Below, piece by piece: positions 1-64,000 of a stretch of 64,000 bases of DNA. How positions within the stretch are numbered: the stretch's first letter is position 1; each line of letters begins with the position of its first letter. The stretch is taken from positions 337,030-401,029 of the forward strand of contig JAGWHD010000001.1 in NCBI GenBank assembly GCA_028866995.1. Reading direction: 5' to 3'. The translations under genes and the position numbers were made by a program. The notes beneath the pieces were generated by a model that saw nothing but the letters and a program-made list of their open reading frames with translations, did not search any database and had not been told where the DNA came from. The DNA comes from Candidatus Micrarchaeota archaeon. GTDB taxonomy: Archaea > Micrarchaeota > Micrarchaeia > Micrarchaeales > CABMGC01.

Positions 1-1
1 G

Positions 2-73
2 GATGAGAGTATAGGAAATTGCGGCATATCGCAGAGGTACAGGGCCGACAGTGCGAGGCTGGCGGGTGCTTGA
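2..73 (+). CDS. 3' end of a CDS entering from the left edge, probably Kae1 (t6A synthesis)
   Basis: Open frame ...GISQRYRADSARLAGA ends at TGA 71-73, directly before the Bud32 ATG at 74. The QR[FY]R.D-type tail and Kae1-Bud32 adjacency are typical of archaea. Confidence 0.45.
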   Translation, partial: DESIGNCGISQRYRADSARLAGA

Positions 74-661
74 ATGAGGATCATTGCTGAAGGCGCTGAG
101 GCGCAGGTGTTCAAGGCGGTGCTGCTTGGCGATACGGTAATAGTAAAGACAAGGAAGGCCAAGGGCTACAGGATAAAGGCGATCGATGACGACATAAGGG
201 CATCAAGGACAAGGATAGAGGCTCGTGTAATGGAAAGGGCGCATTCCTCAGGCATAATGGTCCCTAGGCTCATTGCCGTTGACTCGTTCTCTATATACAT
301 GGGCCTTGTCGATGGGAAGCTCATGAAGGATGCCAGGATAAGAAAGGATTCCTACGGCAGGCTCGGCAGGATATTGGGCATCATGCACAACGCAGACATA
401 GTGCACGGCGATTTCACGCCTGCGAACATAATGGTTGCGAAAGATGGCTTGTACGTGATAGACTTCGGGCTCTCGGGAATCAGCAAGAGCCATGAGGAGA
501 AGGCTCTCGACGTGCTGCTGATGAAGAGGTCGCTGGGAGAGAGCCAATACCGATGGTTCATCGATGGGTATACCCATTCAGGCAGGGAGTCGAAGGCCAT
601 CATGGGCAGGCTGGCGGAGATAGAGCTGAGGGGCAGGTACCAGGTAAGGACTCTTGGCTGA
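74..661 (+). CDS. bud32: Bud32/PRPK-type small kinase (Kae1-associated)
   Basis: 195 aa. Catalytic loop IVHGDFTPANIMV and VIDFGLS motif. Size and position after the Kae1-like tail fit. Confidence 0.85.
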   Translation: MRIIAEGAEAQVFKAVLLGDTVIVKTRKAKGYRIKAIDDDIRASRTRIEARVMERAHSSGIMVPRLIAVDSFSIYMGLVDGKLMKDARIRKDSYGRLGRILGIMHNADIVHGDFTPANIMVAKDGLYVIDFGLSGISKSHEEKALDVLLMKRSLGESQYRWFIDGYTHSGRESKAIMGRLAEIELRGRYQVRTLG

Positions 662-697
662 AGGAATTTCAGCAGTCGCTACGTGCAAGAAAGAGGA

Positions 698-1942
698 TCA
701 TGTGCCGTGAGCCCACTGGTTCAGGTACTCCTGCTGCTGCTTCGTGAGCCTGTCTATGTCTATCTTCATCGACTTGAGCTTCATCCTTGCGATCCTCTGG
801 TCTATCTCCAAGGGTATGCTGTACACCTTGTTCTGCAGGCTCTTCCTGTTCTGGTAGACATAGACAGCTGAAAGGACCTGGTTGCAGAAGCTGAGGTCCA
901 TCACCTCGCTCGGATGGCCTTCAGCGGCACCAAGGTTCACCAGCCTTCCCTCTGCCAGCAAGTATATCCTCCTGCCGTTGGGGAGCGTGTACTCCTGCAT
1001 GTGCTGCCTTATCCTCTTCTGCTGCCTTGCCATCTTCCTGAGGCCTTTCGCGTCTATCTCCACGTCGAAATGCCCCGTATTGGATACCACCGCGCCGTCC
1101 TTCATGCTCTTCATGTGAGCGGTCGTGATGACGTTTATGTCGCCGGTAGCAGTGACGAATATGTCGCCGGCCTTTGCGGCCTTCTCCATCTTCATGACCT
1201 CGAAGCCGTCGTGCACCGCCTCAAGGGCTCTGAACGGGTCCACCTCTGTCACTATTACCCTCGCGCCCATGCCGTGAAGGCGCATTGCAACTCCCCTTCC
1301 GACCCAGCCGTAGCCTGCAACCACTGCGACCTTGCCCGATATGAATATGTTCGTAGCCCTGATTATGCCGTCAACAGTGCTCTGCCCTGTCCCGTACCTG
1401 TTGTCGAACAGGTACTTGGTGTGGGCGTTGTTGACCGCGACTACGGGATACATGAGCACCTTCTGGTTCTCCATTGCCTTGAGCCTTATGACTCCTGTGG
1501 TGGTCTCCTCGGTACCGCCTATTATCAGCTTTGTGCTGCCCCTCTTGTGCAGAGTCGCATGCAGGTCGCTGCCGTCGTCCATTATCATCTGGGGATTGTT
1601 TGCGAGCGCCCTCTCTATGCAGTCATCGTACTCCTTCTGCGTCTCGTCCTTCCATGCGAAGATGCTGATCCCCTCACTCGCGAGCGCCGCTGCGACATCG
1701 TCCTGGGTTGACAGGGGATTCGCTGCCGCTATTGAGACTATCGCCCCTGCCGCCTTCAGCGTGCGCATGAGCACGCCGGTCTCCTTTGTTATGTGTAGGC
1801 ATGCCGCTATCCTGACCCCTTTCAGCGGCTTCGACCTTTCAAGCTCTGCCCTTACCGCAATCAGCGCCGGCATGTGCATCTCTGCCCAGCCCAGCTGGAG
1901 CTTGCCTTGCGGTGCTAGTTTGATGTCCTTTACCTTGTACAT
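698..1942 (-). CDS. ahcY: S-adenosyl-L-homocysteine hydrolase
   Basis: 414 aa. N-terminus [24 protein letters not shown]-binding [15 protein letters not shown], full-length collinear with the AhcY pattern. Confidence 0.95.
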
Positions 1943-2145
1943 GGTATCGCTGCCTTTGGCGGGAGCCGGTTACAGCTCGCCTACCCTTCTCTTCTGCGCT
2001 CTCTTTATCCTTCTCCTTCTCTTCTTTACCCACTTCCAGCGCATTCTTCCCTTCTTCTTCCACTTGCGAGGTATGCTTCCCAGAAAAAACACCATTATTT
2101 ATTTGTTATCAATTCAATCCCTAAATATATTAATAATGTGGTATT

Positions 2146-2928
2146 GTGCACAAGGGAGTGTTGGTATACGCGGCCATATTGATAGTTCTTGTCATAGTGG
2201 TGATATTCGGGCTGTACGGCGTGGGCGGACTGAAGAAGGGAGGCAACAGCACCATAACCACAACAGCCGCTGGGCAGGGCAACATTACCACGACCTTGGG
2301 GCCGAACCAGACAAGCACGACAAGCACGACTACTGTGCCTTACACAAACTATACCAGCTGCCTGTCGAGCAATTCCACTGAGAGCATAGCCAACGGCGAC
2401 TTTTCTTCAGGCACGTACGCCAACTGGAACGCGAGCGGTCCGGGCTTCGGCAGCGCTCCGTTCAACCTTACGGACGCGAATGCCAACGGCAACTACTACA
2501 ACCACACATGGGAAAACTATGACGGCACGTTCTTCGCGACATCATTCCAGGGAGGCAGCTCGCTCCAGGCGGGCAACCTTACGTCAGACAGCTTCATTGC
2601 CACAGAGCCCTATCTCAATTTCAGGATAATATCTTCGCAGAGCGCCCTCCTGTACGTGGAGGTGCTGTCCGAGGGGAATGTTGTCGCATCTGCGCACTAC
2701 AACACGTTCAACACCTCCCTCAGCAAGTACTACCTATCGACATTCCAGAATGCGAGCATACCGCTTGTCGGCGTCCTGTGCAAGCCGGTGCAGGTTAGGG
2801 TCGTTGCAGGAGTTACCAACGCGGGCGCAGGATCCAGCACCTACCAGTACATTGCCATAGGCGACTTCAAGATGAGCAAGAGCCCTGCGCAGGCAAGGGG
2901 CATTGTGGTCAACCAGACCATAAAGTGA
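2146..2928 (+). CDS. Membrane-anchored/secreted protein with Thr-rich linker and a concanavalin-like beta-sandwich domain
   Basis: GTG start, N-terminal TM (VLVYAAILIVLVIVVIFGLYG), T/S-rich linker, about 12 N-x-S/T sequons. Pattern GDFSSGTY..W..SGPGFGSAP ... GNLTSDSFIATEPYLNFRI. Confidence 0.55.
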   Translation: MHKGVLVYAAILIVLVIVVIFGLYGVGGLKKGGNSTITTTAAGQGNITTTLGPNQTSTTSTTTVPYTNYTSCLSSNSTESIANGDFSSGTYANWNASGPGFGSAPFNLTDANANGNYYNHTWENYDGTFFATSFQGGSSLQAGNLTSDSFIATEPYLNFRIISSQSALLYVEVLSEGNVVASAHYNTFNTSLSKYYLSTFQNASIPLVGVLCKPVQVRVVAGVTNAGAGSSTYQYIAIGDFKMSKSPAQARGIVVNQTIK

Positions 2929-4370
2929 TGGCTGGTTGGATGGTCGATGGCCTGCGATTGTACAACTCGCTGACGAGGCTCGAGGAGCCATTCGAGCCGT
3001 CCGATGGCAATGATGTCAGGTTCTTCGTATGCGGCCAGACCGTGTACGACGACGCGCATCTCGGGCACGCAAAGAGCTACATAAATTTCGATGTAGTTGC
3101 AAGATGGCTTAGGCGAAAGGGATACAAGGTAAGGTACATACAGAACATAACCGACGTCGACGACAAGATAATAGCCAGGGCGAAGGAGAGGAACGAGGAT
3201 CCGATGGCGCTGGCGAGGCGCTTTGAGGAGAGGTTCCTTGAGGACATGGACAGGATAGGGGTCAGGAAGAATGTCGACAGGTATCCCCGCTCGCATGATT
3301 TCATAGTGCAGATAACGGGCCAGATAAGGCTGCTGGCAAAGAGGGGGTACGTATACAGTCTCGGCCAGGATATATACTTCGACGTGGCGAAATTCAAGGA
3401 CTATACGAAGCTGTCAGGGATGAAGCTTGAGGAGCTTGAGAGGCACAGGATAGAGGCAAAGGAGGGGAAGAGGCATACTTACGACTTCGCAGTGTGGAAG
3501 GAGGCGAAGGAGGGAGAGCCGTCATGGGATATAACTATCGAAATCGATGGCTCCGAGAAGGGCTTCAAGGGAAGGCCGGGATGGCACATAGAGGACACCG
3601 CAATGTCAGTATCGATATTCGGTGAGCAGTACGACCTGCATGGCGGAGCAAGGGAGCTCATATTTCCGCACCACAGCAACGAGATAGCGCAGGCAGAGGC
3701 CGCCTACGGGAAGAGGCCTTTTGTCAAGTACTGGATACATTCGGGCGTGCTAAGCGTCAACGGCGAGAAGATGTCGAAGAGCCTTGGCAACTTTATAACA
3801 ATAAGGGACATTCTGAAAAGCTACAGTCCTGAGTCATTGAGGATGTTCGTATGCTCGACGCATTACGCGAAGGACATAGACTACAACGAGAAGGCGATCA
3901 TTGAGGCCAGGAAGAGGCTTGCGTACATGAACTCGTCGCTGTCAGCATTCTACAACTGCGAAGAGGATGGCACTGCTGGTCCGCAGGCAAGGCAGGTAGT
4001 AGATGCCCTTGAGAAGGAGTTTGGGAATGCCATGGACGACAACTTCAACACGCCGCTTGCGCTGACCGCGCTGGTCAAGGCGGCGGAGGGGCTGAGAAGC
4101 ATAGCGGAATCGCAGGGAAAGGTCAACAAGTCAGATAAGGAATACGCGATTTCAAAGATGCTTGGATGCGCGTCGGTCCTCGGCCTGCTCGAGGACGGGG
4201 CCTTCAAGAAAGCGATGCCGAAGGAAGCGGCGGAGCTGATTAAGGAAAGGGACAGGTTGAGGAAGGAGAGGATGTTTGACAAGGCTGACGCCATAAGGGG
4301 CGAACTGCGCGATAAGTACGGGATAGGGATTGAGGACAGCGAGTACGGCACTGTCTGGTACAACGTCTAG
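2928..4370 (+). CDS. cysS: Cysteinyl-tRNA synthetase
   Basis: HIGH-type motif (DDAHLGHAKSY) and KMSKS (EKMSKSLGN). ATG 2928 overlaps the upstream TGA (TGATG). The ORF track begins 3 nt earlier at a GTG. Confidence 0.95.
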   Translation: MAGWMVDGLRLYNSLTRLEEPFEPSDGNDVRFFVCGQTVYDDAHLGHAKSYINFDVVARWLRRKGYKVRYIQNITDVDDKIIARAKERNEDPMALARRFEERFLEDMDRIGVRKNVDRYPRSHDFIVQITGQIRLLAKRGYVYSLGQDIYFDVAKFKDYTKLSGMKLEELERHRIEAKEGKRHTYDFAVWKEAKEGEPSWDITIEIDGSEKGFKGRPGWHIEDTAMSVSIFGEQYDLHGGARELIFPHHSNEIAQAEAAYGKRPFVKYWIHSGVLSVNGEKMSKSLGNFITIRDILKSYSPESLRMFVCSTHYAKDIDYNEKAIIEARKRLAYMNSSLSAFYNCEEDGTAGPQARQVVDALEKEFGNAMDDNFNTPLALTALVKAAEGLRSIAESQGKVNKSDKEYAISKMLGCASVLGLLEDGAFKKAMPKEAAELIKERDRLRKERMFDKADAIRGELRDKYGIGIEDSEYGTVWYNV

Positions 4371-4810
4371 GCCTGCGTCTGCTCCTGCTGCTCCTCTGCT
4401 TCCTGTATGCGCCTGCCTCCGCGCTTCTGCTGCCTGCCGGTCTTCGCTGTTGCGAACATGATAGCAAGGTCCTCGTCCTTTCCGTTGTCTATCCATGCCT
4501 TTATGTATGTCGAGATGTTCTTCAGGGGCTTTGAGTACCTGTCAGTGAACTCGTACATGCCCCCTTCGTGCTTGAGTATGCCGACGGTTACCCCGAAATC
4601 CAGGTATCGCTTCCATGTTGCGAGAGGCAGCTCTGGATTGCAGTCCTTCAGCCTCAGCTGCCCTTTCTTCTTTACCTCGTAAAGCGCCCTTGCGAACCTG
4701 TATGCCTTCGTCTCGTTCTCGAAGTATATCTTCGCGACCTCCTTGACGTTGGGGTCCTTCAGCTTCTCCTTGAGGGGCGCGTCTTCGTACTCCCAGTACT
4801 TTATGGGCAT
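4367..4810 (-). CDS. Hypothetical protein, possible winged-helix fold with charged C-terminal tail
   Basis: 147 aa ORF with coding-like composition. GILKHEGGMYEFTDRY resembles a wHTH wing. Its 3' end overlaps cysS by 4 nt, convergent. Confidence 0.5.
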   Translation of the reverse strand: MPIKYWEYEDAPLKEKLKDPNVKEVAKIYFENETKAYRFARALYEVKKKGQLRLKDCNPELPLATWKRYLDFGVTVGILKHEGGMYEFTDRYSKPLKNISTYIKAWIDNGKDEDLAIMFATAKTGRQQKRGGRRIQEAEEQQEQTQA

Positions 4811-4840
4811 TGAATCAAGTGCTATTGGTATTCGGTTAAT

Positions 4841-5956
4841 TTAAGCTTTGTCGTAAATCAGTGTTATGATGTCGCCGTCGGCCAGCGGGTGCTCAATGCC
4901 GACCTTCTGGTTCACGAACTTAGCGCTGGCTCCGGTTATGTTTGCGAACTTCGCGTTCTTGGCGGTCTTGGAGTTAAGCTTCCTTGCCGCGTCCATGACC
5001 GTGGCCCCCCTGCCCATTATCATCGGCTTCTCGAAATCGGGCTTGCCGTCCTTTGGCTTCAGGTATATGCGGAGCAGCTCCAGTCCCTTGAACACCTCCG
5101 ACTTCAGCTGCTCTATGTTTATGCCCTTCGTTACGCTGATAGGTATCACCTCCATCCCAGTCCTGCTTTTTATCTCGTTTATGTGCTTCGTGAGAGAAGC
5201 GCCGTCAACGACGTCTATCTTGTTGAGCGCGACTATCCCCTTCATGTAGGTGCAGTTGCCGGCTACCACGTCCACGATCTCATCAACATCCGCGTCCTGC
5301 CAGAATATCATCTCGGCGTTGAATATGCCGAACTCCTTGAGCAGGTCTATTATCGTGCGCCTGTCAGGAACCTTGAACTTCCCAGCCTCTATCTTTATGC
5401 CGAACGTCTCCTTCCTCTCGAACCTTATGCTCGGCGCCTTCTTGTTCACCCTTATGTTTAGCTCCTCAAGCTCCTTTATCAGGTCGTATACATGGCCTGG
5501 CTCCTTGGCGTCTATGAGGAAAAGGATCAGGTCAGACACCCTGACCACGCTTATTATCTTTCTCCCTTCCCCTCTGCCTACGTGCGCTCCGGGTATCAGC
5601 CCCGGAAGGTCCAGGACCTGTATGTTGGCCCCTGAGTAGCCCATCATCCCAGGTATGACGTCGACAGTCGTGAAAGCGTAATCGGCGACCTTGGATTCGA
5701 CGTCTGTGAGCCTCTTCAGCAACGAGGACTTGCCCGCGTTCGGGAAGCCCACCAATGCCACGGTCGCATCTCCAGTCTTCTTAACAGAGAAGCCCGTGCC
5801 TTTCCTCCCGCGCTTCTGCTCCATCTCCTTCCTTATGTTCGCAATCTTCGCCCTGAGCAGACCCAGGTGCTTGTTTGTTGCCTTGTTGTACCTTGTCTTC
5901 GAGTACTCCTCCTGGAGCTCCTCGAGCTTTTTGTTGAGATGTTCGTTTGCGGCCAT
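4841..5956 (-). CDS. DRG/OBG-family GTPase with C-terminal TGS domain
   Basis: 371 aa. G1 VALVGFPNAGKSSLL, G3 DLPGLI, N-terminal coiled region, TGS-like C-terminus (GDIITLIY). Confidence 0.9.
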   Translation of the reverse strand: MAANEHLNKKLEELQEEYSKTRYNKATNKHLGLLRAKIANIRKEMEQKRGRKGTGFSVKKTGDATVALVGFPNAGKSSLLKRLTDVESKVADYAFTTVDVIPGMMGYSGANIQVLDLPGLIPGAHVGRGEGRKIISVVRVSDLILFLIDAKEPGHVYDLIKELEELNIRVNKKAPSIRFERKETFGIKIEAGKFKVPDRRTIIDLLKEFGIFNAEMIFWQDADVDEIVDVVAGNCTYMKGIVALNKIDVVDGASLTKHINEIKSRTGMEVIPISVTKGINIEQLKSEVFKGLELLRIYLKPKDGKPDFEKPMIMGRGATVMDAARKLNSKTAKNAKFANITGASAKFVNQKVGIEHPLADGDIITLIYDKA

Positions 5957-6087
5957 GCGGATCTTTTGTTTGCTCGTTTTACCTTGGTGTGTAGTATTTT
6001 GCGTTTCGTTTATATATTTTATATCGCAATGTTATTTTGAAAGTGAATCAAATGGCAAAGAAAAAGAAGGCCAAGAGGAAGGCCCAC

Positions 6088-6142
6088 AAAAAAGGGAAAA
6101 AGAAGAGGTAAAGGGATTGGTTTTTGTTTTTTTCTTTTTCCC
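6088..6142 (-). terminator. Hairpin plus oligo-U tract directly after srp54
   Basis: GGGAAAAAGAA (6094-6104) is the exact reverse complement of TTCTTTTTCCC (6132-6142). On the minus strand the hairpin is followed by TTTTTT (6093-6088). It starts 12 nt after the srp54 stop. Confidence 0.5.
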
Positions 6143-6153
6143 CTTTTTCTTTT

Positions 6154-7458
6154 TCACATTCCTGGCATGAACTTCGACATGTTCTTCTTCAGGTCGCGGT
6201 TGTTCTTGAACATCGTAGCGAACTTCTTCATCCTGTTGAAGTCGCTTATGAGCTCCCTCACGTCTTTCTCGGTGGTTCCGCTGCCCTTCGCTATCCTCGC
6301 TATCCTGCTGTGCTCCTTGACAAGCCTGTCGCTGTTCCTCTCCTCCTTCGTCATAGAGCTTATTATCGACCCGTATTTCTTCAGCTTGGTCTCTCCGGTA
6401 TCCAGAACGTCCTTGGGCACGTCGGCCATGCCCATCATCCCCAGTATGCTCTTCATCGGGCCGACGTTCTGCATGGCCTTGAGCTGCTTGTAGAAGGTGT
6501 CGAAGCTGAGGTTGCTGATGTCGGCCTCTTCCTCCTTTATGTTAGCGCTCTTTACAGCTTCCTGCACCTTTAGCACCAAGGACTCTAGGTCTGGCATGCC
6601 GAGCAGCCTTCCGACGAACTTCTTCGAGTCGTAGGGCTCAAGCGCGTTGAGCTTCTCTCCAGTGCCTATGAACGTTATTCTCGTCTTGGACGCGGCCACT
6701 GCGCTGAGGGCGCCTCCTCCCTTCCCCGAACCGTCCAGCTTGGTGACTATGACCCCTGTCAGCTTTATCCTGCTATCGAACTCCGCTGCCTGCTTGCCCG
6801 CTACCTGCCCTATGTCCGCGTTTATGACAAGCATCTTCTCGTCTGGCCTGAACTCGTCGTTTATGAGCTTCAGCTCCTTGGCCAGCTCAGCATCCATCGC
6901 GTTCCTGCCCCCGGAGTCGCATATTATGACCTTGCGGCTCTTCAGCTCGTTGAGCCCTTCCCTTACCAGCTTCTTTACGTCCTTTTCCTCCTTCCTTCCG
7001 AAGAACGAGACATTAGACTGCTTTGCAAGCGTCTCAAGCTGCTCGAAGGCTGCGGGTCTCGAGACGTCGCAGCATATAAGCCCTACGCTGAGCCCCCTGT
7101 CCTGGTAGAACTTGGCGAGTTTCGCCGCGGTGGTGGTCTTACCTGACCCGTATATTCCGACAAGCAGGATCCTCTTCGGCGCTATCTCCGGGGCATAGGA
7201 CTCGCCCATCATCTTTACGAGCTCCTCGTAGACCATGTTGGTGATGTAGTCCTTGGGGGTTATCCCCTGCGGCAGCTTCTCCTTAAGCGCAGCGTCCTCT
7301 ATGCGCTTGGTGAAGGAGAGTACCAGGTTTATGTCCACGTCTGACGATATAAGCGCCTTCTGGAGCTCCTTGGTGAATTCCTTGATGGCCTTGGCGTCTA
7401 TTATCGTGGCTCCGCTAAGCCTTGCTATAGCCTTCCTTAGCCCTTCTCCTAGATCCAT
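6154..7458 (-). CDS. srp54: Signal recognition particle protein SRP54
   Basis: Start taken at MDLGEGLRKAIARLSG (aa 46 of the track ORF). G-domain GIYGSGKTTTAAKLA and TKLDGSGKGGGALS. Met-rich M domain (GMMGMADVP). Confidence 0.95.
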   Translation of the reverse strand: MDLGEGLRKAIARLSGATIIDAKAIKEFTKELQKALISSDVDINLVLSFTKRIEDAALKEKLPQGITPKDYITNMVYEELVKMMGESYAPEIAPKRILLVGIYGSGKTTTAAKLAKFYQDRGLSVGLICCDVSRPAAFEQLETLAKQSNVSFFGRKEEKDVKKLVREGLNELKSRKVIICDSGGRNAMDAELAKELKLINDEFRPDEKMLVINADIGQVAGKQAAEFDSRIKLTGVIVTKLDGSGKGGGALSAVAASKTRITFIGTGEKLNALEPYDSKKFVGRLLGMPDLESLVLKVQEAVKSANIKEEEADISNLSFDTFYKQLKAMQNVGPMKSILGMMGMADVPKDVLDTGETKLKKYGSIISSMTKEERNSDRLVKEHSRIARIAKGSGTTEKDVRELISDFNRMKKFATMFKNNRDLKKNMSKFMPGM

Positions 7459-7548
7459 TCCGAAGACCAAATTACCGGGCCGGAGCCCAATTGACAAATA
7501 GCCCTTACAACATATAATTAAGAATTTTCGGTATATAAAGATATGCGT

Positions 7549-7654
7549 GGGCTCATAGCTCAGCCTGGTCAGAGCGCCGGTCTTATACTTCAAGTTTCAA
7601 TTGAAGCTTGGATACGATAGCCGGATGTCGTGAGTTCAAATCTCACTGGGCCCA
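7549..7654 (+). tRNA. tRNA-Ile, anticodon TAT (UAU), with 31-nt intron at the canonical 37/38 site
   Basis: Acceptor GGGCTCA/TGGGCCC, D-arm GCTC-AGCCTGGTCA-GAGC, anticodon stem CCGGT/GCCGG, T-arm GTGAG-TTCAAAT-CTCAC, discriminator A. Spliced loop is CTTATAA. Mature length is 75 nt. Confidence 0.8.
7588..7618 (+). other. tRNA-Ile intron (bulge-helix-bulge)
   Basis: Central helix CTTA (7582-85)/TACG (7613-16) has one T-C mismatch. The 3-nt bulges are TA|C and AT|A. The inner helix is 6 bp, TTCAAG (7589-94)/CTTGGA (7607-12). Confidence 0.65.
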
Positions 7655-7668
7655 TCAACAGGGATTGC

Positions 7669-8253
7669 ATGAGGAAGGTATACCTTTTCATGATGCTCAG
7701 CCTCGACGGCTACTTCGAGGGCCCTAACCATGATATTTCATGGCACAAAGTTGACGAGGAGTTCAACAGTTTTGCTGCCGGGCAATTAAGGAAGGCTGAT
7801 CTTTTCATATATGGCAGGAGGACGTACCGGCTAATGGAGGAGTACTGGCCGAAGGCGGCTGACGACCCGAACATGTCGAAGGACAACACCGAGATAGCAA
7901 ACATGATAAACAACACCAAGAAGCTGGTGATATCGAGGACGCTGGCGAGCGTCAAGGAGAGCGGTAACTGGAAGAACGTTGAGCTTGCCAGGGAATTCGA
8001 TCCTGACGAGATAAGGCGGTTGAAGGAAATGCCAGGCAAAGAGATATGGGTCGGCGGGTCTAATCTTGCGGTTTCATTCGTAGAGAACGGCCTTATAGAC
8101 GAGTTCAGGTTCATTGTGAACCCAGTGTTTATAGGAAAGGGAACTCCTTTGTTTCAGGGCCTGAACGCTAAGCTGGACTTGGAGCTCATAGAGACACGGA
8201 AGTTCAAGTCGGGAAACGTGCTGTTGACCTACAGGCCTGCTAAAGGCAGGTGA
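7669..8253 (+). CDS. RibD C-terminal/dihydrofolate-reductase-like family protein
   Basis: Start at MRKVYLFMMLSLDGYFEG. The first 13 aa of the track ORF are translation of the tRNA T-arm. FIYGRRTY..., WVGGSNL and FRFIVNPVFIGKG fit the DHFR-like fold pattern. Confidence 0.7.
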   Translation: MRKVYLFMMLSLDGYFEGPNHDISWHKVDEEFNSFAAGQLRKADLFIYGRRTYRLMEEYWPKAADDPNMSKDNTEIANMINNTKKLVISRTLASVKESGNWKNVELAREFDPDEIRRLKEMPGKEIWVGGSNLAVSFVENGLIDEFRFIVNPVFIGKGTPLFQGLNAKLDLELIETRKFKSGNVLLTYRPAKGR

Positions 8254-8262
8254 TGCCTTACG

Positions 8263-8667
8263 CTAGCTTTTCCTTTGCCATAGTACCGATATCGCGACAA
8301 GCAGCAGCACGAGATACATTGCAAGGCCGTAGACGCACGGCGGCTGGCCAAGGATGTCGAACGTGGTGCACGAGGTGTTGTTCATTATGGCGAGCGTAAG
8401 GTAGGCTGAGAAGGCCATTCCCGCAAGCGCTATGACGGCCATTGCGACGGCTCTGGTTCCTTTCTTTGCAATAAAGAGCAGCGTCGAGAGGGTGAAGATG
8501 AGCAGGTACATTATGAATCCGTATAGGCAGCTGGGCAAGCCGAAGTAGAATACCTCGCAGCCGGGCCTTCCCGAAGCATAGGTATACGCAGTAAGGTAGC
8601 CTGAGAATACCACACCCGCAACGGCAAGTATCGCTATCGCTTTGGTGTAGGCTTTTGCGTCCATCAC
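8263..8667 (-). CDS. Small 4-TM membrane protein with internal duplication and two Cys pairs
   Basis: 134 aa. The two halves align (AGVVFSGYLTAY..GCEVFYFGLPSCLYGFIMYLL versus AGMAFSAYLTLA..SCTTFDILGQPPCVYGLAMYLV). Confidence 0.6.
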   Translation of the reverse strand: MMDAKAYTKAIAILAVAGVVFSGYLTAYTYASGRPGCEVFYFGLPSCLYGFIMYLLIFTLSTLLFIAKKGTRAVAMAVIALAGMAFSAYLTLAIMNNTSCTTFDILGQPPCVYGLAMYLVLLLVAISVLWQRKS

Positions 8668-8735
8668 ACCACAAATAGGTTATGCAGAATGGATATAAGA
8701 ATACGACGACAAATGCAAAACCCTGTTATAAAACG

Positions 8736-9836
8736 CTAGGATAGGATGTCGGCGATGCTGCCGCAAATATACGATATCTCTTCCTTTGTAAGGTTGGGGC
8801 TGCTTGGAAGATTGATGCCTCTGACTGAGAGTTCCTGGGCAACGGGGAGGTTTTTGCCAGTGTTGTACATAGGGAGCATGTGCAATGGGTAGAAGAATGG
8901 CCTTGTCTCTATGCCTTCCTTATCAAGTCGCTCCATGACCATGGACCTTTTGCTCTTGTCAACGAGTATTGAATAATACCAGTATACGTTCTTTGCCCAT
9001 GGCATTTCAGGCTGCACCGTTACACCCTCTACGTTGCTGAGGAGCTTATTGTAGTGCGATGCCATCTTCCGTTTGTCGGATATGACTTTGCCGATTTTCT
9101 TTATCTGGGCTGCGCCTATGGCAGCCTGCATGTTGGTGAGCCTGTAGTTGAAACCGATGACATCGGTCCAGTACCTGTTGCCGTGGCTCTCCTTAGGCTT
9201 CGTACCCTGGTTCCTCAGTATCATCATTTTTTCTGCGAGTTCGCGATTGTCCGTTAGACACATCCCTCCTTCTCCAGTAGTCACTATCTTGTTCCCATAG
9301 AATGAGAAGCAGCTTATGTCACCGAATGTCCCTATCTTTCTCCCTTTGTACTCTGCCCCATGAGCTTCAGCTGCATCCTCTATCAGATACAGGTCATTCT
9401 CCTTTGCTATCTTGGTTATTGCATCCATGTCGCACGGATGGCCGTAAAGATGCACTACGACCAATGCCTTCGTCCTCTTCGTTATACGCCTTCGGATATC
9501 CTCGGGGTCTATGCACCAATAATCGCTATCCGAGTCGGCAAAGACCGGTCTTGCTCCAGTGTAAGCGATGGTGTTGGCGTTGGCAACATTCGTCAGTGTC
9601 GGCACTATGACTTCGTCGCCTTTTCCTATACCTATTGCCAAGAGCGCCAGGTGGAGTGCGGTTGTGCCATTTGATGAGGCTATGCCGTATTTTGTGCCGA
9701 TGTATGAAGAGAACCCTTTCTCGAACATCTCTATGTATTTACCTTTTGAGCTTATCCACCCGCTCTTTACGGCATCTGTTATGTTCCCCAACTCTTCCTT
9801 GCCGAGCTTCACATCAACTATTCTTATCCTTTCCAT
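8736..9836 (-). CDS. DegT/DnrJ/EryC1-family PLP sugar aminotransferase
   Basis: 366 aa. Fold-type I sugar aminotransferase pattern with the Lys region FSFYGNKIVTTGEGGM. 2 nt downstream of the cupin isomerase gene. Confidence 0.9.
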   Translation of the reverse strand: MERIRIVDVKLGKEELGNITDAVKSGWISSKGKYIEMFEKGFSSYIGTKYGIASSNGTTALHLALLAIGIGKGDEVIVPTLTNVANANTIAYTGARPVFADSDSDYWCIDPEDIRRRITKRTKALVVVHLYGHPCDMDAITKIAKENDLYLIEDAAEAHGAEYKGRKIGTFGDISCFSFYGNKIVTTGEGGMCLTDNRELAEKMMILRNQGTKPKESHGNRYWTDVIGFNYRLTNMQAAIGAAQIKKIGKVISDKRKMASHYNKLLSNVEGVTVQPEMPWAKNVYWYYSILVDKSKRSMVMERLDKEGIETRPFFYPLHMLPMYNTGKNLPVAQELSVRGINLPSSPNLTKEEISYICGSIADILS

Positions 9837-9838
9837 TC

Positions 9839-10252
9839 TTATCCCGCTAGCCTCTTGAACTCGGCGTAATCCCGTATGTATTCCTTCTGGTCAAGCACAT
9901 CATCAACAAGCGCAAGGAGCACTGCGTCCTTGGAGAAGTTCCTGAACTCGCGCCAGACCATCGGCGCTATGTAGAGCGCCCTTGCTGGGTTGCCAAGAGT
10001 TATCCTTTTGGTCTTTTTGCCTTTCTCCAGCAACACATCGAAGCTGCCGCTCACTGCCACTATAATCTGTTTTTCCCACTTATGCGCGTGGGCTCCCCTT
10101 GCTTTGCCCTTCGGCACGCCATAGAGATAGTAGGCTCTTTTTACCTTAAACGGTACCTCCTTGCCGACCTGCAGGAATGAAGCGCTACCGCGCTGATCGC
10201 GAGCCGTAGGTATCGCTATCAGCTTCCAGAAGTGAGCGCTGCCTTTTGCCAT
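9839..10252 (-). CDS. FdtA/WxcM-like cupin (NDP-4-keto-6-deoxyhexose 3,4-ketoisomerase family)
   Basis: 137 aa. Cupin with GKARGAHAHK His pair and the YYLYGVP motif typical of FdtA-like isomerases. Confidence 0.75.
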   Translation of the reverse strand: MAKGSAHFWKLIAIPTARDQRGSASFLQVGKEVPFKVKRAYYLYGVPKGKARGAHAHKWEKQIIVAVSGSFDVLLEKGKKTKRITLGNPARALYIAPMVWREFRNFSKDAVLLALVDDVLDQKEYIRDYAEFKRLAG

Positions 10253-10308
10253 AAAACCTATTTTATATTGGTGCTCTTATATATTTATGGATTTTACCGA
10301 TTGATTAA

Positions 10309-11376
10309 ATGAAAGTTGCCATCGTAAACTTAACAAAACCCGTTTCTGGGACTGGAGACGGCATGACAGAGTACACGTTCCAGCTTGTAAAGAACATGAA
10401 AATGATTAAGGGGGTTGAGGTTGTCTCGTTCTATGCTCTCGAGGAGACGCGCAGAAGGAATGTTGTTGGGCTTGTCGCAGCACAACCGATCCTTGGTGGG
10501 AAGGTCAATGCAATCGTAAAAGGCAACTTTGACATAGTCCACATAACCAACCAGGAAGCCGGGTTTGTGGCAAGGATGCTGAAGAGGAAGGGTTGCAAGG
10601 CGAAGATACTGACAACTGTGCACGACACAATGCGCTTGAGAACCGACCTACATAGGGGGATAAAGCAAGGCGCATACAACCATATGGTTAGGGGGCATAT
10701 CAGGGATGCGGTAGACTATTCCGATGAGCTCCTATTCGATGAGCCAAAGACGGTCGCTGAGTTGAAGAGGTTCAGAAGCTTCGGCAGGTACAAGGTCGTG
10801 TTCCTAGGGGTGGATGAAAGGTTCTTGGGGAAGGTTAAGAATAGCCATGAAGGGGAAAGTTTTGTTGTGGGTTACCTTGGATCCTTCGCTCACAACAAGA
10901 ACGTCGGATTCATATTGAGAACAGCGAAGCTGCTGAGGAAAGAGAAGGGCATAAAGTTCAGTATTTACGGTAGCGGAGGAGAGATCGATGCTCTCAAGGC
11001 ATATAAAAATGACAATGAGCTTAGCAATGTTGATTTTATGGGGTTTGCGCCGGAGGTCAGGAAACGTGAAATATACGATAGTTTCGATGCGTTCGTGTTC
11101 CCTACTCTGGGAGAGGATTTCTCGCTTCCGATACTTGAAGCCATGGCTAGCGGGTCTGTAGTGATAATACCAAAGTCATCGGAACTTGTCGGATTCCAAA
11201 GGAAGCATTGCATGGAGGCCAATAATGAGAAGGGATTGGCTTCCCTCCTGATAAGGCTTAAGGAAAGAGGGCCGAATAAGAGTTTCATAAGGAAAGCTGC
11301 AGAGTTCGCACGCTCGTTGACTTGGAAGGAGACTGCAAAGAACACATTAGCAGAGTACAAGGGATTGCTCAGCTGA
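10309..11376 (+). CDS. GT-B glycosyltransferase (GT4-like)
   Basis: 355 aa. C-terminal EX7E-type region GEDFSLPILEAMASGSVVI. Confidence 0.85.
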   Translation: MKVAIVNLTKPVSGTGDGMTEYTFQLVKNMKMIKGVEVVSFYALEETRRRNVVGLVAAQPILGGKVNAIVKGNFDIVHITNQEAGFVARMLKRKGCKAKILTTVHDTMRLRTDLHRGIKQGAYNHMVRGHIRDAVDYSDELLFDEPKTVAELKRFRSFGRYKVVFLGVDERFLGKVKNSHEGESFVVGYLGSFAHNKNVGFILRTAKLLRKEKGIKFSIYGSGGEIDALKAYKNDNELSNVDFMGFAPEVRKREIYDSFDAFVFPTLGEDFSLPILEAMASGSVVIIPKSSELVGFQRKHCMEANNEKGLASLLIRLKERGPNKSFIRKAAEFARSLTWKETAKNTLAEYKGLLS

Positions 11377-12435
11377 TTATTCGAGAACCTCCCTGCCTCT
11401 CTTTTTCATCTCCATTTCCTTGTAGTAGGGAGCATCGAACGAGAATCTTTCGCCCTTCTGCCATTTCTCCCATCTCCTTATATCCTCATTCACCATTATC
11501 TTGACCAGCTCCCTGAAGCTCGTCTTTGGTTTCCAGCCCAACTCCTTTTGCGCTTTGGATGAATCACCAAGAACAAGATCGAAGTCGATGTGCCTGCGGA
11601 ATGTTTTGTCGCTCTTTACGTATTTCTCCGGATCCTTGCCTATTAACTTGAACCCTTCCTCAACGAATTCCCTTACTGAATGGGACTCTCCGGTAGCCAG
11701 GACATAATCCTTAGGAGTTTTTGAATTAAGCATCAGATGCATGCCTTCCACATATTCTGGCGCATACCCCCAATCCCGCTTGCTGTCCATGTTGCCGAGC
11801 CTGAGCTCTTTTGAAAGACCGAGATGAATCCTGGCAATCTCGTTTGATATTTTTCGGGTTACGAATTCGAGTCCTCTCAGTGGGGATTCGTGGTTGAACA
11901 GTATGCCAGACACTGAGAACAGTTTGTAAGACTCCCGGTATATCCTTGTAGTCCAGTAGCCGTACAGCTTTGCTGTTGCGTATGGACTCACAGGATTGAA
12001 TGGGGACTCTTCGTTCAGCTTCATCTTCTGGTACTGCACAGACTGGCCGTACATTTCGCTCGTGCCAGCGAAGTAAAACTTGGTGCTTTCATCGTGAAGT
12101 CTTATTGCTTCAAGAAAGTTTAGTACGGATATGCCGTCTATGTTTGCCGTTGCTATTGGGGATTCATAACTTGCGCGTACAAAGCTCTGTGCGGCCAGGT
12201 GGTATATCTCATCGGCCTGCGAGGTCTTTATCGCGTCCAATATTGACGAAAAATCAGTTATGTCTGCTGATATTAGGTTTATCTTGTCGAAAATACCCAA
12301 GTAATCGAGTCGCCAGAAGTTTGGGGTGCTCGTTCTGCGGTAGGTTCCGTATACCTCGTATCCATTGTCGAGCAGGTGTCTTGCTAGGTATGCGCCGTCC
12401 TGGCCTGTTATTCCAGATATGAGGGCTTTTTTCAT
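11377..12435 (-). CDS. gmd: GDP-mannose 4,6-dehydratase
   Basis: 352 aa. GITGQDGAYLARHLL, YATAKLY, ILFNHESPLRG, RDWGYAPEYVE. Collinear with the Gmd pattern. Confidence 0.92.
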   Translation of the reverse strand: MKKALISGITGQDGAYLARHLLDNGYEVYGTYRRTSTPNFWRLDYLGIFDKINLISADITDFSSILDAIKTSQADEIYHLAAQSFVRASYESPIATANIDGISVLNFLEAIRLHDESTKFYFAGTSEMYGQSVQYQKMKLNEESPFNPVSPYATAKLYGYWTTRIYRESYKLFSVSGILFNHESPLRGLEFVTRKISNEIARIHLGLSKELRLGNMDSKRDWGYAPEYVEGMHLMLNSKTPKDYVLATGESHSVREFVEEGFKLIGKDPEKYVKSDKTFRRHIDFDLVLGDSSKAQKELGWKPKTSFRELVKIMVNEDIRRWEKWQKGERFSFDAPYYKEMEMKKRGREVLE

Positions 12436-12478
12436 TCTGATACCGATATATTATAGTGGTTCTTAACGGATATAAACA

Positions 12479-13159
12479 TTAATCATTGCGGCGGTGCCTC
12501 TTAATGAACATGGTGGGGTTGTAGAAGTACCCCAGATTCTCTCTTATCTTCGTTTCGCTCCATTTCCACCACTCTATCTTAAGCAGCTTGCTCCTTATAC
12601 TTTTCGAGAACCTGTATCCTATTCTCTTAGCGGGCATTCCTCCCACTATTTCATATGGCTCAACGTCGTGTGTAACTATAGCGCCAGCAGCTATCACAGC
12701 GCCATCGCCTATGTTTCTGGAGCCAATTATCTTTACATCGTTGCCTATCCACACGTCATTGCCTATGCTGACTCTTGAATCCTTTCCTGCCTTCTTGGAA
12801 TGATATAGCGCATTGTAGTCCTTATCATCTGCGCCGAAGAATAGTTTGTTCATATGGGAACTAACAAAATTGGGCGTGTGCCTGCTGCTCGGCAGCAGAT
12901 ACAAGTTCTCTCCTATTCTAGTATAGCTTCCGAAACTTATCTCTGTGCGCTCCGGGGAGAATGCTATCACGTGTATGATGTTGCTACTTGATGAGTTTGT
13001 GCCTATCTTTATTTTCTTAAACTTTCCAGGCCATTGGTTGACATATATGCCTTCTGTTCCTTGCCTGAAGTGAAATAGATACTTCAACCTGTATATGAAA
13101 TTTATCATGTTTGGGAATATAAGATAGAGATCGCCAATGCGATTTCTCCAGAAGCCCAT
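12479..13159 (-). CDS. Left-handed beta-helix (hexapeptide) acetyltransferase, XAT/Vat-like
   Basis: 226 aa. IGNDVWIGNDVKIIGSRNIGDGAVIAAGAIV repeats and a C-terminal YRF...LLKIEWWKW tail. Confidence 0.75.
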   Translation of the reverse strand: MGFWRNRIGDLYLIFPNMINFIYRLKYLFHFRQGTEGIYVNQWPGKFKKIKIGTNSSSSNIIHVIAFSPERTEISFGSYTRIGENLYLLPSSRHTPNFVSSHMNKLFFGADDKDYNALYHSKKAGKDSRVSIGNDVWIGNDVKIIGSRNIGDGAVIAAGAIVTHDVEPYEIVGGMPAKRIGYRFSKSIRSKLLKIEWWKWSETKIRENLGYFYNPTMFIKRHRRND

Positions 13160-13238
13160 TCTGATTACCTCAAAAGATTAAGGTTTTGGTAGTTTATATA
13201 GCTTCTTGCACACCTAAGATTTAGAAGTTGGTGCGACA

Positions 13239-14636
13239 TTGGAGAGAAGAAAAAAGCCAAACATAATCATGATAATGCTAGATACATTCAGGGCAGACTA
13301 TCTTAGTGATTATGGCGGTGAGAAACGCCTGCAGTTCATCGAAAGCATTGCGAGCAAGAGTACGGTTTACAAGAATTCATATGCTCCTGGAACGTACACT
13401 GTACCTTCCCACGCAGCGCTTTTCCTCAACAAGCGCGTGGTCGATATAAGGAGTGTACTTGAAGGGCACAGACTTAAACTTTCAGTTGAATCGACGGGGT
13501 TGCCGCAGTACATAAAGAAAGGCGACAAGACACTTGCTTCAAAGCTGTTGAAGCTGGGGTACGAAACTGCTCTATTCTCAAGCAATCCATTCATAGCTGA
13601 GAGGACAGGTTTTGGAGAGGGGTTTGCTGTGGCTAAGGATACGGAAGGGGAGAAGGCCGCAAGGGAATCAGGTAAGGGACCTGGAATGGCTGATAGAATG
13701 CTTAATAGCGAGGCCTTCATGAGATCTGTGCAGTTTGCATCGCATGTGATAAGGGGAAAGATGCTTGACAAGCTGTTTGTAGACTTCACTAGGAGGATGG
13801 AAAGGCAACTGGCTAGCGACTCTGGATATGCAGGCCTTGATATGGGGGCAGCGATGCTCGAAGAGATGGTGGCTAGTCATCTTAAGAATTCGTCTGCCTC
13901 AAGGCCGAAGTTCATGTTCTTGAACTATATGGAAGCGCATGAGCCTTATCCGATAAGTAAGGATGACATAATACAGGGTAGATGGCTCTACATGGGTGGT
14001 TTGCTCGCGCTTGATGGAGTCAAAGACATAAAGGAAGCATGCTTTAGAAGGCTCGTCTATCTTGATGACAAGATAAAAAAACTGTTCACTATATTAGAAG
14101 ATAGGGGATTCCTCGATAATGCTGTGGTAATCATTACCAGCGACCATGGTCAGGCTTTCATGGAGCACGGACAGATGTACCATGACCTTTTGCCATACGA
14201 AGAGATGGTCAGGATACCTATTATCGTGGGGAGGTTTTCTGGTGGAAGGCAGATAGGCTCTAGGACCGTAACGGAAAATCCGACAAGCCTTCTCGAAATG
14301 CATAGGTATATACTTGACCTGGCAAATGGCGGCGTCGTAAAAACCTCTGCAAAAAACGTAGCTTTCTCAGATCACATAGGAACTGCAAGATGGTGGGGTT
14401 CAGATATAGTGAAGAAACTTCGCGACAAGTCGAGTGGTTTTGCAAGAATAAACAGCATCATGGAACTATCGGACACCAAGGCGACGGCCGTATACTACAA
14501 GCATTACAAACTGATACACTACTACGGGAAGAGACATGATGAGTTATTCGACCTGCTGAAGGACCGGGCGGAGGTTGACAACATAATAGACAAGGGGAAG
14601 AGGGTATATGCACATATGCTGAAACTGCTCAAGTAG
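13239..14636 (+). CDS. Alkaline-phosphatase-superfamily (sulfatase/NPP-like) enzyme with Thr at the nucleophile position
   Basis: 465 aa, TTG start. MLDTFRADY metal site. T-V-P-S-H (aa 54-58) lies where sulfatases have C/S-x-P-x-R. ITSDHGQAF. No TM segment. Confidence 0.8.
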   Translation: MERRKKPNIIMIMLDTFRADYLSDYGGEKRLQFIESIASKSTVYKNSYAPGTYTVPSHAALFLNKRVVDIRSVLEGHRLKLSVESTGLPQYIKKGDKTLASKLLKLGYETALFSSNPFIAERTGFGEGFAVAKDTEGEKAARESGKGPGMADRMLNSEAFMRSVQFASHVIRGKMLDKLFVDFTRRMERQLASDSGYAGLDMGAAMLEEMVASHLKNSSASRPKFMFLNYMEAHEPYPISKDDIIQGRWLYMGGLLALDGVKDIKEACFRRLVYLDDKIKKLFTILEDRGFLDNAVVIITSDHGQAFMEHGQMYHDLLPYEEMVRIPIIVGRFSGGRQIGSRTVTENPTSLLEMHRYILDLANGGVVKTSAKNVAFSDHIGTARWWGSDIVKKLRDKSSGFARINSIMELSDTKATAVYYKHYKLIHYYGKRHDELFDLLKDRAEVDNIIDKGKRVYAHMLKLLK

Positions 14637-15699
14637 AACTCTTCTTCATGTACCTATTCTTGTACTTTTTTTCGAGCAGTTCCATCAGGAGTTTTATTCC
14701 GTGTTTCCTGTTTTTGTATCTCAGGGTAAGTTGAGCTACAGTGGTGTCTTTGTCAAGGCCTAGAAATTTAGTTATGCCAATATCGTGTATTATCTTTGAT
14801 ATCTCTAGCACCATTTGAGAATTTGGCTCCTTTTTCCATTGTTCTATATCCCTAAGCCTCTTTGTTTTCTCATCTATTAGCTGCTTTCTAATAGCGTTGT
14901 CATTTGTCTGCCCCAGCAATGGTCTGTATTTGAAACTGTAGAAGAGTCTGTAATCAATATTGGTGAGTTCCTGGTTTGGCTTCTTAAGAGTGAGTTTTTC
15001 ATAAAACACCAGCGCTCCGATAATCACTAATCCTAGGAGTGATTTCTCGCGCTCGCCTTTTCCAAGCACATTCTTTTCATAGAAATACTCAGCAATCTTA
15101 TCGTTGAACATTCGGTAGGTGAATCTTTCGTATTTTTCCAGTTTATCATACTCTATTGAGCTCTTGCCCGACAGTAAGTGCACCACGTAATGCTTGATAC
15201 AATATTTCTCGTCCTCAAGCCTCTCCACTGTTCCGGATATTGCTGGCTGCTCGTGAAGTAGTCCTTTGAATGTCGCTTTGTTCTTCTTGAATATGCGTAT
15301 CTGCCAAGTGACAAAATCCGTGGCCTGTCTGCCGTTCAGCATTATGTAGTTTCTGATGGTGAATGCGTCTGCGGAACCTGTTCCTATCAATTTGCCTAAG
15401 TCTTTCTTGAGGGCCGGACTCAGCCTCTCATCCGTTCCCATTAGAAGAACCCATTCACTCCTGCATCTGTTCACTCCATATGTAAAAAGAGGATCTGCAA
15501 GGCCAAGAGCGATTGCATGGTGTATAATTAGCCTTGTAAGATTCTCGCTCTTCTTTTTTGCCATCAGTTTTTTGGCATCCTTTGCGTCGCTCGAATCCAC
15601 AACCACTATCTCGTCGACTATGTTGTACAGGTCATTGATGAGGCCTATCGCCTTGCCGATGTCATTCCTGCAGAAGATAAGCGCGGATATGCTACTCAT
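14629..15699 (-). CDS. GT-A glycosyltransferase (GT2-like) with extended C-terminal region
   Basis: 356 aa. N-terminal LIFCRND...IVVVDSSD pattern. Last gene of a 4-gene overlapping operon. Confidence 0.65.
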   Translation of the reverse strand: MSSISALIFCRNDIGKAIGLINDLYNIVDEIVVVDSSDAKDAKKLMAKKKSENLTRLIIHHAIALGLADPLFTYGVNRCRSEWVLLMGTDERLSPALKKDLGKLIGTGSADAFTIRNYIMLNGRQATDFVTWQIRIFKKNKATFKGLLHEQPAISGTVERLEDEKYCIKHYVVHLLSGKSSIEYDKLEKYERFTYRMFNDKIAEYFYEKNVLGKGEREKSLLGLVIIGALVFYEKLTLKKPNQELTNIDYRLFYSFKYRPLLGQTNDNAIRKQLIDEKTKRLRDIEQWKKEPNSQMVLEISKIIHDIGITKFLGLDKDTTVAQLTLRYKNRKHGIKLLMELLEKKYKNRYMKKSST

Positions 15700-16135
15700 G
15701 TTTATCTATTTGCTTCGCTGGATTCCCGTATACTGTTGCGTTATCTGGAACGTCTTTTGTCACAACAGATCCTGCTCCTATCATACTATCCTTACCTATC
15801 TTTATTCCAGGGAGTACCACGGAATGTGCTCCTATCGATGCGCCGTCATCTACGGTTGTTTTGAGAAGCTTCCAGTCACCTGAGGATTTGGGGTACTTGT
15901 CGTTTGTGAATGTGACTCCTGGGCCTATGAATACGCCATTCCCTATCTCCACTCCTGTTGGTATGTATACGTTGGGCTTTATCTTGCAGTTGTCTCCTAT
16001 CACAACGCCTTCCTCAATGTACACGAAGGACTCTATCTTGCAGTTCTTGCCTATCTTGCATTTGTAGAGGTTTACGTGGTCCCTGATCTCGGTACCTTCC
16101 CCTATCGTACAATCCTTGATTATTGAGTACAGCAT
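15692..16135 (-). CDS. Hexapeptide-repeat N-acetyltransferase (WbpD-like)
   Basis: 147 aa, almost entirely LbH repeats (IGDNCKIKPNVYIPTGVEIGNGVFIGPGV). 8-nt overlap with the downstream gene. Confidence 0.8.
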   Translation of the reverse strand: MLYSIIKDCTIGEGTEIRDHVNLYKCKIGKNCKIESFVYIEEGVVIGDNCKIKPNVYIPTGVEIGNGVFIGPGVTFTNDKYPKSSGDWKLLKTTVDDGASIGAHSVVLPGIKIGKDSMIGAGSVVTKDVPDNATVYGNPAKQIDKHE

Positions 16136-16136
16136 C

Positions 16137-17096
16137 TCAGCTCCCCTCTATCTTCCTTATTATCTCCAGCCCGAGCAAAGAATCCTCGGCGTTGTTCTTG
16201 TCGTTCGTGCCAGTCTGTATCGCATGGATGAAATTCTCGGCCTCATCTTTTATTGTGTTGTTGGCGTAGAACCCCTCTATCTTTGTATCCTTTACCCCGT
16301 CCTCGTCATTGACAATGTATTTCATTTCCTGGGTTATTATGTCAAGCTGTATGGAAACGTCCTTGCCGTCCTTCTCCCCGAAGACCTCTATCAGCCTTGT
16401 CTTGTGGCTTGAGAACCAAGAAATCCTGAATATGGCATCTTCATCGCCTATCCTGAGCTTTATATCTGCCAATTCCGACTTGTCCTGTCTCCTGAATGAG
16501 CCTTGAAGCTTGTCTATCTTGACATCGCCGTCCTTGATGTCGTTGACATATAGGAACATGTCTATGAGATGCGGCATCAGGTCCCAGATTATGCTCACGT
16601 TTGGCATTGGCTTCCTGCTGAACTCCCAGGTGAACCTGCTGAAGTATATCCTGTCGAAGTGCTTATTCGACCTTATCACTTGCTTCAGGAAATTCAGGGA
16701 GTTGGCGAACCTGAATATGAGTCCCGCTTTGAATACCAGGTTCTTCTGCTTCGCGATCTCGCACAGCTCCTTAGCCTCTTCGGCGGAGTAGCACAGCGGC
16801 TTTTCCAATAGAACATGCTTGCCAGCTAGCAGGGCCTCCTTAGCGACCTTGTAGTGATCCGTGTTGGGAACCGCTATGTGCACGGCATTGATGCTGTGGT
16901 CCTTCATGAGATCCTTGTAATCCGAGTACCCCTTGAGGGTGTTTCCCTTCGCCTGGTTCAGCCGCTGCGCATCTGCATCGCAGAGCGCTGCGAGCTTGAA
17001 GTCATCTCTCGATGTTCCTATGTCCGCATACTCCCTTATGAGCTTGCTGCCCCAGTAGCCTATCCCCACCACTGCAAGATTGACCTTGTTATCCAT
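16137..17096 (-). CDS. Gfo/Idh/MocA-family NAD-dependent sugar oxidoreductase (WbpB-like)
   Basis: 319 aa. N-terminal Rossmann LAVVGIGYWGSKLIREY and EKPL motif (VLLEKPLC). Confidence 0.85.
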   Translation of the reverse strand: MDNKVNLAVVGIGYWGSKLIREYADIGTSRDDFKLAALCDADAQRLNQAKGNTLKGYSDYKDLMKDHSINAVHIAVPNTDHYKVAKEALLAGKHVLLEKPLCYSAEEAKELCEIAKQKNLVFKAGLIFRFANSLNFLKQVIRSNKHFDRIYFSRFTWEFSRKPMPNVSIIWDLMPHLIDMFLYVNDIKDGDVKIDKLQGSFRRQDKSELADIKLRIGDEDAIFRISWFSSHKTRLIEVFGEKDGKDVSIQLDIITQEMKYIVNDEDGVKDTKIEGFYANNTIKDEAENFIHAIQTGTNDKNNAEDSLLGLEIIRKIEGS

Positions 17097-18189
17097 AGAA
17101 CTCTTTCACCTTTTCGCAGACGAGGCCTATATCCTCGTTTGTCAGATTCGTGTGCATGGGCAGACTGAGACACTCCCTTGAGAAGCTTTCGCTGTTTGGA
17201 TATTCGCCACCCTTGAAGCCGAACATCTGCATGTATATCGGCTGCAGGTGTATTGGTATGGGATAATGTATTCCGCACTGTATGCCGTTCTTTTCCATGT
17301 GCTCCTTTAACCTGTCCCTCTCCGTTGTCAGTATCACGTACTGGTGGAATACCGGCTTTGTGCCGCTGCCTCCTAGCATGGGCAACGTTATCCCTCCTAT
17401 GCCATTTAGCTTCGAATCGTACTGTGCTGCTATCTCCGACCTTCTTGAATTCCATTTGTCCAAGTTCTTGAGCTGGACGCGCCCTATCGCAGCGTTGACC
17501 GTGTTGAGCCTGGCAGTGTATCCGATCATATCGTGCTCGTAATGGGATTTCCTTCCTGCATCGCGGAGTTTCCTAACCTTATTTGCTATCCCATCGTCGT
17601 CTGTTGTCACCATGCCCCCGTCCCCGAGGACCGTCATGTTCTTGCTTGGATAGAAAGAGAATGCTGCTGCTAGCGCCAGGCTGCCGGTCCTCTTGCCTTT
17701 GTATAAAGCCCCGTGGGATTGGCATGCGTCCTCAATGACATAGGCATTGCTCCTTTTCGCAATCTCGTTTATGCTGTCGAAATCTGCAGGATAGCCGTAT
17801 ATGTCCACCGGGAGCACTGCTGCTGCCCCTTTCTGCAGTTGCTTTTCTATTTCCGCAGGGCTTATGCAGTATGTGCGCTTGTCTATATCTGCAAACGCCG
17901 GGATCCCGCCGGCGTGTATTATCGAATTTGAGCTTGCGATGAATGATTGGGGGGATGTAATGCATCTCTTGCCGTTGATGCCTATTGCCATGAATATGAA
18001 TGCGAGGGCGTTAGTGCCTGAGGATACTGCTATGGCATGCTTTGTGCCCACATACCTTGCGAACTCCTCCTCAAGTTTAGCCACGTTCTCGCCGTTGACG
18101 TACTTGTCGTTTCTCAGAGCATCTAAGGCCGCTTCCTCCATCTCTTTGTCAAGAATCGGCATGCCTTGGCTTATTTTCCAGTTTGCCAT
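17089..18189 (-). CDS. DegT-family PLP sugar aminotransferase (WbpE-like)
   Basis: 366 aa. SFYPSKNMTVLGDGGMVTT Lys region. First gene of the operon 18189->14629. Confidence 0.9.
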   Translation of the reverse strand: MANWKISQGMPILDKEMEEAALDALRNDKYVNGENVAKLEEEFARYVGTKHAIAVSSGTNALAFIFMAIGINGKRCITSPQSFIASSNSIIHAGGIPAFADIDKRTYCISPAEIEKQLQKGAAAVLPVDIYGYPADFDSINEIAKRSNAYVIEDACQSHGALYKGKRTGSLALAAAFSFYPSKNMTVLGDGGMVTTDDDGIANKVRKLRDAGRKSHYEHDMIGYTARLNTVNAAIGRVQLKNLDKWNSRRSEIAAQYDSKLNGIGGITLPMLGGSGTKPVFHQYVILTTERDRLKEHMEKNGIQCGIHYPIPIHLQPIYMQMFGFKGGEYPNSESFSRECLSLPMHTNLTNEDIGLVCEKVKEFYG

Positions 18190-18256
18190 AGAATCATCAG
18201 TGCTTTAGAATGAACGTTTGCTTCGTTTAGTAGTGGCAGCTAAGTTTCATAATCCT

Positions 18257-18277
18257 ATCCCAATAGAAGATTGGGAT
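18257..18277. promoter_or_regulatory. 8-bp perfect inverted repeat upstream of the aminotransferase operon
   Basis: ATCCCAAT-agaag-ATTGGGAT, 68-88 nt upstream of start 18189 and 46 nt after the stop of the upstream ORF. Could be an operator or a terminator hairpin. Confidence 0.3.
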
Positions 18278-18322
18278 CTGAGAGGGCAACAGCAGGGAGT
18301 AGGAGCCAGTGTGGTTATTTCT

Positions 18323-18697
18323 TTAGTATGAGGATTCTGGGCTTATGTTGTCGTGGCTTGAATTGTATGTCAGGTTGATGTATTCTGCCGCAAGTGTCTT
18401 GAATTCAGCCTCTACATCTTTGGCGCTGATGCTGTCGCTGCCCCAGCCTCTTGTGGCGTTCTTTATGAAGATGTCTGCTCTCATTGCAAGCCATCTCTCC
18501 AGGAGCTTCTTGTCCTGGCACGCGACCTCGCCGGCCATCTCCATGAACTCCTTCTTCACGTCGCTGGCTTCTATTGTCTTACTGAATATTCCTCGGGAAG
18601 CCCTGTTTACGAGCTTCTTGGCCCTTTCCTGGAACCACATGTTGATTACCTGCCTGCTCTCCGGTCCGAGCTTCGCGTATAATACAAGGGTTTCCAT
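18323..18697 (-). CDS. Hypothetical helical protein built from two ~45-aa repeats
   Basis: 124 aa. W..ERAKKLVNRASRG..S..IEASDVKKEF..MAGE aligns with W..MRADIFIKNATRG..S..ISAKDVEAEF..LAAE. Confidence 0.55.
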   Translation of the reverse strand: METLVLYAKLGPESRQVINMWFQERAKKLVNRASRGIFSKTIEASDVKKEFMEMAGEVACQDKKLLERWLAMRADIFIKNATRGWGSDSISAKDVEAEFKTLAAEYINLTYNSSHDNISPESSY

Positions 18698-18701
18698 GCT
18701 A

Positions 18702-19526
18702 TCACACCTGTGCTGACCTGCGCTCCTGGAATATCTTCAGCTCGTTGGGGTCTATCTTCTTCCTCATCTTGAATATCATGAGGTCGTCTGCCGTAACCCT
18801 GTGCCAGGAGTTGCCGTTGTTTATCGATATCGTGTTTCCTTGACCTGATGCCAATAGGTACAGCTGTTGGGCTGCATGCGCGGAGTGCCTGTCTGTGGAG
18901 GTGCCGTTGGTAAGCAGGTATGCGCTTTCCATCTCTATCTCAGGAATCGGTTCAGGTTCTGCGCTGTCGTTGAAGTCGTATGTGTACTGCTTTTGCGGGT
19001 GTATGCTGTAATCCCTTGGGGTGCCATTCTGGTTCATGTGCATGTTGTTCATGAAATCCCCATGTACGTGGTAATGCCTCTCCATTACCTGGTTCTCGTA
19101 CTCCTTCACTATGCTGTTCACGTGGAAGAATATCGCCTCTGCGTCCCTCTTTGAGAAGCCGTTTGCCCTGCCCTCGTTCTTGGTATTCCTTTGCGCAGGT
19201 TCGTTGTCAGTTGGTGAGCCCTTGACCCTTACAGACACTGATGAGAACAGTACGCCGTGGCCTATCCTTACGCTGACTATGTTCTGGTAAGGTATGAAGG
19301 TTATGTCGGACTTGAGGCCCGCGGCCCACCTATGCACTATGACCAGCCTCTGGCGCGTCACTATCACTACGGATGGGGCTATCACTGCGCCGCTCCTCCT
19401 CTTCTGCCGCGCCACATACAGTATTCCGTCGTCCTGGCTGATGTTCTCCAGTATAGTGTCTATCTCCTTCCCGAACAGGTATGGCCCCACGCTAGGGTAG
19501 GCATAGCTGAATTGCGCGTTATTCAC
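18702..19526 (-). CDS. Hypothetical protein with bacterial-type PH (bPH_2/YdbT-like) domain
   Basis: 274 aa, GTG start. VVIVTRQRLVIVHRW....ITFIPYQNIVSVRIGHGVLFSSVSV fits the bPH_2 pattern. No TM. His/Asn-rich middle. Confidence 0.55.
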   Translation of the reverse strand: MNNAQFSYAYPSVGPYLFGKEIDTILENISQDDGILYVARQKRRSGAVIAPSVVIVTRQRLVIVHRWAAGLKSDITFIPYQNIVSVRIGHGVLFSSVSVRVKGSPTDNEPAQRNTKNEGRANGFSKRDAEAIFFHVNSIVKEYENQVMERHYHVHGDFMNNMHMNQNGTPRDYSIHPQKQYTYDFNDSAEPEPIPEIEMESAYLLTNGTSTDRHSAHAAQQLYLLASGQGNTISINNGNSWHRVTADDLMIFKMRKKIDPNELKIFQERRSAQV

Positions 19527-19753
19527 GGGATCACTGGTTCGAACGACACCTTGTTAGACTGAGAATCTGCGATTTGAAGGCCGTCCAATTTCCTTTTCTG
19601 CAGTCCTATTTTTATATTATTCTATGAAAACGGGTTATGGAAAGAAAAATATGCCTGGAATAGAAAGGGATTTATAGTTATTTTCAGACATATGTAGGAT
19701 AGCTCGCTCCTTTCCAGACGCGACGCGCGCATTTGCAGACGTCAAAATGCCCC

Positions 19754-20038
19754 CTATTCCAGCCTCTTTATTATGTGGTACCCGAACTGCGTCTTTACTA
19801 CCCCAGATACCTTTCCTTTCTCAAGCGAGAACGCGGCGTTCTCGAACTCGCGCACCATGACCCCTCTTGGGAATCTGCCCAGGTCTCCGCCCCTCTTCCT
19901 GCTTCCGTCAAGGGAGTACTGCTCTGCGAGCTTTGCGAAGCTTTCTCCTTTGCTTATCCTGTCGAGTATGGACTTCGCCTCGGCCTCTGACTTCACCAGA
20001 ATGTGCGCGCACCTTATCTCGTTTGCCATTTCATACAC
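19754..20038 (-). CDS. Parvulin-type peptidyl-prolyl cis-trans isomerase
   Basis: 94 aa. CAHILV..., GGDLGRFPRG.MV.EFE.AAF, FGYHIIKRLE. Confidence 0.92.
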   Translation of the reverse strand: MYEMANEIRCAHILVKSEAEAKSILDRISKGESFAKLAEQYSLDGSRKRGGDLGRFPRGVMVREFENAAFSLEKGKVSGVVKTQFGYHIIKRLE

Positions 20039-21113
20039 CTTGCATTCTTCGCGTCCTATTAAGCGTAAGCAGCAGCACAGCGTTAAGCAGCACGAATACT
20101 AGCAGGTAAGACAATATCAATGTTGTGCTGCCGGGGCTCATTTCCAGGTAGCCTATTGCAAGCCCCAGGTTTATGAAGGCGAAGAGAGGAGGTATGGCAG
20201 GCAGGGGCACCTTGTACCTCTTCAGCATGGCCATCGTGGCCATCATCCCTAAGCCGGCGAAGATTATCACAAGCAGGGGCATGTAGTAGTTGAAGAACTG
20301 TACATAGGAGCCCACTGCGAGCATTATCGGTATTATGATGTCGCCGTTTCCCAGGGCTGCCCTTGTCACTGTAGGGAGCTTGTTGTCCTTGACAAGGCCT
20401 TTCAGGTAGGGATCCTTCACGTTGGTGCTCGCGAGGCTCCTGAGCTCCTTCCTCTCGGCGCCCTTCAGGTAGCTGGAGGGGATGACCTCCACTTCTGATG
20501 AGCTTATCATGAACGCGAGGTTCTGGCTAGATGCCTGTTCTGCTATAGTCAGCATGTGCTTGGTGATGAACACGGAGATGTAATCGTACACGGCTATCAA
20601 TGCAGCGAAGAGATACGCGTAGTAGAACCCGTAGAAGCCGAGCAGCACGCCGAATCCTGTGCTCGATATCAGCGTTACGGCGTTCCTGGTTGTAGGCCTG
20701 ATGCTCTTGAGCGCTATCAGCAGTATTCCGAAAGCGACAGAGATTGCCAGCGAGACGCCGCCAATGGCCGGGAGCAGGTATCCTATCATTATGGACATTG
20801 CGGTAGATGCGCCGATAATGACTAGCGCCCACTCGAGGAGCCTGAAGAAGATTCCGAATGCCTTTAACAGCAGCTCCTTCCTGAGGAACCTGAATACCAG
20901 TATTATGGCTATGGAGAATATTGCCAGGTAGGAGAGCAGGAACGGTACGAAGCTTGTGGCCTGGCCCTCGGACAACTGGTACAGGTACACCTGCGTAGAA
21001 GTGGCTGCCAGGATTGCGATCAGCAGGCCGAGGAACTGGGCGATGAGGAAAAGCGCAAGTATCGAAAGCGTCTGCCGGTTCTCTATCCTCCTTTCCAGAC
21101 AAGCACCCGTCAC
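20031..21113 (-). CDS. Presenilin/signal-peptide-peptidase family (A22) intramembrane aspartyl protease
   Basis: 360 aa polytopic. YD motif (AVYDYISVF), GxGD motif (LGNGDIIIP), PAL-like (PAIPPL). Confidence 0.8.
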   Translation of the reverse strand: MTGACLERRIENRQTLSILALFLIAQFLGLLIAILAATSTQVYLYQLSEGQATSFVPFLLSYLAIFSIAIILVFRFLRKELLLKAFGIFFRLLEWALVIIGASTAMSIMIGYLLPAIGGVSLAISVAFGILLIALKSIRPTTRNAVTLISSTGFGVLLGFYGFYYAYLFAALIAVYDYISVFITKHMLTIAEQASSQNLAFMISSSEVEVIPSSYLKGAERKELRSLASTNVKDPYLKGLVKDNKLPTVTRAALGNGDIIIPIMLAVGSYVQFFNYYMPLLVIIFAGLGMMATMAMLKRYKVPLPAIPPLFAFINLGLAIGYLEMSPGSTTLILSYLLVFVLLNAVLLLTLNRTRRMQGV

Positions 21114-23170
21114 TCCTCGTCTCTCCTTACGCTCTTGTATGTGCCAGCCTTGGGGCTGTACAGGTCCCCGCTCCTCTCGAGCTCGTAAATGTACTTGGTC
21201 GTAGCTTCCCGGTCTATCCCCTGCTTCTCCGCCTCCTCAAGTATCTCGACTATCTTAGCGCTTCCCTTCTCAGTCTCTAGCTTCTTTATTATGTTGCTGA
21301 TAGTGTTGAGCTTGGTGACCTTCTCCCTAGGCATGCCGGTCAGCAGCGAGTCTATGTCGCGCCTGCCGCTCCTGTCCACTGCGAGCGTGTTGAGCATGTA
21401 CTCGAAGAGCGATATCGCAAGCTCGGCATCCTTCAGCTCTATTATCTCAGACAGCCTGGACTTGGTGCTGGCCTCTGCCATCCTTATCAGCCCCTCTATC
21501 TGCCTTGGGGTTATTATCGTCGCTCCCTGCTTCATCGACATCTTCCTTAGATCGATGTAGTAGTCCTGTATGCGCTTGCTCGCCTCAGGACCCAGCCTCG
21601 GCCTTATGTGCCTTCTTGCATAGGCTATGTACTTTCTCAGTATGTCGTTCGACAGGGGCGGCTCGTCCAGTCTCTCGTGGTCTGTTATGCCCAGGAGCTC
21701 GGCTCCTGAAGCCTCGTGCTGGATTATTATGTGCCTCGCTATCCTCTTGTCGACCTCCTCGTCGAGCGTGTCCTTTATCGGGAATATGAGGTCGAACCTG
21801 GATAGCAGCGCAGGCTGTATGTTGAACTGGTCCGCAGGATATGTGTTGGGATCAAACCTGCCGAACTTCGGGTTCGCTGCTGCGAGCACCGAGGTCTTTG
21901 CGGAGAACTTCGCGACTATTCCCGCCTTCGCTATGCTGATCGTCTGCGACTCGAGCGCCTCGAGGAGCGCCGACTTGTCATCCTCGCCTATCTTGTCGAA
22001 TTCGTCTATGCTGACCTCTCCTCCTGAACCAAGGACAAGGGCGCCTGCCTTGAGCGTCCAGCCTCCTTCAGAGAAGTCGTCCCTCTCTGCGGCAGCTGTA
22101 AGGCCTGCAGAGGTTGTTGACTTGCCGCTGACGTATATACCCTTTGGCACTATGGCGGTCACAGCCTGCAGCAGCCTTGTCTTTGCCGAACCCGGGTCTC
22201 CTATGAGCAGCAGGTGGATGTCGCTCCTTATGAGCCCTCCGTCTATCAGCTTCTTGTCGGGCGTGCCGCCGAACAGCTGCAGCGCGAGCGCCCTCTTTAT
22301 CTCGTCGTAGCCGTAGATCGACGGCGCTATAGACTTTGCTATCTTCTCGAATATGTAAGGGTCTTTGCCCATCTCCCTGATCTGCTTCTCCTCATCAGGG
22401 CTTATCTCTATCTCTGCGAACTCCTTCTGCTTCGGCTTGAGGGACGTGGCGTCGAAGAACATCGTGTACAGTACCTTGTCCTCCTTGCCGCGGAAGGTCC
22501 TCCTTGGCCTTATCCTGAGTATCCCTGTTATCGCTATCCTGTCCCCGGGTATGGTCGTGTTGACCAGGTCGTCCTCAAGCCAGACCTCGAGCTGCCATGT
22601 GGGGGTGTTGCCCCTGAGCCTTTCCAGCGGATCCTGCACAGCTATCCTCTGCATGTTTATGAACTTGGACTCCTTGTTCAGCTGCCTGAGCGGGCCCCTT
22701 CCGCACTGCGGGCACCTCTCTATGACGTTCTCCTTGTCTATCTTGACCTTGGTTATCGTGTCGCAGAAGGGGCACTGGAACATCGCCAGGTGCACCTTCG
22801 GTATTATCTCAGACCTCTTGACCACGAGCGAGTCTATGGTCAGGAGCTTGCCTATGTATTCGGAGCCCACGTCCTGTATCAGCGGTATGTTTATGTCCAT
22901 GCCGAAGAATCTCGCGTATATGGGCTCCTGGCTCTGCTTCGGGTTGAGCTTCGCAAGGGCCGAGTTGGCTATGGGAAGCATGAGATCCGGATTCTCGCTC
23001 ATCTGATTGGCGAGGTCCGCATCGAACTTCTGCAGGTTCTTGATGTCCATGTGCACGCTGCGCTTCTTCGGGTAGGCAACGTACAGGTCGTTTATCTGGT
23101 CCGTGTAATACGTATTGTAGAACTCGATGAACTTGTCCGATATGTCATTTGACTGCTGGGCATCGTCCAT
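21110..23170 (-). CDS. mcm: MCM replicative helicase
   Basis: 686 aa. Zn finger CPFC..CPQC, Walker A IGDPGSAKTRLL, Walker B IDEFDKI, arginine finger SRFDLIF, C-terminal wH. Confidence 0.97.
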   Translation of the reverse strand: MDDAQQSNDISDKFIEFYNTYYTDQINDLYVAYPKKRSVHMDIKNLQKFDADLANQMSENPDLMLPIANSALAKLNPKQSQEPIYARFFGMDINIPLIQDVGSEYIGKLLTIDSLVVKRSEIIPKVHLAMFQCPFCDTITKVKIDKENVIERCPQCGRGPLRQLNKESKFINMQRIAVQDPLERLRGNTPTWQLEVWLEDDLVNTTIPGDRIAITGILRIRPRRTFRGKEDKVLYTMFFDATSLKPKQKEFAEIEISPDEEKQIREMGKDPYIFEKIAKSIAPSIYGYDEIKRALALQLFGGTPDKKLIDGGLIRSDIHLLLIGDPGSAKTRLLQAVTAIVPKGIYVSGKSTTSAGLTAAAERDDFSEGGWTLKAGALVLGSGGEVSIDEFDKIGEDDKSALLEALESQTISIAKAGIVAKFSAKTSVLAAANPKFGRFDPNTYPADQFNIQPALLSRFDLIFPIKDTLDEEVDKRIARHIIIQHEASGAELLGITDHERLDEPPLSNDILRKYIAYARRHIRPRLGPEASKRIQDYYIDLRKMSMKQGATIITPRQIEGLIRMAEASTKSRLSEIIELKDAELAISLFEYMLNTLAVDRSGRRDIDSLLTGMPREKVTKLNTISNIIKKLETEKGSAKIVEILEEAEKQGIDREATTKYIYELERSGDLYSPKAGTYKSVRRDEE

Positions 23171-23301
23171 GGAATCAACTAGCAGGAGCGGAAACTATCC
23201 CCAATTGCCGCACCATGTTGCCGTAATATAAAAATCCTGCCATTATAAGAATATATGCCATGCAAGGTTAGCAGTGGAAGTGCTGTTTTATAGATGGTAA
23301 A

Positions 23302-24771
23302 TTGGCCGGAAAAAGCGACAAGTTCTACATAACGACACCCATATTCTACGTTAACGATGTTCCCCACCTCGGCCATTCGTACACCATGGTGGTTTCGGAC
23401 ATTATTGCTAGGTGGCACAGGCTGCTTGGGGAGCGGGTCTTCTTCCTGACAGGGACTGACGAGCACGGCGAGAAGATAGCAAAGGCAGCAGAGCTGAGGA
23501 AGGAGGAGGTCAAGGCCTTCGTGGACAAGCTCGCGGAGGCCTACAAGGCGTGCTGGAAGGGGCTGTCCATATCGAATGACGACTTCATAAGGACTACTGA
23601 GAGGAGGCATGAAGAGGTGGTCTTCAGGTTCATAGAGGCGATGGACAGGAACGGGGACCTGTACAAGGGGGAGTATGAGGGATGGTACTGCGTTCCTGAC
23701 GAGACCTTCTTCACTGACCTGCAGCTCAAGGAGGGCAGGTGCCCCGTATGCGGGCGCGATGTCCAGAAGCTCAAGGAGGAGAGCTACTTCTTCAGGCTCA
23801 GCAAGTATCAGGATAGGCTGCTCGAGTACTACAAGGCCAACGAGAACTTTCTGGCGCCTAAATCCAGGTCTGCAGAGATAATAAACAGGGTCAAAGGAGG
23901 GTTGAAGGACCTTAGCATAACCAGGAAGTCGGTAAAATGGGGCATACCGTTCCCGATGGACAGGAAGCACAACATATACGTCTGGGTGGAGGCGCTTATA
24001 AACTACCTGAGCGCCCTTGACTGGAGGTCCGAAAAATCGGACCTATTCTGGCCAGCAGATGTGCACATGGTGGGAAAGGAGATCAACTGGTTCCATTCAG
24101 TGATATGGCCCGCGATGCTGTTCTCCGCGGGACTGGAGCCTCCTAGGAAGGTCTTTGCGCATGGGTGGTGGACGGTGGAGGGGCAGAAGATGAGCAAGTC
24201 TGTCGGCAACGTGGTGGACCCGATGGCCATGGCAGGCAAGTATTCGGTGGATGCGCTCAGGTACTTCCTCGTTCGCGAGATACCGCTGGGTGACGACGGG
24301 GACTTCTCGGAGAAAGCCCTGAGGCTGAGGCTGAACAACGAGCTTGCGGCTGACCTTGGCAACCTTGCATACAGAGTACTGAGCATAACGGAGAAGTTCG
24401 ATGGAAAGATAGAGGGCAGTCCAGAGCTTGAGGCGAGCCTTGACCTGAAGGGAATAGAGAAGGACATGCAGGAGCTTAACCTGTCTGGAGCATTGGAAAG
24501 GATATGGCACTTCATAAAGGCGTGCAACAAGTACGTCAATGACAAGAAACCCTGGGAGATGGATGGTGCAGAGCTATCGAACGCTCTCTACAACCTCCTG
24601 GAATCCTTGAGGATAATATCGATCCTGGTATCGCCGTTCATGCCTGAGACATCTGACAGGCTCAATGCACAGCTCGGAGTCAAGAGTGGCCTTCTCAGCG
24701 AGGCGAAATTCGGAGCGTTCAAGGGGAAGGTGAAGAAAGGGGAGTACCTCTTCAGGAAGATAGACGCTTAG
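23302..24771 (+). CDS. metG: Methionyl-tRNA synthetase, core only (no C-terminal tRNA-binding domain)
   Basis: 489 aa, TTG start. HIGH (PHLGHSY), KMSKS (KMSKSVGN), Zn knuckle CVPDE...CPVCG. Confidence 0.95.
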   Translation: MAGKSDKFYITTPIFYVNDVPHLGHSYTMVVSDIIARWHRLLGERVFFLTGTDEHGEKIAKAAELRKEEVKAFVDKLAEAYKACWKGLSISNDDFIRTTERRHEEVVFRFIEAMDRNGDLYKGEYEGWYCVPDETFFTDLQLKEGRCPVCGRDVQKLKEESYFFRLSKYQDRLLEYYKANENFLAPKSRSAEIINRVKGGLKDLSITRKSVKWGIPFPMDRKHNIYVWVEALINYLSALDWRSEKSDLFWPADVHMVGKEINWFHSVIWPAMLFSAGLEPPRKVFAHGWWTVEGQKMSKSVGNVVDPMAMAGKYSVDALRYFLVREIPLGDDGDFSEKALRLRLNNELAADLGNLAYRVLSITEKFDGKIEGSPELEASLDLKGIEKDMQELNLSGALERIWHFIKACNKYVNDKKPWEMDGAELSNALYNLLESLRIISILVSPFMPETSDRLNAQLGVKSGLLSEAKFGAFKGKVKKGEYLFRKIDA

Positions 24772-25299
24772 TCAGGTATAGACAGTTGAGACTATCAGCA
24801 CCCTCTGCGTCTGCGGCACGTAGTTCTGTATCGTGTAGTTGATCCAGACGTATCCTGAGAACGGTGTGCCTTGCGGGTATTTGGCTACTCCTGATGCGTC
24901 GTAGCAGTACATGTATAGTATGGTGAAGTTGTCGCTGTACATGACCCTGCCACCTGGCTGCTTGCCGCTGGGATAGAAGGATGCCCCGTTGGTCGTGAAT
25001 ATGTTCCCGTACTTAGGACCTGTGCCGGTATCGTTCTGCGTTGTCGAGCATGATGCGCCGTTTATCGTGATCTGCGATCCTATCGCCTGCGACAGCCTGA
25101 CAACAAGGATGCCACCGGTAGTGTTTATGGAATCGTATTCGCACCCGAAGCCTGGATTGGGAGTGCAGTAGGGTGTTGCGAGCACAGTGCTCGTGGTCGC
25201 TATCTTGTATATTATGGCTATCGAGATTAGGATTATGATTATTCCCATGCCGTACGAGGCCATGAAGTCTACTGATGACTGCAGCTTTAGTGGCTTCAT
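24772..25299 (-). CDS. Pilin-like protein with class III (type IV prepilin-like) signal peptide
   Basis: 175 aa. MKPLKLQSSVDFMASYGMGIIIILISIAIIY (charged n-region, Q-x-S-x-D/E, hydrophobic core). Several sequons. Confidence 0.65.
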   Translation of the reverse strand: MKPLKLQSSVDFMASYGMGIIIILISIAIIYKIATTSTVLATPYCTPNPGFGCEYDSINTTGGILVVRLSQAIGSQITINGASCSTTQNDTGTGPKYGNIFTTNGASFYPSGKQPGGRVMYSDNFTILYMYCYDASGVAKYPQGTPFSGYVWINYTIQNYVPQTQRVLIVSTVYT

Positions 25300-25342
25300 G
25301 ATTTAGTTGCGATAACAAGATATTTATGGGTATAATAGACTC

Positions 25343-26212
25343 TCATGAAGACGGGGCAGTGTACCCGGACTGCCAATTGGCTTTCCAGACGACAGGACCC
25401 ACCACATCCCCGTTCCAGTTGTTGCCGGAGTAATCGTTGGCGTTTCCGTTGAGGGGCCACCACGCAGATAGGTGTGCCGTATCTATTGGCGCTGCGCCTA
25501 TGCCTCCCCTATAGATGGCAAGTATCGAAGAGGCGTCTGTCGTGGTGTTGTAGATCTGCACGTTCGCTATCGAACCGTTGAAATATACCGCGTTGGGCTG
25601 GTCTCTGCCTATGTAATATTGTTGGTATAGGGAGCTGCCGATTGTGACGCTGCTCGCCCCCAACGACACGCCGTTTACGTAAGGGGTTACGGTGCCGTTG
25701 CCAGTGTTATAGACAACGGCTATGTAGTACCAGGTACCGGTATTGAAATTGTAATTGTAGTTTAGAAAGCCGTTGTTGTATATCACCCTGAGCACTGTTG
25801 GTGACCCTTCGATTCCGAACCCGTTGCCGTAGGAGCCAGATAGATCCGAATCAATGATGTTGTGGTGGTTTGAATTTAAGTTTGTAGTTTGAAACTGTCT
25901 AGCGTTGATCCATGCCGAGATCGTCCACGAGCCCTCCTTGTTAACGAATGCGGTATTTATGTAGCTGCTTGCGCCGTTGAACATGCCGACATATTTAGGA
26001 ATCAGGTTATTGCACTGTCCAGCAAGGCTGATCTGCGCCGCGGTCCTGACGACCTCGCAGGAACCGGGAGTCGCTGTGGGCTGCAGGTTTGAACCGTTGA
26101 ATATTCCAAGAGAGTACAACGAGACCATTACAATTGCAATGGCTAATATCGCCCAGCCATATGTCATCAGGTACTCCATTGCCGATTGGAGTTTTCTGCT
26201 TGCCCTTTGCAA
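25343..26212 (-). CDS. Pilin-like protein with class III signal peptide and LamG (laminin-G-like) jelly-roll domain
   Basis: 289 aa, TTG start directly after the rps2 stop. MQRASRKLQSAMEYLMTYGWAILAIAIV. LamG pattern WTISAWIN...WYYIAVVYN...YVNGVSL...FNGSIANVQIYN. Confidence 0.7.
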   Translation of the reverse strand: MQRASRKLQSAMEYLMTYGWAILAIAIVMVSLYSLGIFNGSNLQPTATPGSCEVVRTAAQISLAGQCNNLIPKYVGMFNGASSYINTAFVNKEGSWTISAWINARQFQTTNLNSNHHNIIDSDLSGSYGNGFGIEGSPTVLRVIYNNGFLNYNYNFNTGTWYYIAVVYNTGNGTVTPYVNGVSLGASSVTIGSSLYQQYYIGRDQPNAVYFNGSIANVQIYNTTTDASSILAIYRGGIGAAPIDTAHLSAWWPLNGNANDYSGNNWNGDVVGPVVWKANWQSGYTAPSS

Positions 26213-26827
26213 TTACTTCGCCTTGAGCTCCATCTTCGCCTCGAAGTCCTGGAGCTTGTACTCGAATTCCTCGTTTGTCTTTATTATCCCTTTCTCCTTC
26301 TGGAATTCCCTTGCAAGAAGATAGTATATCAGCGCGAGCGCCCTCCTTCCCTTGTTGTTGCAGGGTATGACGATGTCTATGAACTTTATCCAGTTGTCGG
26401 TGTCGCAGAGCGCGAGTATTGGTATGTTTGTCTTGCTCGCCTCCTTCACAGCCTGCCTCTCGTTCCTGGAGTCGCTGATGAGGACTGCGCTGGGTTCGGT
26501 GAAGTCCGGCCTGTTGGGGTTGGTGAAGACACCGGGCATGACCCTGCCGCTTATGAGCTTGGCCTTGGTTATCTCGCAGAACTTCTGCGCTGATGCGATC
26601 GCGTAGATCCTTGAAGCGGTTACGACTATGTCCTTCGGCTCGTACTTGGCGAGCATCTTGGCTGCGAGCCTTATCTTGTTGTCTATCGTGGGAAGGTCGA
26701 GCAGGTACAGCCCGTCCTCCCTTATCTTGTAGATGAACTGCTTCATCCCAGGAGTCTTTATCTTTGTGCCTATGTGTATGCCTGCCTCTAGGTAGACAGC
26801 CTGATCTATCAGCATTTCGTTCGTCAT
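26213..26827 (-). CDS. rps2: 30S ribosomal protein uS2
   Basis: 204 aa. LEAGIHIGTK..., ALCDTD motif region. Collinear with the archaeal S2 pattern. Confidence 0.93.
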   Translation of the reverse strand: MTNEMLIDQAVYLEAGIHIGTKIKTPGMKQFIYKIREDGLYLLDLPTIDNKIRLAAKMLAKYEPKDIVVTASRIYAIASAQKFCEITKAKLISGRVMPGVFTNPNRPDFTEPSAVLISDSRNERQAVKEASKTNIPILALCDTDNWIKFIDIVIPCNNKGRRALALIYYLLAREFQKEKGIIKTNEEFEYKLQDFEAKMELKAK

Positions 26828-26841
26828 TGTTACACCAGATA

Positions 26842-26930
26842 CGGGGTCGCCGAGATTTTCATATGCCTATTTTGAACTCGGGTCTTATGCTCCCTAAGCA
26901 CAGAGCCTAACCAGACTAGCAGACGACCCC
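26842..26930 (-). tRNA. tRNA, Pro-like (anticodon AGG as read), with a 15-nt intron in the T-loop (59/60)
   Basis: Acceptor GGGGTCG/CGACCCC (7 WC bp), D-loop AGTCTGGTTA, anticodon stem TGTGC/GCATA, loop TTAGGGA, variable AGAC, T-stem CCGAG/CTCGG enclosing 22 nt that reduce to TTCAAAT after BHB excision. Confidence 0.7.
26856..26870 (-). other. Non-canonical tRNA intron in the T-loop
   Basis: TTCA (26876-73) pairs with TGAA (26861-58), flanked by 3-nt bulges AAA and AAT on opposite strands. The outer helix is the T-stem. The exact boundary is ambiguous within the A-run. Confidence 0.6.
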
Positions 26931-26976
26931 GCGCTAATTATTGATATCATTAACGTTTTAATCCTTGCCATGGGGC

Positions 26977-27177
26977 TCACTTCCTGCTGTAGTTGACCAC
27001 TTCGTCTATCAGCTCCTTGTGGCTTATGAGCATGCGTCTGCAGCAGTATCTCTTTATCCCCATCTCGTCGAGCACCTTCGCCGGGTCCTCCTTGTTCGTC
27101 TTTGTCCTTGTGGAGAACTCCTCCCACTTGTCCGCAACGACCTGCCCGCACGAGAAACATCTCACTGGTATCATCAT
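26977..27177 (-). CDS. rpoN: RNA polymerase subunit N (Rpo10)
   Basis: 66 aa. [14 protein letters not shown]...[12 protein letters not shown] zinc-binding pattern. Confidence 0.9.
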
Positions 27178-27187
27178 GGCGAAAACC

Positions 27188-27721
27188 TCATCTATACGAC
27201 TTCTGGAACCTTGCCCTTGCCTTAGGCCCCCTGAACTTCTTTGGCTCGACCTTCCTGTAGTCGTCCACTATTAAGCTTCTGTCGTAATCAAGATATACCT
27301 TTCTCAGGCCCTCGTTTGAGAGCGCCAGCGCCTTGGCGAGCGCTGTCCTTGCTGCCTGCGCCTGCCCGTTGACCCCTCCGCCGTGGACGCTTATCTGTAT
27401 GTCCGATTCCTTCACTATCTCGGCTGCTGAGTCAGAGAGATGTACCGGCTCCATTATCAGCTCCCTTATCTCCTTAGGCTTAAGCAGGTCTATGTTCCTC
27501 CCGTTTATCCTTATCCTTCCATTTCCTGACTTGAGAGATGCCCTGGCGACTGCGTTCTTCCTCCTGGCCTTGGACTGCAGGACCTTCTGCTTGGCCTTGG
27601 CTACCTTGCCCTTCCTCTTCGGAGCGGTCTTCTTAGCCTCTCTCTTCTGTACCGCCTTCTGGGGCAGTACAGCCTCGAGCTCCTTGTCAAGATTCTCTAA
27701 TCCCTTGTCTGCCATGATCAT
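27188..27721 (-). CDS. rps9: 30S ribosomal protein uS9 with a ~48-aa basic N-terminal extension
   Basis: 177 aa. Core from [26 protein letters not shown] to C-terminal [12 protein letters not shown] overlaps the rpl13 stop (ATGA). Confidence 0.9.
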
Positions 27722-28161
27722 GCGCCCTTGTATCCCAGGTTCGCCGTAAGCTCCTTGACTGAGATGACATTCTCGTATATCTCGTTCACCTTCTTGGACT
27801 CTATCTTGTGCGCCTTGGCGCCCTGGAAAGATTCCGGAACTGATATGTATACGCGCAATTTCTTGAAGGCCTCCTTGCCCCTGGGCTTCTTGTACGGCAG
27901 CATTCCCCTGACTATCCTCTTGACGAAGAGGTCCGGCCTCCTTGACCAGTACGGCGAGTGCTCAGGATTGGCCTTGTCCTTGAGCTCCACGAGCCTCTTG
28001 TATTTCTCAACTATGTTCCGCTTGTGCCCTGTTATGAGCATGCTCTCTGAGTTGAGTATTATCACGTTGTTCCCCTGGAGCAGCAGCTTCGCCACCTGGC
28101 TCGCAGCCCTTCCGAGGACCTGCTCCTTCCCGTCTATAACATAATCGGTCATGGTCGTCAC
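27718..28161 (-). CDS. rpl13: 50S ribosomal protein uL13
   Basis: 147 aa. VIDGKEQVLGRAASQVAKLLLQG..., MLPYKKPRG. Confidence 0.9.
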   Translation of the reverse strand: MTTMTDYVIDGKEQVLGRAASQVAKLLLQGNNVIILNSESMLITGHKRNIVEKYKRLVELKDKANPEHSPYWSRRPDLFVKRIVRGMLPYKKPRGKEAFKKLRVYISVPESFQGAKAHKIESKKVNEIYENVISVKELTANLGYKGA

Positions 28162-28505
28162 ACTATTATCCTTGCGTCTCCCTTTGCGATCTCTGCTATC
28201 CCCACTATGCTCGATTTGGATTCCTTTAGCTTAGCGAGAGCGCTTTCCGAGTAGTCCACTGCGCTAATCCTTATCTTCTTCGTGAGCGTGCCATCCCCGA
28301 GTACCTTGCCAGGGACTATTATGCTCTCCCCGTCCTTGGACAGCAGGTCGAGCTTGTTGAGGTTGACCTTTATCCTGGACCTCTTCGGCATGCTGGCTAT
28401 GGCCTGCAGCCTGGCTGCCAGCTTGCGCTTCTTCTCGTCCTTGCTCAGCTCCTGTAGGGCGTCAAGCCATGCATTTACCTTGTCGTTCTCTTTCATGCCT
28501 CTCAT
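28158..28505 (-). CDS. rpl18e: 50S ribosomal protein eL18 (L18e)
   Basis: Start taken at MRGMKEND. The track's first 14 aa overlap the tRNA-Leu. RSRIKVNLNKL...VPGKVLGDG pattern. Confidence 0.8.
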   Translation of the reverse strand: MRGMKENDKVNAWLDALQELSKDEKKRKLAARLQAIASMPKRSRIKVNLNKLDLLSKDGESIIVPGKVLGDGTLTKKIRISAVDYSESALAKLKESKSSIVGIAEIAKGDARIIV

Positions 28506-28522
28506 TTTCACGCAACTCTTTA

Positions 28523-28609
28523 TGCGGGGGGTGAGATTTGAACTCACGCAAGCCCTAAAGCTACAGGAACCTCAATCCTGCGCATTTGGCCAAGCTCTGC
28601 CACCCCCGC
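28523..28609 (-). tRNA. tRNA-Leu (anticodon GAG), class II with long variable arm
   Basis: Acceptor GCGGGGG/CCCCCGC, anticodon stem CAGGA/TCCTG, loop TTGAGGT, 17-nt variable region, T-arm GTGAG-TTCAAAT-CTCAC, discriminator A. 87 nt. Confidence 0.88.
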
Positions 28610-28610
28610 T

Positions 28611-29180
28611 TTATTTCTTCATCTGCTTGTATACCTCCTTGACGTTGTTGCTTATTATATTTACTGCCCTGCCAAGGATCTCCGTGGGTGGCATCTGGCC
28701 GAAGGTCTCTATGTAGAATTCAAACTCGTTTTCAGCGTTCATCTTGTAGGTAACTACACCAGGCTGGAACTTTGCGTTGGTCGTTGCGTCCTTCACTACA
28801 GCCTTGCAGTCCAGCCTGAGCCTCTGGTTCTCCGCCAGCTTCATTATCGGTATCCTCTCGTTCGCGACCTCTATGCCCTTGTCGTTGCTCTCAAGCGCCT
28901 TGGAGTATACTGTGCCGGGGCCCTCGGCTGTCAGCGAGAAGACGACCTCGTCGCCTTCAGAATAGTCCTTGGGCGTCGTTATCGGCACCTGCCCTATCCT
29001 GTGCGCTACGTACTCGTCCATCATTGTGCTCGAGTTCTCGTAGAACGTGACGTTGTCTATCGCCAGGCACGGAACGCTGTTTATCATCGCCCTCCTGAGG
29101 GCGTTTGCTGTCGTGTAGGTCGCGCCGCTAAGCTTGAACCTGAGCGAACTCTTGTTGCTTTCTATTACGCTAATCTTCAT
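28611..29180 (-). CDS. rpoD: RNA polymerase subunit D (Rpo3)
   Basis: Start at MKISVIESNK. ANALRRAMINSVPCLAID motif. The stop codon is 1 nt from the tRNA-Leu 5' end. Confidence 0.85.
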   Translation of the reverse strand: MKISVIESNKSSLRFKLSGATYTTANALRRAMINSVPCLAIDNVTFYENSSTMMDEYVAHRIGQVPITTPKDYSEGDEVVFSLTAEGPGTVYSKALESNDKGIEVANERIPIMKLAENQRLRLDCKAVVKDATTNAKFQPGVVTYKMNAENEFEFYIETFGQMPPTEILGRAVNIISNNVKEVYKQMKK

Positions 29181-29333
29181 GATAACCAGCAAAATAAGGC
29201 TGTTAGACGATAGCAGATAGTTATCCACAAGAACATATTTAAAGATTGGGTTGCCCTCGCAGCTGTGGCGAATAGCGGAAGTGCGGCACGTATCCTGCCT
29301 TATAAACGTTCCGATTTTGGGGATAAGATTTAT

Positions 29334-29357
29334 ATTATAATGTTATTACATTATAAT
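29334..29357. promoter_or_regulatory. 10-bp perfect inverted repeat overlapping the TATA region of the TauE-like gene
   Basis: ATTATAATGT-tatt-ACATTATAAT, ending 16 nt before ATG 29374. Confidence 0.45.
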
Positions 29358-29373
29358 ACATTAGGCGTTTGGA

Positions 29374-30207
29374 ATGAACAGCACCGTGTTCGGTCTGAGC
29401 TTCGTGCTTGCGGTCGTGCTGCTCGCGTACTCCGTCTTCTACGCTGGCAACGATGTGTACTGGGTGTTCGCTGTGGCAGCGATAGGGTTCTTCCTCGGGT
29501 TCCTCGATACCTCTATGGGCATGGGATACGGCACCGTGGGCACCCCAGTGCTGCTGCTGTTGGGATTCTCGCCGAAGGTGGTGGTGCCTTCGATACTGAT
29601 ATCGCAGTTCGTAGCGGCTTCGATAGGCGCTGTGAAGCACCACAGGTTCAGGAACATGGACCTCACAGACACTAAAGGCAACGACTTCAAGCTCGCGGTC
29701 CTCTTCCTTGCCGCTGGAATTGCCGGCGCGGTCGTTGGGGTGTATGCCGGGGTGAAGTTGCCGAAGCTTTACGTCACCACGTACATAGGATTGCTCGTGA
29801 TGGTCATGGGAATCCTCGCCATAGTGAAGTTCAGGTTTAGGTTCTCATTCCTGAAGGCGGGGATTCTCAGCCTGATCAGCAGCTTCAACAAGACCATAAG
29901 CGGCGGAGGATACGGCCCTGTCCTTACAATGGGGCAGATAATATCAGGCAACGGCATCAGGAACTCGGTGGGCATAACCATATTCACTGTCGCTGTCATA
30001 AACCTGGTCGGTTTCTTCCTCTACAACTACATCGGTGGGGCTTTGGCCCTGATGGTCCCGCTGTCGCTGTCCGTCGGGGCGATGCTGGGCGCCCAGATAG
30101 GCCCCGGCTTCACGAGGAACATGAAGACAGGGAGGAACCTGACTCTCTTCGGCATCATAACGCTGCTGCTCGGCGCCTTCACCATCGCCGCTTTCTTCAT
30201 GAAGTAG
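29374..30207 (+). CDS. TauE/SafE (DUF81) family anion exporter-like membrane protein
   Basis: 277 aa, about 8 TM. GMGYGTVGTP and SGGGYGPV motifs in the two halves. Confidence 0.8.
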   Translation: MNSTVFGLSFVLAVVLLAYSVFYAGNDVYWVFAVAAIGFFLGFLDTSMGMGYGTVGTPVLLLLGFSPKVVVPSILISQFVAASIGAVKHHRFRNMDLTDTKGNDFKLAVLFLAAGIAGAVVGVYAGVKLPKLYVTTYIGLLVMVMGILAIVKFRFRFSFLKAGILSLISSFNKTISGGGYGPVLTMGQIISGNGIRNSVGITIFTVAVINLVGFFLYNYIGGALALMVPLSLSVGAMLGAQIGPGFTRNMKTGRNLTLFGIITLLLGAFTIAAFFMK

Positions 30208-30248
30208 GATGCCCAATGTTTTTATAGAATGCATGATACATCCTATCC

Positions 30249-30845
30249 ATGGACATGTGGCAGCAGTACATGGGGTTTGTTGAGGGGCAGCTGGGAAGCA
30301 GGCCAGTGCTGCTCAGGAACGGACAGCGCTGGAACAGCTCCATTGCGCAGATACAGGACAGGTCGGTTGAGCTCGAGAAGGGAGCGGTATCAAGGGACTA
30401 CACCGAGTTCGGTAGGTATATAATAGCGAAGAACCTGACATTCGATCTCTTCGTATCGCTTTACGATGTAAATACAAGGAGGTGCGTTGCGCTGAGGCTT
30501 GCGGACCAGATGCCGCAGAAGGAGCTCGACGCAGCCATTGCGCCGCTCAAGAGGCTTCCGAGGCGCAACGTAGAGATGCGCGCAATAGGGATGCAGGATG
30601 GGCATGCGCCGCAGGCTCCTGTTCTGGACCATGTGAGAAGGGCATTGCATTGCAGGCTGATGGAAGCTGACATGTTCGGTACCGATGTGAGGCACGTAGC
30701 GGTCGACCTTAAGACAGGGGCATCGTACAACCTGCTGCTGCTCAACAGGATATACAGGCCTGGAGAGCTGAAGAACCAGCAGACCTACGAGCAGTTCGTG
30801 CAGCAGATCGGCTCAAAGGCTCCTGGAAAACAGGGTAGTGTATAA
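30249..30845 (+). CDS. Hypothetical protein (weak CheD-like Cys-hydrolase resemblance)
   Basis: 198 aa. RRCVALRLAD and EMRAIGMQDG...ADMFGTDVRHVAVDLKTGASY loosely match the CheD pattern. Low confidence in function. Confidence 0.5.
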   Translation: MDMWQQYMGFVEGQLGSRPVLLRNGQRWNSSIAQIQDRSVELEKGAVSRDYTEFGRYIIAKNLTFDLFVSLYDVNTRRCVALRLADQMPQKELDAAIAPLKRLPRRNVEMRAIGMQDGHAPQAPVLDHVRRALHCRLMEADMFGTDVRHVAVDLKTGASYNLLLLNRIYRPGELKNQQTYEQFVQQIGSKAPGKQGSV

Positions 30846-31352
30846 GGGGCCATCGGGAGTAAGCACGCTCTTCTTTATGAAAAGCTCAGGATTTCCGAAG
30901 GAGCCGAAGTCCATGGAGCCGATCCTTTCAATTGCGCCTTCAATCTTCTTCGTGTCGGCGCCATGCTTTACGCGCGCTATGGTTACGTGGGGCGTGAATA
31001 ACCTGCCCTCGGTTCGCATCCCCGCTTCCCTGAGCTTTCTGGAGAGGTCATCGTATATGGAAATAATCTCCGCGCTGCCGATTCCGATCTTAAGGTACAC
31101 GACATGCGGATCCTTGCCGCCGAATGCTCCTGCGCCTTCTATTGATATGCTGAAGCTGCTGTGCTTTACTGACTCCATGATGCTTTCCAGCATCTCCAAC
31201 TTGCCCTCCTCGACATCCCCAAGGAAGTGCAGCGTTATGTGAAGCGCTTCCCTCTTCACGAGTACGATGCCAGGTCCTTCCAGCAGCCTCTCCGCGTCGA
31301 TTATCCTGTCCTTGACGCTTTCAGGAATGCCGAGCCCGATGAACGCTCGCAT
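30813..31352 (-). CDS. 2H phosphoesterase (LigT/ThpR, RNA 2',3'-cyclic phosphodiesterase / 2'-5' ligase family)
   Basis: 179 aa. Two H-x-T-x motifs (HITLHFLG and HVTIARV). Confidence 0.85.
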   Translation of the reverse strand: MRAFIGLGIPESVKDRIIDAERLLEGPGIVLVKREALHITLHFLGDVEEGKLEMLESIMESVKHSSFSISIEGAGAFGGKDPHVVYLKIGIGSAEIISIYDDLSRKLREAGMRTEGRLFTPHVTIARVKHGADTKKIEGAIERIGSMDFGSFGNPELFIKKSVLTPDGPLYTTLFSRSL

Positions 31353-31390
31353 GCCTTATAAATAATCTCTTCTCATTAATCTTTGTTGCT

Positions 31391-31720
31391 ATGGCCACTA
31401 TTGATGAGTTCTCAGCCATCGACATGCGCGTCGGGATGATCGTCGATGTGGAGGAGCACGCTGCAGCGAGGAAGCCGATGTACAAGCTCACTGTTGACTT
31501 TGGTGCAGAGATAGGGAAAAGGACGATCGTGGCAGGGATAAGGAGCCTGTATTCGATGGAGGAGCTGCTAAACAGGAAAATCGTCTGCGTCGTAAACCTA
31601 GAGCCCAAGTCCATAGCAGGAGTTGAGTCGCAGGGAATGCTCCTTGCCGCTGGCGACGAGAGCAACATATCCATACTGGTGCCGTACAGGGACATAGAGA
31701 TAGGGAGCAGGGTACGCTGA
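31391..31720 (+). CDS. Stand-alone tRNA-binding OB domain (Trbp111/CsaA-like)
   Basis: 109 aa. FSAIDMRVGMIVDVEEH...KLTVDFG...VNLEPKSIAGVESQGMLLAA. Confidence 0.85.
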   Translation: MATIDEFSAIDMRVGMIVDVEEHAAARKPMYKLTVDFGAEIGKRTIVAGIRSLYSMEELLNRKIVCVVNLEPKSIAGVESQGMLLAAGDESNISILVPYRDIEIGSRVR

Positions 31721-31724
31721 TTTC

Positions 31725-32267
31725 ATGATAATCTGCTTGACTGGAATGCCAGGATCTGGAAAGACCGAGGTAGCCAAGATGCTGGAGGACAGGGGCTTCA
31801 GGGTGTTCGAGATGAGCGGCGTGATAAAGGAGATGATGCGCGAGAAGGGCATCGAGATAAACGTCAAGAACATCGAGGACTTCGCGATGGGCTCAAGGAG
31901 GGAGCAGGGCATGGACATCTTCGCTGTAGAGCTGGCGAAGCGCATAAAGGTAAGGAAGGGACAGGACGTGCTCATATCCGGGATGAGGAACATGGACGAG
32001 TTCGCGTACCTGAAAAGATCCTTCAAGAGCATGGTGATAATAGCGCTGGCGGCTCCGAAGAAGATACGCTTCCAGAGGCTTAGGAAGAGGGACCTCAAGC
32101 ACGTCATAACCTACAAGGAGTTCGTATACAGGGAGAAGACGAACATGAAGGAAGGCATAGAGGGCGCGCTGAAGCACGCAGACTACATAATACTGAATAC
32201 TGGCTCTTTCGCGGAGCTCAAGAGGAGCGTCACATACCTTCTTGAGAGCCTCCGGGCAGGTGAATGA
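31725..32267 (+). CDS. P-loop nucleotide kinase-like protein (archaeal UPF0200/dephospho-CoA-kinase-like)
   Basis: 180 aa. Walker A LTGMPGSGKTEVAKML. 4 nt after the tRNA-binding gene. Confidence 0.7.
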   Translation: MIICLTGMPGSGKTEVAKMLEDRGFRVFEMSGVIKEMMREKGIEINVKNIEDFAMGSRREQGMDIFAVELAKRIKVRKGQDVLISGMRNMDEFAYLKRSFKSMVIIALAAPKKIRFQRLRKRDLKHVITYKEFVYREKTNMKEGIEGALKHADYIILNTGSFAELKRSVTYLLESLRAGE

Positions 32268-32270
32268 CCG

Positions 32271-32873
32271 ATGGCCAAGGTGCCGCCGTTTGCGTTCGTT
32301 GGGAAGTTCGCTTCAGGCAAAGGCATTTATGCTGACAGCCTCATGCAGCTCCTAGAGTCGGGGTTTTCAATTAAGGTGTACAAGGTACCATCTTTTTCAG
32401 CAAAGATAAAGGAGATTGCGGCTGACCTTTTTGACGAGGAGACGGCCAACGACAGAACAGTTTGGCAGGCGATAGGGAACATGATGCGCGAGATCGACAG
32501 GAAGGTGTGGGCCAACGTGCTCATACGGAAGATACTGGAGAACGGAGCGGATAGCTTCGTGGTGGAGGGATTCAGGGATGTCGAGGAGCTCATGGCGTTC
32601 AGGGAGAGGTTCCCCGAGATGATAGTCATAGGAATAGACGCGAGCTTTGAGAGGAGGATTGATGCCTACAGGAAGAAGTACGGCAAGGAGCCAACCAAGG
32701 AGCAGCTTGAGCACAATACCGAGAAAGCTATAGAGATGATGCCTGTGGACATGGTGCTGGTCAACGATTACACTACAGGGACAATGAAGGCGCAGTTGGA
32801 GAGCATAGTGTCTGCGCTTAAGGCAGGCACTATGCACGAGTTCCTACAGAGCAATAAAAGAAGCCTTCGCTAG
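32271..32873 (+). CDS. Paralogous kinase-like protein with degenerate Walker A (GKFASGKG)
   Basis: 200 aa. VEGFRDVEELMAFRERF..MIVIGIDASFERRI aligns with ISGMRNMDEFAYLKRSF..MVIIALAAPKKIRF of the preceding ORF. Confidence 0.55.
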   Translation: MAKVPPFAFVGKFASGKGIYADSLMQLLESGFSIKVYKVPSFSAKIKEIAADLFDEETANDRTVWQAIGNMMREIDRKVWANVLIRKILENGADSFVVEGFRDVEELMAFRERFPEMIVIGIDASFERRIDAYRKKYGKEPTKEQLEHNTEKAIEMMPVDMVLVNDYTTGTMKAQLESIVSALKAGTMHEFLQSNKRSLR

Positions 32874-33223
32874 CCATATACCACCATTTTGCTGCTGCTT
32901 TTGGCGTTAGCTAACTGCTTCGCCTGCTGCCTTGGAACAGCGGTCGCCATTCCGCTCCTCAGCAGCTGCATACCCTTCTCTGTCAGACCCAATGGCTTCT
33001 GCTCCTCACCCTTCTCGGTGAAGTCCACCATCCCACCCTTCTTCAGTTTCTTCAGCGCATACCAAACCCCGCTGGCGCTCTTGTCGTACCTGTATGAGAA
33101 TGCGTTCACGAATTCAGTTGCAGTAGGATATTCGTTGAGGCCGATGGCGTATATGACGTCCATGTCGCCATCGCTGACTCTAAGGCTTTCAGAATTATCC
33201 ATAAATTTGGTTAGAGCTTGCAT
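32870..33223 (-). CDS. Small winged-helix DNA-binding protein
   Basis: 117 aa. SGVWYALKKLKKGGMVDF..GLTEKG pattern (recognition helix plus wing). Confidence 0.6.
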   Translation of the reverse strand: MQALTKFMDNSESLRVSDGDMDVIYAIGLNEYPTATEFVNAFSYRYDKSASGVWYALKKLKKGGMVDFTEKGEEQKPLGLTEKGMQLLRSGMATAVPRQQAKQLANAKSSSKMVVYG

Positions 33224-33261
33224 AAGAACACCGGAACAAAAAAAGATTTTTTGTTCTTATG
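33221..33261. promoter_or_regulatory. 10-bp perfect inverted repeat spanning the wHTH start codon
   Basis: CATAAGAACA (33221-30, contains the ATG on the minus strand) and TGTTCTTATG (33252-61). The A/T-rich spacer can also form AACAAAAAA/TTTTTTGTT. Confidence 0.45.
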
Positions 33262-33367
33262 CAGCACAGTTGTCTATGAGGACGTAATTGGTCGTCTTCA
33301 TAGCTATGACTATCAATGAGATCGGCATCCAGACGAATCTGGCGATACTTTCACCAATCCTAGCCAT
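33257..33367 (-). CDS. Candidate 36-aa small hydrophobic protein
   Basis: ATG 33367...TAA 33257, MARIGESIARFVWMPISLIVIAMKTTNYVLIDNCAA. TTTATA (33390-95 on minus) lies 22 nt upstream. Below the ORF-track size cut-off. Confidence 0.3.
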   Translation of the reverse strand: MARIGESIARFVWMPISLIVIAMKTTNYVLIDNCAA

Positions 33368-33475
33368 AGTTTACCCTTTCCAAACATACTATAAATGCTT
33401 CAGGTATATAAATCTTCTCTAAAGATTCCGTTCCTCCACATTAAAATATTGCGCATGAGATAGTCTAACGGTTCG

Positions 33476-35458
33476 ATGCTCCTGCTAGCGCTGCTGGTGC
33501 TGATAAGCTCCGTATTGCTCGGAACCTCGGTAGCTTCAAGGCTCGGTTTCGCCAAGGGCGCGCTCTTCAGGATAGCGGTAGGAATTCCCATTGGGATAGC
33601 GCTCTTCTCAAGCGCGTTGGTTGCCCTGTATTTCGTGTTCGGCTCCATAAGCGCGTACATTGTCCTGGCGTTGGTAGTTGCGTCTTCAATCGTCTCGTAT
33701 GCGCTGTCTGGACGGAATCTCAGACTGTTGCTGCATCCAGGAAATGGCGACGAACCGACAGGGCTGCTTCCAATAATTGCAGCCGTCTTCCTGGTCCTGT
33801 TCGTGTTCTGGTTCACGTCCATGTACCAAGGCGACGGCGCGCTGTTCTGCAGGAGCAATGCCGCATGCTCCGACCTCCTGTACCACGTAGGCATAGGCAA
33901 TTCGCTCCTATATCATGGGCCGATGCCGCCTTATCCGTACAGCATAGGCACCGTGAATGTCTTCCCGTTCGTCTTCGACCTCTACAGCAGCCTCCTGATG
34001 AAGCTGGGTCTTGGAATGGTATACGCAACCATGGTGCCCGACATACTCCTGCTCTTCTCCCTTGCTTACCTTACAGCAACCATCATCCACAAGGTGACAA
34101 GGAGCATCGCCGGAACCGCGGCTGCGATGCTGATGTTCTGGTTCGGGACTAACTATTCAGTGGCATTAGTTTCGTATCTTCTCGCCCCGCACATTGGCAT
34201 ACTTAACCAGCTGCCGCAGCTCTCCAGCGTGCTGGTGCTTAACGGCATGTCGGCTTCCACGAAGATAGGAGCGTTATTGGCGCTGAGCGGCGGATTCGTT
34301 ACGCAGTGGATACCGATATTGAATCCCATACTAATGCCGCAGAGGGACTTCCTTCTCGGCCTGCCGTTGGGCCTCATTGCCCTGTATCTGCTGTTGTGTC
34401 TGCTTTTTGAGAAGCGGAGGCTCTCTGTTGGGGAGCTGCTGCTTTTAGGCTCTATCGTGGGCCTCATGCCGCTGATCCATCCTCCGACCGAGATCGTCAT
34501 CGTATTTGCGATACTTTTCTCGGTTGCGTATCTTGCGGTGAATGGTAGGCTCAGGGAAGAGCTGGGGAGCGCGTGGATTGCTGCTGCTCCTGCTATCGGC
34601 ATTGGGTCCGTTGAGGTTTACTATATGTGCATGCAGCAGCTCCCTCCGGGCTGGTACCATTTCGTCTACCTTTCCAGGATATTCGCTGGGCAGAACCTGC
34701 TGCTCACAGTGGCTAACACAATTGCAGCTAACGTAGCTTTCCTTGTGGAGGCCTTCGGGATTGTCTTCCTGCTTGCCATGGTCTGGCTCTTCATATCAAA
34801 GGACAGGATAGTAAGGCTGTTGTCCATTCCCATTTTCGCGCTGCTTTTCATCTCGCTGGTCTTTTCCTTCCAGCCAGTATGGACAGACAACGGCAGGATT
34901 ACTCTGTACGCCTTCCTGTTCATGGCCGCGTTTGCAGGAGCCCTTGTTGGGAGACTGTGGGAGAATAGGGGCACACTTCCGAGGATTGCCGCCTGCCTGC
35001 TGGTTGTCCTGATAAGCGGCAATTCTATCGTGATATACATAAATTCCACGATAATGTACAACGGCTATTGGCTGCTGACGCAGCAGGAGCTTGCAGCTTC
35101 CGACTTCATAACGAACAACACGCCTGTTGGCTCTGTCTTCTTGGTCAGCAACTACGGCTACCTGCAGAACCAGCCGGTTTCCACTGTGGCAGCAAGGCAG
35201 ACGGTGCTCTCCGAATCGCCCTACGTGGACTTGGAGGTACATTCGCTCAGCATCCCAAAGCTTCTTGAGATACAGGGTGCAGCACTGCATGGCAGCTGCG
35301 TGACGATGAGGCAGTACAACATATCTTACATCTACATAGACTCTGCAAGCCCAAGGGATACTGCGCCTTTCAACAATGGGAATTTCGCCGAGGTCTTCTC
35401 CGCCTTCGACACTTACTTCAACAGGAACATAACTATATTCAAGTCCTTGTGCGGCTGA
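33476..35458 (+). CDS. Large polytopic membrane protein with C-terminal soluble domain (possible GT-C-type glycosyltransferase)
   Basis: 660 aa, 12 or more hydrophobic segments, ~130-aa C-terminal domain. No WWDYG motif seen, so not a typical AglB. Confidence 0.65.
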   Translation: MLLLALLVLISSVLLGTSVASRLGFAKGALFRIAVGIPIGIALFSSALVALYFVFGSISAYIVLALVVASSIVSYALSGRNLRLLLHPGNGDEPTGLLPIIAAVFLVLFVFWFTSMYQGDGALFCRSNAACSDLLYHVGIGNSLLYHGPMPPYPYSIGTVNVFPFVFDLYSSLLMKLGLGMVYATMVPDILLLFSLAYLTATIIHKVTRSIAGTAAAMLMFWFGTNYSVALVSYLLAPHIGILNQLPQLSSVLVLNGMSASTKIGALLALSGGFVTQWIPILNPILMPQRDFLLGLPLGLIALYLLLCLLFEKRRLSVGELLLLGSIVGLMPLIHPPTEIVIVFAILFSVAYLAVNGRLREELGSAWIAAAPAIGIGSVEVYYMCMQQLPPGWYHFVYLSRIFAGQNLLLTVANTIAANVAFLVEAFGIVFLLAMVWLFISKDRIVRLLSIPIFALLFISLVFSFQPVWTDNGRITLYAFLFMAAFAGALVGRLWENRGTLPRIAACLLVVLISGNSIVIYINSTIMYNGYWLLTQQELAASDFITNNTPVGSVFLVSNYGYLQNQPVSTVAARQTVLSESPYVDLEVHSLSIPKLLEIQGAALHGSCVTMRQYNISYIYIDSASPRDTAPFNNGNFAEVFSAFDTYFNRNITIFKSLCG

Positions 35459-35501
35459 TTGGTAATCTATAAATAAACCTTCGCCAACATGCTTCTGTGG
35501 T

Positions 35502-36371
35502 TTGTTGATTCCTGAGATCATAAGGATAGCAATACTTCTGGCAATAGCATTGATCTACGCTATCTTCGACGTCTTCAACAAGCGCGACGTACCCAACCTT
35601 TTCGTGTATGCAACTATCGCCATAGGCGTCATAGTTGCGCTGACATATGACATACGGACTATAGAGCTGAGCGCGCTGATCGCGATAGGCATCGGCTGGT
35701 TCGGCTACCTCCTATACAGGGCCGGCTTCCTAGGCGCAGGAGACGTCTTCGAGTTCATATTCGTGTCGCTGGTATTCCCGATACAGCCGGCTCCTCTCCT
35801 GTCGGGCATCAACCAGCTACAGCTGCCGTTCATATTCTCGGTCCTGATAGCTGCAGGATATGCGGCAACGATCTTCATACCGATATACTACCTGCTTCTC
35901 TCGAAGAGGAAAAAGCCTGATAGCGGCAATTCCCGCATTGGAAAGCACAGGTTCGCAAGGGCCGGCGCACTTCTTGCCGCATATATGGCAATGCTGCTGG
36001 TCCTCCGCATGTTCGCGAATGTCAGTTCCACTGCAGTCTTCCTGGTCCTGCTCATAGCGGTACCCTCTTCGGTGATGCTCCTTTACGAGAGGGAGATATA
36101 CCTTGGCATGGTCTCGTTCATCTATCCTAAGGAGATGGCTGATGGGGACATGATAGCGGTGAACCTCATGAGCCAGAGGGACATAGACCACTTCAAGAGC
36201 AGGGACCGGAAGTTCGGGAGGCTTGCGACTGGGAGCATAATCAAGAGGATAAGGAACGTTAAGAGGAAGCTGCCTGTATACAGGAACTCGGTGCCTTTCG
36301 CGCTCTTCCTGCTGATAGGAGTAATCATCTCGCTGCTTTTCGGCAACCTGGTCCTTTACATAGTAGCCTGA
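35502..36371 (+). CDS. A24-family prepilin/preflagellin peptidase
   Basis: 289 aa polytopic, TTG start. First Asp region YAIFDVFNKRDVPN and second GFLGAGDVFEF (GxGD). Confidence 0.75.
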   Translation: MLIPEIIRIAILLAIALIYAIFDVFNKRDVPNLFVYATIAIGVIVALTYDIRTIELSALIAIGIGWFGYLLYRAGFLGAGDVFEFIFVSLVFPIQPAPLLSGINQLQLPFIFSVLIAAGYAATIFIPIYYLLLSKRKKPDSGNSRIGKHRFARAGALLAAYMAMLLVLRMFANVSSTAVFLVLLIAVPSSVMLLYEREIYLGMVSFIYPKEMADGDMIAVNLMSQRDIDHFKSRDRKFGRLATGSIIKRIRNVKRKLPVYRNSVPFALFLLIGVIISLLFGNLVLYIVA

Positions 36372-37802
36372 TTATTCTCTCTTTGCTTCTCTTGCGGCAC
36401 TCTCCGAACCTGCCAGCCTCGCCTGTTCGTGGATGCCTGTCAGGTCCCCGGATCTTTGGGCCGCAAGGGTGCTCAGCTCATATGCAAGGAACATGGTAGC
36501 GAACGCTTCTGCGAGCTTCAGCCTGGTTATCCCAGTATCGTCTCCGACGCCGTACAGCCCGCTTGCCTTTAGGAGCGCCTTCGGCAGCTCCACTGAAGTG
36601 CCTCCGCCGATTGTTGCAACCTCAAGCACAGGTATTATGAGGCTGAATCTCAGTGAGCCGTCTGCGGTCACCTCGGTGTCGTCCATGGTCTGCGTGGTGC
36701 CGGTTATCTGGGCTATGTCCTGCCCGTAAGCAGTGTACAAAGCTGCAGCTATGTTTGCCACCGCTGAGTTGTTCCCCACGACGCCGCCAAGACTTGCATT
36801 TCTGTAGTTCTTCTTGTAGTTTATATCGTGAAGCTTCGCCGGTGTTGTCTTGAGCCTTGAGACGACCAACTCTTCCGGTATCGTGACACCTATGTTCATT
36901 GATACGCCCCTTCCGAGGAGCATGTTTATCCCAGAAACCTTTTTGTCTGTGCAGAGGTTGCCGCTCTGGGCTATTATGTCAGCGCCCGTTATCCTGGCGT
37001 TTATGCCGAGTTTCTGCGCCTCCAGTCCATAGGCTTCATTCGAAGCCGTAAGTATCCCTATCAGGGCCCTGGTCGCCTCGTTTGCGCCCGTTGTGGTGCC
37101 GTTCATGCCCATTGCCGCCCCAGTTTCAGCCACGTACCTCAGAGTTATGTCTGTGTCCTGCGGAATTACCATTATCTCCTTGAGCTTTGTGTGGCTCTTT
37201 CCTTGTTCGAATGCTGATTTAAGGTATCCGAATCCAGCCTTGCCCCGCACGAACTCGACTATCTTCCTGACGTCGCTCTGGCTGCCAGTACTTAGAGTCA
37301 CGCTTCTTGTCATGCCGTCGCCTGTATGCAGCACCTCGACTGCGCCGCCGTTGGCTGAGGCATTGTTCGCGGCTATAAGCACCGAAAGCCCTCTCTGCGT
37401 GGTCTCCAGCACGCCCTTCTCGGTTGTCACTGTGAACATCGGCCTTCCTTCAGTTATGTCGGTGTAGCCGCCGCTTATCAGCCCAGGAGGCATCTCTATT
37501 ATTCCTATGGGCAAGGATCCTGTTGACCCTATTATTTGTGATGTATTCTTCCTTTCTGCAGCATCGTAGTCCATGACCTTGGCGTTGTCCAGTCTGTTTA
37601 GTATGCTCAAATCTACGCCGTACTTCCTGCTTATGTAGGCCCTCCTTATCTCGGCTGCCAGCTTCTCCCTTATCCCAAGCGCAGATGCGACCTCGCGCAG
37701 CTTGAGCTCGCCGCTTGAGAGCCCGGCTACAGTTGCCTCGAATTCCTTGGTCGGTATTGTTGCCCTTGCGGCCTTGGTAGCTTCTGGCGCCATTGATTTC
37801 AC
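36372..37802 (-). CDS. hmgA: HMG-CoA reductase, class I type, divergent, with ~70-aa N-terminal extension
   Basis: 476 aa. TTEKGVLE (Glu), SGNLCTDKK (Lys loop), YGQDIAQ (Asp), IGGGTS. Collinear with the class I catalytic domain. Confidence 0.85.
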   Translation of the reverse strand: MKSMAPEATKAARATIPTKEFEATVAGLSSGELKLREVASALGIREKLAAEIRRAYISRKYGVDLSILNRLDNAKVMDYDAAERKNTSQIIGSTGSLPIGIIEMPPGLISGGYTDITEGRPMFTVTTEKGVLETTQRGLSVLIAANNASANGGAVEVLHTGDGMTRSVTLSTGSQSDVRKIVEFVRGKAGFGYLKSAFEQGKSHTKLKEIMVIPQDTDITLRYVAETGAAMGMNGTTTGANEATRALIGILTASNEAYGLEAQKLGINARITGADIIAQSGNLCTDKKVSGINMLLGRGVSMNIGVTIPEELVVSRLKTTPAKLHDINYKKNYRNASLGGVVGNNSAVANIAAALYTAYGQDIAQITGTTQTMDDTEVTADGSLRFSLIIPVLEVATIGGGTSVELPKALLKASGLYGVGDDTGITRLKLAEAFATMFLAYELSTLAAQRSGDLTGIHEQARLAGSESAAREAKRE

Positions 37803-37901
37803 AACAAAAAGCTCGTTTTTCAGGTTTTATAAAGGCCCCTATGGCTTCGTCTTTTGACTTATTCTCAGGAACCGGGCGCGCTGACACTTGGATTGCGCCG
37901 G

Positions 37902-38591
37902 CTACACCGCAGGCCTCCTTATGACTTGCTCCTCCTCTGGCTTGTCCAGCTTCAGGTTGTCGATTATCTTAATGCCAACAGTTGATGCGTCCATGTACTT
38001 GTCGTAATCTTCCGGCACCTGCTCCTTGAAGAAGTCGGTCTTCATGCCTCCTGGGTACACACCTATCACGGCTATGCCGTCGCCCTTAACCTCGCTCCTT
38101 ATCGATTCGGTAAACCCTCTGGCGGCGTACTTGCTGGCCGCATATGCCGATGACTTGGCCCTGCCCTGCAATGCGCTTGTCGAAAGGATGTTTATGATGG
38201 TTCCTGATCCCCTCTCTTTCATGTATTTGAGCGCCGCCTTGGTGCCGTAGGCGGTGCCGAAGTAGTTGACCTCAAGCATGTTGTGCGCCCTGTCCCAGTC
38301 TATCTCTTCGAGGTTTGTGTGCGGGATCCTGATGCCTGCATTGTTGACCCAGATATCTATATGGCCGAATCTCTTTACGGTTTGGTCTGCAAGCTCCAGC
38401 ATCTGCTCCTCGCGCCTTACATCAGCCTGCACCGCGTAGCAGTTGAGGCTCCCGGCCAGATCATCGAGCTTCTGCTTGGTTGTTGCGCTTGCCACGACCT
38501 TGCAGCCTTCCTTTGAGAATAGTTCTGCAAGAGCTGCCCCGAGTCCCTTGGTGGCGCCGGTTATTACGACCACCTTGTCTTTGAGATCCAT
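37902..38591 (-). CDS. Short-chain dehydrogenase/reductase
   Basis: 229 aa. VVITGATKGLGAALA, NNAG, YAASKYA. Confidence 0.9.
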   Translation of the reverse strand: MDLKDKVVVITGATKGLGAALAELFSKEGCKVVASATTKQKLDDLAGSLNCYAVQADVRREEQMLELADQTVKRFGHIDIWVNNAGIRIPHTNLEEIDWDRAHNMLEVNYFGTAYGTKAALKYMKERGSGTIINILSTSALQGRAKSSAYAASKYAARGFTESIRSEVKGDGIAVIGVYPGGMKTDFFKEQVPEDYDKYMDASTVGIKIIDNLKLDKPEEEQVIRRPAV

Positions 38592-38609
38592 CAGACCACC
38601 TTATGGCGA

Positions 38610-38684
38610 TGCTCCCATCGGGATTTGAACCCGAGTTGCGGGGTTGAAAGCCCCACGTCCTTGGCCGGACTAGACGATGGGAGC
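38610..38684 (-). tRNA. tRNA-Glu (anticodon TTC)
   Basis: Acceptor GCTCCCA/TGGGAGC, anticodon stem TGGGG/CCCCG, loop CTTTCAA, T-arm TCGGG-TTCAAAT-CCCGA, discriminator A. 75 nt. Confidence 0.9.
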
Positions 38685-38709
38685 GCCATAGAACCGATTG
38701 CATTGCAAG

Positions 38710-38719
38710 ATATATAAAT
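38710..38719. promoter_or_regulatory. Shared A/T box between divergent tRNA-Glu and tmk
   Basis: ATATATAAAT lies 25 nt from the tRNA 5' end (38684) and 21 nt from the tmk ATG (38741). Confidence 0.4.
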
Positions 38720-38740
38720 GCGGGACAGCACTTTACACTC

Positions 38741-39358
38741 ATGAAAGGATTGCTCGTCTGCTTCGAGGGATTGGACGGTTCAGGCAAGAGGACGCAGGCG
38801 GAGATGCTCGAGGAGCGCCTCCAGAAATCAGGCATTGCCACCGCCTTCTATTCATATCCTGATTATTCATCTGTATACGGGAAACGCATAGACGACTTCC
38901 TGAAGAAGAGGGTAGAGATAGGGGTTGAGGAGCTGTCCATGCTATTCCTTGCTGACATGGTCAAGGACTCTGGAAAGATCGTGGCTGACATCGGATCCGG
39001 AAAGATAGTCATCCTTGACAGGTATTTCTTTTCTACCATAGCCTACCAGAGCGCCGGGGGTTCAGACTATGGCAGGATGAAGAGAATAGAGGATGCGGTG
39101 GGGCTGCCGAGGCCCGACATCGTGTTCTACATGAGCATTGACGCGAGAGCATCTTCAGACAGGAAAAGCTTGCAGAAGGGGGAGCTGGACAAGCTCGAAA
39201 GCGACATGCCTTACCTTTCAAAGGTTGCTGGGTTCTATGACAGGATGCTGGATGAGGGATATGGAGCTAGAGAATGGGCAAAAATAGACGCTTCTAAGGA
39301 TAAGGACTCGATTCATGAAAAGATAGCCGCGATGGTCATGAAGGCCATCGGGCATTGA
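38741..39358 (+). CDS. tmk: Thymidylate kinase
   Basis: 205 aa. FEGLDGSGKRTQ P-loop, DRY motif (ILDRYFFSTIAYQ). Confidence 0.9.
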   Translation: MKGLLVCFEGLDGSGKRTQAEMLEERLQKSGIATAFYSYPDYSSVYGKRIDDFLKKRVEIGVEELSMLFLADMVKDSGKIVADIGSGKIVILDRYFFSTIAYQSAGGSDYGRMKRIEDAVGLPRPDIVFYMSIDARASSDRKSLQKGELDKLESDMPYLSKVAGFYDRMLDEGYGAREWAKIDASKDKDSIHEKIAAMVMKAIGH

Positions 39359-39361
39359 GCT

Positions 39362-39640
39362 TTACTTGTATAGGTCCTCCGCTTCCTCCTTCGGTATCTC
39401 CTGGCTTCCTGGAGGCGGGGAGCTCACCAGAACGACGTCTCCTACGTTCTTGACGCTCTTGTACAGTATCGACTTCTTCCTCAATGCGGTCCTTGCGTCT
39501 CCCTTTACGCTCTTCCACGGGACCATGAGCAGCCTGCTTATCTCTCCCTTCTCGAGATCTATTATCACGTCCTGCACCTCTCCCAAATATTGACCGCCAT
39601 CGCTGTAGATGTCCATGCGGTAAATCTCTGAAATCTTCAT
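39362..39640 (-). CDS. PRC-barrel domain protein
   Basis: 92 aa. Y..DG..LG.V.DVIIDLEKGEI..LL pattern. Confidence 0.7.
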   Translation of the reverse strand: MKISEIYRMDIYSDGGQYLGEVQDVIIDLEKGEISRLLMVPWKSVKGDARTALRKKSILYKSVKNVGDVVLVSSPPPGSQEIPKEEAEDLYK

Positions 39641-39705
39641 ACAATCGCCTGAATTATATTAGCTGGTAGAGCATTTATAAATCTTATCGCATAGACCTCG
39701 TCGGT

Positions 39706-40863
39706 TCATGGCTGCATCCAGTCTATCTCGTAGTACTCGTTCCTGCTGTTCGCCAGCCTTATCTGCCTTATCCTGTAGTACGTGACTGCGGTTTCCCTGT
39801 CGGCTATGGCCATAACCAGCTCTAGCCTTCTTCTCTTGGCCTCTGCAATCGCGCCTGCGAACTCCCTGCCGCCTATGTACTCGTCCTCGCTGAGCGAGAG
39901 CATCCCGTACCTTGGAGTCGCTGTCTTGGGATTCTCGGCCTCTCCGCCCCTCCTGTGGAAAAGGACATAGTCTATGCCTACCTTCTGTGCGGGGAGGTTG
40001 CCAGGAACAGCGAGTATGAACGTCTTTCTTACTGAATGCGCGACCCTGATTGCCCTGGCCCATTCCGATATGAGGAGCCTTGATTCCTTTGGGAATACGT
40101 GGATCACGTGCTTCGAGTGTATCCTTTCTGTACTTCCTGCGGTCATCGGCCTTGCCCCTGGGAAGTACACCCTGAAATGGGTGCCGAACTTGAAGCCTGT
40201 CTTGATTACATAGCCTCTGTCCCTCCAGTCCCTGTAGACCTCATACAGCCTGTCGAAGTCCCTTCTCCTTGCCCTGGCCGTCCTCCTTATCGATAGAGGC
40301 GTTGTGCTGAGCGGCCTGAGGATGCGCTTGTCCATCAGGTACAGCGTCTCGAATATGTCGAGCTTGTTGAGCTGCCCCCTGTCCTGGGCCTTGTAGGAGC
40401 CATACTGGCCGAGCCATAGGCTTTCGTACAGCTGTTTGCCTTTATCCTTGTCGCCTATTATGGAGACCATGTCGCTGTTGAAGAACGTGCACGTGAGCTT
40501 GTACTTGGGCAGTTTTATCCTTGATCCTGGATACGACTTCACAGGCGTCTTGTTGGCGGTGCTGCGGACCGGGCCTGGCCGGCGTATGACCAGTCCCCTG
40601 TCCCTCCAGTCCCTATATGTCAGGTACTTGGCCATGAACTTGCCGGATTTCGAGAAGCCTGAAGCAAGCTCATCGAAGGGCATGCTCCTGCCGTTGTGGG
40701 TGCATTCCGCATTCCTGACATCCATCAGGTACAGCGCCTCTTCCGGAGAGAGCCTGAGCGACTTCCCCTCGTCGTCCCCGAAGAAGCCCTTGCCAAGTAT
40801 GTCCTTTGTCGACTGATCAACTGCCGTTATCCTGTTTTTGGAGGCGAAATCTATCTGCAGCAA
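39706..40863 (-). CDS. endA: tRNA-splicing endonuclease, long three-unit form
   Basis: 385 aa. Catalytic unit YRDWRDRGYVIKTGFKFGTHFRVY...HSKHVIHV...SVRK (Y/H/K), preceded by a degenerate copy (EEALYLMD...YRDWRDRGLVIRR) and followed by an extra C-terminal-type domain (YGMLSLSEDEYIGG...AIADRETAVTYYRI). Confidence 0.88.
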   Translation of the reverse strand: MLQIDFASKNRITAVDQSTKDILGKGFFGDDEGKSLRLSPEEALYLMDVRNAECTHNGRSMPFDELASGFSKSGKFMAKYLTYRDWRDRGLVIRRPGPVRSTANKTPVKSYPGSRIKLPKYKLTCTFFNSDMVSIIGDKDKGKQLYESLWLGQYGSYKAQDRGQLNKLDIFETLYLMDKRILRPLSTTPLSIRRTARARRRDFDRLYEVYRDWRDRGYVIKTGFKFGTHFRVYFPGARPMTAGSTERIHSKHVIHVFPKESRLLISEWARAIRVAHSVRKTFILAVPGNLPAQKVGIDYVLFHRRGGEAENPKTATPRYGMLSLSEDEYIGGREFAGAIAEAKRRRLELVMAIADRETAVTYYRIRQIRLANSRNEYYEIDWMQP

Positions 40864-40923
40864 GCAAGCACCAGCTTATCGTAATTGCACATGTTATAAA
40901 TAAATTGTATCTTTAATGTTGTT

Positions 40924-41961
40924 ATGCCCCGGCAGAGCAGTAACGGCTTCATGGGCCTTGAAGGCCTCAGCAAGGTAAAAAGCGGTGCGAAGTACAGGGC
41001 AAGGATCAGGAGGGTTAGGCACGTCGTCTACATCATACTCGGGGTCAGCTTCGCGATCTTCGCGATAATAGCGCTCTTTGCGATAGGCAGCGTGGGACTG
41101 GAGAGGTTCGTCTCGATTCTGGCGTCGGTGAAGCCGCTCTACCTGCTTCTCGCTCTGCTGTCTGTGCTTGCCGGTTATCTGATGAGGTTCCCCAAGTGGC
41201 TGATATACATGAGAAGGTTGGGTGTCCGCGTGCCAGTTGCAAAGGACTTCATAATATACATGTCTATGTACTCGATGGACATCACTCCGGGAAGATGGGG
41301 CAGGGGCATCGTTTCGTACACGATAAACAGGCTCACCGGAATAAGCTTTGTGAGGACGTTCCCGGCAGTCGTCGCTGACATAATAACCGATTCGGCAGGA
41401 TTCTCTATTGTCGCAATAGGCTCGGCGCTGCTCATAGGCAAGTTCGTGGACGTGTCGCTTATATTCGTGGCCCTGCTTGTCGGCCCTCTCGTCTTTCTCG
41501 TGATGAAGGGCCCGTTCTTCTTCATGAAGAGGATGCTGTACCGCTTCAGGGCGCTGCGCAGCTTCCTTGACATGGGGCACATGTATTTCGAGAGCCACAG
41601 CCTTCTGGGTATTGATTCGTACGCCTATTCGATGGCGTTCACCATACCCTCGATGCTCATGAACGGTGTGGCGCTCTATTTTGTCATCGCCGGGTTCGGC
41701 ATAACCCTTCCGGCGAGCGAGCTCGCGCTTGTCGTGTTCATATACTCGTCATCTTTCCTTGTCGGGATGGTCAGCGGCGTTCCTGCTACTCTGGGGATAA
41801 CGGACGGTCTGCTTATAGGCTCGATGACGCTCCTGATGGGTTCGTACATAAGCTTCGGCGTCGCAGCCGCTGTGACGATAGTATACAGGATTGTGACGGT
41901 GTGGTTCGTGCAGCTCTTCAGTTCATTGGCATTGTTCAGGACAATGCGCTATTGGAAATAG
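40924..41961 (+). CDS. Polytopic membrane protein, flippase-like/UPF0104 (LPG-synthase TM-like) family
   Basis: 345 aa, ~8 TM, basic N-terminus. The hydrophobic profile favours this strand over the antisense 40894..41598 ORF. Confidence 0.55.
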   Translation: MPRQSSNGFMGLEGLSKVKSGAKYRARIRRVRHVVYIILGVSFAIFAIIALFAIGSVGLERFVSILASVKPLYLLLALLSVLAGYLMRFPKWLIYMRRLGVRVPVAKDFIIYMSMYSMDITPGRWGRGIVSYTINRLTGISFVRTFPAVVADIITDSAGFSIVAIGSALLIGKFVDVSLIFVALLVGPLVFLVMKGPFFFMKRMLYRFRALRSFLDMGHMYFESHSLLGIDSYAYSMAFTIPSMLMNGVALYFVIAGFGITLPASELALVVFIYSSSFLVGMVSGVPATLGITDGLLIGSMTLLMGSYISFGVAAAVTIVYRIVTVWFVQLFSSLALFRTMRYWK

Positions 41962-41970
41962 GGCGCATGC

Positions 41971-42744
41971 CTAGTCGGGATTCTTGAACTTTGACATTGC
42001 CTCCTCTTCGGCGAAGTTCGGTTTTGAGGGCAAGATCATCACGAGCATCTTGCCTTCGAATGCGCTAACCAATGATTGCGCCGTTGCGAATGCGGTAAGT
42101 GCTATCTTCTGGTCATGCTTTCCCACGTTCCCCATTATCATGATGCTGGTGCCGTCTTGGAATATTGCTTTGCCGGAGTTGCCCTGGGCGCTCCTTATTA
42201 TTTCCAGGGCCTCGGATAGCTTCATCGGTGCCCTCTCTTTTTGGTTTATGTCCATAAGCAGCATTGTGTGAAGGTTGTTGGATAGGTTCCTCTCGGCAAC
42301 GTCCAGGAACGACGTAGGCCTGTACTTCTCGCTCCAGTACGGTATAGTCACTGGCGGCCCGAACCTGTAGACGTCAAGGCAGCTTTCGCCTATCGCGGCG
42401 GATAGTATGGACGACGAATGGAAGACCTTTGCCTCTATGTTCTGCTTTTCTGCCTCGTCTAGGATTATGTGGTGTGTCGTGGCGACGAGCGGATCCCCAT
42501 AGACAAGTATAGCCACGCTGGCGTGAGCAGCGGACCTGACAGTCTCCTTTACCCTGTCCTCGAAATCCTGCCTCTGCAGCGTCTCTATGCTCTTCCCTGT
42601 GGAAGCAGATATCTCTGCAATCGCGCCGTCGTCAGACACCGCGGTGTATCTTTCGGCGTATACCTTATCGCATCCTTTTATGAAATCGATGGCCCTGACC
42701 GATATGTCGCCCTTCCCGAGGCCCATGCCTATCAAAGCCAGCAT
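41971..42744 (-). CDS. dph5: Diphthine synthase
   Basis: 257 aa. MLALIGMGLGKGDISVRA...AERYT, GDPL.ATTH. Confidence 0.92.
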   Translation of the reverse strand: MLALIGMGLGKGDISVRAIDFIKGCDKVYAERYTAVSDDGAIAEISASTGKSIETLQRQDFEDRVKETVRSAAHASVAILVYGDPLVATTHHIILDEAEKQNIEAKVFHSSSILSAAIGESCLDVYRFGPPVTIPYWSEKYRPTSFLDVAERNLSNNLHTMLLMDINQKERAPMKLSEALEIIRSAQGNSGKAIFQDGTSIMIMGNVGKHDQKIALTAFATAQSLVSAFEGKMLVMILPSKPNFAEEEAMSKFKNPD

Positions 42745-42750
42745 GCCGGT

Positions 42751-43137
42751 TCACCTTGATATGGACCTGAATGCCAGAATCCTCTCTTCAACTGCGGCTA
42801 CGATGCCGTTTCCGCCATTGCCGCGAGCGCGAAGCCTGCTGGCGATGCTGTCGGCCTCTTCTGCGTGCTGCCTCTCTCCAGCATCTGCAAACTCTGCGCT
42901 CAGCGCTACAGCAGCCTTGACTATCTTGTCCCTTGTTGCCTCTTCGAGCTTCTTCTCCCCCCATTCGGTCAGTCCGAGGCCGCTGCCGTCCTTTATCTGC
43001 TTCTTCAGCCTGGACCCTATCTCTGCTGTTGTTGATCTCCTGTAGAATTCGATCCTTTCGCAGTAGCCGTCCGGATACCTTTCCCTGCATGCTTCTTTTG
43101 GCGGGTACTGAGGCCCCGTCCTCTGCCCGAATCCCAT
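42751..43137 (-). CDS. Hypothetical protein
   Basis: 128 aa ORF between dph5 and radA, chosen over the overlapping 42788..43153 frame on composition. No motif recognised. Confidence 0.4.
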   Translation of the reverse strand: MGFGQRTGPQYPPKEACRERYPDGYCERIEFYRRSTTAEIGSRLKKQIKDGSGLGLTEWGEKKLEEATRDKIVKAAVALSAEFADAGERQHAEEADSIASRLRARGNGGNGIVAAVEERILAFRSISR

Positions 43138-43176
43138 GAATGAATAGGTCCATGGATGATATATAAAGATGCGGAT

Positions 43177-45429
43177 TCAGTCCCTTATCCCGTTCGGGGT
43201 TATCTTCATGACAGCTTCCCCCTCGGGCATGTTTGGCGAGTCCACGAGCCTGACTATCCTCTTGTCCTCCTTCGACTTCCTCATGTAGAGCCTTGTTGTC
43301 GCCGCGTGCGCTATGATGTTGCCGCCGACAGGCGTTGTCGGATCGCCGAAAAGTATGCCTGGGTTCTCCATGACCTGGTTGGTGACGTACACTGCAAGCA
43401 TGTGCGTGTCAGCAAGCTGCTGCATCTTGTGTATGTGCTGGTTGAGCTTCTGCTGCCTCTCCGCGAGCGCGCCCCTTCCCACGAACTCGCTCCTGAATAG
43501 GTTCATTATCGAGTCCACGATTATCAGCTTGACGTTGTGCTCCCTGATGAGCTTGTCGGCCCTCTCGAGCGCGAGCACCTGCTGCTCTGTGTTGTAGGCC
43601 CTGACAACGAGTATGTTATCCAGCACCTTCTGCGGGTCCATGTTGCTTGCCTTGGCTATCTGCTCTATCCTGTCAGGCCTGAAGGTATTATGTAGGAAAA
43701 CGCCACCGTAGCCTCCTATGAAGTTTTCTATCTTTTTACCGGGCATGACCTCAAAATCGTAACAGACTTCCTCTGAAACTTCTTCTATAGACACGACTTT
43801 GTCGAACCATATGTCGCTATCAATTAGCTTTTTAAGCTTCGAAACAGATGGCGTTTCATTGAGAGGATTTAGCAGCCGCTTAAGTTTGCTTCTACTTACG
43901 GATTTGACTATGCCTGTTTCTATCTGTGAAACCGGAGCTACTGTATTGCCTGTTGTTATGCCATACTGTGTCGCCCCGTTTTCTTTTCTTGCTTTCTTGA
44001 GAAGGCGGCCTATCTGTAGGCAGTTGTTTGGCAGGAGTTGTAGGTTCCTGTCTTTCTTCGTATCTACAGCCCAATGAATGTTGTATGTCTGGCTTGGCCC
44101 GCCCTTTGAGTGCACGCCTTCCCTGAATATTTGCTGGTTCCTAGCAGGCACGCGGAAAGACGCCATTAGGTAGAGTAGGTCATTAGCTAGAAATCTGCTC
44201 GCAGTATCGGCATTTTGGGTGTTATTGGGCTTGTTCAGGCTGCCGTCTCCAATCAGGTAGCCGTTGAGGAAGCTGTTTTGGGATGTGGTTGTCGAATTGA
44301 GTATAAATTCCGGCACCCTTTTGGTATGCGAGTTATATGGTGAGAACTGGTAGCATGCTTTCAGCTCTTCTGTTAGCTCTTTGGAATAAATCCTATAATC
44401 CATTTTGTTCCTATGGTACCTTAAACCTCTTTTCTTTGTGAAATTTTGGACTATTTTCTCTACTTTTGGGTTATCTTTCTGGGTGATAATTGTAAGGTAA
44501 TGCCCAGTCTTGTATCTATCGTCCGGTATCATGCTGCCTTCGGCAACATACAGACCGAAGAATTCGGCTTCCTCGTCGGATATGTCATTTTTGTGTGTCG
44601 CGTTTGGGATAAAGGCAGGAACCGCTACGAAGTCTTTTTCTTTGATATCCTTAAGGTAAGTTGGGGCCAAGTCTCCCTCCTTGTCTAGTGTGAAGAAGTT
44701 GTGATATTCGGTAGTCTTGACCTCTCTGCCGCTCGCGAGCTTGATTCTGAATATCTTTTTAATAGGATGCTTTATGAAACCGGTTATGTCGAATCGGTCT
44801 ACCTTAAGTGTTTGGGGGTCAAATGAGACCGCCCGAATCCTCCTTGGGTTCTCCGATACGGATATGCTGCCGTTTATGTCTTTGGCTTCTTTTGCATCCG
44901 TTATTGCTCGTTCTACAACTTCGCCGATCTTCTCGAAACGCAGCTTTCCGTCTATTTCTAATAGAACCGTTTCCTCGTAAGGCAGGCTGCCCTCCGTGTC
45001 TATGAACAGGGTGCTGCCGTCAAGGCCCCCCTCGCTTATCGGCAGCTGGGCGTTGACCGCTATCTGGAACCCCAGCTGCGTCTTTCCTGAGGCGAACTTC
45101 CCATACGCCTCTGTTATGGCATTGGTCTCTACGCCCCCTCCAAGCAGCTCGTCAAGGCTCTTGGAACCCGTCTTGATCCTGCCCAGGGCCTTCCTCGTCT
45201 CGTAGATCTTGGAGCCTGATTCGAATTCAAGGGTCGTGGCCTGCTTTGCGGCGTCGACCGCCTTCTTGGCGTTCTCGACGCTGATCCCTGATACCTCTGC
45301 TATCTCGTGCGGCGATGATGTGGCTATCTTCTCTATGCTGTCGTAGCCCTTCTCCTTCAGCTTCTCAGCCGATGCCGGTCCGACCCCCGGAAGGTCCTCA
45401 AGAGACTTTAACCCCTTCTCCTTCGCCAC
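43177..45429 (-). CDS. radA: RadA recombinase interrupted by an intein
   Basis: 750 aa, GTG start. N-terminal HhH (LEDLPGVGPASAEKL), Walker A GKFASGKTQ, FIDTEG | intein | TFRPDRI, Walker B LIIVDS. Exteins sum to 316 aa. Confidence 0.93.
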   Translation of the reverse strand: MAKEKGLKSLEDLPGVGPASAEKLKEKGYDSIEKIATSSPHEIAEVSGISVENAKKAVDAAKQATTLEFESGSKIYETRKALGRIKTGSKSLDELLGGGVETNAITEAYGKFASGKTQLGFQIAVNAQLPISEGGLDGSTLFIDTEGSLPYEETVLLEIDGKLRFEKIGEVVERAITDAKEAKDINGSISVSENPRRIRAVSFDPQTLKVDRFDITGFIKHPIKKIFRIKLASGREVKTTEYHNFFTLDKEGDLAPTYLKDIKEKDFVAVPAFIPNATHKNDISDEEAEFFGLYVAEGSMIPDDRYKTGHYLTIITQKDNPKVEKIVQNFTKKRGLRYHRNKMDYRIYSKELTEELKACYQFSPYNSHTKRVPEFILNSTTTSQNSFLNGYLIGDGSLNKPNNTQNADTASRFLANDLLYLMASFRVPARNQQIFREGVHSKGGPSQTYNIHWAVDTKKDRNLQLLPNNCLQIGRLLKKARKENGATQYGITTGNTVAPVSQIETGIVKSVSRSKLKRLLNPLNETPSVSKLKKLIDSDIWFDKVVSIEEVSEEVCYDFEVMPGKKIENFIGGYGGVFLHNTFRPDRIEQIAKASNMDPQKVLDNILVVRAYNTEQQVLALERADKLIREHNVKLIIVDSIMNLFRSEFVGRGALAERQQKLNQHIHKMQQLADTHMLAVYVTNQVMENPGILFGDPTTPVGGNIIAHAATTRLYMRKSKEDKRIVRLVDSPNMPEGEAVMKITPNGIRD
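43687..44988 (-). mobile_element. Intein (434 aa) with LAGLIDADG homing-endonuclease domain
   Basis: Starts SLPYEETVLL (Ser1). Block B TTEYH. LAGLIDADG motifs FFGLYVAEGS and FLNGYLIGDGS. Ends VFLHN followed by Thr+1. The segment looks more AT-rich than the flanking radA exteins by eye. Confidence 0.88.
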
Positions 45430-45565
45430 GAAAATCCCTAATACTATATTATAATGTTGTAATGCGCGTTCAGTTTGAGAAGATTAGATGCGTAATGAGT
45501 TATGCAGGAATAAGGATATAAACATTCTGTTGGCTAATGCTTCTACGTTGGATAAAAAGGAAGAG

Positions 45566-45593
45566 GCCAGCGAACGTGTAAACACGCGCTGGC
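45566..45593 (-). other. Orphan GC-rich hairpin followed (minus strand) by a U-tract
   Basis: GCCAGCG...CGCTGGC (7 bp) plus an inner CGTG/CACG. The minus-strand continuation is CTCTTCCTTTTTATCC. Lies in the 270-nt radA/DUF92 divergent spacer. Confidence 0.3.
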
Positions 45594-45699
45594 AAGGCGA
45601 CCAGTTACTCCTCCTATGATAGAGAACTCGTAATCAGATATGGTTTAAGCAAGTTTAAAAGGGTTTCTAAATAGTGGAATTTTTCATAAACATGGTTGT

Positions 45700-46353
45700 A
45701 TGGTTGGCTTATTGACACTTGATTCAAGGGGCATAATAGCGGCATTTGTCCTTGGAATCCTGATATTCCTGCTGGGTGGGGCGTACGGTCCGTTCTTCAT
45801 ACTCGTCATTCTTACCTTCCTTGTCATATCGGCGCTTGTGACGCTCGCCGGAAGGAGGAAAAAGATAGCCATGGCTAGCTACAGGGAGATGCGCGGCTGG
45901 AGGAACGTAGCCGCGAACGGGATGGTGCCGCTGCTTGCGGCCATTGCCTACGCTGTCGGGTCTACCGGCAGCTATGCGCACGTCTTCGTGGTTGTATACG
46001 TGGCCAGCGTTGCTGCTGCGGCAGCTGACAAGTTCGGCAGCGAGCTCGGGGTTCTGGACGGGCAGCCGGTATCGATAGTCACCTTCAGGAAGGCGAAAAG
46101 AGGCTCCTCGGGTGCGGTGAGCGCGTTCGGCCTTCTAATGAGCCTTGCCGCGTCTGTCATAATAGCCTTGTTCGTGTTCCTGATAGGCCTCGGTTTCTAT
46201 GATTTCGCGGTCGTGGTGGTGGCCGGCTTCGTCGGCTCTGTCGTTGATTCGCTATTCGGCCATTTCGAGGAGAAGGGAATAGGCGACAAGTACACCACAA
46301 ATGTCATGTGCGCGGCCGCAGCATTCATAGTCGCGTTCTTCATGCTCATATGA
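45700..46353 (+). CDS. DUF92/TMEM19-family integral membrane protein
   Basis: 217 aa, ~6 TM. AAAADKFGSELG and SSGAVSAFG motifs. Confidence 0.7.
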   Translation: MVGLLTLDSRGIIAAFVLGILIFLLGGAYGPFFILVILTFLVISALVTLAGRRKKIAMASYREMRGWRNVAANGMVPLLAAIAYAVGSTGSYAHVFVVVYVASVAAAAADKFGSELGVLDGQPVSIVTFRKAKRGSSGAVSAFGLLMSLAASVIIALFVFLIGLGFYDFAVVVVAGFVGSVVDSLFGHFEEKGIGDKYTTNVMCAAAAFIVAFFMLI

Positions 46354-47281
46354 AAGTGAGCCAGTTCGTGAACTCCTTGTTCTCCCCAGTGACTATGTCG
46401 AAGTACTTATTCATGAGGAGGGTAGTTATCGGCCCCGGCTTCCCTGCGCCTATCTTCCTGGAGTCGATGCTCACTATCGGGGTGACCTCCGCGGCGGTTC
46501 CTGTGAAGAACGCCTCGTCGCACATGTAGAGCTCCTCCTTGTGGACCTCCCTCTCCTCGACCTCTATCCCTATGTTCTCTGCTATCTTTATCACTGAGTC
46601 CCTCGTAATGCCAAGGAGTATGTCCGACGCCTTCGACGGAGTTACCAGCACGTTGTCCTCAACTATGAATATGTTCTCTCCTGGGCCCTCTGCAACATAT
46701 CCTCTTGTGTCTGCAAGTATCGCCTCATCGTATCCCGACCTCTTTGCTACGGTCGATGCGAGTATCGAGTTTATGTAGTTGCCGCTTGCCTTGGCCTGAG
46801 GCGGTACCGATGTGGAGTTTATCCTCTGCCATGGGGATATGGCGCATCTTATGCCCTTGTTCCTGTCCTTGAAGTACTTGCCGAACGGCACGTTCGCTAT
46901 GGCAATGCTTACCTTCTTGCCCGTTGTCTCGATACCTATCTGCGTGTCGTTGTAGAATGCGAACGGCCTTATGTATGATGTTCCGTAGTTGTTCTTCTTG
47001 ACAACCCCGACTATCGCGTTCTCCAGCGTCGTCTGCGTATACCTGAAATCCATCATGTACACGCTTGCGGTTCTGTAGAACCTCTTTACGTGGTCCTTGA
47101 GCCTGAATATCGCCGTGCCGTTGGCTGTCTCGTAGGCCCTTATCCCCTCGAAGATCCCGCTGCCGTACTGGAGCGAGTGCGTCAGTATGTTGACCTTCGC
47201 GTTGTCAGCGTCCACGAACTTGCCATCGAGCCACATCTGTTGCTTAGCCATTTTCCCACTTATGATCTTAATTTGTTGCAT
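46346..47281 (-). CDS. ilvE: Branched-chain amino acid aminotransferase (fold type IV)
   Basis: 311 aa. LQYGSGIFEGIRAY, E.NIF.V, GITR patterns. Confidence 0.9.
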   Translation of the reverse strand: MQQIKIISGKMAKQQMWLDGKFVDADNAKVNILTHSLQYGSGIFEGIRAYETANGTAIFRLKDHVKRFYRTASVYMMDFRYTQTTLENAIVGVVKKNNYGTSYIRPFAFYNDTQIGIETTGKKVSIAIANVPFGKYFKDRNKGIRCAISPWQRINSTSVPPQAKASGNYINSILASTVAKRSGYDEAILADTRGYVAEGPGENIFIVEDNVLVTPSKASDILLGITRDSVIKIAENIGIEVEEREVHKEELYMCDEAFFTGTAAEVTPIVSIDSRKIGAGKPGPITTLLMNKYFDIVTGENKEFTNWLTFI

Positions 47282-47306
47282 TAGATTTATTTGTTGTTCG
47301 TTGGGT

Positions 47307-47379
47307 TGCGCCAGCCGGGATTTGAACCCGGGTTATTGCCTTGGGAAGGCAAAGTCCTACCAGGCTAGACTACTGGCGC
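47307..47379 (-). tRNA. tRNA-Gly (anticodon CCC)
   Basis: Acceptor GCGCCAG/CTGGCGC, anticodon stem TTGCC/GGCAA, loop TTCCCAA, T-arm CCGGG-TTCAAAT-CCCGG, discriminator A. 73 nt. Confidence 0.9.
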
Positions 47380-47409
47380 ATTGCGCGTTAAGGATTTGGC
47401 CAGGAAACT

Positions 47410-48165
47410 TTATCTTATGTATGTAAGGTTCTCCTTGCTCTGAGGGGGGAACTCGTGGGCCTTCTGCGCGTCCTCTACCTCCTTTATCAGCCTCTCTGTC
47501 TCCTTCTTTATCTTGTCTATGTTGTCGAGGCTTATCTCTATTCCGAGCAGTTTCTTCAGCACGTCGAGGACGGCCTTTGCCGCGGTCGCGTCTATCTCCA
47601 GCATTGCGGTCTCGCCCATAAGGCATGCGCCCTCCAACCCGTTCTTCCTTGCGAAAGCCGGGATCAGACCCGCTGAGCCCCATATGGTCCCTGCGGCCTT
47701 GCCGAATATGACGCCTTTTGACTTGAGTTCCTTCCTGAGGGCCTTGTTCGTGGCGACGCCGAACACCCTGGGATTGTGCACGAACTGCCCGCCAGCGTTG
47801 TATCCTCCAATTGTATAGATCCTCTTTCCTCCCAGCGACTTGAAGAACTTGACTATCATCTCGTTGACATCGTACTGCCCTTCCGGGGTTCCGGCCTGCG
47901 TATCGCCGAGGAGTATGACTATCGTGTTCTTCTTGTTCTCCTTGTAGTAGAACCTGTTGTTTATCAGGCGCATGCCGCCGTTCTTGAGCATTATGGTCTG
48001 GTGCAGGAAGTGCGGCGAGTTGAGGGTGGCGAAGCGCTTCGCGCCAAGGGAGTCGCGCACGTGCTCGCACACGAGGCTTCCCACGTTGCCTATCCCAGGA
48101 AGGCCGACTATCATTATCGGGCTCTTCATCTTCGTCTTCTTATAGTATATCTTGGTGCCTTTCAT
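47410..48165 (-). CDS. PAC2-family proteasome assembly chaperone-like protein
   Basis: 251 aa. IVGLPGIGNVGSLVCEHV N-terminal pattern. Conserved position after aIF2-alpha. Confidence 0.8.
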   Translation of the reverse strand: MKGTKIYYKKTKMKSPIMIVGLPGIGNVGSLVCEHVRDSLGAKRFATLNSPHFLHQTIMLKNGGMRLINNRFYYKENKKNTIVILLGDTQAGTPEGQYDVNEMIVKFFKSLGGKRIYTIGGYNAGGQFVHNPRVFGVATNKALRKELKSKGVIFGKAAGTIWGSAGLIPAFARKNGLEGACLMGETAMLEIDATAAKAVLDVLKKLLGIEISLDNIDKIKKETERLIKEVEDAQKAHEFPPQSKENLTYIR

Positions 48166-48927
48166 CTACTGCGCCTTTACCATCTCCCTGTGGAATGCGT
48201 GCTGCTTGTCCAGGCTTTCAAGGAGCCTTTCGCTATCCTTTATCTTTGCCTCTGCCTTGGGATAGCTGCTGTCTGTGGATATCAACTTATAGTGCGGCGC
48301 GCCCAGGTAAAGGACCTCTACTCCTGAACTTTCCACCTGCGCCAGCATCTCCTTGATCTTCCTGGCCCCGTACTTCGGGTCTGTCGAGCGCATCTCCATG
48401 TTGTATGCGACGGTGTAGCTCTTCGGCTTTATCGTCTTGAATACGAGGTCGTAGAGCGCCTGCTTGAACGCGTTGTCCCTGAAGCTCGCCAGCGGATCCT
48501 TGCCCTCGAATATGTCGTTGACCAGCTCCGTGTACGTCGGTATTGTCCTTGATATCTCTGCCCTTATGGCGTCTGCCTCTGTTGCCTTCCCAGACGTCTC
48601 TATCGCCTTGGTGAATATCCCTTGGGATCTCTTCTCGAAGTTGTAGTCGTCTATCTTGGTCTTCTTGTCCTTCGTCGTCGCCTTCTTGAGCGACACGTCC
48701 ACGGCCCTCTTTGCCTGGTCGACGAAGATGACCTTTGCGACCTCCTGCTGGCCCTCCTTTATGAACTCGTGTATGTTCTTTATCCATCCTGAGGCGACTT
48801 CGGCTATCGGAAGATACGCGTCAAGGTTGTACTCGACCAGCCTGCAGTATGCACCGTGCGGCATGATCTTCGTCATCTTCACTATTACGAACTCCCCGTT
48901 GTCTGGGAGCTCTTTCTGCAGTATCAT
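48166..48927 (-). CDS. eif2a: Translation initiation factor aIF2 alpha subunit
   Basis: 253 aa. S1 domain GEFVIVKMTKIMPHGAYCRLVEY...LPIAEVASGWIKNI. Confidence 0.93.
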   Translation of the reverse strand: MILQKELPDNGEFVIVKMTKIMPHGAYCRLVEYNLDAYLPIAEVASGWIKNIHEFIKEGQQEVAKVIFVDQAKRAVDVSLKKATTKDKKTKIDDYNFEKRSQGIFTKAIETSGKATEADAIRAEISRTIPTYTELVNDIFEGKDPLASFRDNAFKQALYDLVFKTIKPKSYTVAYNMEMRSTDPKYGARKIKEMLAQVESSGVEVLYLGAPHYKLISTDSSYPKAEAKIKDSERLLESLDKQHAFHREMVKAQ

Positions 48928-48931
48928 TTTT

Positions 48932-49213
48932 CTACCTACTTATCTCGAGCTTCTTCTTCGTTCTCTTGCCGACGACCTTCTCCGTGATCTTCTTGCACAC
49001 GGAGCACTGCATCATGACCTTCTGCTTCCTTCCGACCTTCTTCGGATGTATCTTGGGCTCTACGCTGCCCACGTATCCTCTGATTGCCCTGTTGTGCCTT
49101 CTGGTGCCCACGCTGAGTCCGGATGTCGGCTTCTTGGAGTACAGCTTTAGCGTGTGCTTCGTGTGCTTGTTGCAGAACCTGCAGTATGCGTTGACCTCCT
49201 TTGCTATTTTCAT
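48932..49213 (-). CDS. rpl44e: 50S ribosomal protein eL42 (L44e)
   Basis: 93 aa. C..C (CRFCNKHTKH) ... C..C (CSVCKK) zinc ribbon. Lys-rich. Confidence 0.9.
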   Translation of the reverse strand: MKIAKEVNAYCRFCNKHTKHTLKLYSKKPTSGLSVGTRRHNRAIRGYVGSVEPKIHPKKVGRKQKVMMQCSVCKKITEKVVGKRTKKKLEISR

Positions 49214-49659
49214 ATTATCTCGCCTATCTTGTTGTCGATTATGAACTTGACATCTTCGGTGTCGCCCATCTTCACTATCTCGTTCTGCTTGAACGGGCCA
49301 ATCTTGCTGCCCTTGGTCGTTATTATCTCAGGTATGTCGGCAGATATCCTTACTGTCGTCTGGTTTGTGGGCGCGCTGTCCTTCTTTAATATTCTCTTTA
49401 TCTGATTATATAAATCTTCTTCTTCAGTCGGTAAAGGGGCCGGAACCTGCTTTCCGTAGGCAATGTAAACCAGTATCTTCTGGACCCTCCTTTCCTTTAT
49501 GGCTTCGATTGTCTTGTTGAGGTTGTTCCTTTCCTGGTCGTCAGGGACCGAGGACGCAAGGCCGGCAATGCCAAGATAGAAATCGGCCTCGAGCGGTATT
49601 ATCTCTCCTGTCTTCTTCTCGTTCTTCAACACTTCAAAAACGCTTTCCCATGACCGCAA
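49210..49659 (-). CDS. GINS subunit (Gins51/Sld5-like)
   Basis: 149 aa. N-terminal L..E......L..DFY pattern. C-terminal VRISADIPEIITTKGSKIGPFKQNEIV...D..FII matches the archaeal GINS51 B-domain pattern. Confidence 0.6.
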   Translation of the reverse strand: MRSWESVFEVLKNEKKTGEIIPLEADFYLGIAGLASSVPDDQERNNLNKTIEAIKERRVQKILVYIAYGKQVPAPLPTEEEDLYNQIKRILKKDSAPTNQTTVRISADIPEIITTKGSKIGPFKQNEIVKMGDTEDVKFIIDNKIGEII

Positions 49660-49776
49660 AAGACCACCCCGCCGTTCCGCTATTATTTTCGGATTTTCAG
49701 AACTCTTTTATCTAAAAAGGTATTGTAATCATGTCATATATATAACAAACAGAACGATTAGTGGAATTGTGGGGTA

Positions 49777-49851
49777 TAGCGAGAAGAGGATTTGAACCTC
49801 CGATCTCCGGGTTATGAGCCCGGCGGGCACTCCAGGCTACCCTACCTCGCT
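49777..49851 (-). tRNA. Initiator tRNA-Met (anticodon CAT)
   Basis: A1:T72 first pair (AGCGAGG/TCTCGCT), three consecutive G:C pairs closing the anticodon stem (CCGGG-CTCATAA-CCCGG), T-arm GGAGG-TTCAAAT-CCTCT. 75 nt. Confidence 0.8.
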
Positions 49852-49892
49852 TCATTATCTTCTACGCTGTTAATAATATAAGGACTAGCGTC

Positions 49893-50570
49893 TCAGGCGG
49901 GTGCGCTTGCGAAAAGCGCCTGCACGCCCTGCCTGTCAAGAACATCAAGCTTCTTGCCGCACGCGCACTTGAAGTCCGCCTCGAACGCTGTGTCGAAGGG
50001 CAGCACCTCCTTCTCCTTGGGATAGCACTGCTTGCAGACAAAGTAGTCGTTGCAGTTCTCGGACAGCACGAACGCGGCCTCGTCCTTCACAACACCGAGT
50101 CCACCAACGAATTCGGCGAGCTTCTCCCCATCTATCCTCCATTTGAATATAAGCCAGCCTCTCCCGTCCTTGTTGACGTCGTATCTCAGAATGCTGTATC
50201 CGTTCATCACGTTGAGCATCCTCCTGACGTCGTTTATCTTAAGCCCCAACATCTCGGCGAGCTTCTCGTCCGTCTGCGGGCTCTCGGAAAGCAGCTTCAC
50301 TATGTCCATGGCCTCGTTGCCGACGTTCGCAGTTATGTACTTCGAGAACGACTGGTCATCTACGAGCAAACCAAGGTTCCTGAAGCTCTCCAAGACTGGC
50401 GCCTCGGCCTTGGCGGCCCTGCGCCTTCTCGTCGGTACCTGCGCGACCTTCCTAGCCCTCACCGTCTTCCTGTGGATGTGCTTGGCCTGGCTCCTCCTCT
50501 GGTGAACTTTACCCTTCTTGTGAGCATTTGGTCTCTTTACCTTGTTTTTCTTGGACACATAAATCGCCAT
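49893..50570 (-). CDS. tfe: Transcription factor E (TFE alpha) with ~65-aa highly basic N-terminal extension
   Basis: wH LGLKINDVRRMLNVM...RGWLIFKWR and Zn ribbon CKQC...FDTAFEADFKCACGKKL. ATG at 50570 (the track starts at TTG 50576). Confidence 0.88.
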   Translation of the reverse strand: MAIYVSKKNKVKRPNAHKKGKVHQRRSQAKHIHRKTVRARKVAQVPTRRRRAAKAEAPVLESFRNLGLLVDDQSFSKYITANVGNEAMDIVKLLSESPQTDEKLAEMLGLKINDVRRMLNVMNGYSILRYDVNKDGRGWLIFKWRIDGEKLAEFVGGLGVVKDEAAFVLSENCNDYFVCKQCYPKEKEVLPFDTAFEADFKCACGKKLDVLDRQGVQALFASAPA

Positions 50571-50676
50571 ATTCAAGATAGATAATGGGAATTTATATAT
50601 TTAAACATATCGAAACGTTGCAGTTTATGCCTTCGCTTTTGTTATTTTGTAATATATGCAAAAAGTTAACCATAAA

Positions 50677-50751
50677 CGGACCCGGTGGGATTTGAACCCA
50701 CGGCTTGCTGGTTAAGAGCCAGCCACTCTGACCAAGCTGAGTTACGGATCC
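50677..50751 (-). tRNA. tRNA-Lys (anticodon CTT)
   Basis: Acceptor GGATCCG/CGGGTCC, D-stem ACTC/GAGT, anticodon stem GCTGG/CCAGC, loop CTCTTAA, T-arm GTGGG-TTCAAAT-CCCAC, discriminator G. 75 nt. Confidence 0.9.
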
Positions 50752-52080
50752 TTAAGCACTCCTATATCTTTTTCCAAAAGCTCTTATAATGCTATCAAAA
50801 ACCGCGCCCCTTGGCGACAAATCATAGCTCACATGGACTATCGGCTTGTCTATGTTCACCAACCTCTTCAGGTCAATGGGCGTTGCCGAGAGCACGACGT
50901 CGCAGTCTGCGCGCATAAGCGTATGCTCAAGGTCCTTTATCTGCTTTGCGCTGTAGCCCATGGCAGGCAGCTCCTTATCCAACCTTGGATATCTCTCGTA
51001 AACGTCCTTAATGGTCCCGTACGCGTACCTCTTGGCGCTTACTATGGACCCCACCCCGAACTTCTCCGCGGCCACCGTAGCGGCCCCGATCCTCATGCCT
51101 CCGTGCGTAATTGTTGGTCCGTCCTCTACAAGCAGCACCCGCTTCCCCTTCAGTATGCCCCTGTTGTCTACATCGACAACAGAGTCGGCAAGCACAATCT
51201 TCGCCTTCGGATTTATCCCCCTCATGTCTGTACTCACCCGCCCGATCTCGCTCTCGGTTGCCGAGTTCACCTTGTTGATAACGATGACCTCGGCCATCCG
51301 CGCGACCGTCTCCCCAGGATAGTATGTAAGCTCGTTCCCAGCCCTAAGCGGGTCTGCCACGGCTATGCTAAGGTCGCTCCTGAAGAACGACGTGTCGTTG
51401 TTGCCCCCATCCCATATTATTATGTCCGATTCCTTCTCTGCCAGCCTCAGGATCTTTTCATAGTCTACGCCGGAGTATACGATGAACCCGAGCCTTACGG
51501 GGAGCTCGTACTCCTCGCGCTCCTCTATAGTCGTCTTGTACCTGTCAAGGTCCTTCAACGTGGCGAAGCGCTCCGCGGCCTGCTCCTTCAGCACGCCGTA
51601 GGGCATAGGATGCCTGACGATACCAACCCTGAGGCCCATCTCCCTAAGCAATTTTGCTACGTACCTCGTGGTCTGGCTCTTCCCCACCCCGGTTCTCACC
51701 CCACATATAGAGATTACTGGCTTCTCAGACCTCAGCATCGTCCTCTCTGGCGCCACGAGCCAGAAATCAGCCCCAGCCGCGTTTACCAGGCTGGCCTTTT
51801 CCATGACGTCCTGATACTCCAGGTCGCTGTACGACATCACACAGACATCTGCCTCATGCTTCTTGATAAGCCTCTCAAGCTCCGACTCGTCGTGTATGCC
51901 TATACCCTTCGGATACCTGTCTCCTGCAAGTTCCTTTGGATATCTCCTGTTCGCAATGAACGGTATCTGCGCGGCGGTGAAGGCGACGACATCGTAAGAG
52001 GCATTGTCCCTGAAAAGCATGTTGAAGTTGTGGAAATCGCGCCCCGCAGCGCCGATTATGATAACCTTTTTCGTTTCCAT
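50752..52080 (-). CDS. COG2403-type P-loop protein (cyclic 2,3-diphosphoglycerate synthetase-like family)
   Basis: 442 aa. IIGAAGRDFHNFN N-terminus, P-loop GVRTGVGKSQTT, RHPMPYG. The stop codon directly abuts the tRNA-Lys 5' end. Confidence 0.75.
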   Translation of the reverse strand: METKKVIIIGAAGRDFHNFNMLFRDNASYDVVAFTAAQIPFIANRRYPKELAGDRYPKGIGIHDESELERLIKKHEADVCVMSYSDLEYQDVMEKASLVNAAGADFWLVAPERTMLRSEKPVISICGVRTGVGKSQTTRYVAKLLREMGLRVGIVRHPMPYGVLKEQAAERFATLKDLDRYKTTIEEREEYELPVRLGFIVYSGVDYEKILRLAEKESDIIIWDGGNNDTSFFRSDLSIAVADPLRAGNELTYYPGETVARMAEVIVINKVNSATESEIGRVSTDMRGINPKAKIVLADSVVDVDNRGILKGKRVLLVEDGPTITHGGMRIGAATVAAEKFGVGSIVSAKRYAYGTIKDVYERYPRLDKELPAMGYSAKQIKDLEHTLMRADCDVVLSATPIDLKRLVNIDKPIVHVSYDLSPRGAVFDSIIRAFGKRYRSA

Positions 52081-52224
52081 AGAAACGGATAATTATCGCA
52101 TAGAAGGTTATTAACCCTTATTAAGCGATTTCTGGCTTGCCGAAGCCATTCTGTCGTCGTAAAAGCGAATCAAAAAGGTTTATATTACTTTAAAGGGAAA
52201 TGGTATTCGGGTTACTTGGTTTCT

Positions 52225-54141
52225 ATGAGCGCAGAATTAGTCAACGATAGCTATAACGCCTCGAAAATCGTTGTGCTTGAGGGTCCGCAAGGCATACGGA
52301 AGAGGCCAGCGATGTACATAGGCTCCACCGGGCCTTCCGGGGTGCTGCACCTACTCTACGAGGTGGTTGACAACGCAGTTGACGAGGCGATAGCCGGCTA
52401 CTGCAAGAACATATCGATAAGGCTTTTCAGGGAGGACAGTGGCGACATAGCCGAGGTGACGGACGACGGGAGGGGCATACCTATAGACACGATAGAGAAA
52501 TACAACAAGAGCGCTCTCGAGGTGATAATGACCACGCTCCACAAAGGCGCCAAGTTCAACAACGACGTCTACAAGGTGTCCGGAGGCCTGCACGGAGTCG
52601 GCCTTACCGTGGTCAATGCACTATCAGAGTATACCGACGTGACGGTAAGGAAGGATGGGCACACGTACCGGCAGTCGTTCAGCAGGGGCATTCCATCGGG
52701 CAAGATTGAGCTAATAGGGGATACCAACGAGAAGGGCACGACGATAAGGTTCAAGCCCGACAAGGATATATTCTCAACGCTCGTAATTGACTCCACGATA
52801 CTGAAGGAGAGGCTGAGATACACCGCCTTCCTCAATCCCGGGCTAAGGATAACGCTTACCGACGAGAGGTTCGAGAGCAAGGAGACGGAAGAATTCGCAT
52901 CGTCGGGGGGCCTTGCCGACTTCATATCATTCCTGAACAAGGACGCGGCTACCCTCACCAACATAATCCAGTCAAAGAGGCAGGAGGGCACCGTCACCAT
53001 AGAGTTCGCGCTGCAGTACGTTGACACCTATGAAGAGAAGCTCGATTCTTTCGTCAACAACATAAAGACGCCCGAGGGCGGCACACACGTATCAGGCATG
53101 CACTCGGCCATAACCCGCGCCATCATGAACTACATAGACAAGAACAAGATCAACGTGCGCGACATCAGGATAACCGGAGAGGACACGAGGGAGGGCCTTA
53201 CGGCAATACTGAGCGTGCTGATGCAGAACCCGGAGTTCGAGGGCCAGACAAAGGAGAAGCTGGGCAACGCTTCTGTTAAGGGGATAGTTGACGGGACGGT
53301 GTACGCGAACATGTCCAGATACCTAGAGGAGCATCCGGCAGACGCAAAGGCGATAATGGGCAAGGTGATGAGCGCCGCAAGTGCGAGAGAGAGCGCCAGG
53401 AAAGCCAGGGACCTTGCCAGGAAGAAGAACATATTCGACAGCACCGTGCTCCCGGGTAAGCTGGCAGACTGCATAGACTCCAATCCGGAGAATACTGAGC
53501 TCTTCATAGTGGAGGGCGCAAGCGCAGGCGGCTCTGCGAAGGAGGGCAGGGACAAGAGCATACAGGCAATCCTTCCGCTGAGGGGCAAGATTCTCAATGT
53601 TGAGAAGGCCGGAGATGAGCGAATATTCGACAATGCCGAGATAAAGGCCATGGTGACCGCATTCGGAACAGGGATAAAGGAGACCTTCAACTCCGAGGCG
53701 ATAAGGTACAAGAAGATAATAATAATGACGGATGCCGACGTTGACGGCAGCCACATAAGGACCCTGCTGCTCACATTCTTCTACAGGTACATGAAGAAGA
53801 TCATCGAATCCGGATACGTGTTCGCCGCGCAGCCGCCGCTATACAAGATATCCAAGGGCAAGAACGAGGCGTACTGCTACAACGACGCGGAACTCGCAGA
53901 AAAGATGAAGGAGCTCGGAGAGGACTCTGCTGTCCAGAGGTACAAAGGGCTGGGGGAGATGAACCAGGAGCAGCTCTGGGACACGACAATGAATCCGAAG
54001 AACAGGAGGCTAAAGAAGCTCACCATTGCCGATGCCGCAAGAGCCGAGGAGCTGTTCAAGATACTTATGGGAGTTGATGTGCCGCAGAGAAGGAAGTTCC
54101 TCCAGGAGCACGCGGAGGAGGTAAAGACGCTCGATGTGTGA
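52225..54141 (+). CDS. gyrB: DNA gyrase subunit B
   Basis: GHKL ATPase [15 protein letters not shown], Toprim [10 protein letters not shown] and [14 protein letters not shown] 52225 (the track starts at TTG 52216). Confidence 0.97.
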
Positions 54142-56540
54142 AGATGACTGAGATAAACAACATATCGCTCGAGGACGAACTCCAGAACAGCTACATCGAC
54201 TACGCCATGAGCGTGATAATAGGCAGGGCGATACCAGAAGCCAGGGACGGGCTGAAGCCGGTGCAGCGCAGGATCCTGTATGCGATGCATCTTCTCAAGA
54301 ACTTCCACAACCAGCCGACCAAGAAGAGCGCAAGGATAGTCGGAGAGGTAATAGGCAAGTTCCACCCCCACGGCGACACGGCAATCTACGACGCGCTCGC
54401 AAGGATGGCACAGAGCTTCTCGATGAACCATCTGCTGGTCGAAGGGCAGGGCAATTTCGGTTCAATAGATGGGGATCCCCCAGCAGCAATGAGATACACG
54501 GAAGTGAGGCTCACCAAGCTCGCAGAGGAGATGCTCAGCGACATAGACAAGGACACTGTAGACCTGTTCCCGAACTTCGACAACACAGAGAAGGAGCCGT
54601 ACCTGCTTCCCTCGAAGGTGCCTAACCTGCTAGTCAACGGAGCCACAGGGATAGCGGTTGGCGTGGCGACGAGCATGCCGCCGCACAACCTTTCCGAGGT
54701 GTGCGACGCTGTAGTCTACACCATAGACAATCCTTCAGCAAGCATAGACGACGTTCTCAACATAATCAAGGGACCGGACTTCCCGACCGGCGGCATAGCG
54801 CTCATGTCGCAGGGCGCGTACAACGGCTACAGGTTTGGGAGAGGACAGCTGACGCTGAAGGCAAGGGCCAGGATAGAGAAGAAGCGGATAGTGATAGACC
54901 AGATACCGTACAACGTAAACAAGTCGTCGCTGATACAGCACATGGCGGAGCTAGCCAGGGAGAAGAGGATAATTGGGGTAAAGGACATAAGGGACGAGAG
55001 CGACAAGAGCGGAATAAGCATAATCGTCGAGCTGCGCGACGAGGACATGGGGGAGCAGGTGCTGAACATGCTCTACAAGTACACACAGATGCAGACCACG
55101 ATGCCGATCATAAACCTGGCGATAGTCGGAAAGAGCCTGAAGAACCTGAACATACTGCAGCTGATAACAACATTCATAGGCCACAGGAGGGAGATGGTTC
55201 TCAGGAGGACCAGGTACGACCTTGATATAGCTAAGAACAGGCTCCACATAGTCGAAGGGCTCCTCGTCGCGATCTCCAGCATAGGCGAGGTGATCGACAT
55301 GATAAAGGCCAGCCGGGAGGTTGCCGAGGCAAGGAAGAGGCTGATGGAAGCCTACAAGCTGAGCGACAGGCAGGCCAACGCGATACTGGACATGAAGCTG
55401 AGCAGGCTCACCCATCTTGAGAACGACTCGCTGCAGAATGAGAAGGCGGAGCTAGGGAGAAGCATAGAGGAATACAGCTCCATAATAGCGGACGGCTCAA
55501 AGGTCGACAGGATCATCAAGGACGAGACGCTGCAGGTCAAGAAGGCGTTCGGAAGGCCAAGGAACACCCAGATAGTGCAGACCGAGGAGATAGCCGACAT
55601 AGAGGACGAGGACATGATAAGCAATGACCCAGTAACCATAATCTTCACAAACAACGGCTACGTGAAGAGGATGGGAGTTGAATCCTACAAGGAGCAGGGG
55701 AGGGGCGGCAAAGGCCTAATATCTATAAACCTCAAGGAGGGCGACTACGTAAAGCAGATACTCACCTGCCACAACAAGGACTTCATCATATGCGTGACCG
55801 ATCAGGGGAGGGCTTTCTGGCTCAAGGCATACAGGGTACCCGAAGGATCGAGATACTCAGAGGGCAAGGCCATAGTCAACCTTCTCGGAACAGAGGAGAG
55901 GATAGTCAAGCTCCTGCACATAAAGGACTTCGACGGCTCCAAGATAGTATTCCTCACGTCCAAGGGACTTGCGAAGAAGCTCAGCGCCAAGCTGTTCTCC
56001 AGGCCGAGATCCAACGGGGTGAGGGCCATAACTCTCGTGCAGAACGACCAGATAGTGGACAGCATAGTGTACAGGGAGCAGAAGTTCCTGATAATAACGA
56101 CGACAAAAGGCAAGGCGGTGAAGTTCGGCGAGACGTTGCTCAGACCCATAGGAAGGACAGGAATGGGAGTCAGGGGGATAAGGATAGCGTCTAACGACTC
56201 TGCCAGGAACATTATGGCAGCAAACGACGCAGGGAGCGTGCTCACGATAACTGCAAACGGCTATGGCAAGATAACAGACATAAACATGTACAGGACCCAG
56301 GGGAGGGGCGGCAAGGGTGTCATAAACCTCAAGGCAAACCAGAAGACCGGAGACGTTACAAAGTCGCTGTTCGTCAGCAACGAGGAGAAGGTGGTGCTGA
56401 TAAGCTCCAGCGGCGTCAGCATAACGTTCCCAATCTCGTCCGTCAGGATAACTGGCAGGGCTGCGAGCGGTGTGCGTCTGATGAGGCTGGAGCAGGGAGC
56501 GAAGGTCGAGGACGCGATGCTGATCAAGGACGAGGCATAA
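54138..56540 (+). CDS. gyrA: DNA gyrase subunit A
   Basis: 800 aa. Active-site Tyr region [10 protein letters not shown] and C-terminal beta-pinwheel repeats. The start overlaps the gyrB stop (GTG 54138 or ATG 54144). Confidence 0.97.
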
Positions 56541-56541
56541 C

Positions 56542-59298
56542 CTACTTCCAGTACTTCCTGTTCTTCACGAAGCTCTTCTGCGCCTCAAGTATGTCGACGA
56601 AGAACATCTTGTAGTCCTTCCTGACGAACTTCAGTATCCTGGACGCTGTCTCAAGGCCTATGCCGTAGGTCGAGAGCGCTATGAGCGCCCTGTCCCCGTA
56701 TGAGCTGACCAATGACGATTCCCTTATCACGTCAGCGTAAACCTTCCTTTCGCTTGGTGTCAGCGCCTTATTCCCAAGCCTCTTCTTCACAGCGGCATTG
56801 TATGAATCCTTGTACCTCACAACCATCGGGCTCCCGCAGAACCCGCACAATATCCTTCTCTCAGGATCGTCGCTGATCTTGTTGTGGAACGACAGGCCGC
56901 AGAAGGTGCAGAGCATCATAATGTCCTTGCCCTTGCTCTCCTCAAGGAGCCTGTTTATGGCATCGTCCTTGCCGTACCCCTGCGAAAGGAACTCCGAATT
57001 CGAGTACACGGAACGCAGCAGCTCCTGCGATATCGGCGATCCCGCCTTGCGCGCAAACTCGATTGATATGCCGCCTTCATTGAGCCCTTTTACGAAATGC
57101 GCCACAGCTGCCTCGTCAATGTAGTTCTTCCTCACGTCTCTGAGAACGTCGTCGAAGACTATGGACTCCTTGTAGAAGTTGACGATTCTTGTTGCCGTGC
57201 TCCTCGTGACGTCAGAGTCCTTGCTTATGATTCCTATCGCCTTCGCCGTCTGCACGAACTTGTACCTGAACAGGTCAGTGCCTGTTATGAAGCTCCTGTA
57301 CTCAGCGTGCTTAATCCCTGAAAGCCTCTCGAAAAGCCTTTTCATGTTGGGTTTTCTGGCCGACATGCTGCAGTCTATAATCACGGCGTACGGCGTCGGC
57401 TTGCAATTTATTTTAGACCCGGTGTCCCACGAGGCCAAGGTGCCTATGATCTTCGACAGGAGGCTGTTAGCTAGGGTGCCTAGCGCAGCGTAGACTATTA
57501 TGTAGTCGTCGAGGTCCTCAACCACCACGGAACCGTTGCTTATCCTGAAGAAGTCCCTCTGCGCGTCGACCAGTTTAGATGCCCCGGCAAACGCCTGCCT
57601 GTCCATTATCTTCTCATGCCCCGAGACCCCAAGGTCAAATATATCGAATACGGACCTTGCTATCTCGTGCGGCACCGGAAGGTCTTCTCCCTCCCAATCC
57701 GGCACCGACGCGGATATGTCGGTGCTGTATTCAACGAATATGGTGGCGCCCTCTATGCTCACCACCTTCCACGCGACGCCCTTGGTGATGAACGAGGCTC
57801 CCTCCTCAACGTAGTTGTACACGAATTCCTCGTCGAGCACCGATATTATCCTGTTGCTCTCAAGTATCTTGACAGTAAATTTCCTCGTGTCTGGTATGAG
57901 GCTTATGTTGCTGAAGAAGTAGTCCCTGCTCCTCGCACCGAGCCCTATCTCTCCATCAACAACCTTCACCAGCTTCAGGTCTGTTGCCAGCCCAACCGCC
58001 TTGTCGAAGAGCTGCCTATCCAGAGCCATGTAGGGAGCTGCCCTCCTGAACATGGCATAGGCCTTCTCGACGCTTATTTTCCTGTACTCCAAGGCGACGG
58101 CGCATACCTGGTTGACAAGCACATCAACAGCATTCTCCTCGATCCTTCCGGTCTCCAGTCTTCCCGAGTGCACCGCTTCTACCACAGCAGCAGATTCAAG
58201 GCACTCAAGCGCGTTGGACACCATCACGATTCCGTTTGACACGCCCTTCTCGGTGTGGCCGCCTCTTCCGATCCTCTGTATCAGCCTGGCCGCCTGCCTC
58301 GGAGAGCTGTACTGTATCACAAGGTTTATGCTGCCTATGTCTATGCCTAGCTCGAGCGAGCTCGTGGCTATCAGGCCCTTGACCTTCTTCTCCTTGAACT
58401 GCCTCTCCACCACAACCCTCTCGTGCCTGTCTATCGAGCTGTGATGCACCCCTATCGAACCGAAGGGATGCAGCCTGTCGTAGTAGAGGAGCTTGCTGCC
58501 CAGGGACTCAACAACCTGCCTTGTATTGCCGAAGATGAGCGTCTCTTCGGCCCCGCCCACCAGTTCGGCTATCCGCTCCAGCCTGGCAAGCGCCGGCTTG
58601 TCGAGGTGGAATACCTTCGTGAACTCAGGGTCGTTCACAAGCGGCTTCTCAGGCATCTCTATGCCTACGCTGATCCTCTTGACGTTGACAGATCTTGCTA
58701 TTGAATGCTCCTCTCCGGCGAACAGGAACCTGCCAACCTCATCTGCGTTGCCTACTGTTGCGCTTATCCCCACCCTCTGGAAGCTGCCGCACAGCTCCCT
58801 CAGCCTCTCAAGGGCAACAGAAAGCTGCGCACCCCGCTTGTTCGAGTAGAGCTCGTGTATCTCGTCTACTATCACCGCCTTGACGTTGGAGAGGCTGCTC
58901 CTGAGCCTCTGCGATAGGAAAAGGTTCTGCAGCGTCTCCGGTGTCGTTATCAGTATCTGGGGAGGCGATGCCGCCTGCCTCCTCCTCTCGCTCTGCTCCG
59001 TGTCCCCGTGCCTGACCCCTATGGTTATGCCAGATGCGTTGCAGATCCATTCCAGCCTGGATATAAGGTCCCTGTTCAGCGCCCTCAGCGGCGTTATGTA
59101 GATGAGGGCGATGCCGTTCCATCTCCTTTCGGATATGTTCTTGAGAACCGGCAGCACCGCAGCCTCCGTTTTGCCGCTGCCCGTAGGGGCCATTATCAGG
59201 CAGTGCTTTCCCTGCTCGACTATCTCTATGGCTCTTTTTTGTATGTCGGTGAAGCTCCCGAACCTATTCAAGAAAAGGCTGTAAGGGCCTCCTTCCAT
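56542..59298 (-). CDS. lhr: Lhr-type large superfamily-2 helicase
   Basis: 918 aa. Motif I APTGSGKTEAA, motif II DEIHEL, QRIGRGGH, C-terminal Cys4 element (CTFCG...CGFCG). Confidence 0.9.
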   Translation of the reverse strand: MEGGPYSLFLNRFGSFTDIQKRAIEIVEQGKHCLIMAPTGSGKTEAAVLPVLKNISERRWNGIALIYITPLRALNRDLISRLEWICNASGITIGVRHGDTEQSERRRQAASPPQILITTPETLQNLFLSQRLRSSLSNVKAVIVDEIHELYSNKRGAQLSVALERLRELCGSFQRVGISATVGNADEVGRFLFAGEEHSIARSVNVKRISVGIEMPEKPLVNDPEFTKVFHLDKPALARLERIAELVGGAEETLIFGNTRQVVESLGSKLLYYDRLHPFGSIGVHHSSIDRHERVVVERQFKEKKVKGLIATSSLELGIDIGSINLVIQYSSPRQAARLIQRIGRGGHTEKGVSNGIVMVSNALECLESAAVVEAVHSGRLETGRIEENAVDVLVNQVCAVALEYRKISVEKAYAMFRRAAPYMALDRQLFDKAVGLATDLKLVKVVDGEIGLGARSRDYFFSNISLIPDTRKFTVKILESNRIISVLDEEFVYNYVEEGASFITKGVAWKVVSIEGATIFVEYSTDISASVPDWEGEDLPVPHEIARSVFDIFDLGVSGHEKIMDRQAFAGASKLVDAQRDFFRISNGSVVVEDLDDYIIVYAALGTLANSLLSKIIGTLASWDTGSKINCKPTPYAVIIDCSMSARKPNMKRLFERLSGIKHAEYRSFITGTDLFRYKFVQTAKAIGIISKDSDVTRSTATRIVNFYKESIVFDDVLRDVRKNYIDEAAVAHFVKGLNEGGISIEFARKAGSPISQELLRSVYSNSEFLSQGYGKDDAINRLLEESKGKDIMMLCTFCGLSFHNKISDDPERRILCGFCGSPMVVRYKDSYNAAVKKRLGNKALTPSERKVYADVIRESSLVSSYGDRALIALSTYGIGLETASRILKFVRKDYKMFFVDILEAQKSFVKNRKYWK

Positions 59299-59307
59299 CT
59301 TTACAAC

Positions 59308-60942
59308 TCAGATGATATAAGCGGTCCCGTTCACCATCTGCGTCCTGTTCTGTATTGTCATGTTGATGGGCAAGTGCAACAAGAGGTTCAGCGGCACTCC
59401 GACTATAGGCCCACCATTTTCATAACAGGCGACGCTTATGTGTGCCGTCGCGTTCGGCGCCAACGTCAGGTTCAGTTTCTTCGAAACACCACTGCCGTGC
59501 CAGTAGCAGCCAGCACTTCCTATCCCAACGGTTCCTGTGCCTGTGTAGTTGTTTATCAGGTCGAAGCCTATCGTGCTGTTCTCGAAGGTGACGTTAAAGC
59601 AGCCTATGGTGACATTTAGCACGCAAGCGTTCCTGAGACCCGACAGGAATTCGGTTGAGTTGCCGCTCAGGTTGAAGCTCTTTATCAATGCGGCGTTTAG
59701 CCCGACCTGGCTGAGTATCCTTGAAGAGTTTATCAGCGCCACCGCGCTTGCGTTCAACTGGCCCTTGTAGACCTTGGTGCTTATCAGCGACAGCGGCGGC
59801 GTAGAGCCGAACGGCACTCCGGTTGCCAGTACGTACACGCTGCAGTAGCTAGTGCCGTTGAAGTCGTTTATTATGCCGAGGCACACGTCGTTCTGCTGCG
59901 ATGTGCTGTTCTCCTCTATGAACTCAAGCATCGCGCTGCCGTTGAGAAGGAACATCCTTCCGGAGCTGTGGTAGTTTCCCGAAACAGAGCTGAAGTTTGC
60001 GACCACGGGCCCGTAATATGTGGGCAGCTTGTCTATGAACGCGCTCTCAATGCTGGAGTTGAGGTTCTGCGAGGCGCTGGAAGGTATCATCTTGGTGCAG
60101 TTCATCGACCCTGATGTTCCAAGCAGTTTCAGCCAGCCTCCTTCGTACCAGCTGCACAGCTCGGTGCTGTTGTCCAGCTGCACCAGCGTGACGTTCTCAC
60201 CGTTAAGCGTTAAGTTTGCAGACGCTATCGCCTTGCCTTGGGCCAACGTCCTGATTATGCCCGGAGACAGGTATCCCTGGATCCAGATAGAATACACAGC
60301 GCCGTTGCTGTATGTCCCGTACGCGCCGCTTATCCTCTTTATGTAGCTACCCGCAACGTAAACCATCGGGGTAAGGAACGCGTTCAAAGCCGATGACTTG
60401 GTCAGCGCTACCTTAGACACGCTGTAATTGTTAGCAAGGAGGGCGGATACCAAGGCTCCCTGCGCAGCCATGTCGTAAGAGTCGTAGAAGCTCCCGAACC
60501 TGGGCAGCGCAGCGTATGGAGTCGCGTTCTCGGCCGGCAGCACCGTGAAGCTAGTGGAATAGACTGTTGACTGCCTGTTGCCTATGTTGTACAGCCTGTC
60601 CGGGTCTATGGCCGCTGTGAAGTTGTACACTCCGCTCGCAGACGGCGAATAATTGAAGTAGAGAGTGAGCTGCTTGCCCGCCGGCAGCGTGATGCTGTAT
60701 ATCGTTGTCGTGTTGCCGTTGAGCGTGAAGCCCAGGCTCACGTTCTTCAGCGCCGATGAACCGACATTGTTGACCTGCACCGGTATCTGCAGCCTCTGGT
60801 AGGCGAAGATCGTTTGGGCAGAGTAGTTCTGCGGCGCGCCCACGTGCACCAGCAGCGTAGGCTGGTAGAACAGCCTGTAGTACAACGCACCTGCCGCAAC
60901 CGCCACGAATACAGCTATCCACAAATATGTCTCCTTGTTCAT
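59308..60942 (-). CDS. N-terminally anchored surface protein with CARDB-like domain and very high N-glycosylation sequon density
   Basis: 544 aa. TM YLWIAVFVAVAAGALYY. CARDB-like IPVQVNNVGSSALKNVSL...YNFTAAIDPD. About 29 N-x-S/T sequons by my count. Confidence 0.65.
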   Translation of the reverse strand: MNKETYLWIAVFVAVAAGALYYRLFYQPTLLVHVGAPQNYSAQTIFAYQRLQIPVQVNNVGSSALKNVSLGFTLNGNTTTIYSITLPAGKQLTLYFNYSPSASGVYNFTAAIDPDRLYNIGNRQSTVYSTSFTVLPAENATPYAALPRFGSFYDSYDMAAQGALVSALLANNYSVSKVALTKSSALNAFLTPMVYVAGSYIKRISGAYGTYSNGAVYSIWIQGYLSPGIIRTLAQGKAIASANLTLNGENVTLVQLDNSTELCSWYEGGWLKLLGTSGSMNCTKMIPSSASQNLNSSIESAFIDKLPTYYGPVVANFSSVSGNYHSSGRMFLLNGSAMLEFIEENSTSQQNDVCLGIINDFNGTSYCSVYVLATGVPFGSTPPLSLISTKVYKGQLNASAVALINSSRILSQVGLNAALIKSFNLSGNSTEFLSGLRNACVLNVTIGCFNVTFENSTIGFDLINNYTGTGTVGIGSAGCYWHGSGVSKKLNLTLAPNATAHISVACYENGGPIVGVPLNLLLHLPINMTIQNRTQMVNGTAYII

Positions 60943-61415
60943 TCAACAACACCGTAGTTCTTGGACTTGAGTTCCTTCAGCACCTCAGTGACCTTGGTTC
61001 CGACATCCCTGTATTTCGACTCGAAGAAGCTGTTTATCCAGTTAGCAGCGTCGAACCTCTCTCCGACCGCAGGCGGCCTGAAGTAGAACTTACCTTTAGA
61101 GTTCTCCACTATGCCCATCTTCTTCATCCTGAGCAGGTGGTACCTCAGAGTCTTCTCGTTTATCGACTCCCAGTTCTTTCCTATGTAGCCTATCAGCTGC
61201 GGCACCTCCGGGTCCACGTTCTTCGTGAACTGGAAGTAGACGAGCGCGTCAAGCACCGAGAGCGAGCTGAGCCTCGACTCTCCGGGGTTTATCACGCCCA
61301 ACGAGAGCGCGAGCCACCTTATTATGCTCCTCCTGGTCTCCATGACCTCCTTGCTGAGCCTAAGGTCCCTTATCGTGAATTCGCTCTCTATTAGTGCTGC
61401 CTCGTTTAGCTCCAA
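60939..61415 (-). CDS. Hypothetical winged-helix protein, co-transcribed with the surface protein
   Basis: 158 aa. TLRYHLLRMKKMGIVENSKGKFYF (helix plus wing). 4-nt overlap with the downstream gene. Confidence 0.5.
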   Translation of the reverse strand: MELNEAALIESEFTIRDLRLSKEVMETRRSIIRWLALSLGVINPGESRLSSLSVLDALVYFQFTKNVDPEVPQLIGYIGKNWESINEKTLRYHLLRMKKMGIVENSKGKFYFRPPAVGERFDAANWINSFFESKYRDVGTKVTEVLKELKSKNYGVVE

Positions 61416-61503
61416 GGAAATCTCCAGGCTGAGATATACCTACTAACAGGATAAATATAAAAGTGTAGGGATTCCATATAAGATACGCTTATAAGCTGAT
61501 TTT

Positions 61504-61893
61504 ATGGAGCCCCAGAAGAACCCGACCGAGCAGGATGTAGAGAGGATGGCAAGGGACTACCAGACCGTACAGGAGCAGCTCCGCGTGGTCTCGATGCAGC
61601 TCGAGCAGCTGAGGGCGCAGAAGATAGACCTGGAAAGGGCAAAGGCCGAGATAGACAGGGCAAGCGGAAAGGTCTACATAAGCGTAGGGGGCATCATAGT
61701 GGAGACAACCAAGGATAAGGCTCTCGCCGACATAAAGGACAAGGCGGAGCTCGGCGACACGAGGATAAGCTCCTTGGCGAAGCAGCAGACAGACCTGCGG
61801 ACAAGGGAGAAGGGAATAGGCGAGAAGCTGACCCAGTTCTACAAGCAGGCGCAGGGAAGGCAGCAGGGCGCTGGCACACCTGACATAGAATGA
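61504..61893 (+). CDS. pfdB: Prefoldin beta subunit
   Basis: 129 aa. Coiled coil, beta hairpin (KVYISVGGIIVETTKDKA), coiled coil. Confidence 0.8.
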   Translation: MEPQKNPTEQDVERMARDYQTVQEQLRVVSMQLEQLRAQKIDLERAKAEIDRASGKVYISVGGIIVETTKDKALADIKDKAELGDTRISSLAKQQTDLRTREKGIGEKLTQFYKQAQGRQQGAGTPDIE

Positions 61894-61912
61894 ATCCAGA
61901 ACCAAAGATGGC

Positions 61913-62404
61913 ATGATGAGGCTCTTCGACATAGTGCTCTTCGATGCGGGCGAAGGCCTTGCGAAGAAGCTCGGTTTCTACAACCTTGTAAGGATAGGGA
62001 CAAGGTTCCCCAGCAGCAGCCTCCTTACCGCAAGCAGCGAGCACGAGCTGTTCAAGTCTGCCAACAACCCCTCAGTCAAGTGCATAGTCATAGACAAGAA
62101 CATGGTCAATGGAGTAGTTGCAGGAAAGCTCGCAGACATCAAGAAGCCCATGCTGATAAACGCCAACAGCGTAGTGACAGAAGATAGGGGAGAGACGATG
62201 AGGAACATAGGCTCCCTCAAGCGCTCAATTTCAAGGACGAAATTCAAGTCGACGGACATCGGCCTCGCAAGCCTCGCGAAGGACGCCAACGAGCTGTTCT
62301 CATGCGCCCAGCTCGTTGAGATAGCGAAACTGATAGGCATAGACGAAAACGCGGAGAGGAGGGCCCTCTCGGCAATAGGTGCTGCATATGCTGAAAAGGA
62401 ATAG
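61913..62404 (+). CDS. rnp3: RNase P protein component 3 (Rpp30-like), short form
   Basis: 163 aa. C-terminal half fits the Rpp30 pattern (IGLASLAKDANELFSCAQLVEIAKLIG). Conserved position immediately upstream of the Pop5 homolog. Confidence 0.5.
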   Translation: MMRLFDIVLFDAGEGLAKKLGFYNLVRIGTRFPSSSLLTASSEHELFKSANNPSVKCIVIDKNMVNGVVAGKLADIKKPMLINANSVVTEDRGETMRNIGSLKRSISRTKFKSTDIGLASLAKDANELFSCAQLVEIAKLIGIDENAERRALSAIGAAYAEKE

Positions 62405-62753
62405 GTACAGGTACGTCATGGCCGAGAGTTCTGTGCCTACCGACATGGGAAGCCAGGCTTCGTCTGACGAGCTTCTGCACGAGATATCAAAGGCCATAGG
62501 CGACATATCGTACATGGAGGCAAGGCCGAGGATAGCTTACAGCGCAGGCAGCAGCTTCATAATAAAGGTAAGGAGGGGGCACGAATCAAAGATAGTCCTG
62601 GCGCTCGCGCTCATCCGCAGGCTGAACGGCAGGAGATGCGCCATATACACGACAAAGATATCAGGCACGATAAAAAAACTGAAAGACGGGCAGAGCCCGC
62701 AGCCTGAGGCAAAAATACCGTCAAAAAGAGCTCAAAATACGGACAAAGATTAA
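62379..62753 (+). CDS. rnp2: RNase P protein component 2 (Pop5-like)
   Basis: LKRNRYRYVMAE N-terminus, FIIKVRRGHE and SGTIKKL motifs. Overlaps the upstream gene by 26 nt (or starts at ATG 62388). Confidence 0.72.
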   Translation: MLHMLKRNRYRYVMAESSVPTDMGSQASSDELLHEISKAIGDISYMEARPRIAYSAGSSFIIKVRRGHESKIVLALALIRRLNGRRCAIYTTKISGTIKKLKDGQSPQPEAKIPSKRAQNTDKD

Positions 62754-62800
62754 TATAGCTTTACATATCATTATATGCAACTACTACTTACGGTGTAAAT

Positions 62801-63121
62801 ATGAAGATAAGCGAGCTAAAGGCAGGAGCAACAAATGTTGATCTGGAAGCCACTGTCATAGAGAAGCAGGAGCCAAGAGAGGTAATCACGAAGTTCGGCA
62901 AGAGGCTTAACGTCTCGTCAGCCGTCCTGAAGGACGGCACCGGAACGATAACGATATCGCTCTGGGAGAAGGACATAGACGCAGTCAGCGTAGGCGACAA
63001 GGTCAAGGTAACCAACGGCTACGTCGGCGAATTCAAGGGGAACCCCCAACTCTCCACAGGAAAGTACGGAAAGATAGAGGTCATCGGCAAGGGAGAGGAG
63101 AGCGAGGATTCAGAAGCCTAA
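62801..63121 (+). CDS. ssb: Single-OB-fold single-stranded DNA-binding protein with acidic tail
   Basis: 106 aa. VDLEATVIEK...GTGTITISLWEKD...GDKVKVTNGYVGEFKGNPQLS. C-terminal GEESEDSEA. Confidence 0.8.
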   Translation: MKISELKAGATNVDLEATVIEKQEPREVITKFGKRLNVSSAVLKDGTGTITISLWEKDIDAVSVGDKVKVTNGYVGEFKGNPQLSTGKYGKIEVIGKGEESEDSEA

Positions 63122-64000
63122 TCCAATAGTGTCTCCATTCTTGGGCGCATAAGCGTCAAATCCATCCTCCCTCAGCGCAGCCGCCATGCCCTCCGAAGCC
63201 TTCCTCTCGCCGTGCACGCAGAACACCTTCTCAGGACCCGATTCCTTGACGTACCTAAGAAGGTCAGACCTTCCAGCATGGGCTGACAGGTCGTGGAACG
63301 ACATCGGCGTCACGATGTTGACCTTCTTGTTGTCTATGATCAGCGGCTTGCCCTCAAGCAGCCTTCTCCCGTTGGTCCCTTCTACCTGGTATCCTGTCAG
63401 GAATATCTTGGAGCTCCTGTTGAGCCTTGTCAGGTAGTTGAGAACGGGTCCGCCGTTCAGCATGCCGCTAGTCGTGACTATGATGCTCCCTCCCTCCAAT
63501 GCCTGCCTCTTCTCGAACGCGAAGCTCACGCCTCTTGCCCTCCTTACCGCGTCTTCAAGCAGCTCAGGCCTCTTCAGGAACCCCCTGTGCTGCAGGACGA
63601 TGTCTGTCGCCTGCCTGGCCATCCCGTCAAGGTACGCTATGTCGGCAAGCCCGTTCTCGGCGAGCACCGCCATCACCTCCTGCGACCTCCCTACCGCGAA
63701 CACGGGCATGAGCGCAGTGCCGTTGCTGTCCACCACCTCCTTTATCTCGTCCACCAGCTTCTTGACTGCCTCCTTCCTCTCCGGATGGTCCTTCTCGAAA
63801 TACGTAGACTCTATTATCAGCGCATCCGCCTTGACGATGTCGGCGCCATCATGGAGCGTCTGCCTCTCGAGCTTGAAATCCCCAGTGTATGCAATCCTCT
63901 TGCCGTCCCTGTTCCTCTCCACGCTGGTTATCGCGCTGCCGCATATGTGACCCGCATCATGGAGCTCGACGTCGTACTCGCCGAAGCCGAAGCGCTCTTT
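63110..64000 (-). CDS. Beta-CASP/metallo-beta-lactamase-fold RNase (partial, continues past the right edge)
   Basis: The frame stays open to position 64000 (...VELHDAGHICGSAITSVERNRDGK...). C-terminal VHGERKASEGMAAAL motif. 12-nt convergent overlap with ssb. Confidence 0.82.
   Translation of the reverse strand, partial: KERFGFGEYDVELHDAGHICGSAITSVERNRDGKRIAYTGDFKLERQTLHDGADIVKADALIIESTYFEKDHPERKEAVKKLVDEIKEVVDSNGTALMPVFAVGRSQEVMAVLAENGLADIAYLDGMARQATDIVLQHRGFLKRPELLEDAVRRARGVSFAFEKRQALEGGSIIVTTSGMLNGGPVLNYLTRLNRSSKIFLTGYQVEGTNGRRLLEGKPLIIDNKKVNIVTPMSFHDLSAHAGRSDLLRYVKESGPEKVFCVHGERKASEGMAAALREDGFDAYAPKNGDTIGLGF

Follow-up and report, generated by a model that had tools for sequence, protein, structure and literature searches.

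Which tRNA reads AUA in an archaeon whose isoleucine tRNA gene appears to carry a UAU anticodon? In most archaea this codon is read by tRNA-Ile2(CAU), whose agmatidine is made by TiaS (PMC6000648, PMC8450103), and a UAU gene was found in just two of 167 complete archaeal genomes, those of Korarchaeum cryptofilum and Nanoarchaeum equitans (PMC6000648; PMC8450103). The locus studied here lies at positions 7549-7654 of a 64,000-nt stretch of archaeal DNA that was analysed at its full length and is called “the window” throughout; it raises the questions of whether the gene is what it seems, what it decodes and whether it represents a new exception. The initial annotation of the locus had confined the UAU anticodon to a few lineages such as Nanoarchaeum and Korarchaeum. 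Both are indeed reported, yet the list was incomplete, as ARMAN/Micrarchaeota had been published in 2011 (PMC3239211). In fact, ARMAN-2, -4 and -5 possess tRNA-Ile(UAU) and have neither tRNA-Ile(CAU) nor TiaS homologues (Fujishima et al. 2011, NAR 39:9695; PMC3239211). UAU decoding is thus already documented for this group; the present case is correct without adding a new exception to the way archaea decode AUA. In our reading, the locus is very probably a functional gene whose product is the isoleucine tRNA that reads AUA in a Micrarchaeota archaeon, and this tRNA would be spliced, charged and used in place of the CAU/TiaS system as proposed below.

Structure of the gene

The isoleucine tRNA gene at this locus is genuine and conserved; its anticodon is UAU, and it is interrupted by an archaeal intron of 31 bases. 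On the plus strand, 7549-7654 matches the Rfam model RF00005 from end to end (all model positions, 1-71; 57.8 bits, with the gathering threshold at 29; E=7e-10), and the anticodon loop holds a 32-nt insertion in the Rfam tRNA alignment. The default run of ARAGORN, made without introns, does not call this tRNA; once introns are allowed, the same program identifies it as tRNA-Ile (tat) and places an intron of 31 nt in it. Joining the exons across 7587|7588 and 7618|7619 yields a tRNA of 75 nt whose loop is CUUAUAA and whose anticodon is UAU; without the intron, the anticodon loop is back to 7 nt, contains U33 and has a purine in position 37. For this mature 75-mer the predicted fold is a perfect cloverleaf (-29.1 kcal/mol) with a variable loop of 5 nt. 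The parts of the gene are the following.

7549-7654, plus strand: pre-tRNA-Ile(UAU) gene, 106 nt; mature tRNA of 75 nt, discriminator A73, CCA not encoded (Rfam, ARAGORN, orthologues)
7549-7587, plus strand: 5′ exon, tRNA positions 1-37 with extra D-loop residues (parse; collinear with intronless orthologues)
7584-7586, plus strand: anticodon TAT (U34 A35 U36) (parse, ARAGORN; invariant in relatives)
7588-7618, plus strand: intron CTTCAAGTTTCAATTGAAGCTTGGATACGAT, 31 nt, of the bulge-helix-bulge (BHB) type, at the canonical site 37/38
7619-7654, plus strand: 3′ exon, tRNA positions 38-73
7511-7522, plus strand: A/T-rich box CATATAATTAAG, a putative archaeal TATA box that precedes the 5′ end of the tRNA by 27-38 nt

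The tRNA at 7549-7654, its 31-nt intron at 37/38 and its TAT anticodon had all been proposed by the initial annotation, and Rfam, ARAGORN with the -i option and our own parse agree on them; the spliced loop CTTATAA, which it had also given, is found in identical form in orthologues that have no intron. The A/T-rich box probably serves the tRNA gene as its archaeal TATA box, and comparable A/T boxes lie at equal distance from the tRNA in several of the related loci described below (L001, L003, L004/5, L009 and L010).

Conservation among relatives and in metagenomes

The neighbour of the tRNA gene, transcribed divergently from it, encodes SRP54.

6154-7488, minus strand: SRP54

A search of the window SRP54 against one genome per GTDB species yielded 14 loci (L001-L014) at 60-91% identity, 13 of them labelled Micrarchaeota, Micrarchaeaceae or Mancarchaeum and one Marsarchaeota, and the top match was JAGWGW01, “Candidatus Micrarchaeota archaeon REEA6”. 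Judged by these protein matches, the lineage of the window is Micrarchaeota (ARMAN-type DPANN). The same tRNA gene was found in 11 of the 14 related genomes, and nine of them (L001, L002, L004-L010) keep the adjacency of SRP54 and tRNA seen in the window. Three orthologues (L003, L009 and L010) have no intron, and in the remaining genomic ones an intron of 27-38 nt occupies the identical site. All mature sequences, those of the window and of the 11 genomes, are collinear 75-mers (12 of 12), and the TAT anticodon is invariant across the 12 genomic and at least 52 metagenomic copies.

Within the cloverleaf, the 21 pairs are kept in each of the 8 distinct sequences (168 of 168 cells paired), and 7 of the pairs have changed on both sides. 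The covariation score for these 8 distinct sequences is 0.333, against 0.128±0.024 for shuffled ones, none of 500 reaching the observed score, and at most 0.094 when the partners are slid. Such conservation, with compensatory changes far above chance, points to selection on tRNA function.

Metagenomes were scanned with the invariant backbone positions as the pattern and position 34 left free, and at least 120 contigs were obtained. The anticodon was GAT in at least 60 of the matches, TAT in at least 52 and CAT in at least 8; the listed CAT genes fall into a single group of nearly identical sequences whose stems are different, and the contigs that carry them are unrelated to the window. The genomic and metagenomic TAT genes together comprise at least 46 distinct versions, 5 intronless and 41 with introns of 14-43 nt, and among the matches listed the introns of these 41 always lie at 37/38, with A38. 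Three of the GAT contigs (L086, L121 and L123) have no genes in common with the window or with L001-L014 by tblastx, and a fourth, L070, gives only weak matches of ~27-32% to these sequences. The codon usage of all four contigs is ATA-rich and AGR-rich, which hints at a related origin.

The BHB motif

The splice sites lie in a BHB motif at 7582-7619, which is of the hBHBh′ form and has strict geometry with one mismatch. The anticodon stem is its outer helix, and the inner helix directly follows the bulges.

7582-7585, plus strand: central helix, 5′ strand, C32 U33 U34 A35, pairing with 7613-7616 with one U33·C mismatch
7613-7616, plus strand: central helix, 3′ strand, UACG, intron positions -6 to -3
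7586-7588, plus strand: 5′ bulge UAC (U36 A37 C+1), 3 nt, predicted cut 7587/7588
7617-7619, plus strand: 3′ bulge AUA (A-2 U-1 A38), 3 nt, predicted cut 7618/7619
7589-7612, plus strand: inner helix h′, 10 bp (7589-7598 with 7603-7612) and a 4-nt loop AAUU (MFE fold and hand-built BHB)

The endonuclease cuts a BHB motif after the second nucleotide of each bulge, and it is because of this rule that the cleavage sites are placed at 7587|7588 and 7618|7619. Three of the four positions of the central helix are paired (C-G, U·C, U-A, A-U), and the U33·C seen in the parse is the T-C mismatch (CTTA against TACG) to which the initial annotation had drawn attention. Made from the letters of the sequence only, that annotation was accurate in the gene, the intron register, the anticodon and the BHB mismatch alike. 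The full BHB structure has an energy of -37.3 kcal/mol, which is 3.5 kcal/mol less stable than the MFE fold, where the central helix is open.

The related introns allow the motif to be examined in other registers. Among the matches listed, the 41 distinct introns pair their positions -6 to -3 with exon positions 35 to 32 at a mean of 3.61 out of 4 in the canonical register, against a mean of only 1.0-2.1 out of 4 once the register is moved by -2 to +4. The central helix is perfect in 27 of these 41 listed introns and holds a single mismatch in 13, the window included, so that a mismatch at this place would seem ordinary for these TAT tRNA genes. Some relatives have no inner helix beside the bulge, which gives a relaxed motif, in keeping with the ε2 enzyme, whose specificity is reported to be broad (PMC3239211).

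Splicing endonuclease and CAU tRNA of the window

The window itself encodes a candidate for the splicing enzyme and holds one tRNA with a CAU anticodon.

39706-40863, minus strand: EndA, a three-unit (ε2-type) tRNA splicing endonuclease of 385 aa (phmmer against PDB 4FZ2; NCBIfam endA matches)
49777-49851, minus strand: the sole CAU-anticodon tRNA of the window, with A1·U72 and GGG/CCC in the anticodon stem

The features of the latter (A1·U72 and GGG/CCC in the anticodon stem) are those that we take to mark an archaeal initiator tRNA; judged by them, this is an initiator-type tRNA and not a tRNA-Ile2 candidate. No tRNA-Ile2(CAU) was found within the 64-kb window, and the 66 ORFs scanned in it gave no match to the TiaS family. 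As for EndA, its residues 9-385 align to residues 11-387 of PDB 4FZ2 chain A, which is the EndA of ARMAN-2 (E=2e-141, 56% identity), and endonucleases other than 4FZ2 match its catalytic C-terminal unit alone (residues ~135-302). By this alignment the window EndA is an orthologue of the ARMAN-2 ε2 EndA, and it is the enzyme that would be expected to excise the intron. The other genes are those of a small archaeal genome, among them MCM, an intein-containing RadA, gyrB/gyrA, aIF2α, TFE, ribosomal proteins and Pop5, a subunit of RNase P; an Lhr-like helicase is encoded at 56542-59298.

Isoleucine identity and the meaning of ATA

Compared without gaps, the mature tRNA is 79% identical to the tRNA-Ile(UAU) and 77% identical to the tRNA-Ile(GAU) of Korarchaeum, for which the sequences given in the supplementary data to Wu et al. 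2018 (PMC6000648) were used, against 63-71% for four other standard-length tRNAs of the window (Lys, Gly, Glu and initiator). A73, A37 and A38 are all present. This similarity supports an isoleucine-type tRNA body, as does the preponderance of GAT and TAT over CAT among the listed metagenomic matches to the backbone pattern, while falling short of a formal isotype call; the initial annotation had assigned the backbone to the Ile/Met family. A BLAST search of the mature tRNA in a 28-Gb database returned no match to annotated E. coli genomes at E<=10.

Codons were counted in 66 non-overlapping ORFs, which make up 93% of the window. Their 1556 isoleucine codons are divided into 1116 ATA, 293 ATC and 147 ATT, which gives ATA a share of 72%; it occurs 56 times per 1000 codons, more than twice as often as ATG. 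ATA holds this majority despite a GC3 of 0.69 and a preference for G/C-ending codons in almost all other families. Heavy use of ATA had already been claimed, with gyrA as the example, whose first ten codons include two isoleucine codons, ATA both times; the tabulation shows that the claim was, if anything, understated. The same usage is seen in all 14 Micrarchaeota loci, where the share of ATA among isoleucine codons is 0.49-0.77 at a GC content of 27%-57%. With ATA as the main isoleucine codon, an abundant decoder for it is needed.

Richness in ATA was also considered as evidence for a UAU system and was dropped as non-diagnostic. Korarchaeum, which has the UAU gene, uses ATA for 65% of its isoleucine codons (PMC6000648), yet Thermofilum pendens, whose tRNA genes include four with CAU and none with UAU, reaches 55% (PMC6000648 Tables S3/S4).

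The meaning of the codon was read from a codon alignment of SRP54 in 15 genomes. The columns in which the window has ATA contain ATA 192 times, ATC 28, ATT 24, valine codons 50, leucine codons 32 and ATG 12 times. The ATC codons of the window mostly stand opposite ATA, and the ATG columns remain ATG (136). Since ATA is exchanged with ATC and ATT rather than with ATG, the alignment indicates that it means isoleucine in the window genome.

Alternative explanations

The gene could be parsed differently, since inspection of the sequence shows that removal of 31 nt at other offsets would leave the anticodon CGA or UGA (serine), UAA (leucine) or AUA (tyrosine), and ARAGORN -i did call the L004/L005 orthologues Ser(tga) and those of L006/L011 Tyr(ata). 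We reject these four calls as misplaced introns, for the alignment gives TAT in all four relatives, and another register or identity is in our judgement extremely improbable. In the other registers U33 disappears or position 37 becomes a pyrimidine, a serine or leucine tRNA would need a long variable arm where the present one has a 5-nt variable loop, and the BHB strands are complementary specifically in the canonical register, in which all 12 mature sequences become collinear 75-mers. Moreover, the splice register is fixed by the three intronless copies, which read CTTATAA directly. The alternative register, which the initial annotation had named among the points on which its reading could fail, is thus ruled out by the intronless orthologues and the BHB complementarity. 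Could the gene nevertheless be a decaying or unexpressed pseudogene, or a tRNA-Ile2(CAU) gene in which an error of sequencing or assembly turned C34 into T? The mismatch in the BHB central helix might be taken as a sign of decay, and the gene is known from its sequence alone, but T34 stands in 12 independent genomes and at least 52 metagenomic contigs, the stems are all preserved by compensatory changes, and with ATA as the main isoleucine codon the decoder is indispensable. A single mismatch is found, besides, in 13 of the 41 related introns among the matches listed, and the ε2 endonuclease of this lineage accepts relaxed motifs (PMC3239211), so we give decay or error hardly any credence.

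A change of the code is another reading of the same anticodon: AUA would mean methionine, as in many mitochondria, and the tRNA would be charged with methionine. Nothing specific speaks for it beyond the fact that the genetic code is known to vary at UAU/AUA, and the SRP54 codon alignment led us to discard it, with window ATA opposite ATC/ATT 52 times, valine 50 and leucine 32, far above the 12 for ATG, and with window ATC mostly aligned to ATA. Proteins translated with ATA as isoleucine give full-length matches to NCBIfam and Pfam models, and ATA is used more than twice as often as ATG, at 56 per 1000 codons; the probability of such a reassignment is minimal. An isoleucine tRNA that reads AUA could still be redundant, if the genome also encoded TiaS and tRNA-Ile2(CAU) and the UAU tRNA were an extra AUA decoder. 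Some bacteria (Firmicutes) do carry a TAT gene together with tilS (PMC3575796), and our search for TiaS and tRNA-Ile2(CAU) covered only 64 kb of the genome. Even so, redundancy seems quite unlikely, given that every archaeon reported with a UAU gene is without TiaS or a third CAU tRNA (PMC8450103, PMC6000648, PMC3239211), that none of the 66 window ORFs matches TiaS, that the sole CAU tRNA of the window is of the initiator type, and that the 8 CAT genes sharing the backbone pattern among the matches listed form a single group with different stems.

Proposed mechanism

We therefore keep to the reading of the locus as the gene of an isoleucine tRNA that serves as the AUA decoder of the cell, and we propose the following course of events. 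Transcription from the A/T box at 7511-7522 would produce a 106-nt precursor, in which the 31-nt intron would pair with the anticodon loop and form the BHB motif at 37/38. The ε2 endonuclease, which is encoded 32 kb away in the window, would cleave both 3-nt bulges; the exons would then be ligated, CCA would be added and t6A37 would be formed. The mature 75-nt tRNA (UAU, A37) would be charged by IleRS and would read AUA, 72% of the isoleucine codons, thus replacing the usual archaeal route through tRNA-Ile2(CAU) and the agmatidine made by TiaS. The window itself contains no IleRS gene. For the tRNA of the window, we infer splicing, ligation, CCA addition, t6A37 and charging with isoleucine from what was published on ARMAN and from the general biology of archaeal tRNAs. 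TiaS and tRNA-Ile2(CAU) are likewise presumed to be absent from the rest of the genome, after the published ARMAN genomes, and the cell presumably has a way of avoiding the misreading of AUG by U34.

Comparison with known AUA decoding systems

The closest known counterpart is ARMAN-2 (Candidatus Micrarchaeum acidiphilum), of the same phylum. Its pre-tRNA-Ile(UAU) has a 25-nt intron at 37/38 with an hBHBh′ motif (PMC3239211), and the ARMAN-2 ε2 endonuclease cuts this precursor in vitro (PMC3239211). The window resembles it in phylum, in the UAU anticodon, in the position of the intron, in the hBHBh′ motif and in having the ε2 endonuclease in the genome. It differs in the length of the intron, 31 nt rather than 25 nt, and in one U·C mismatch where the ARMAN-2 substrate was described as having a strict motif; furthermore, splicing was shown in vitro for ARMAN-2 alone, whereas the window case is read from DNA. 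Judged by these likenesses, the window holds an orthologous pair of substrate and enzyme of the published ARMAN-2 system, in a different Micrarchaeota species.

The tRNA-Ile3(UAU) of Korarchaeum cryptofilum and of Nanoarchaeum equitans likewise makes tRNA-Ile2(CAU) and TiaS unnecessary, yet these archaea belong to different phyla and their tRNAs have different stems. The UAU gene of Korarchaeum has an intron too, its tRNA is the one with 79% identity to that of the window, and ATA is the preferred isoleucine codon in both (65% and 72%). It is also nearly identical to the GAU gene of its own genome; the GAU gene of the window genome lies outside the window. The system of tRNA-Ile2(CAU) and TiaS (agm2C34) fulfils the same task, which is to read AUA as isoleucine and not AUG, with a similar Ile-type backbone. 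The window tRNA, in contrast, encodes T at position 34 and offers no cytidine for agmatinylation, and because of this T the TiaS route cannot act on it.

Outside the archaea, Mycoplasma mobile possesses a tRNA-Ile2(UAU) with unmodified U34, where discrimination against AUG relies on Arg865 of IleRS and on the ribosome (Taniguchi et al. 2013; PMC3575796). Here again a prokaryote has a UAU tRNA and has lost the enzyme that modifies C34, and the same two problems arise, recognition by IleRS and misreading of AUG; the tRNA of M. mobile is, on the other hand, bacterial and intronless and works with a bacterial-type IleRS (Arg865).

In eukaryotes, the minor tRNA-Ile(UAU) has a ΨAΨ anticodon. Szweykowska-Kulinska and colleagues are said to have found, in 1994, that the yeast intron is required for Ψ34 and Ψ36 in tRNA-Ile(UAU). 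The yeast tRNA resembles that of the window in its UAU anticodon and in an intron at 37/38 that pairs with the anticodon. It differs in that the splicing enzymes recognise their substrate otherwise and in that 5 of the 46 distinct versions of the TAT gene among the matches listed have no intron at all, which argues against an obligatory modification step that depends on the intron.

Position 34 and discrimination of AUA from AUG

The residual novelty of the locus lies in the state of U34 in a lineage that uses a UAU tRNA as its major isoleucine decoder. The literature that we searched yielded no determined modifications of any archaeal tRNA-Ile(UAU). As the UAU tRNA would decode ~70% of all isoleucine codons, any mechanism of discrimination must be both efficient and accurate. 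Perhaps Micrarchaeota tell AUA and AUG apart by means that have yet to be described for any archaeon, a possibility that we raise only tentatively and regard as rather unlikely. Candidates for it may be a novel modification of U34, or one resembling Ψ34/Ψ36, possibly aided by the pairing of the intron with the anticodon in the precursor; alternatively, U34 may stay unmodified while IleRS and the ribosome are adapted to it.

The UAU solution itself is conserved across Micrarchaeota over a range of genomic GC from 27% to 57%, with ATA as the dominant isoleucine codon even against a strong G/C bias at the third position. Around this constant anticodon the intron was lost more than once, or else it ranges from a strict to a relaxed form of the BHB motif.

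It is also worth mentioning that similar TAT genes, some of them with several introns, are common among environmental archaeal contigs.

Codon usage and conserved features of tRNA-Ile(UAU)

ATA makes up 72% of the Ile codons in the 66 ORFs of the window, and AGG 70% of the Arg codons, even though GC3 of the window is 0.69 and G or C endings are favoured in nearly all the remaining codon families. Across the Micrarchaeota loci matched via SRP54 (L001-L014), with GC of 27%-57%, the ATA bias was retained, its fraction of Ile codons ranging from 0.49 to 0.77. No TiaS-like protein and no IleRS were found among the window ORFs scanned.

Two U·G wobbles in the tRNA were invariant in 8/8 distinct orthologues:

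7553/7650 (+), U·G wobble at tRNA positions 5·68, acceptor stem
7581/7620 (+), U·G wobble at tRNA positions 31·39, closing the anticodon stem

The pairs adjoining both wobbles covary in these 8 distinct orthologues, and the wobbles themselves might be identity or modification determinants. Upstream, the divergent SRP54 and tRNA genes are separated by a short spacer with two A/T-rich boxes. Both boxes can be made out in several relatives as well, and they may represent crossed TATA boxes of the two genes:

7489-7548, 60-bp spacer between SRP54 and the tRNA gene
7511-7522, A/T-rich box 1
7530-7540, A/T-rich box 2

Intron variation and the splicing endonuclease

The intron is missing in 5 of the 46 distinct versions of the gene from the related loci (L001-L011) and the metagenome matches listed (L015-L134), and measures 14-43 nt wherever present. 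Part of the relatives hold a strict hBHBh' motif; others, e.g. L002, L006-L008 and L011, show a relaxed motif without the inner helix beside the 5' bulge. Because intron-permitting ARAGORN misplaces the intron, the orthologues in L004, L005, L006 and L011 were called tRNA-Ser(tga) or tRNA-Tyr(ata), and tRNA-Ile(UAU) may therefore be overlooked by automated annotation of these MAGs.

The window also encodes a splicing endonuclease with full-length homology to ARMAN-2 EndA, PDB 4FZ2 (56% identity, E=2e-141):

39706-40863 (-), three-unit ε2-type tRNA splicing endonuclease

The uncommon ε2 enzyme architecture and its likely substrate, pre-tRNA-Ile(UAU), are both encoded in the window. Further genes identified in the window were:

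23302-24771 (+), MetRS
30813-31352 (-), LigT-like 2',3'-cyclic phosphodiesterase/2'-5' RNA ligase family protein
43177-45429 (-), RadA recombinase with an intein of about 430 aa (N-terminal intein splicing domain and two RadA segments)
52216-56540 (+), gyrB/gyrA for a DNA gyrase of bacterial type, the organism being a DPANN archaeon

Three long ORFs, of 660 aa (33476-35458, +), 442 aa (50752-52080, -) and 544 aa (59308-60942, -), gave no NCBIfam match.

Related tRNA genes in metagenomes

Among the metagenome matches listed, L020, L113, L025, L044, L028 and L056 carry multi-intron tRNA-Ile(TAT) genes of 130-210 nt, which share the 5' backbone but are extended by one or two extra long insertions, located in the T-loop or in the variable region. 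Since these contigs match the window weakly or not at all, they suggest that a UAU tRNA is also used by further uncultivated archaeal lineages. At least 8 near-identical genes with a CAT anticodon (L017, L027, L052, L074, L079, L087, L106, L129) resemble tRNA-Ile in the acceptor stem and D arm (GGGCTCG...GGGCCCA). ATA accounts for ~50% of Ile codons on their contigs, and the genes are probably the ordinary tRNA-Ile2(CAU) of a single unrelated archaeal group.

Follow-up and report, generated by a model that had tools for sequence, protein, structure and literature searches.

Does the spacer between rpoN and rps2 in the analyzed stretch of Candidatus Micrarchaeota DNA (64,000 nt, hereafter the window) hold a working tRNA gene, and how would such a gene read proline codons? 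The preliminary description of this DNA had placed a minus-strand cloverleaf in the gap, with a Pro-like anticodon AGG and a 15-nt intron in the T-loop, and had allowed for a gene in decay. From the sequence evidence we hold with high confidence that 26842-26930 (-) is a functional, spliced tRNA-Pro(AGG) gene that is not decaying, and we infer its transcription, cleavage, ligation and translational use.

The tRNA-Pro gene and its orthologues

The gap between the stop of rpoN (26977-27177 (-); Pfam PF01194) and the start of rps2 (26213-26827 (-); Pfam PF00318) runs from 26977 to 26827. Its 149 nt are mostly filled by the pre-tRNA-Pro(AGG) gene, which covers 89 nt (26842-26930 (-)). Read from 26930 to 26842, the minus strand is GGGGTCG TC TGCT AGTCTGGTTA GGCT C TGTGC TTAGGGA GCATA AGAC CCGAG (TTCAAA, ATAGGCATATGAAAA, T) CTCGG CGACCCC G, and all elements of the cloverleaf that had been listed for the gap were present where they had been placed. 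The 5' exon (26871-26930 (-)) comprises tRNA positions 1-59, that is, the acceptor 5' strand, the D-arm, the anticodon arm, the variable region, the T-stem 5' strand and T-loop positions 54-59 (TTCAAA). The 3' exon (26842-26855 (-)) holds U60, the T-stem 3' strand CTCGG, the acceptor 3' strand CGACCCC and the discriminator G73. The mature body has 74 nt and CCA is not encoded.

The acceptor stem GGGGTCG/CGACCCC consists of seven Watson-Crick pairs. The D-arm TGCT/GGCT, with the D-loop AGTCTGGTTA, contains a U10-U25 mismatch and one G-U pair. The anticodon stem TGTGC/GCATA closes the loop TTAGGGA (UUAGGGA in the RNA), in which the anticodon AGG (A34 G35 G36; 26893-26895 (-)) is followed by G37. 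A 4-nt variable region (AGAC) leads to the T-stem CCGAG/CTCGG, which encloses 22 nt in the unspliced form. The spliced tRNA has U8, A14, G18G19, A21, U33, G53, U54U55C56, A58, C61 and the G15/C48 pair; the exception is the U-U at 10-25.

Scanning 26780-27000 alone (221 nt) with Rfam RF00005 returned exactly 26842-26930 (-), aligned to model positions 1-71; the score was 34.1 bits, with the gathering score at 29, and E was 8e-6, or roughly 2e-3 when scaled to the whole window. The irregularities in this alignment were 16 nt instead of the expected one in the T-loop (15 extra) and a non-standard 10-25 pair. Our own tRNA-Pro model, run with filters off, gave 86.7 bits. Rfam scans of the whole window at gathering and at permissive thresholds listed the six other tRNAs and missed this one, which the speed filters discarded. 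Run with or without -i on the unspliced window sequence, ARAGORN likewise listed the other six and missed 26842-26930; it called tRNA-Pro(agg) once 26856-26870 had been deleted. The ARAGORN check suggested in the preliminary description thus failed on the genomic sequence and succeeded on the intron-deleted one. Together with the Rfam score and the covariation in orthologous loci reported below, the latter result bears out the reading as a Pro-type tRNA with anticodon AGG. In single-sequence MFE folding, neither the precursor nor the spliced RNA took the cloverleaf form, and these folds were not counted as evidence. The tRNA-Pro model with filters off found no further hidden tRNA in the 64-kb window and no second tRNA-Pro. 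The gene would be needed to complete the tRNA set of a reduced genome. Because ARAGORN and genome-scale Infernal/Rfam scans miss it, inventories of Micrarchaeota MAGs based on these tools would report in error that a proline tRNA is missing.

Searching metagenomes with an rps2 alignment gave 80 loci, of which 78 had usable upstream regions. The cloverleaf script detected tRNA-Pro upstream of rps2 in 51 of these 78 regions; a covariance model built from the spliced sequences detected it in 65 loci, in four of which another gene separates the tRNA from rps2. The orthologues come from about 60 Micrarchaeota contigs, and most are directly adjacent to rps2. The order rps9-rpoN-tRNA-rps2 was also found in ten further NCBI and ENA contigs.

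ARAGORN called tRNA-Pro(agg) on all 29 distinct spliced orthologues. In their stems 95.9% of cells were paired, a percentage inflated by the script's demand for near-complete pairing, and 12 of the 21 pairs had changed on both sides, which is not inflated in this way. Out of 500 column shuffles, none equalled the real alignment in percent paired, both-side changes or covariation score, and slid partners were 38-45% paired. A chance cloverleaf in an intergenic spacer would explain why standard genome-scale scans were silent. However, the local Rfam E-value and the covariation across roughly 60 orthologues already refute this explanation, and its probability is close to nil.

The only systematic non-pair was U10-U25, found in 22 of the 29 distinct sequences, which indicates a trait of the clade and not decay. 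Weak D-arms were noted earlier in ARMAN-2 tRNA-Pro (PMC3239211).

G35, G36 and G37 were invariant in the 29 distinct sequences. G35 and G36 are the main ProRS determinant. Position 73 is G in the window tRNA and G or A in relatives, several of which carry A73, the discriminator of many archaeal tRNA-Pro.

A TATA-like box, ATTAAAA (26956-26962 (-)), lies at -32 to -26 from the mature 5' end. Judging from archaeal BRE/TATA architecture, it is likely the tRNA-Pro promoter. Among 42 distinct upstream sequences, an A/T-rich box occurs at about -34 to -26, with an A+T content of 80-90% or more. The rps2 start follows 14 nt downstream of the tRNA, after GGTG, and so co-transcription of the two genes is possible.

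The surrounding cluster (26828-28610 (-)) comprises an rpoD-like ORF, tRNA-Leu(GAG), L18e-like, L13-like and S9-like ORFs, rpoN, tRNA-Pro and rps2, of which rpoN and rps2 were the ones checked with Pfam. In many other archaea rpoK and enolase separate rpoN from rps2; both are absent from this position in the window. Directly downstream of rps2 (24772-26212 (-)) are two ORFs with N-termini resembling archaeal class III (type IV pilin-like) signal peptides, e.g., MEYLMTYGWAILAIAIVMVSLY. Elsewhere in the window, 6030-6191 (-) gave a weak match to RNase P RNA (RF01577, E = 0.38; 31 bits, far short of the gathering score, 100), which may stem from chance or from an RNase P RNA that is divergent or reduced.

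The 59/60 intron and its probable splicing

The 15-nt intron ATAGGCATATGAAAA (26856-26870 (-)) separates positions 59 and 60. It corresponds to the insertion reported by cmscan, its deletion brings about the ARAGORN call, its geometry is shared by 30 distinct orthologous introns, and one relative is intronless. T-loop positions 54-57 (TTCA, 26873-26876 (-)) pair with TGAA of the intron (26858-26861 (-)), and the resulting 4-bp UUCA/UGAA helix is flanked on opposite strands by the 3-nt bulges AAA (26872-26870) and AAU (AAT in the DNA, 26857-26855). This is the motif known as bulge-helix-bulge (BHB). Cutting after the second nucleotide of each bulge yields UUCAAAU, and each of the six other tRNAs in the window indeed has TTCAAAT as its T-loop, as had been noted before. 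The 5-bp T-stem acts as the outer helix. The inner helix has two A-U pairs that add no stability (0-10 bp in relatives), so that the motif is effectively relaxed, like that of the ARMAN-2 tRNA-Cys intron. The BHB conformation of the T-arm was calculated at -4.6 to -5.6 kcal/mol, slightly above the local MFE of -6.4.

The claim that the same cutting rule reproduces the 37/38 site of the tRNA-Ile at 7549 was recomputed and gave the same site; the geometry at 59/60 equals that of canonical 37/38 introns on the anticodon stem. The intron of this tRNA-Ile(UAU) (7549-7654 (+)) is 31 nt long and sits at 37/38; in its BHB the inner helix has 6 bp and the central helix is interrupted by one U-C mismatch. 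An isoleucine tRNA with UAU is an ARMAN trait (Fujishima 2011, PMC3239211).

From the orthologous loci, 30 distinct 59/60 introns of 12-33 nt were recovered. In all 30, T-loop positions 54-57 pair four out of four with the intron nucleotides ending two bases before the 3' splice site, the central helix is flanked by 3-nt bulges AAN and NNU on opposite strands, and cutting after the second bulge nucleotide leaves UUCAAAU. The inner helices range from 0 to 10 bp and are unrelated in sequence between lineages (TA/TA, GGC/GCC, TAAGC/GCTTA, TGGGC/GCCCA, ACA/TGT and others). The window's rps2 product is 100% identical to a protein that a Candidatus Micrarchaeota MAG encodes on a contig of 726,952 bp. 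A second Micrarchaeota MAG (L001) has exons identical to those of the window and a different intron of 17 nt. The relatives carry an intron at 59/60 only, introns at 53/54 and 59/60, an intron at 53/54 only or, in one copy, no intron. That copy (L021, 244-316) is the only intronless one of AGG type; its T-loop is exactly TTCAAAT and its Rfam score is 35.7 bits. The conserved geometry and this intronless relative uphold the splice sites that had been proposed for 26856-26870.

Several side observations concern the same loci. The L021 copy has an acceptor U2-C71 mismatch and lies 416 nt from rps2. Two T-arm introns (53/54 and 59/60) occur in L003-L015, L019, L028, L033, L036 and L082-L091, all of them AGG with the loop UUAGGGG or UUAGGGA. 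In distant lineages (L058-L061, L063, L066, L070 and L071) the syntenic tRNA-Pro is GGG and lies about 130 nt upstream of rps2; these genes have a non-canonical anticodon-loop intron (about 32/33) and a 53/54 intron, or in L071 a 59/60 intron. The tRNA-Pro(GGG) homologue of L065, starting at about 160, has an apparent T-loop insert of about 190 nt, far longer than the other introns here. Spacers between tRNA and rps2 in AGG-type loci are mostly 13-47 nt with a 59/60 intron and 135-416 nt without. This association may reflect phylogeny only; the GGG-type L058-L066 break the pattern.

The 15 nt might instead stay in the RNA, either as part of a working, enlarged 22-nt T-loop or because the locus, instead of encoding a decoding tRNA, serves the rps2 mRNA as a tRNA-like leader or processing element. 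A T-loop of 22 nt would disrupt the elbow formed by G18G19 and U55C56, which is established tRNA structure. The short distance of 14 nt to rps2, and the tendency of the 59/60 insert to accompany short tRNA-rps2 spacing in AGG-type loci, fit retention; however, the GGG-type L058-L066 are short-spaced without a 59/60 intron. Furthermore, exact BHB geometry is kept while the sequence and length of the insert vary, which is the pattern of an endonuclease substrate and not of a structural loop, and the T-loop is exactly TTCAAAT in relatives without the insert. A homologue of EndA is also encoded in the window, and the ARMAN-2 enzyme has proven 59/60 activity (PMC3239211). We therefore consider retention of the 15 nt highly unlikely and favor splicing. 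A related candidate, an A/T-rich intron doubling as rps2 promoter, was suggested by the long spacers of AGG-type loci that lack the 59/60 intron, and was rejected as unnecessary: the conserved 3' end UGAA-AA is explained by the BHB, and the short-spaced GGG-type loci L058-L066 do without the 59/60 intron.

The EndA gene (39706-40863 (-)) encodes a tRNA splicing endonuclease of the three-unit (epsilon2) type with 385 aa (Pfam PF01974 and PF02778). By phmmer it matched ARMAN-2 EndA (PDB 4FZ2) over its full length with E = 2.1e-141, residues 9-385 aligning on 11-387. The ARMAN-2 epsilon2 enzyme cleaves the 13-nt 59/60 intron of pre-tRNA-Cys in vitro (PMC3239211; PMC3488258), and the lysine K161 of its ARMAN-2-specific loop (ASL) is required to cut relaxed T-loop introns (Hirata et al., PMC3488258). 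This lysine, in the motif GTYK, is conserved in the window EndA as GSYK. By analogy, the window EndA presumably removes the 59/60 intron of tRNA-Pro.

A pathway can be proposed on this basis. The tRNA would have a TATA-like promoter of its own, about 30 nt upstream, and might be transcribed together with rps2. In the precursor, T-loop 54-57 (UUCA) would pair with the UGAA that lies close to the intron's 3' end, and this helix would stack on the 5-bp T-stem to form a BHB with a 4-bp central helix and the bulges AAA and AAU opposite each other; with an inner helix of two A-U pairs the motif would be effectively of the relaxed type. The epsilon2 EndA would cleave each bulge behind its second nucleotide, a ligase would join A59 to U60 to give the T-loop UUCAAAU, and CCA would be added afterwards. 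The mature tRNA, with A34 as inosine or unmodified, would then read the proline codon CCU. The roughly 60 loci, with 30 introns, varied T-arm intron states and one intronless copy, offer a natural series for the gain and loss of T-arm introns and for the substrate rules of epsilon2 endonucleases.

Anticodon A34 and proline codon usage

A34 was found in every Micrarchaeota-like locus (rps2 60-100% identical to that of the window), and GGG occurred only in more distant loci. Since a single transition would restore G34, this invariance argues for selection. Codon usage was examined in the same loci. In the window, CCU/(CCU+CCC) is 0.52 compared with 0.32 for the corresponding fraction in six further four-fold boxes (Fisher p = 9e-11, odds ratio 2.24), and the CCU share is the highest U fraction among all NNY pairs. 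The CCU shift has an odds ratio of 2.2 in AGG-type loci, against 1.18 (not significant) in those of GGG type, in a comparison of related, non-independent genes. Proline codon usage has moved towards CCU along with A34 in the Micrarchaeota-like clade. CCC is still common, and so some reader of CCC is required, be it I34, unmodified A34 or a UGG tRNA.

These data also bear on whether the locus is a decaying tRNA pseudogene, in which the change of G34 to A, U10-U25 and the T-loop insertion would be damage in a disused gene. Such a view could appeal to the near absence of A34 in archaea (PMC8007984; bioRxiv 10.64898/2026.05.15.725136), to the D-stem mismatch flagged by cmscan and to the modest Rfam score of 34.1 bits. 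However, all three "defects" are shared by loci with rps2 only 60-87% identical, accompanied by compensatory stem changes, a conserved intron structure and a conserved promoter box. The CCU-shifted codon usage is specific to A34 lineages, and the 64-kb window has no other tRNA-Pro. Decay is thus extremely unlikely. The caveat in the preliminary description is refuted, as U10-U25 is conserved in most of the distinct sequences and no AGG-type locus departs from A34. In our judgment, A34 is very probably both conserved and in use in the rps2-linked tRNA-Pro of the Micrarchaeota-like clade.

According to recent reviews, archaea lack both ANN anticodons and A34 deaminases (PMC8007984; bioRxiv 10.64898/2026.05.15.725136), the latter source giving 3 of 10,517 archaeal tRNAs. 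The clade-wide A34 contradicts the textbook absence of ANN anticodons, and it is the part that specialists would notice, because these reviews still deny both the anticodons and the deaminases. The A34 tRNA-Pro genes would have escaped tRNA censuses partly through T-loop introns that hide them from routine scanners. For Micrarchaeota or DPANN, Fujishima 2011 was the only paper that our literature search found on A34 or a wobble deaminase. The invariant A34 and the CCU shift extend the little-noticed 2011 observation on ARMAN-4/5 to Micrarchaeota.

A possible, though doubtful, explanation is that the clade-wide A34 is deaminated to I34 by an unrecognized archaeal wobble A-to-I deaminase. The H/CAE...PCxxC motif of CDA-fold deaminases was absent from the 64-kb window and from 253 kb of related loci, a result that is uninformative as the window is less than 10% of the genome. 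If A34 is deaminated, this would be the first I34 in Archaea; if not, it would be a natural case of clade-wide decoding with unmodified A34. The choice between wobble inosine and decoding by unmodified A34 in archaea thereby becomes a testable question.

Comparison with known systems

A tRNA-Pro(AGG) with a T-loop intron is not new in kind. The preliminary description overestimated the novelty of the 59/60 intron and of A34. A paper from 2011 already described 59/60 introns in tRNA-Pro and tRNA-Cys of Micrarchaeum, the endonuclease that cleaves them and the ARMAN tRNA-Pro(AGG) with A34 (Fujishima et al. 2011, NAR 39:9695, PMC3239211).

The gene-encoded anticodon and the G34-less decoding strategy are shared with eukaryotic tRNA-Pro(AGG), which is deaminated to IGG by ADAT2/3, whereas no A34 deaminase is known in archaea (PMC8007984). 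BHB introns outside 37/38 combined with a broad-specificity endonuclease are also found in Thermoproteales and other archaea (PMC3239211, PMC4033280, PMC5829648). Their EndA differs from that of the window in its (alpha-beta)2 architecture, and broad specificity was acquired convergently (PMC3488258).

An archaeal tRNA-Pro with A34 is known from ARMAN-4 and ARMAN-5 (Parvarchaeota), where tRNA-Pro(AGG) and tRNA-Leu(AAG) reportedly replace the G34 forms (PMC3239211). These organisms belong to another DPANN lineage and have a 177-aa endonuclease and few introns; their tRNA-Leu is AAG, while that of the window is GAG.

The short 59/60 intron and the relaxed BHB resemble those of ARMAN-2 pre-tRNA-Cys(GCA) (PMC3239211 Fig. 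1B, 4B; PMC3488258). This is a different tRNA, cleaved experimentally by epsilon2 EndA in a manner dependent on the ARMAN-2-specific loop.

Candidatus Micrarchaeum acidiphilum ARMAN-2 has a pre-tRNA-Pro that is interrupted at both 53/54 and 59/60 (PMC3239211, Fig. 1C) and shares with the window gene the phylum, the isoacceptor family, a 59/60 BHB on the T-stem and the endonuclease type. The ARMAN-2 gene has two introns and is labelled GGG (PMC3239211), whereas the window gene has the 59/60 intron alone and is AGG. The GGG label also differs from the two-intron relatives found here, all of which are AGG.

Follow-up and report, generated by a model that had tools for sequence, protein, structure and literature searches.

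A three-unit ε2-type tRNA-splicing endonuclease and its likely pre-tRNA substrates in a Candidatus Micrarchaeota genome

The analysed DNA is a 64,000-nucleotide stretch of a Candidatus Micrarchaeota genome, referred to here as the window. A gene assigned to the ε-type tRNA-splicing endonucleases (endA) lies on its minus strand at 39706..40863, where a single open reading frame encodes 385 amino acids followed by a stop codon; the assignment draws on the ORF listing, a phmmer search against the PDB and identity to a GenBank entry. The gene begins with TTG; between this codon and the in-frame TAA that precedes it at 40878-40876 there is no other start codon. Approximately 32 nt upstream of this codon, a TTTATA box (40895..40900, minus strand) was read directly from the sequence and may be an archaeal TATA element serving an mRNA with a short leader or none. 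A sigma-70 promoter and terminator scan was set aside as uninformative, the host being an archaeon. The identical 385-residue product is already deposited as MDE1851488.1, under the name 'MAG: tRNA-intron lyase [Candidatus Micrarchaeota archaeon]'. The neighboring genes encode a short-chain dehydrogenase, tRNA-Glu, thymidylate kinase, a PRC-barrel protein, an LPG-synthase-like membrane protein and a TP_methylase-family (diphthine-synthase-like) protein. Among these flanking genes, none is functionally tied to splicing, and no cotranscribed ligase or other splicing partner adjoins the gene; endA is therefore regarded as a stand-alone gene.

To place the protein among the known endonucleases, its sequence was compared with all PDB chains using phmmer. 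The best match was chain 4fz2_A (also 9w2k), aligned end to end with an E-value of 2.1e-141 (residues 9-385 of the query paired with 11-387 of the chain), with 212 identical residues in 376 aligned columns (56% identity). The next-best PDB matches were α'2 enzymes and α or β subunits, at E-values of 1e-25 or weaker, and they covered only the central catalytic unit. The 4FZ2 entry is the crystal structure of the ε2 EndA of Candidatus Micrarchaeum acidiphilum ARMAN-2 (PMC3488258), and 9W2K is the same enzyme in complex with a bulge-helix-bulge (BHB) RNA (Miyata 2025). An AlphaFold2 model of the protein, built from a 56-sequence alignment, reached a mean pLDDT of 89.1 and a pTM of 0.85, the pLDDT falling to 73-82 in linker 1. 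When this model was searched against the PDB with Foldseek, it superimposed on 4fz2_A with a TM-score of 0.96 and an rmsd of 1.7 Å, and on 9w2k_B with a TM-score of 0.96, the rmsd being 1.6-1.7 Å over approximately 385 columns. In the model, the αN and βC units are predicted to pack together into a single structural unit next to the catalytic one, which is the fold that characterizes an ε protomer. The two proteins are also of similar length (385 residues here, 387-390 in ARMAN-2), the N-terminus being 2-3 residues shorter in the present one.

The ε2 enzyme of ARMAN-2 is composed of an αN unit (residues 2-97), linker 1 (98-125), an α unit (126-288), linker 2 (289-300) and a βC unit (301-387) (Hirata 2012, PMC3488258), and these boundaries were carried over to the 385-residue protein by pairwise alignment. 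All of the resulting segments are encoded on the minus strand. The αN unit (residues 1-94, 40582..40863), delimited by the ARMAN-2 mapping and Pfam, holds an N-domain together with the initial helix and strand of a C-domain and lacks catalytic residues; linker 1 (residues 95-122, 40498..40581) follows, mapped from ARMAN-2 residues 98-125. The α unit (residues 123-286, 40006..40497), supported by Pfam as well as by the mapping, is a complete catalytic unit, and it carries the ARMAN-specific loop (ASL; residues 155-165, GSYKAQDRGQL, 40369..40401), which aligns with ARMAN-2 residues 158-168 (GTYKVSEHGNL). Linker 2 (residues 287-298, 39970..40005), mapped from ARMAN-2 residues 289-300, leads to the βC unit (residues 299-385, 39709..39969), identified by Pfam, a βC profile and NCBIfam as the non-catalytic rest of a C-domain, including the L10 loop and W382. 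The order αN, linker 1, complete α, linker 2, βC is thus found in one polypeptide, as defines the ε2 type.

Each unit was then scanned separately against Pfam, in which PF02778 represents the N-domain and PF01974, with 85 positions, the C-domain. Unit 1 matched PF02778 (E = 1e-9) and only positions 1-19 of PF01974; unit 2 matched PF02778 and positions 1-76 of PF01974 (E = 3e-23); and unit 3 matched positions 25-85 of PF01974 (E = 0.002). Since the first and third units hold positions 1-19 and 25-85 of the same domain, they are complementary parts of one split structural unit, and a structural unit interrupted in this way by a whole catalytic unit is the published ε topology. The αN and α units share 35% identity over 66 residues (E = 2e-7), αN being a recognizable duplicate of the α unit. 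Pairwise BLASTP between βC and the α unit returned nothing significant (E = 2.9), their homology being visible only with profiles. A profile built from 30 βC sequences matched the β subunits of P. aerophilum (2zyz_A, E = 0.002) and N. equitans (3iey_B, E = 0.013), followed by the M. jannaschii EndA (E = 0.06), and NCBIfam β-subunit models matched residues 322-371 of the protein. When βC is aligned with the M. jannaschii enzyme, its residues at the positions of the catalytic His and Lys are Ala and Leu. Together these matches characterize βC as a β-subunit-like C-terminal domain.

The residues that define the function of the ARMAN-2 enzyme, for which the limits of the units, the roles of the residues and the site of cleavage have been described (PMC3488258, PMC3239211, PMC12397907), were located in the protein by alignment. 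The catalytic triad Y236, H251 and K282 corresponds to Y233 (codon at 40165-40167), H249 (40117-40119) and K280 (40024-40026), all on the minus strand, and S252 corresponds to S250. This triad is found only in the central α unit, the αN unit ending before the equivalent positions. The clamp that holds the bulged base, R275 and W384 in ARMAN-2, is preserved as R273 and W382, that is, as an Arg+Trp pair and not as Arg+Arg; the ASL residues Y160 and K161 are represented by Y157 and K158. At the dimer interface, D357 and E359 of the L10 loop correspond to D355 and E357 in βC, and K228 and R234 of the basic pocket correspond to K225 and R231 in the α unit. All ten ARMAN-2 residues defined by mutagenesis or structure are kept, and none of them, nor Y157 or S250, varies among the 56 sequences of the family alignment. 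The protein therefore agrees with the ARMAN-2 ε2 EndA (VSEN, EET89679; 4FZ2, 9W2K) in unit order, fold, catalytic triad, Arg+Trp clamp, Tyr-Lys pair of the ASL, and L10 loop with its pocket. An earlier, sequence-only reading of this stretch had parsed the frame into three pieces, and the strings that it quoted for them fall at residues 41-95, 170-280 and 297-365, in the αN, α and βC units; Pfam and the alignments bear out its description of a first piece without catalytic residues, a complete catalytic second piece and a non-catalytic third piece; Tyr, His and Lys are carried by the second, and the third lacks the His and Lys. Its comparison with the ε2 type of ARMAN archaea was likewise well founded, given the full-length sequence match and predicted fold, the family-defining residues and the ASL.

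Candidate substrates for such an enzyme occur in the same window. ARAGORN at default settings reports five intron-less tRNAs. A sixth tRNA gene, for a pre-tRNA-Ile(UAU) of 106 nt (7549..7654, plus strand), is recovered by the Rfam tRNA model (57.8 bits) and by ARAGORN -i, and contains a 31-nt intron (7588-7618) at position 37/38, assuming a cut after the second bulge nucleotide. Its hBHBh' motif has a 4-bp central helix, in which C32-U33-U34-A35 faces the intron sequence U-A-C-G with one U.C mismatch, and an inner helix of 10 bp. The seventh tRNA of the window was detected with a covariance model (R2) built from three window tRNAs of identical architecture, to which the model was limited because MAFFT mis-registered tRNA-Gly and tRNA-Glu, and searched with filters off. 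This gene, for a pre-tRNA-Pro(AGG) (26842..26930, minus strand), scored 33 bits (E = 1e-6), its alignment showing a 16-nt T-loop gap, and in the window it was missed both by default ARAGORN and by Rfam at the gathering and E ≤ 1 thresholds. Again assuming a cut after the second bulge nucleotide, its intron measures 15 nt (26856-26870) and is located at position 59/60, in the T-loop. The BHB motif, read by hand, consists of the T-stem CCGAG/CUCGG, a 4-bp helix UUCA/UGAA, 3-nt bulges AAA and AAU, a 2-bp inner helix and a GGCA loop; because the inner helix has only 2 bp, this T-loop motif is close to the relaxed class. Removal of the 15 nt restores the T-loop UUCAAAU that is present in every other tRNA of the window, and ARAGORN at default settings recognizes the spliced 74-mer as tRNA-Pro(AGG) and reports nothing for the unspliced 89-mer. 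In neither isolated arm is the BHB fold drawn by hand the computed structure of minimum free energy (-4.6 versus -6.4 and -13.9 versus -17.4 kcal/mol). Other registers of the anticodon loop of the tRNA-Pro gene, for example Leu-UAG, were rejected, as they leave only three stem pairs. ARAGORN -ps90 produced about 15 extra calls, of which the compact ones at 24962-25097 (plus strand) and 61067-61201 (minus strand) were discarded as noise, being inside long ORFs and without a T-arm.

These introns resemble those of the published system. The ARMAN-2 EndA cut in vitro both a 37/38 intron in pre-tRNA-Ile(UAU) and a 59/60 intron in pre-tRNA-Cys, and the tRNA-Pro(GGG) of ARMAN-2 also carries a 59/60 intron (among PMC3488258, PMC3239211 and PMC12397907). 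The genomic setting is thus alike, with a tRNA-Ile(UAU) interrupted at 37/38 and T-loop introns at 59/60, and the two classes found in the window (37/38 with a mismatched BHB, and 59/60 in the T-loop) are the same classes that the ARMAN-2 enzyme cleaves in vitro; enzyme and substrates therefore form a coherent set that mirrors the published system. The details differ: the 59/60 intron occurs here in a tRNA-Pro with anticodon AGG and in ARMAN-2 in one with GGG, the tRNA-Ile intron has 31 nt here as against 25 nt, and the BHB helix is U.C-mismatched here, whereas the ARMAN-2 motif is described as strict. The sequence-only reading had pointed to a T-loop intron and a mismatched BHB co-occurring with the endonuclease, now located in tRNA-Pro (59/60) and tRNA-Ile (U.C mismatch), and its suggestion that the endonuclease and these introns belong together agrees with the intron classes that ARMAN-2 EndA cuts in vitro.

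The architecture could be retained in a diverged or inactive copy of the enzyme, for example one with narrowed specificity or one directed to BHB motifs in rRNA or mRNA instead of tRNA introns, a reading that we consider very unlikely. The activity of the protein is a predicted one, and parts of it do depart from ARMAN-2. Linker 1 is its least conserved part (36% identity), and the loop of residues 237-245, which adjoins the catalytic His, has 25% identity, is one residue longer and lacks the lysines of ARMAN-2, the sole mapped residue differences being K241 to R238 and K244 to T241. Position 302 is Phe here, against Tyr in ARMAN-2 and in more than 90% of relatives in the 56-sequence alignment. 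The two lysines, however, are dispensable in ARMAN-2 (PMC3488258), and the catalytic, RNA-clamp, ASL and dimer-interface residues are all intact and invariant. Moreover, the intron-bearing tRNA-Ile and tRNA-Pro require a splicing endonuclease, and no further endA gene turned up around this one in the 64-kb window.

A second alternative is that the protein is a standard two-repeat α'2 homodimer of the Archaeoglobus or Thermoplasma type, lengthened by linker insertions and restricted to strict BHB motifs, which we regard as barely credible. The α'2 EndA of Euryarchaeota (A. fulgidus 1RLV/2GJW, T. acidophilum 2OHC) would share with the present enzyme the organization as a multi-unit homodimer with two catalytic and two structural units, as well as the catalytic chemistry and the assembly through L10 loop and pocket, if the latter behaves as its homologs do. 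Partial matches to NCBIfam two-repeat models (PRK09300 family) were also obtained, all far below the cut-offs (138 versus 501 bits). Foldseek retrieves the α'2 structures 2gjw, 1rlv, 3p1y and 2ohc at E-values of 1e-15 to 1e-18, but with TM-scores of only 0.50-0.55 and rmsd values of 6-7 Å (TM-scores of 0.43-0.55 when the fused M. kandleri enzyme is included in the set). The TM-score of 0.96 to the ε2 structures against about 0.5 to the α'2 structures therefore rules out a standard α2 enzyme with linker insertions. The α'2 type consists of two complete tandem repeats, the structural one first and the catalytic one last, with about 290-340 residues, an Arg+Arg clamp, no ASL and activity on strict BHB motifs only. 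In the present protein, by contrast, the C-domain of the first unit stops at position 19 and its remainder (25-85) follows the catalytic unit, an order seen in no α'2 enzyme; the ASL with Y157 and K158 is present, and the clamp is Arg+Trp. Its 385 residues exceed the length of the solved α'2 enzymes (289-315 residues), as had been remarked from the sequence, and the profile and structure comparison that was proposed at that point identified a third segment related to the EndA C-domain and not a plain α2 enzyme with linkers.

The (αβ)2 EndA of Crenarchaeota and Nanoarchaeota (A. pernix 3P1Z/3AJV, P. aerophilum 2ZYZ, N. equitans 3IEY) shares several features with the present enzyme. Both clamp the base with Arg+Trp and have a specificity loop with a lysine beside the active site, and both would be expected to show broad BHB specificity; the βC unit is homologous to the C-domain of the (αβ)2 β subunit (E = 0.002-0.013). 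The specificity loop of the (αβ)2 enzymes (CSL) is, nevertheless, a different and independently acquired insertion with respect to the ASL (Hirata 2012, PMC3488258), and their α and β chains are distinct polypeptides; in the present protein the two parts are joined in one uninterrupted ORF with an additional αN unit, which places the protein outside the (αβ)2 type. That the 385-residue frame is an assembly or gene-calling artefact fusing separate α and β genes has a negligible probability, for although the source is a metagenome-assembled genome and βC most resembles the free-standing β subunits of (αβ)2 enzymes, the reading frame is uninterrupted, the same fusion was crystallized from ARMAN-2, and the same single ORF recurs in independent assemblies, in more than 120 protein database clusters (380-406 residues, 58-77% identity, full coverage, mostly named Micrarchaeota) and at 80 or more loci in species-representative genomes, with matches that span residues 1-385 completely or almost so.

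As a whole, the observations are best explained by an ε2 EndA with pre-tRNA-Ile(UAU) as well as pre-tRNA-Pro(AGG) as its likely substrates, and we hold this explanation to be almost certain. It draws on the architecture, the predicted fold, the conserved residues and the presence of the intron-bearing tRNA genes, and by analogy with ARMAN-2 would extend to dimerization, cleavage chemistry and broad specificity. By homology with the ARMAN-2 enzyme, two protomers would dimerize through salt bridges between the acidic L10 loop of βC (D355, E357) and the basic pocket of the α unit of the other protomer (K225, R231). Dimerization would set the two α-unit active sites at the spacing of the two 3-nt bulges in the BHB motif, and at each site R273 and W382 would enclose the first bulged base between them. 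Cleavage by Y233, H249 and K280 would follow, separating the second bulge nucleotide from the third and generating a 2',3'-cyclic phosphate. Through Y157 and K158, the ASL insertion would fix the RNA backbone, which may also allow cutting of motifs that are relaxed or placed non-canonically. Within the window, the likely substrates of this reaction would be the pre-tRNA-Ile(UAU) with its 37/38 intron and the pre-tRNA-Pro(AGG) with its T-loop intron at 59/60.

The protein is an ordinary member of the described ε2 family, orthologous to a structurally and biochemically characterized enzyme, and in this sense is already known: the three-unit structure, the ASL-based broad specificity and the co-occurrence of non-canonical tRNA introns were published in 2011 (Fujishima) and 2012 (Hirata), and the RNA complex in 2025 (Miyata) (PMC3488258, PMC3239211, PMC12397907). 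The reviews consulted still cite only ARMAN-1 and ARMAN-2 for the ε2 type. The labels among the listed genome loci are almost all Micrarchaeota, Micrarchaeia or Micrarchaeaceae, and the few contigs labeled Marsarchaeota, Saccharimonadales or Acidiferrales are probably the result of mis-binning; the ε2 enzyme is plainly the standard EndA of Micrarchaeota. A further proposal, which we consider doubtful, is that the ε2 enzyme is ancestral to and near-universal in Micrarchaeota, instead of being confined to ARMAN-1 and ARMAN-2, and, at the same time, that the lysine-free, longer loop at residues 237-245 reflects a shifted substrate range that co-evolved with the introns of this lineage, including the 59/60 intron in a tRNA-Pro(AGG) with A34. 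If correct, this would provide comparative data on enzyme-intron co-evolution and no new mechanism. The finding has little significance beyond annotation. For the database record, the generic GenBank name 'tRNA-intron lyase' could be refined to the ε2 type. For the organism, the presence of an ε2 enzyme predicts tRNA genes that are overlooked by standard finders, as is the case here for the tRNA-Pro gene that ARAGORN and Rfam missed; since standard finders miss such genes, complete tRNA sets of Micrarchaeota metagenome-assembled genomes need BHB-aware searches.

The motif YRDWRDRG occurs identically in two units of the epsilon2-type tRNA-splicing endonuclease EndA (39706-40863, minus strand): the non-catalytic alphaN unit (aa 83-93; 40585-40617, minus strand) and the complete catalytic alpha unit (aa 210-220; 40204-40236, minus strand). 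This repeat is a mark of internal duplication in EndA, and the match between units is closer here than in the orthologous ARMAN-2 enzyme, whose two copies differ (FKDWRDRG versus YKDWRTKG). In a scan of species-representative genomes for EndA relatives, full-length epsilon-type archaeal EndA was also found on contigs recorded as Candidatus Marsarchaeota, Saccharimonadales bacterium or Acidiferrales bacterium (loci L001, L005, L008, L034, L039, L058 and L067), labels that likely reflect mis-binned or mislabelled Micrarchaeota contigs.

A gene for a 92-aa PRC-barrel protein (39362-39640, minus strand) directly follows endA in the same orientation, with a gap of 65 nt between the two. This gene is probably served by its own promoter, because a TTTATA...TATAAT-like element is located within the gap upstream of it (39681-39653).

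Two regions gave weak Rfam matches below the gathering threshold. On the minus strand, the region 6030-6191 matched RF01577, a model of RNase P RNA, with a score (31 bits, E 0.38) that falls far short of gathering; the match could be due to chance, or the region could belong to an archaeal RNase P RNA of divergent sequence. The other match, at 59280-59341 (minus strand), is to sR2, a family of C/D-box sRNAs (23.5 bits, E 0.52). This region, which overlaps the start of a 544-aa ORF (59308-60942, minus strand), may encode a C/D-box guide RNA.

The tRNA-Pro with the T-loop intron (26842-26930, minus strand) carries the anticodon AGG, and A34 in this tRNA is unusual among Archaea. Its gene, which was missed by ARAGORN at default settings and by Rfam, encodes a D-stem with one U.U mismatch and the discriminator base G73. 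A tRNA-Pro(AGG) has been reported for ARMAN-4 and ARMAN-5, both with alpha4 EndA, whereas the window pairs the A34 tRNA with an epsilon2 enzyme; in ARMAN-2, by contrast, the tRNA-Pro anticodon is GGG (Fujishima 2011). The tRNA-Ile(UAU) at 7549-7654 (plus strand) agrees with the ARMAN strategy in which AUA is decoded without TiaS/agmatidine (PMC3239211).

Follow-up and report, generated by a model that had tools for sequence, protein, structure and literature searches.

What occupies the middle of a radA gene that is 750 codons long? RadA, the central recombinase of archaea, is encoded in the 64,000 nucleotides of DNA from an uncultured Micrarchaeota archaeon analyzed here (the window) by an open reading frame (43177..45429, minus strand) that starts with GTG and comprises 750 residues plus a stop codon. 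This product matched the NCBIfam RadA profile NF003301 (E = 1.6e-130) and Pfam Rad51 (E = 2e-83), in each case as two separate stretches; the C-terminal stretch of the NCBIfam match restarted at model position 144, corresponding to residue 580 of the open reading frame, directly past an insert. A previous sequence-only reading had described a LAGLIDADG intein of 434 residues (43687-44988) within a frame of 750, leaving exteins of normal RadA length, and translation and computation reproduced these figures. The sequence SLPYEETVLL follows FIDTEG from residue 148, with Ser at position 1 of the insert, VFLHN ends at residue 581, and the exteins total 316 residues.

The N-extein (44989..45429, minus strand) comprises RadA residues 1-147 and contains an HhH domain, the Walker A sequence GKFASGKT (residues 110-117; 45079-45102, minus strand) and, at its end, IDTEG (44989-45003, minus strand). 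The C-extein (43177..43686, minus strand) comprises residues 148-316 plus the stop codon, opens with Thr+1 (TFRPDRI) and includes the Walker B sequence LIIVDS (43510-43527, minus strand), such that the C-terminal junction reads VFLHN|TFRPDRI, as had been reported. In the numbering of the spliced 316-residue protein, the insertion lies between G147 and T148. When RadA was aligned with what we take to be the sequence of Escherichia coli RecA, E146 fell opposite E96 (FIDTEGTFRP versus FIDAEHALDP), which in this alignment places the insertion point one residue past the Glu of IDTE, the counterpart of the catalytic Glu96 of RecA.

Comparison with intein-less genes established the limits of the element. 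The best 120 homologues of the spliced RadA are all 316-341 residues long and hence lack the intein. One intein-less allele (P0182, in contig L055) encodes a protein 96% identical to the window RadA, and the alignment of L055 with the window DNA stops at 44988 and restarts at 43686, precisely at the intein boundaries, which are thus confirmed at the DNA level. Substitution ratios indicate that the RadA exteins are under strong purifying selection, with a dN/dS of 0.04 for the C-extein.

The insert (43687..44988, minus strand; Ser1, terminal His433-Asn434) matched the Pfam family Intein_splicing with an E value of 1.7e-20 (1.5e-19 for the whole precursor) and the intein N-terminus model TIGR01445 with an E value of 4.8e-13. 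Its best sequence match in the PDB was PI-PkoII (6.5e-22), followed by the TFIIB and CDC21 inteins. An AF2 model of the intein (pLDDT 86, pTM 0.86) was matched by Foldseek most closely to 2cw7 (PI-TkoII; E = 1e-25, TMq 0.77) and next to 7qss (TliVMA) and 1dq3 (PI-PfuI); matches at a probability of 1.0 to many solved inteins, mini-inteins among them, assign the predicted structure to the HINT fold. The N-terminal splicing subdomain (intein residues 1-130; 44599..44988, minus strand) is beta-rich in the model and contains block A (SLPYEETVLLEID, 44950-44988, minus strand) and block B (GREVKTTEYHNFFT, 44689-44730, minus strand). The TTEYH previously pointed out within block B was located at intein residues 92-96, with T93-E-Y-H96 constituting the T-x-x-H motif. 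The C-terminal splicing subdomain (residues 391-434; 43687..43818, minus strand) contains block F (VCYDFEVMPGKKIENFIGG, 43711-43767, minus strand), including D411, and block G (GGVFLHN, 43687-43707, minus strand), including H433 and N434. Blocks A, B, F and G were each looked for, and all four are present.

Conservation of individual residues was assessed in two alignments, A1 of 13 homologues and A2 of 8 sequences, the latter being alleles at the RadA site. Ser1 is almost invariant in A1, and in A2 it is without exception. In block B, H96 is invariant and T93 almost invariant in A1, and invariant residues of the C-terminal splicing region in the same alignment are Y410, D411, E413, E421, N422, F423 and N434. 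Columns H440 and N441 of A2, corresponding to H433 and N434 of the window intein, are both invariant. The +1 residue is Thr in the window copy and Thr or Ser in the remaining same-site alleles. Conservation of these residues would be consistent with splicing of the RadA precursor via Ser1 and Thr+1.

Nested between the splicing subdomains is a LAGLIDADG homing endonuclease domain (residues ∼131-318; 44035..44598, minus strand), which matched Pfam LAGLIDADG_3 with an E value of 2.5e-5 (24.9 bits against a cut-off of 22.5 bits). Both LAGLIDADG motifs named by the sequence-only reading, FFGLYVAEGS and FLNGYLIGDGS, were found. Motif 1 (AEFFGLYVAEGS, residues 141-152; 44533-44568, minus strand) includes GLYVAEGS with the acidic residue E150, and motif 2 (SFLNGYLIGDGS, residues 239-250; 44239-44274, minus strand) includes GYLIGDGS with the acidic residue D248. 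In A1, G145, G151 and G243 are invariant, and Y147, A149, G247, D248 and G249 almost invariant. The alpha-beta-beta-alpha-beta-beta-alpha pattern occurs twice in tandem in the AF2 model, and Foldseek matches of LAGLIDADG type included PI-TkoII, PI-PfuI, I-DmoI, I-SceI and I-OnuI variants. Between the window and contig L001, the intein has a dN/dS of 0.14 and its endonuclease domain one of 0.11, and more distant pairs gave pN values of 0.17-0.20 and pS values of 0.77-0.88; by these ratios, the intein, including its endonuclease domain, is under purifying selection. The conserved residues of the domain would predict an active endonuclease. With the HINT blocks, Ser1, His-Asn and Thr+1, the nested endonuclease, and the family and fold matches all in agreement with the original assignment, the insert is very probably a class-1 intein with a HINT splicing domain and a nested LAGLIDADG homing endonuclease.

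A further module, which the sequence-only reading did not mention, is a diverged XRE-type helix-turn-helix (HTH) that follows the endonuclease and precedes the C-terminal splicing region (residues ∼319-390; 43819..44034, minus strand; core 43861-44016). The window copy scored below Pfam thresholds, with 16.8 bits against HTH_31 (E = 0.0085-0.01; gathering threshold 27 bits) and 13.9 bits against HTH_3 (cut-off 23). Among 22 homologous modules, 17 matched HTH_31 at E ≤ 0.01 (best 4.4e-12) and 14 matched HTH_3, and those of the relatives P0024 and P0029 scored above the Pfam cut-offs. A family profile searched against the PDB matched HipB (5e-6) and C.BclI (1e-5), as well as SinR and the 434 repressor. 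Modeled alone with AF2, the module gave five helices in a lambda-repressor-like fold (pLDDT 87), and its leading Foldseek matches were all XRE-family proteins, as were almost all of the top 50 (C.BclI, C.Esp1396I, DdrO, SinR and HipB), with TMt values of 0.6-0.76 but E values of only 0.06-0.5. Given that the window copy falls under the Pfam thresholds, lacks three residues in the helix-2/turn region, and shows the lowest conservation within the intein (52-59% amino acid identity, compared with 69-71% for the other parts), the module may be decaying.

These features can be combined in the following model. The 750-residue precursor would be translated but would not be an active ATPase, because the intein splits the ATPase core. 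Ser1 would undergo an N-O acyl shift aided by T93 and H96 of block B, the resulting ester would be attacked by Thr+1, and cyclization of Asn434, aided by H433 and D411, would release the intein. The products would be a 316-residue RadA with the restored motif IDTEGTFRPDRI and a free 434-residue intein. The free intein would then cut intein-less radA genes where the exteins are joined, at approximately TTCATAGACAC(G/C)GA(G/A)GGC|ACCTTCAGGCC, using the two-motif LAGLIDADG active site (E150 and D248), with the HTH module probably making additional DNA contacts. Spread of the element (homing) would follow from repair of the break with an intein-bearing copy as template. The putative homing site (43666..45009, minus strand; 21 nucleotides on each side of the intein) is contiguous in intein-less alleles; it reads CTGTTCATAGACACGGAGGGC|...|ACCTTCAGGCCTGACAGGATA in the window and TTCATAGACACCGAAGGC|ACCTTCAGGCCAGACAGGATA in the empty L055 allele, and it is the joined form that the endonuclease would be predicted to recognize.

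The closest known system, both in sequence and in predicted fold, is PI-TkoII/PI-PkoII, the Pol-2 intein of the Thermococcus kodakarensis DNA polymerase (PDB 2cw7/2cw8). Both have a HINT splicing domain and an endonuclease with two LAGLIDADG motifs, together with Ser1 and Thr+1. PI-TkoII also has additional sequence that follows the endonuclease and precedes the C-terminal splicing region, and this aligns with the final helices of the HTH module. By contrast, its host protein is a family B DNA polymerase, its insertion site is different, it is 537 rather than 434 residues long, identity in the structural alignment is only ∼18%, and its source is a hyperthermophile.

With regard to the insertion point, the previous reading had placed it downstream of Walker A and away from the P-loop site of the Pyrococcus horikoshii RadA intein, and this was borne out. 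The P. horikoshii intein and its alleles in Thermococcales and Archaeoglobus occupy point c1, at the P-loop end, with Thr+1 (PMC4513877). Point c1 corresponds to K116|T117 in window numbering, rather than G147|T148, which rules it out as the present site. The P. horikoshii and window inteins share the RadA host, a location in the ATPase core, Thr+1 and the HINT fold (Foldseek 4e2t, 2lqm), but the former is a 172-residue mini-intein with Cys1 and without an endonuclease, and is distant in sequence. Of the other catalogued points, a, b and d lie in the monomer-monomer interface of bacterial RecA, with b at about residues 205-207 (PMC4513877). Point e is that of the RadA intein of Nanoarchaeota archaeon SCGC AAA011-L22, residues 278-774, in the ATP-binding site (Topilina et al. 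2015; PMC4513877). Like the present element, this is a large RadA intein from a DPANN archaeon; its position number and taxon (WP_018203495) place point e in the L2 region, at A275|A276 of the window numbering. Two Woesearchaeota genes (L019 and L022) have inteins at A275|A276 with the pattern GGH(I/V)..H(N/A)|C...HN|STYR, and there the A275|A276 intein coexists with an intein at the present site, so that point e is likewise ruled out. As mapped here, the present site differs from both RadA points, c1 and e, in the 2015 catalogue. A literature search that did not extend to the supplementary data of Novikova et al. (2016), where sites might be listed, found no RadA intein at this site, no report of inteins in Micrarchaeota or DPANN, and no report of XRE or HTH domains in inteins. 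On this comparison, the element is ordinary in kind, and it is the position in radA that is absent from the published catalogue.

The same site is nevertheless widely occupied. A genome scan with junction patterns derived from A2 recovered related loci, and the site is filled in species genomes of DPANN and TACK archaea, 17 in all. These inteins (P0018-P0023; L007-L022) share the junctions D(T/S)E(G/N/S/Q)|SLP(Y/F)(D/E)E ... HN|(T/S)F(R/S), the block structure and the HTH module, and are 34-56% identical to the window intein; they are alleles of one intein. Outside Micrarchaeota they are mostly 508-527 residues long, with ∼90 extra residues before the first LAGLIDADG motif, and position -1 is occupied by Asn or Ser, compared with Gly in the window. 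Several occur with one or two further inteins in the same gene, and some have lost the endonuclease acidic residues. HTH-bearing inteins were also found in other host proteins, haloarchaeal dCTP deaminase and RNase HII (P0005-P0017, P0024, P0029, P0037 and P0039). These are 26-45% identical to the window intein and share with it a SLPY(D/E)E start, Thr+1 and the order of modules, which include an XRE-type HTH; those of dCTP deaminase end in Ser-Asn rather than the His-Asn of the window intein. Bacterial loci L023-L054 matched the C-terminal pattern only, at 23-29% identity and without a RadA extein. As a separate observation, a further RadA intein site was seen at N179|T180, where the intein likewise starts with SLPY.

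It is possible, though doubtful, that the HTH-bearing LAGLIDADG inteins form a distinct lineage with hosts at RadA G147|T148, possibly RadA N179|T180, dCTP deaminase and RNase HII, in which the HTH serves as an exchangeable DNA-targeting module and of which the Micrarchaeota element is now spreading among co-occurring species. More speculatively, splicing next to the catalytic Glu might act as a recombinase switch, or the free intein might act as a DNA-binding regulator.

Base composition sets the intein apart from its host gene. The insert had been judged by eye to be more AT-rich than the exteins, and GC in 200-nucleotide windows was indeed 0.36-0.51 within it and 0.55-0.605 in the exteins. 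Overall GC is 0.445 for the intein, 0.590 for the N-extein and 0.561 for the C-extein, and GC3 is 0.51 for the intein compared with 0.76 and 0.81 for the N- and C-exteins and about 0.62-0.79 for the remaining window genes. The same intein-extein offset in GC3 was observed in three further hosts of differing GC. The share of FYMINK residues is 33% in the intein and 27% in the exteins, and amino acid composition accounts for part of the low GC; that it does so alone is ruled out by the GC3 of 0.51 against 0.76-0.81. The composition of the intein is thus foreign to the host gene.

Comparison between Micrarchaeota populations provided further information on mobility. The window and L001 are 100% identical across 44288-51429 (>7 kb), with the first mismatch at 44287, inside the intein. 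Across the diverging part (43687..44287, minus strand) the rest of the intein is 94.2% identical, followed by 83.9% for the C-extein and about 74% downstream. The 601 nucleotides of intein contain 35 mismatches and the 510 nucleotides of C-extein 82 (Fisher p = 4e-8), and third-position differences amount to 12 and 39%, respectively (p = 3e-9). In contig L044 the N-extein is 83.7% identical to that of the window and the start of the intein is identical at 53 of 54 nucleotides, where the contig ends. Over the comparable parts of the two populations, the intein is therefore 94-98% identical at the nucleotide level, the adjacent exteins about 84% and the flanks about 74-81%, although these are contigs of metagenome-assembled genomes, in which the intein identity could appear too high through cross-assembly of co-sampled populations. 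In these alignments the intein is shown to be far more alike between the two populations than the radA exteins or flanks. That 94-98% is set against about 84% suggests recent lateral transfer of the intein between neighboring populations, a pattern that would reflect homing.

The same data could be read as vertical inheritance of the intein within a Micrarchaeota clade, with near-identity created by assembly where L001 and L044 mix reads of co-sampled populations. The transition in L001 from complete identity over >7 kb to about 74% is most simply that of a chimeric assembly with its join inside the intein, L044 stops 54 nucleotides into the intein, and both accessions belong to one series (JAGWGK and JAGWGW). 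Composition is only suggestive as to which contig is the mosaic: GC3 in the window is about 0.68-0.77 upstream and downstream of radA alike and falls to 0.62-0.75 in the downstream genes of L001, and L055 is equally similar to both window exteins but unequally similar to the two of L001. In addition, comparison with the distant hosts L002 and L005 gave protein identities of 67-69% for the intein and 59-76% for the exteins, as under vertical descent. We nonetheless regard this reading as unlikely. The mismatches are spread over the 3' 600 nucleotides of the intein and reach their highest density in the HTH region, which is the least constrained, with no alternation of dense and empty blocks and a longest exact run of 75 nucleotides. 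L044 has a SNP of its own within the 54 nucleotides, and so its tip is not simply the sequence of the window population. Even a chimeric join would still require a long shared exact word within the intein, and pure vertical descent leaves unexplained both the persistent GC3 deficit and the intein-less close relatives.

A second alternative is that the intein splices but is no longer mobile, and is kept as a post-translational switch of RadA tuned by signals, as reported for P. horikoshii and T. kodakarensis. For the RadA intein at the P-loop site, a role as a splicing-controlled switch has been demonstrated, and conditional splicing is documented for RadA inteins at that point (PMC4513877). 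At the present site, unspliced precursor would be inactive because the intein adjoins the catalytic Glu, one residue past the position aligned with RecA E96. Also in keeping with lost mobility, the Micrarchaeota form is ∼90 residues shorter than the 520-527-residue form of other phyla, its HTH is degenerate, and certain relatives lack the acidic residues (AAEAS and GGGY in P0168, AAKGS in P0019). The window copy, by contrast, retains both LAGLIDADG acidic residues within an endonuclease under purifying selection, and its foreign composition, the intein-less alleles in close relatives and an intein closer between populations than the exteins are as expected for a still-moving element. Loss of mobility in favor of switching is thus quite unlikely, although a switch and a mobile element are not mutually exclusive.

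Finally, it is highly improbable that the insert is a lineage-specific, non-splicing RadA domain or a dead element leaving RadA non-functional: Ser1 with Thr+1 is a less common nucleophile pair among inteins, but every splicing block and catalytic residue is present and conserved, the model combines HINT and LAGLIDADG folds, an intein homing endonuclease is the nearest solved structure in both sequence and predicted fold, the ATPase core is split one residue past a conserved Glu while the exteins remain under strong purifying selection, and a non-intein insertion domain is ruled out by the blocks, conserved residues, predicted HINT fold and empty site.

With mobile-intein identity the preferred reading, the present site, widely occupied, and N179|T180 together extend the 2015 catalogue of insertion points a-e, and the Micrarchaeota copies would allow intein transfer among co-occurring, host-dependent DPANN populations to be followed in nature. 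The predicted Ser/Thr rather than Cys chemistry and a probably non-thermophilic source could, if the intein is active, be useful in protein engineering; the general understanding of inteins is unchanged by it. Single radA genes were observed to carry up to three inteins.

The reverse strand of the window encodes, at 43177-45429, a 750-residue open reading frame with a GTG start. Given that SLPYEETVLL begins at residue 148 of this frame and VFLHN finishes at residue 581, the insert comprises 434 residues (window 43687-44988), and the joined exteins form a 316-residue protein with the junction ...LFIDTEG|TFRPDRIEQ... Translation thus bears out the boundaries proposed in the sequence-only reading, as do profile matches its assignment to RadA: the NCBIfam RadA equivalog NF003301 matched in two stretches (E 1.6e-130), the C-terminal one resuming at model position 144 with residue 580, and Pfam Rad51 likewise matched on either side of the insert. 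The insert is also more AT-rich than the exteins, as had been judged, with a GC content of 0.445 versus 0.590 and 0.561 and a GC3 of 0.51 versus 0.76 and 0.81; GC3 of the remaining window genes is ∼0.62-0.79.

The insert matched Pfam Intein_splicing (E 1.7e-20), TIGR01445 (E 4.8e-13) and Pfam LAGLIDADG_3 (E 2.5e-5), and the nearest solved proteins by sequence were the intein endonuclease PI-PkoII (E 6.5e-22), TFIIB mini-inteins and CDC21-1 inteins. An AlphaFold2 model built from a 13-sequence alignment (mean pLDDT 86, pTM 0.86) was placed by Foldseek next to PI-TkoII (2cw7; E 1e-25, TMq 0.77), the TliVMA intein (7qss) and PI-PfuI (1dq3). The class-1 splicing residues Ser1, T93-x-x-H96 (block B), D411 (block F), H433-N434 (block G) and Thr+1 are kept in the family alignment, in agreement with the junctions and block B first recognized by eye, and both of the LAGLIDADG motifs then identified retain their acidic residue (E150 and D248). 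Profile matches, predicted fold and conserved residues uphold the original interpretation, and the insert is considered a RadA intein allele, uncatalogued though already sequenced, some features of which are of specialist interest.

The 2015 catalogue of Topilina et al. (PMC4513877) recognizes five insertion points in RadA/RecA, labelled a to e. Only two are in RadA, namely c1, at the P-loop end in Thermococcales and Archaeoglobus, and e, occupied by residues 278-774 in a DPANN single-cell genome (PMC4513877). As anticipated, the present site, G147|T148, is not the P-loop site, c1 being K116|T117 in window numbering. When one genome from each GTDB species was scanned for the junctions D[TS]E[NGS]SLPY[DE] and GG[IV][FI][LV]HN[TS]F, G147|T148 was occupied in 17 RadA loci, with hosts in Micrarchaeota, Aenigmatarchaeota, Woesearchaeota, Altiarchaeota, Bathyarchaeia, Nitrososphaeria, Ca. 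Geocrenenecus and Ca. Terraquivivens, one locus (L015) being from an unclassified archaeon; protein searches added a Diapherotrites RadA (P0023). Several of these genes contain further inteins, at c1, at N179|T180 (AYN|SLPYHEQ...CCHN|SDHQ) and at A275|A276 (GGHIVGHN|C...VVHN|STYR), again in window numbering. By position and taxon, A275|A276 fits point e; given that inteins occupy both this and the present site in L019 and L022, identity of G147|T148 with e is ruled out. No paper describing a RadA intein at G147|T148 was found in the literature searched. The same-site proteins are already public, named plain RadA at NCBI and either ‘intein/homing endonuclease’ or ‘RecA/RadA recombinase/transcriptional regulator with XRE-family HTH domain’ at IMG.

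Two or three inteins per radA were observed in L014, L017, P0019 and P0168-P0179 (Nitrososphaerota, Ca. Geocrenenecus), in L019 and L022 (Woesearchaeota), and in L007 and P0023. The N179|T180 site is likewise not among the 2015 points a-e, and its intein begins with SLPY, like that at G147|T148.

Several observations point to an element that still moves or did so not long ago. Intein-less sites exist. The best 120 homologues of spliced RadA were all 316-341 residues long, and the closest (P0182, 96% identical) is encoded on a contig, L055, whose DNA alignment to the window ends at 44988 and picks up again at 43686. In all four hosts examined, intein composition is foreign, with GC3 0.15-0.30 below that of the exteins. 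Between the window and contig L001, dN/dS was 0.14 for the intein and 0.11 for its endonuclease domain, and distant intein pairs gave pN of ∼0.19 with pS saturated, values indicative of purifying selection.

L001 (JAGWGK010000019.1, labelled Micrarchaeota) matches the window at 100% identity between 51429 and 44288, a stretch that takes in the upstream genes, the N-extein and 701 nt at the start of the intein. Beyond 44288, mismatches affect 35/601 nt in the remaining intein sequence versus 82/510 nt in the C-extein (Fisher p 4e-8), and ∼26% of positions farther downstream; third-position differences are 12% in the intein and 39% in the C-extein (p 3e-9). By comparison with the window, the 131-kb contig L044 (JAGWGW010000001.1, a GTDB representative) is ∼81% identical upstream and 83.7% in the N-extein, and matches 53 of the opening 54 nt of the intein, where the contig stops. 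The pattern across the three sequences is a mosaic, most simply read as two co-sampled populations with flanks ∼81% identical that share a near-identical intein, which breaks or mis-joins assemblies. Such an intein between such flanks implies that the element moved laterally once the populations had separated, which we regard as probable, confidence being limited because the evidence consists of MAG contigs. L001 runs for >7 kb at 100% to the window, switches inside the intein and continues at ∼74%; the shared intein seems to underlie a chimeric join there and the L044 contig break in public Micrarchaeota MAGs.

The intein follows G147 and hence lies downstream of Walker A (GKFASGKT, residues 110-117), as originally stated. 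In RecA, Glu96 is a catalytic residue. BLASTP with E. coli RecA aligned FIDTEGTFRP to FIDAEHALDP, presumably making E146 the counterpart of Glu96, so that the ATPase core of an unspliced precursor would be broken one residue past this Glu. The main rival to a purely homing element, and one compatible with homing, is that the intein may also work as a switch on RadA, by analogy with P-loop RadA inteins, for which such a role is documented. In the explanation we favour, standard class-1 splicing would proceed through the nucleophiles Ser1 and Thr+1, after which the LAGLIDADG endonuclease would bring about homing by cleaving the joined extein sequence, approximately TTCATAGACAC(G/C)GA(G/A)GGC|ACCTTCAGGCC. 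The anatomy, residue conservation, predicted fold, empty site and population pattern are direct results of the analysis; splicing, cleavage and the part played by the HTH module are inferred.

The sequence-only reading did not note a small helical domain (intein residues ∼319-390; window 43819-44034, reverse strand) that separates the endonuclease from the C-terminal splicing strands. Pfam HTH_31 scored only 16.8 bits on the window copy (cut-off 27); among 22 homologous modules, HTH_31 was matched in 17 and HTH_3 in 14. A PDB search with the module profile returned HipB, C.BclI, SinR and the 434 repressor. When the module was modelled separately (pLDDT 87), nearly all of its best 50 structural neighbours were XRE-type HTH domains, with E-values (0.06-0.5) that are weak, as expected, because the domain is so small. 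Micrarchaeota copies have a 3-residue deletion in the helix-2/turn region, and conservation across the intein is lowest in this module. By analogy with the additional regions through which other large inteins bind DNA, it is likely an accessory DNA binder in homing.

With the intein alone as query, 5.8 billion proteins yielded only three close relatives, P0001 (97%, labelled Micrarchaeota) and P0002 and P0003 (67-69%), each a 750-residue RadA interrupted at the same position; the window's gene order around radA recurs on the P0002 and P0003 contigs. Farther matches were a Nitrososphaeria RadA fragment and haloarchaeal dCTP deaminase inteins, which end in Ser-Asn rather than His-Asn. An exhaustive representative search added six RadA hosts (P0018-P0023), a RadA fragment (P0099) and two RNase HII hosts, all sharing the SLP.. 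start, the HTH module and Thr or Ser at +1. The endonuclease acidic residues kept in the window copy are gone in some relatives (P0168, P0019). The Micrarchaeota form is 433-435 residues long and most others 508-527, with a ∼90-residue extra segment before the first LAGLIDADG motif. This segment of the long same-site form (P0004, P0019-P0023, L009-L022; e.g. ...HPDRVYNWRSRGSLPLRVYNHIK...) is without counterpart in the Micrarchaeota form; Pfam gave no match to it, and on visual inspection it resembles a second small DNA-binding motif. The C-terminal pattern GG[IV][FI][LV]HN[TS]F also caught inteins 23-29% identical in bacterial MAG loci (L023-L054; CPR, Aquificota, Gammaproteobacteria, other bacteria and a few archaeal loci), none with a RadA extein.

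Elsewhere in the window, ∼430 nt of fairly high GC (42745-43176, ∼0.60) separate the radA stop from a TP_methylase (diphthine-synthase-like) gene and contain a 128-residue reading frame (42751-43137, reverse strand) to which Pfam gave no match. The interval is also present in L055 (129-residue frame, 3972-4361) and is absent from the L001 and L005 loci. A 106-nt tRNA match at 7549-7654 (forward strand; Rfam 57.8 bits, not called by ARAGORN) may be an intron-containing archaeal tRNA. The region ∼8700-16000 has low GC (0.42-0.50 versus 0.52-0.55 elsewhere; GC3 0.51-0.60) and resembles a gene island for surface glycans; the enzymes encoded there modify sugars (a DegT aminotransferase, glycosyltransferases, GDP-mannose 4,6-dehydratase, a hexapeptide transferase and a sulfatase).
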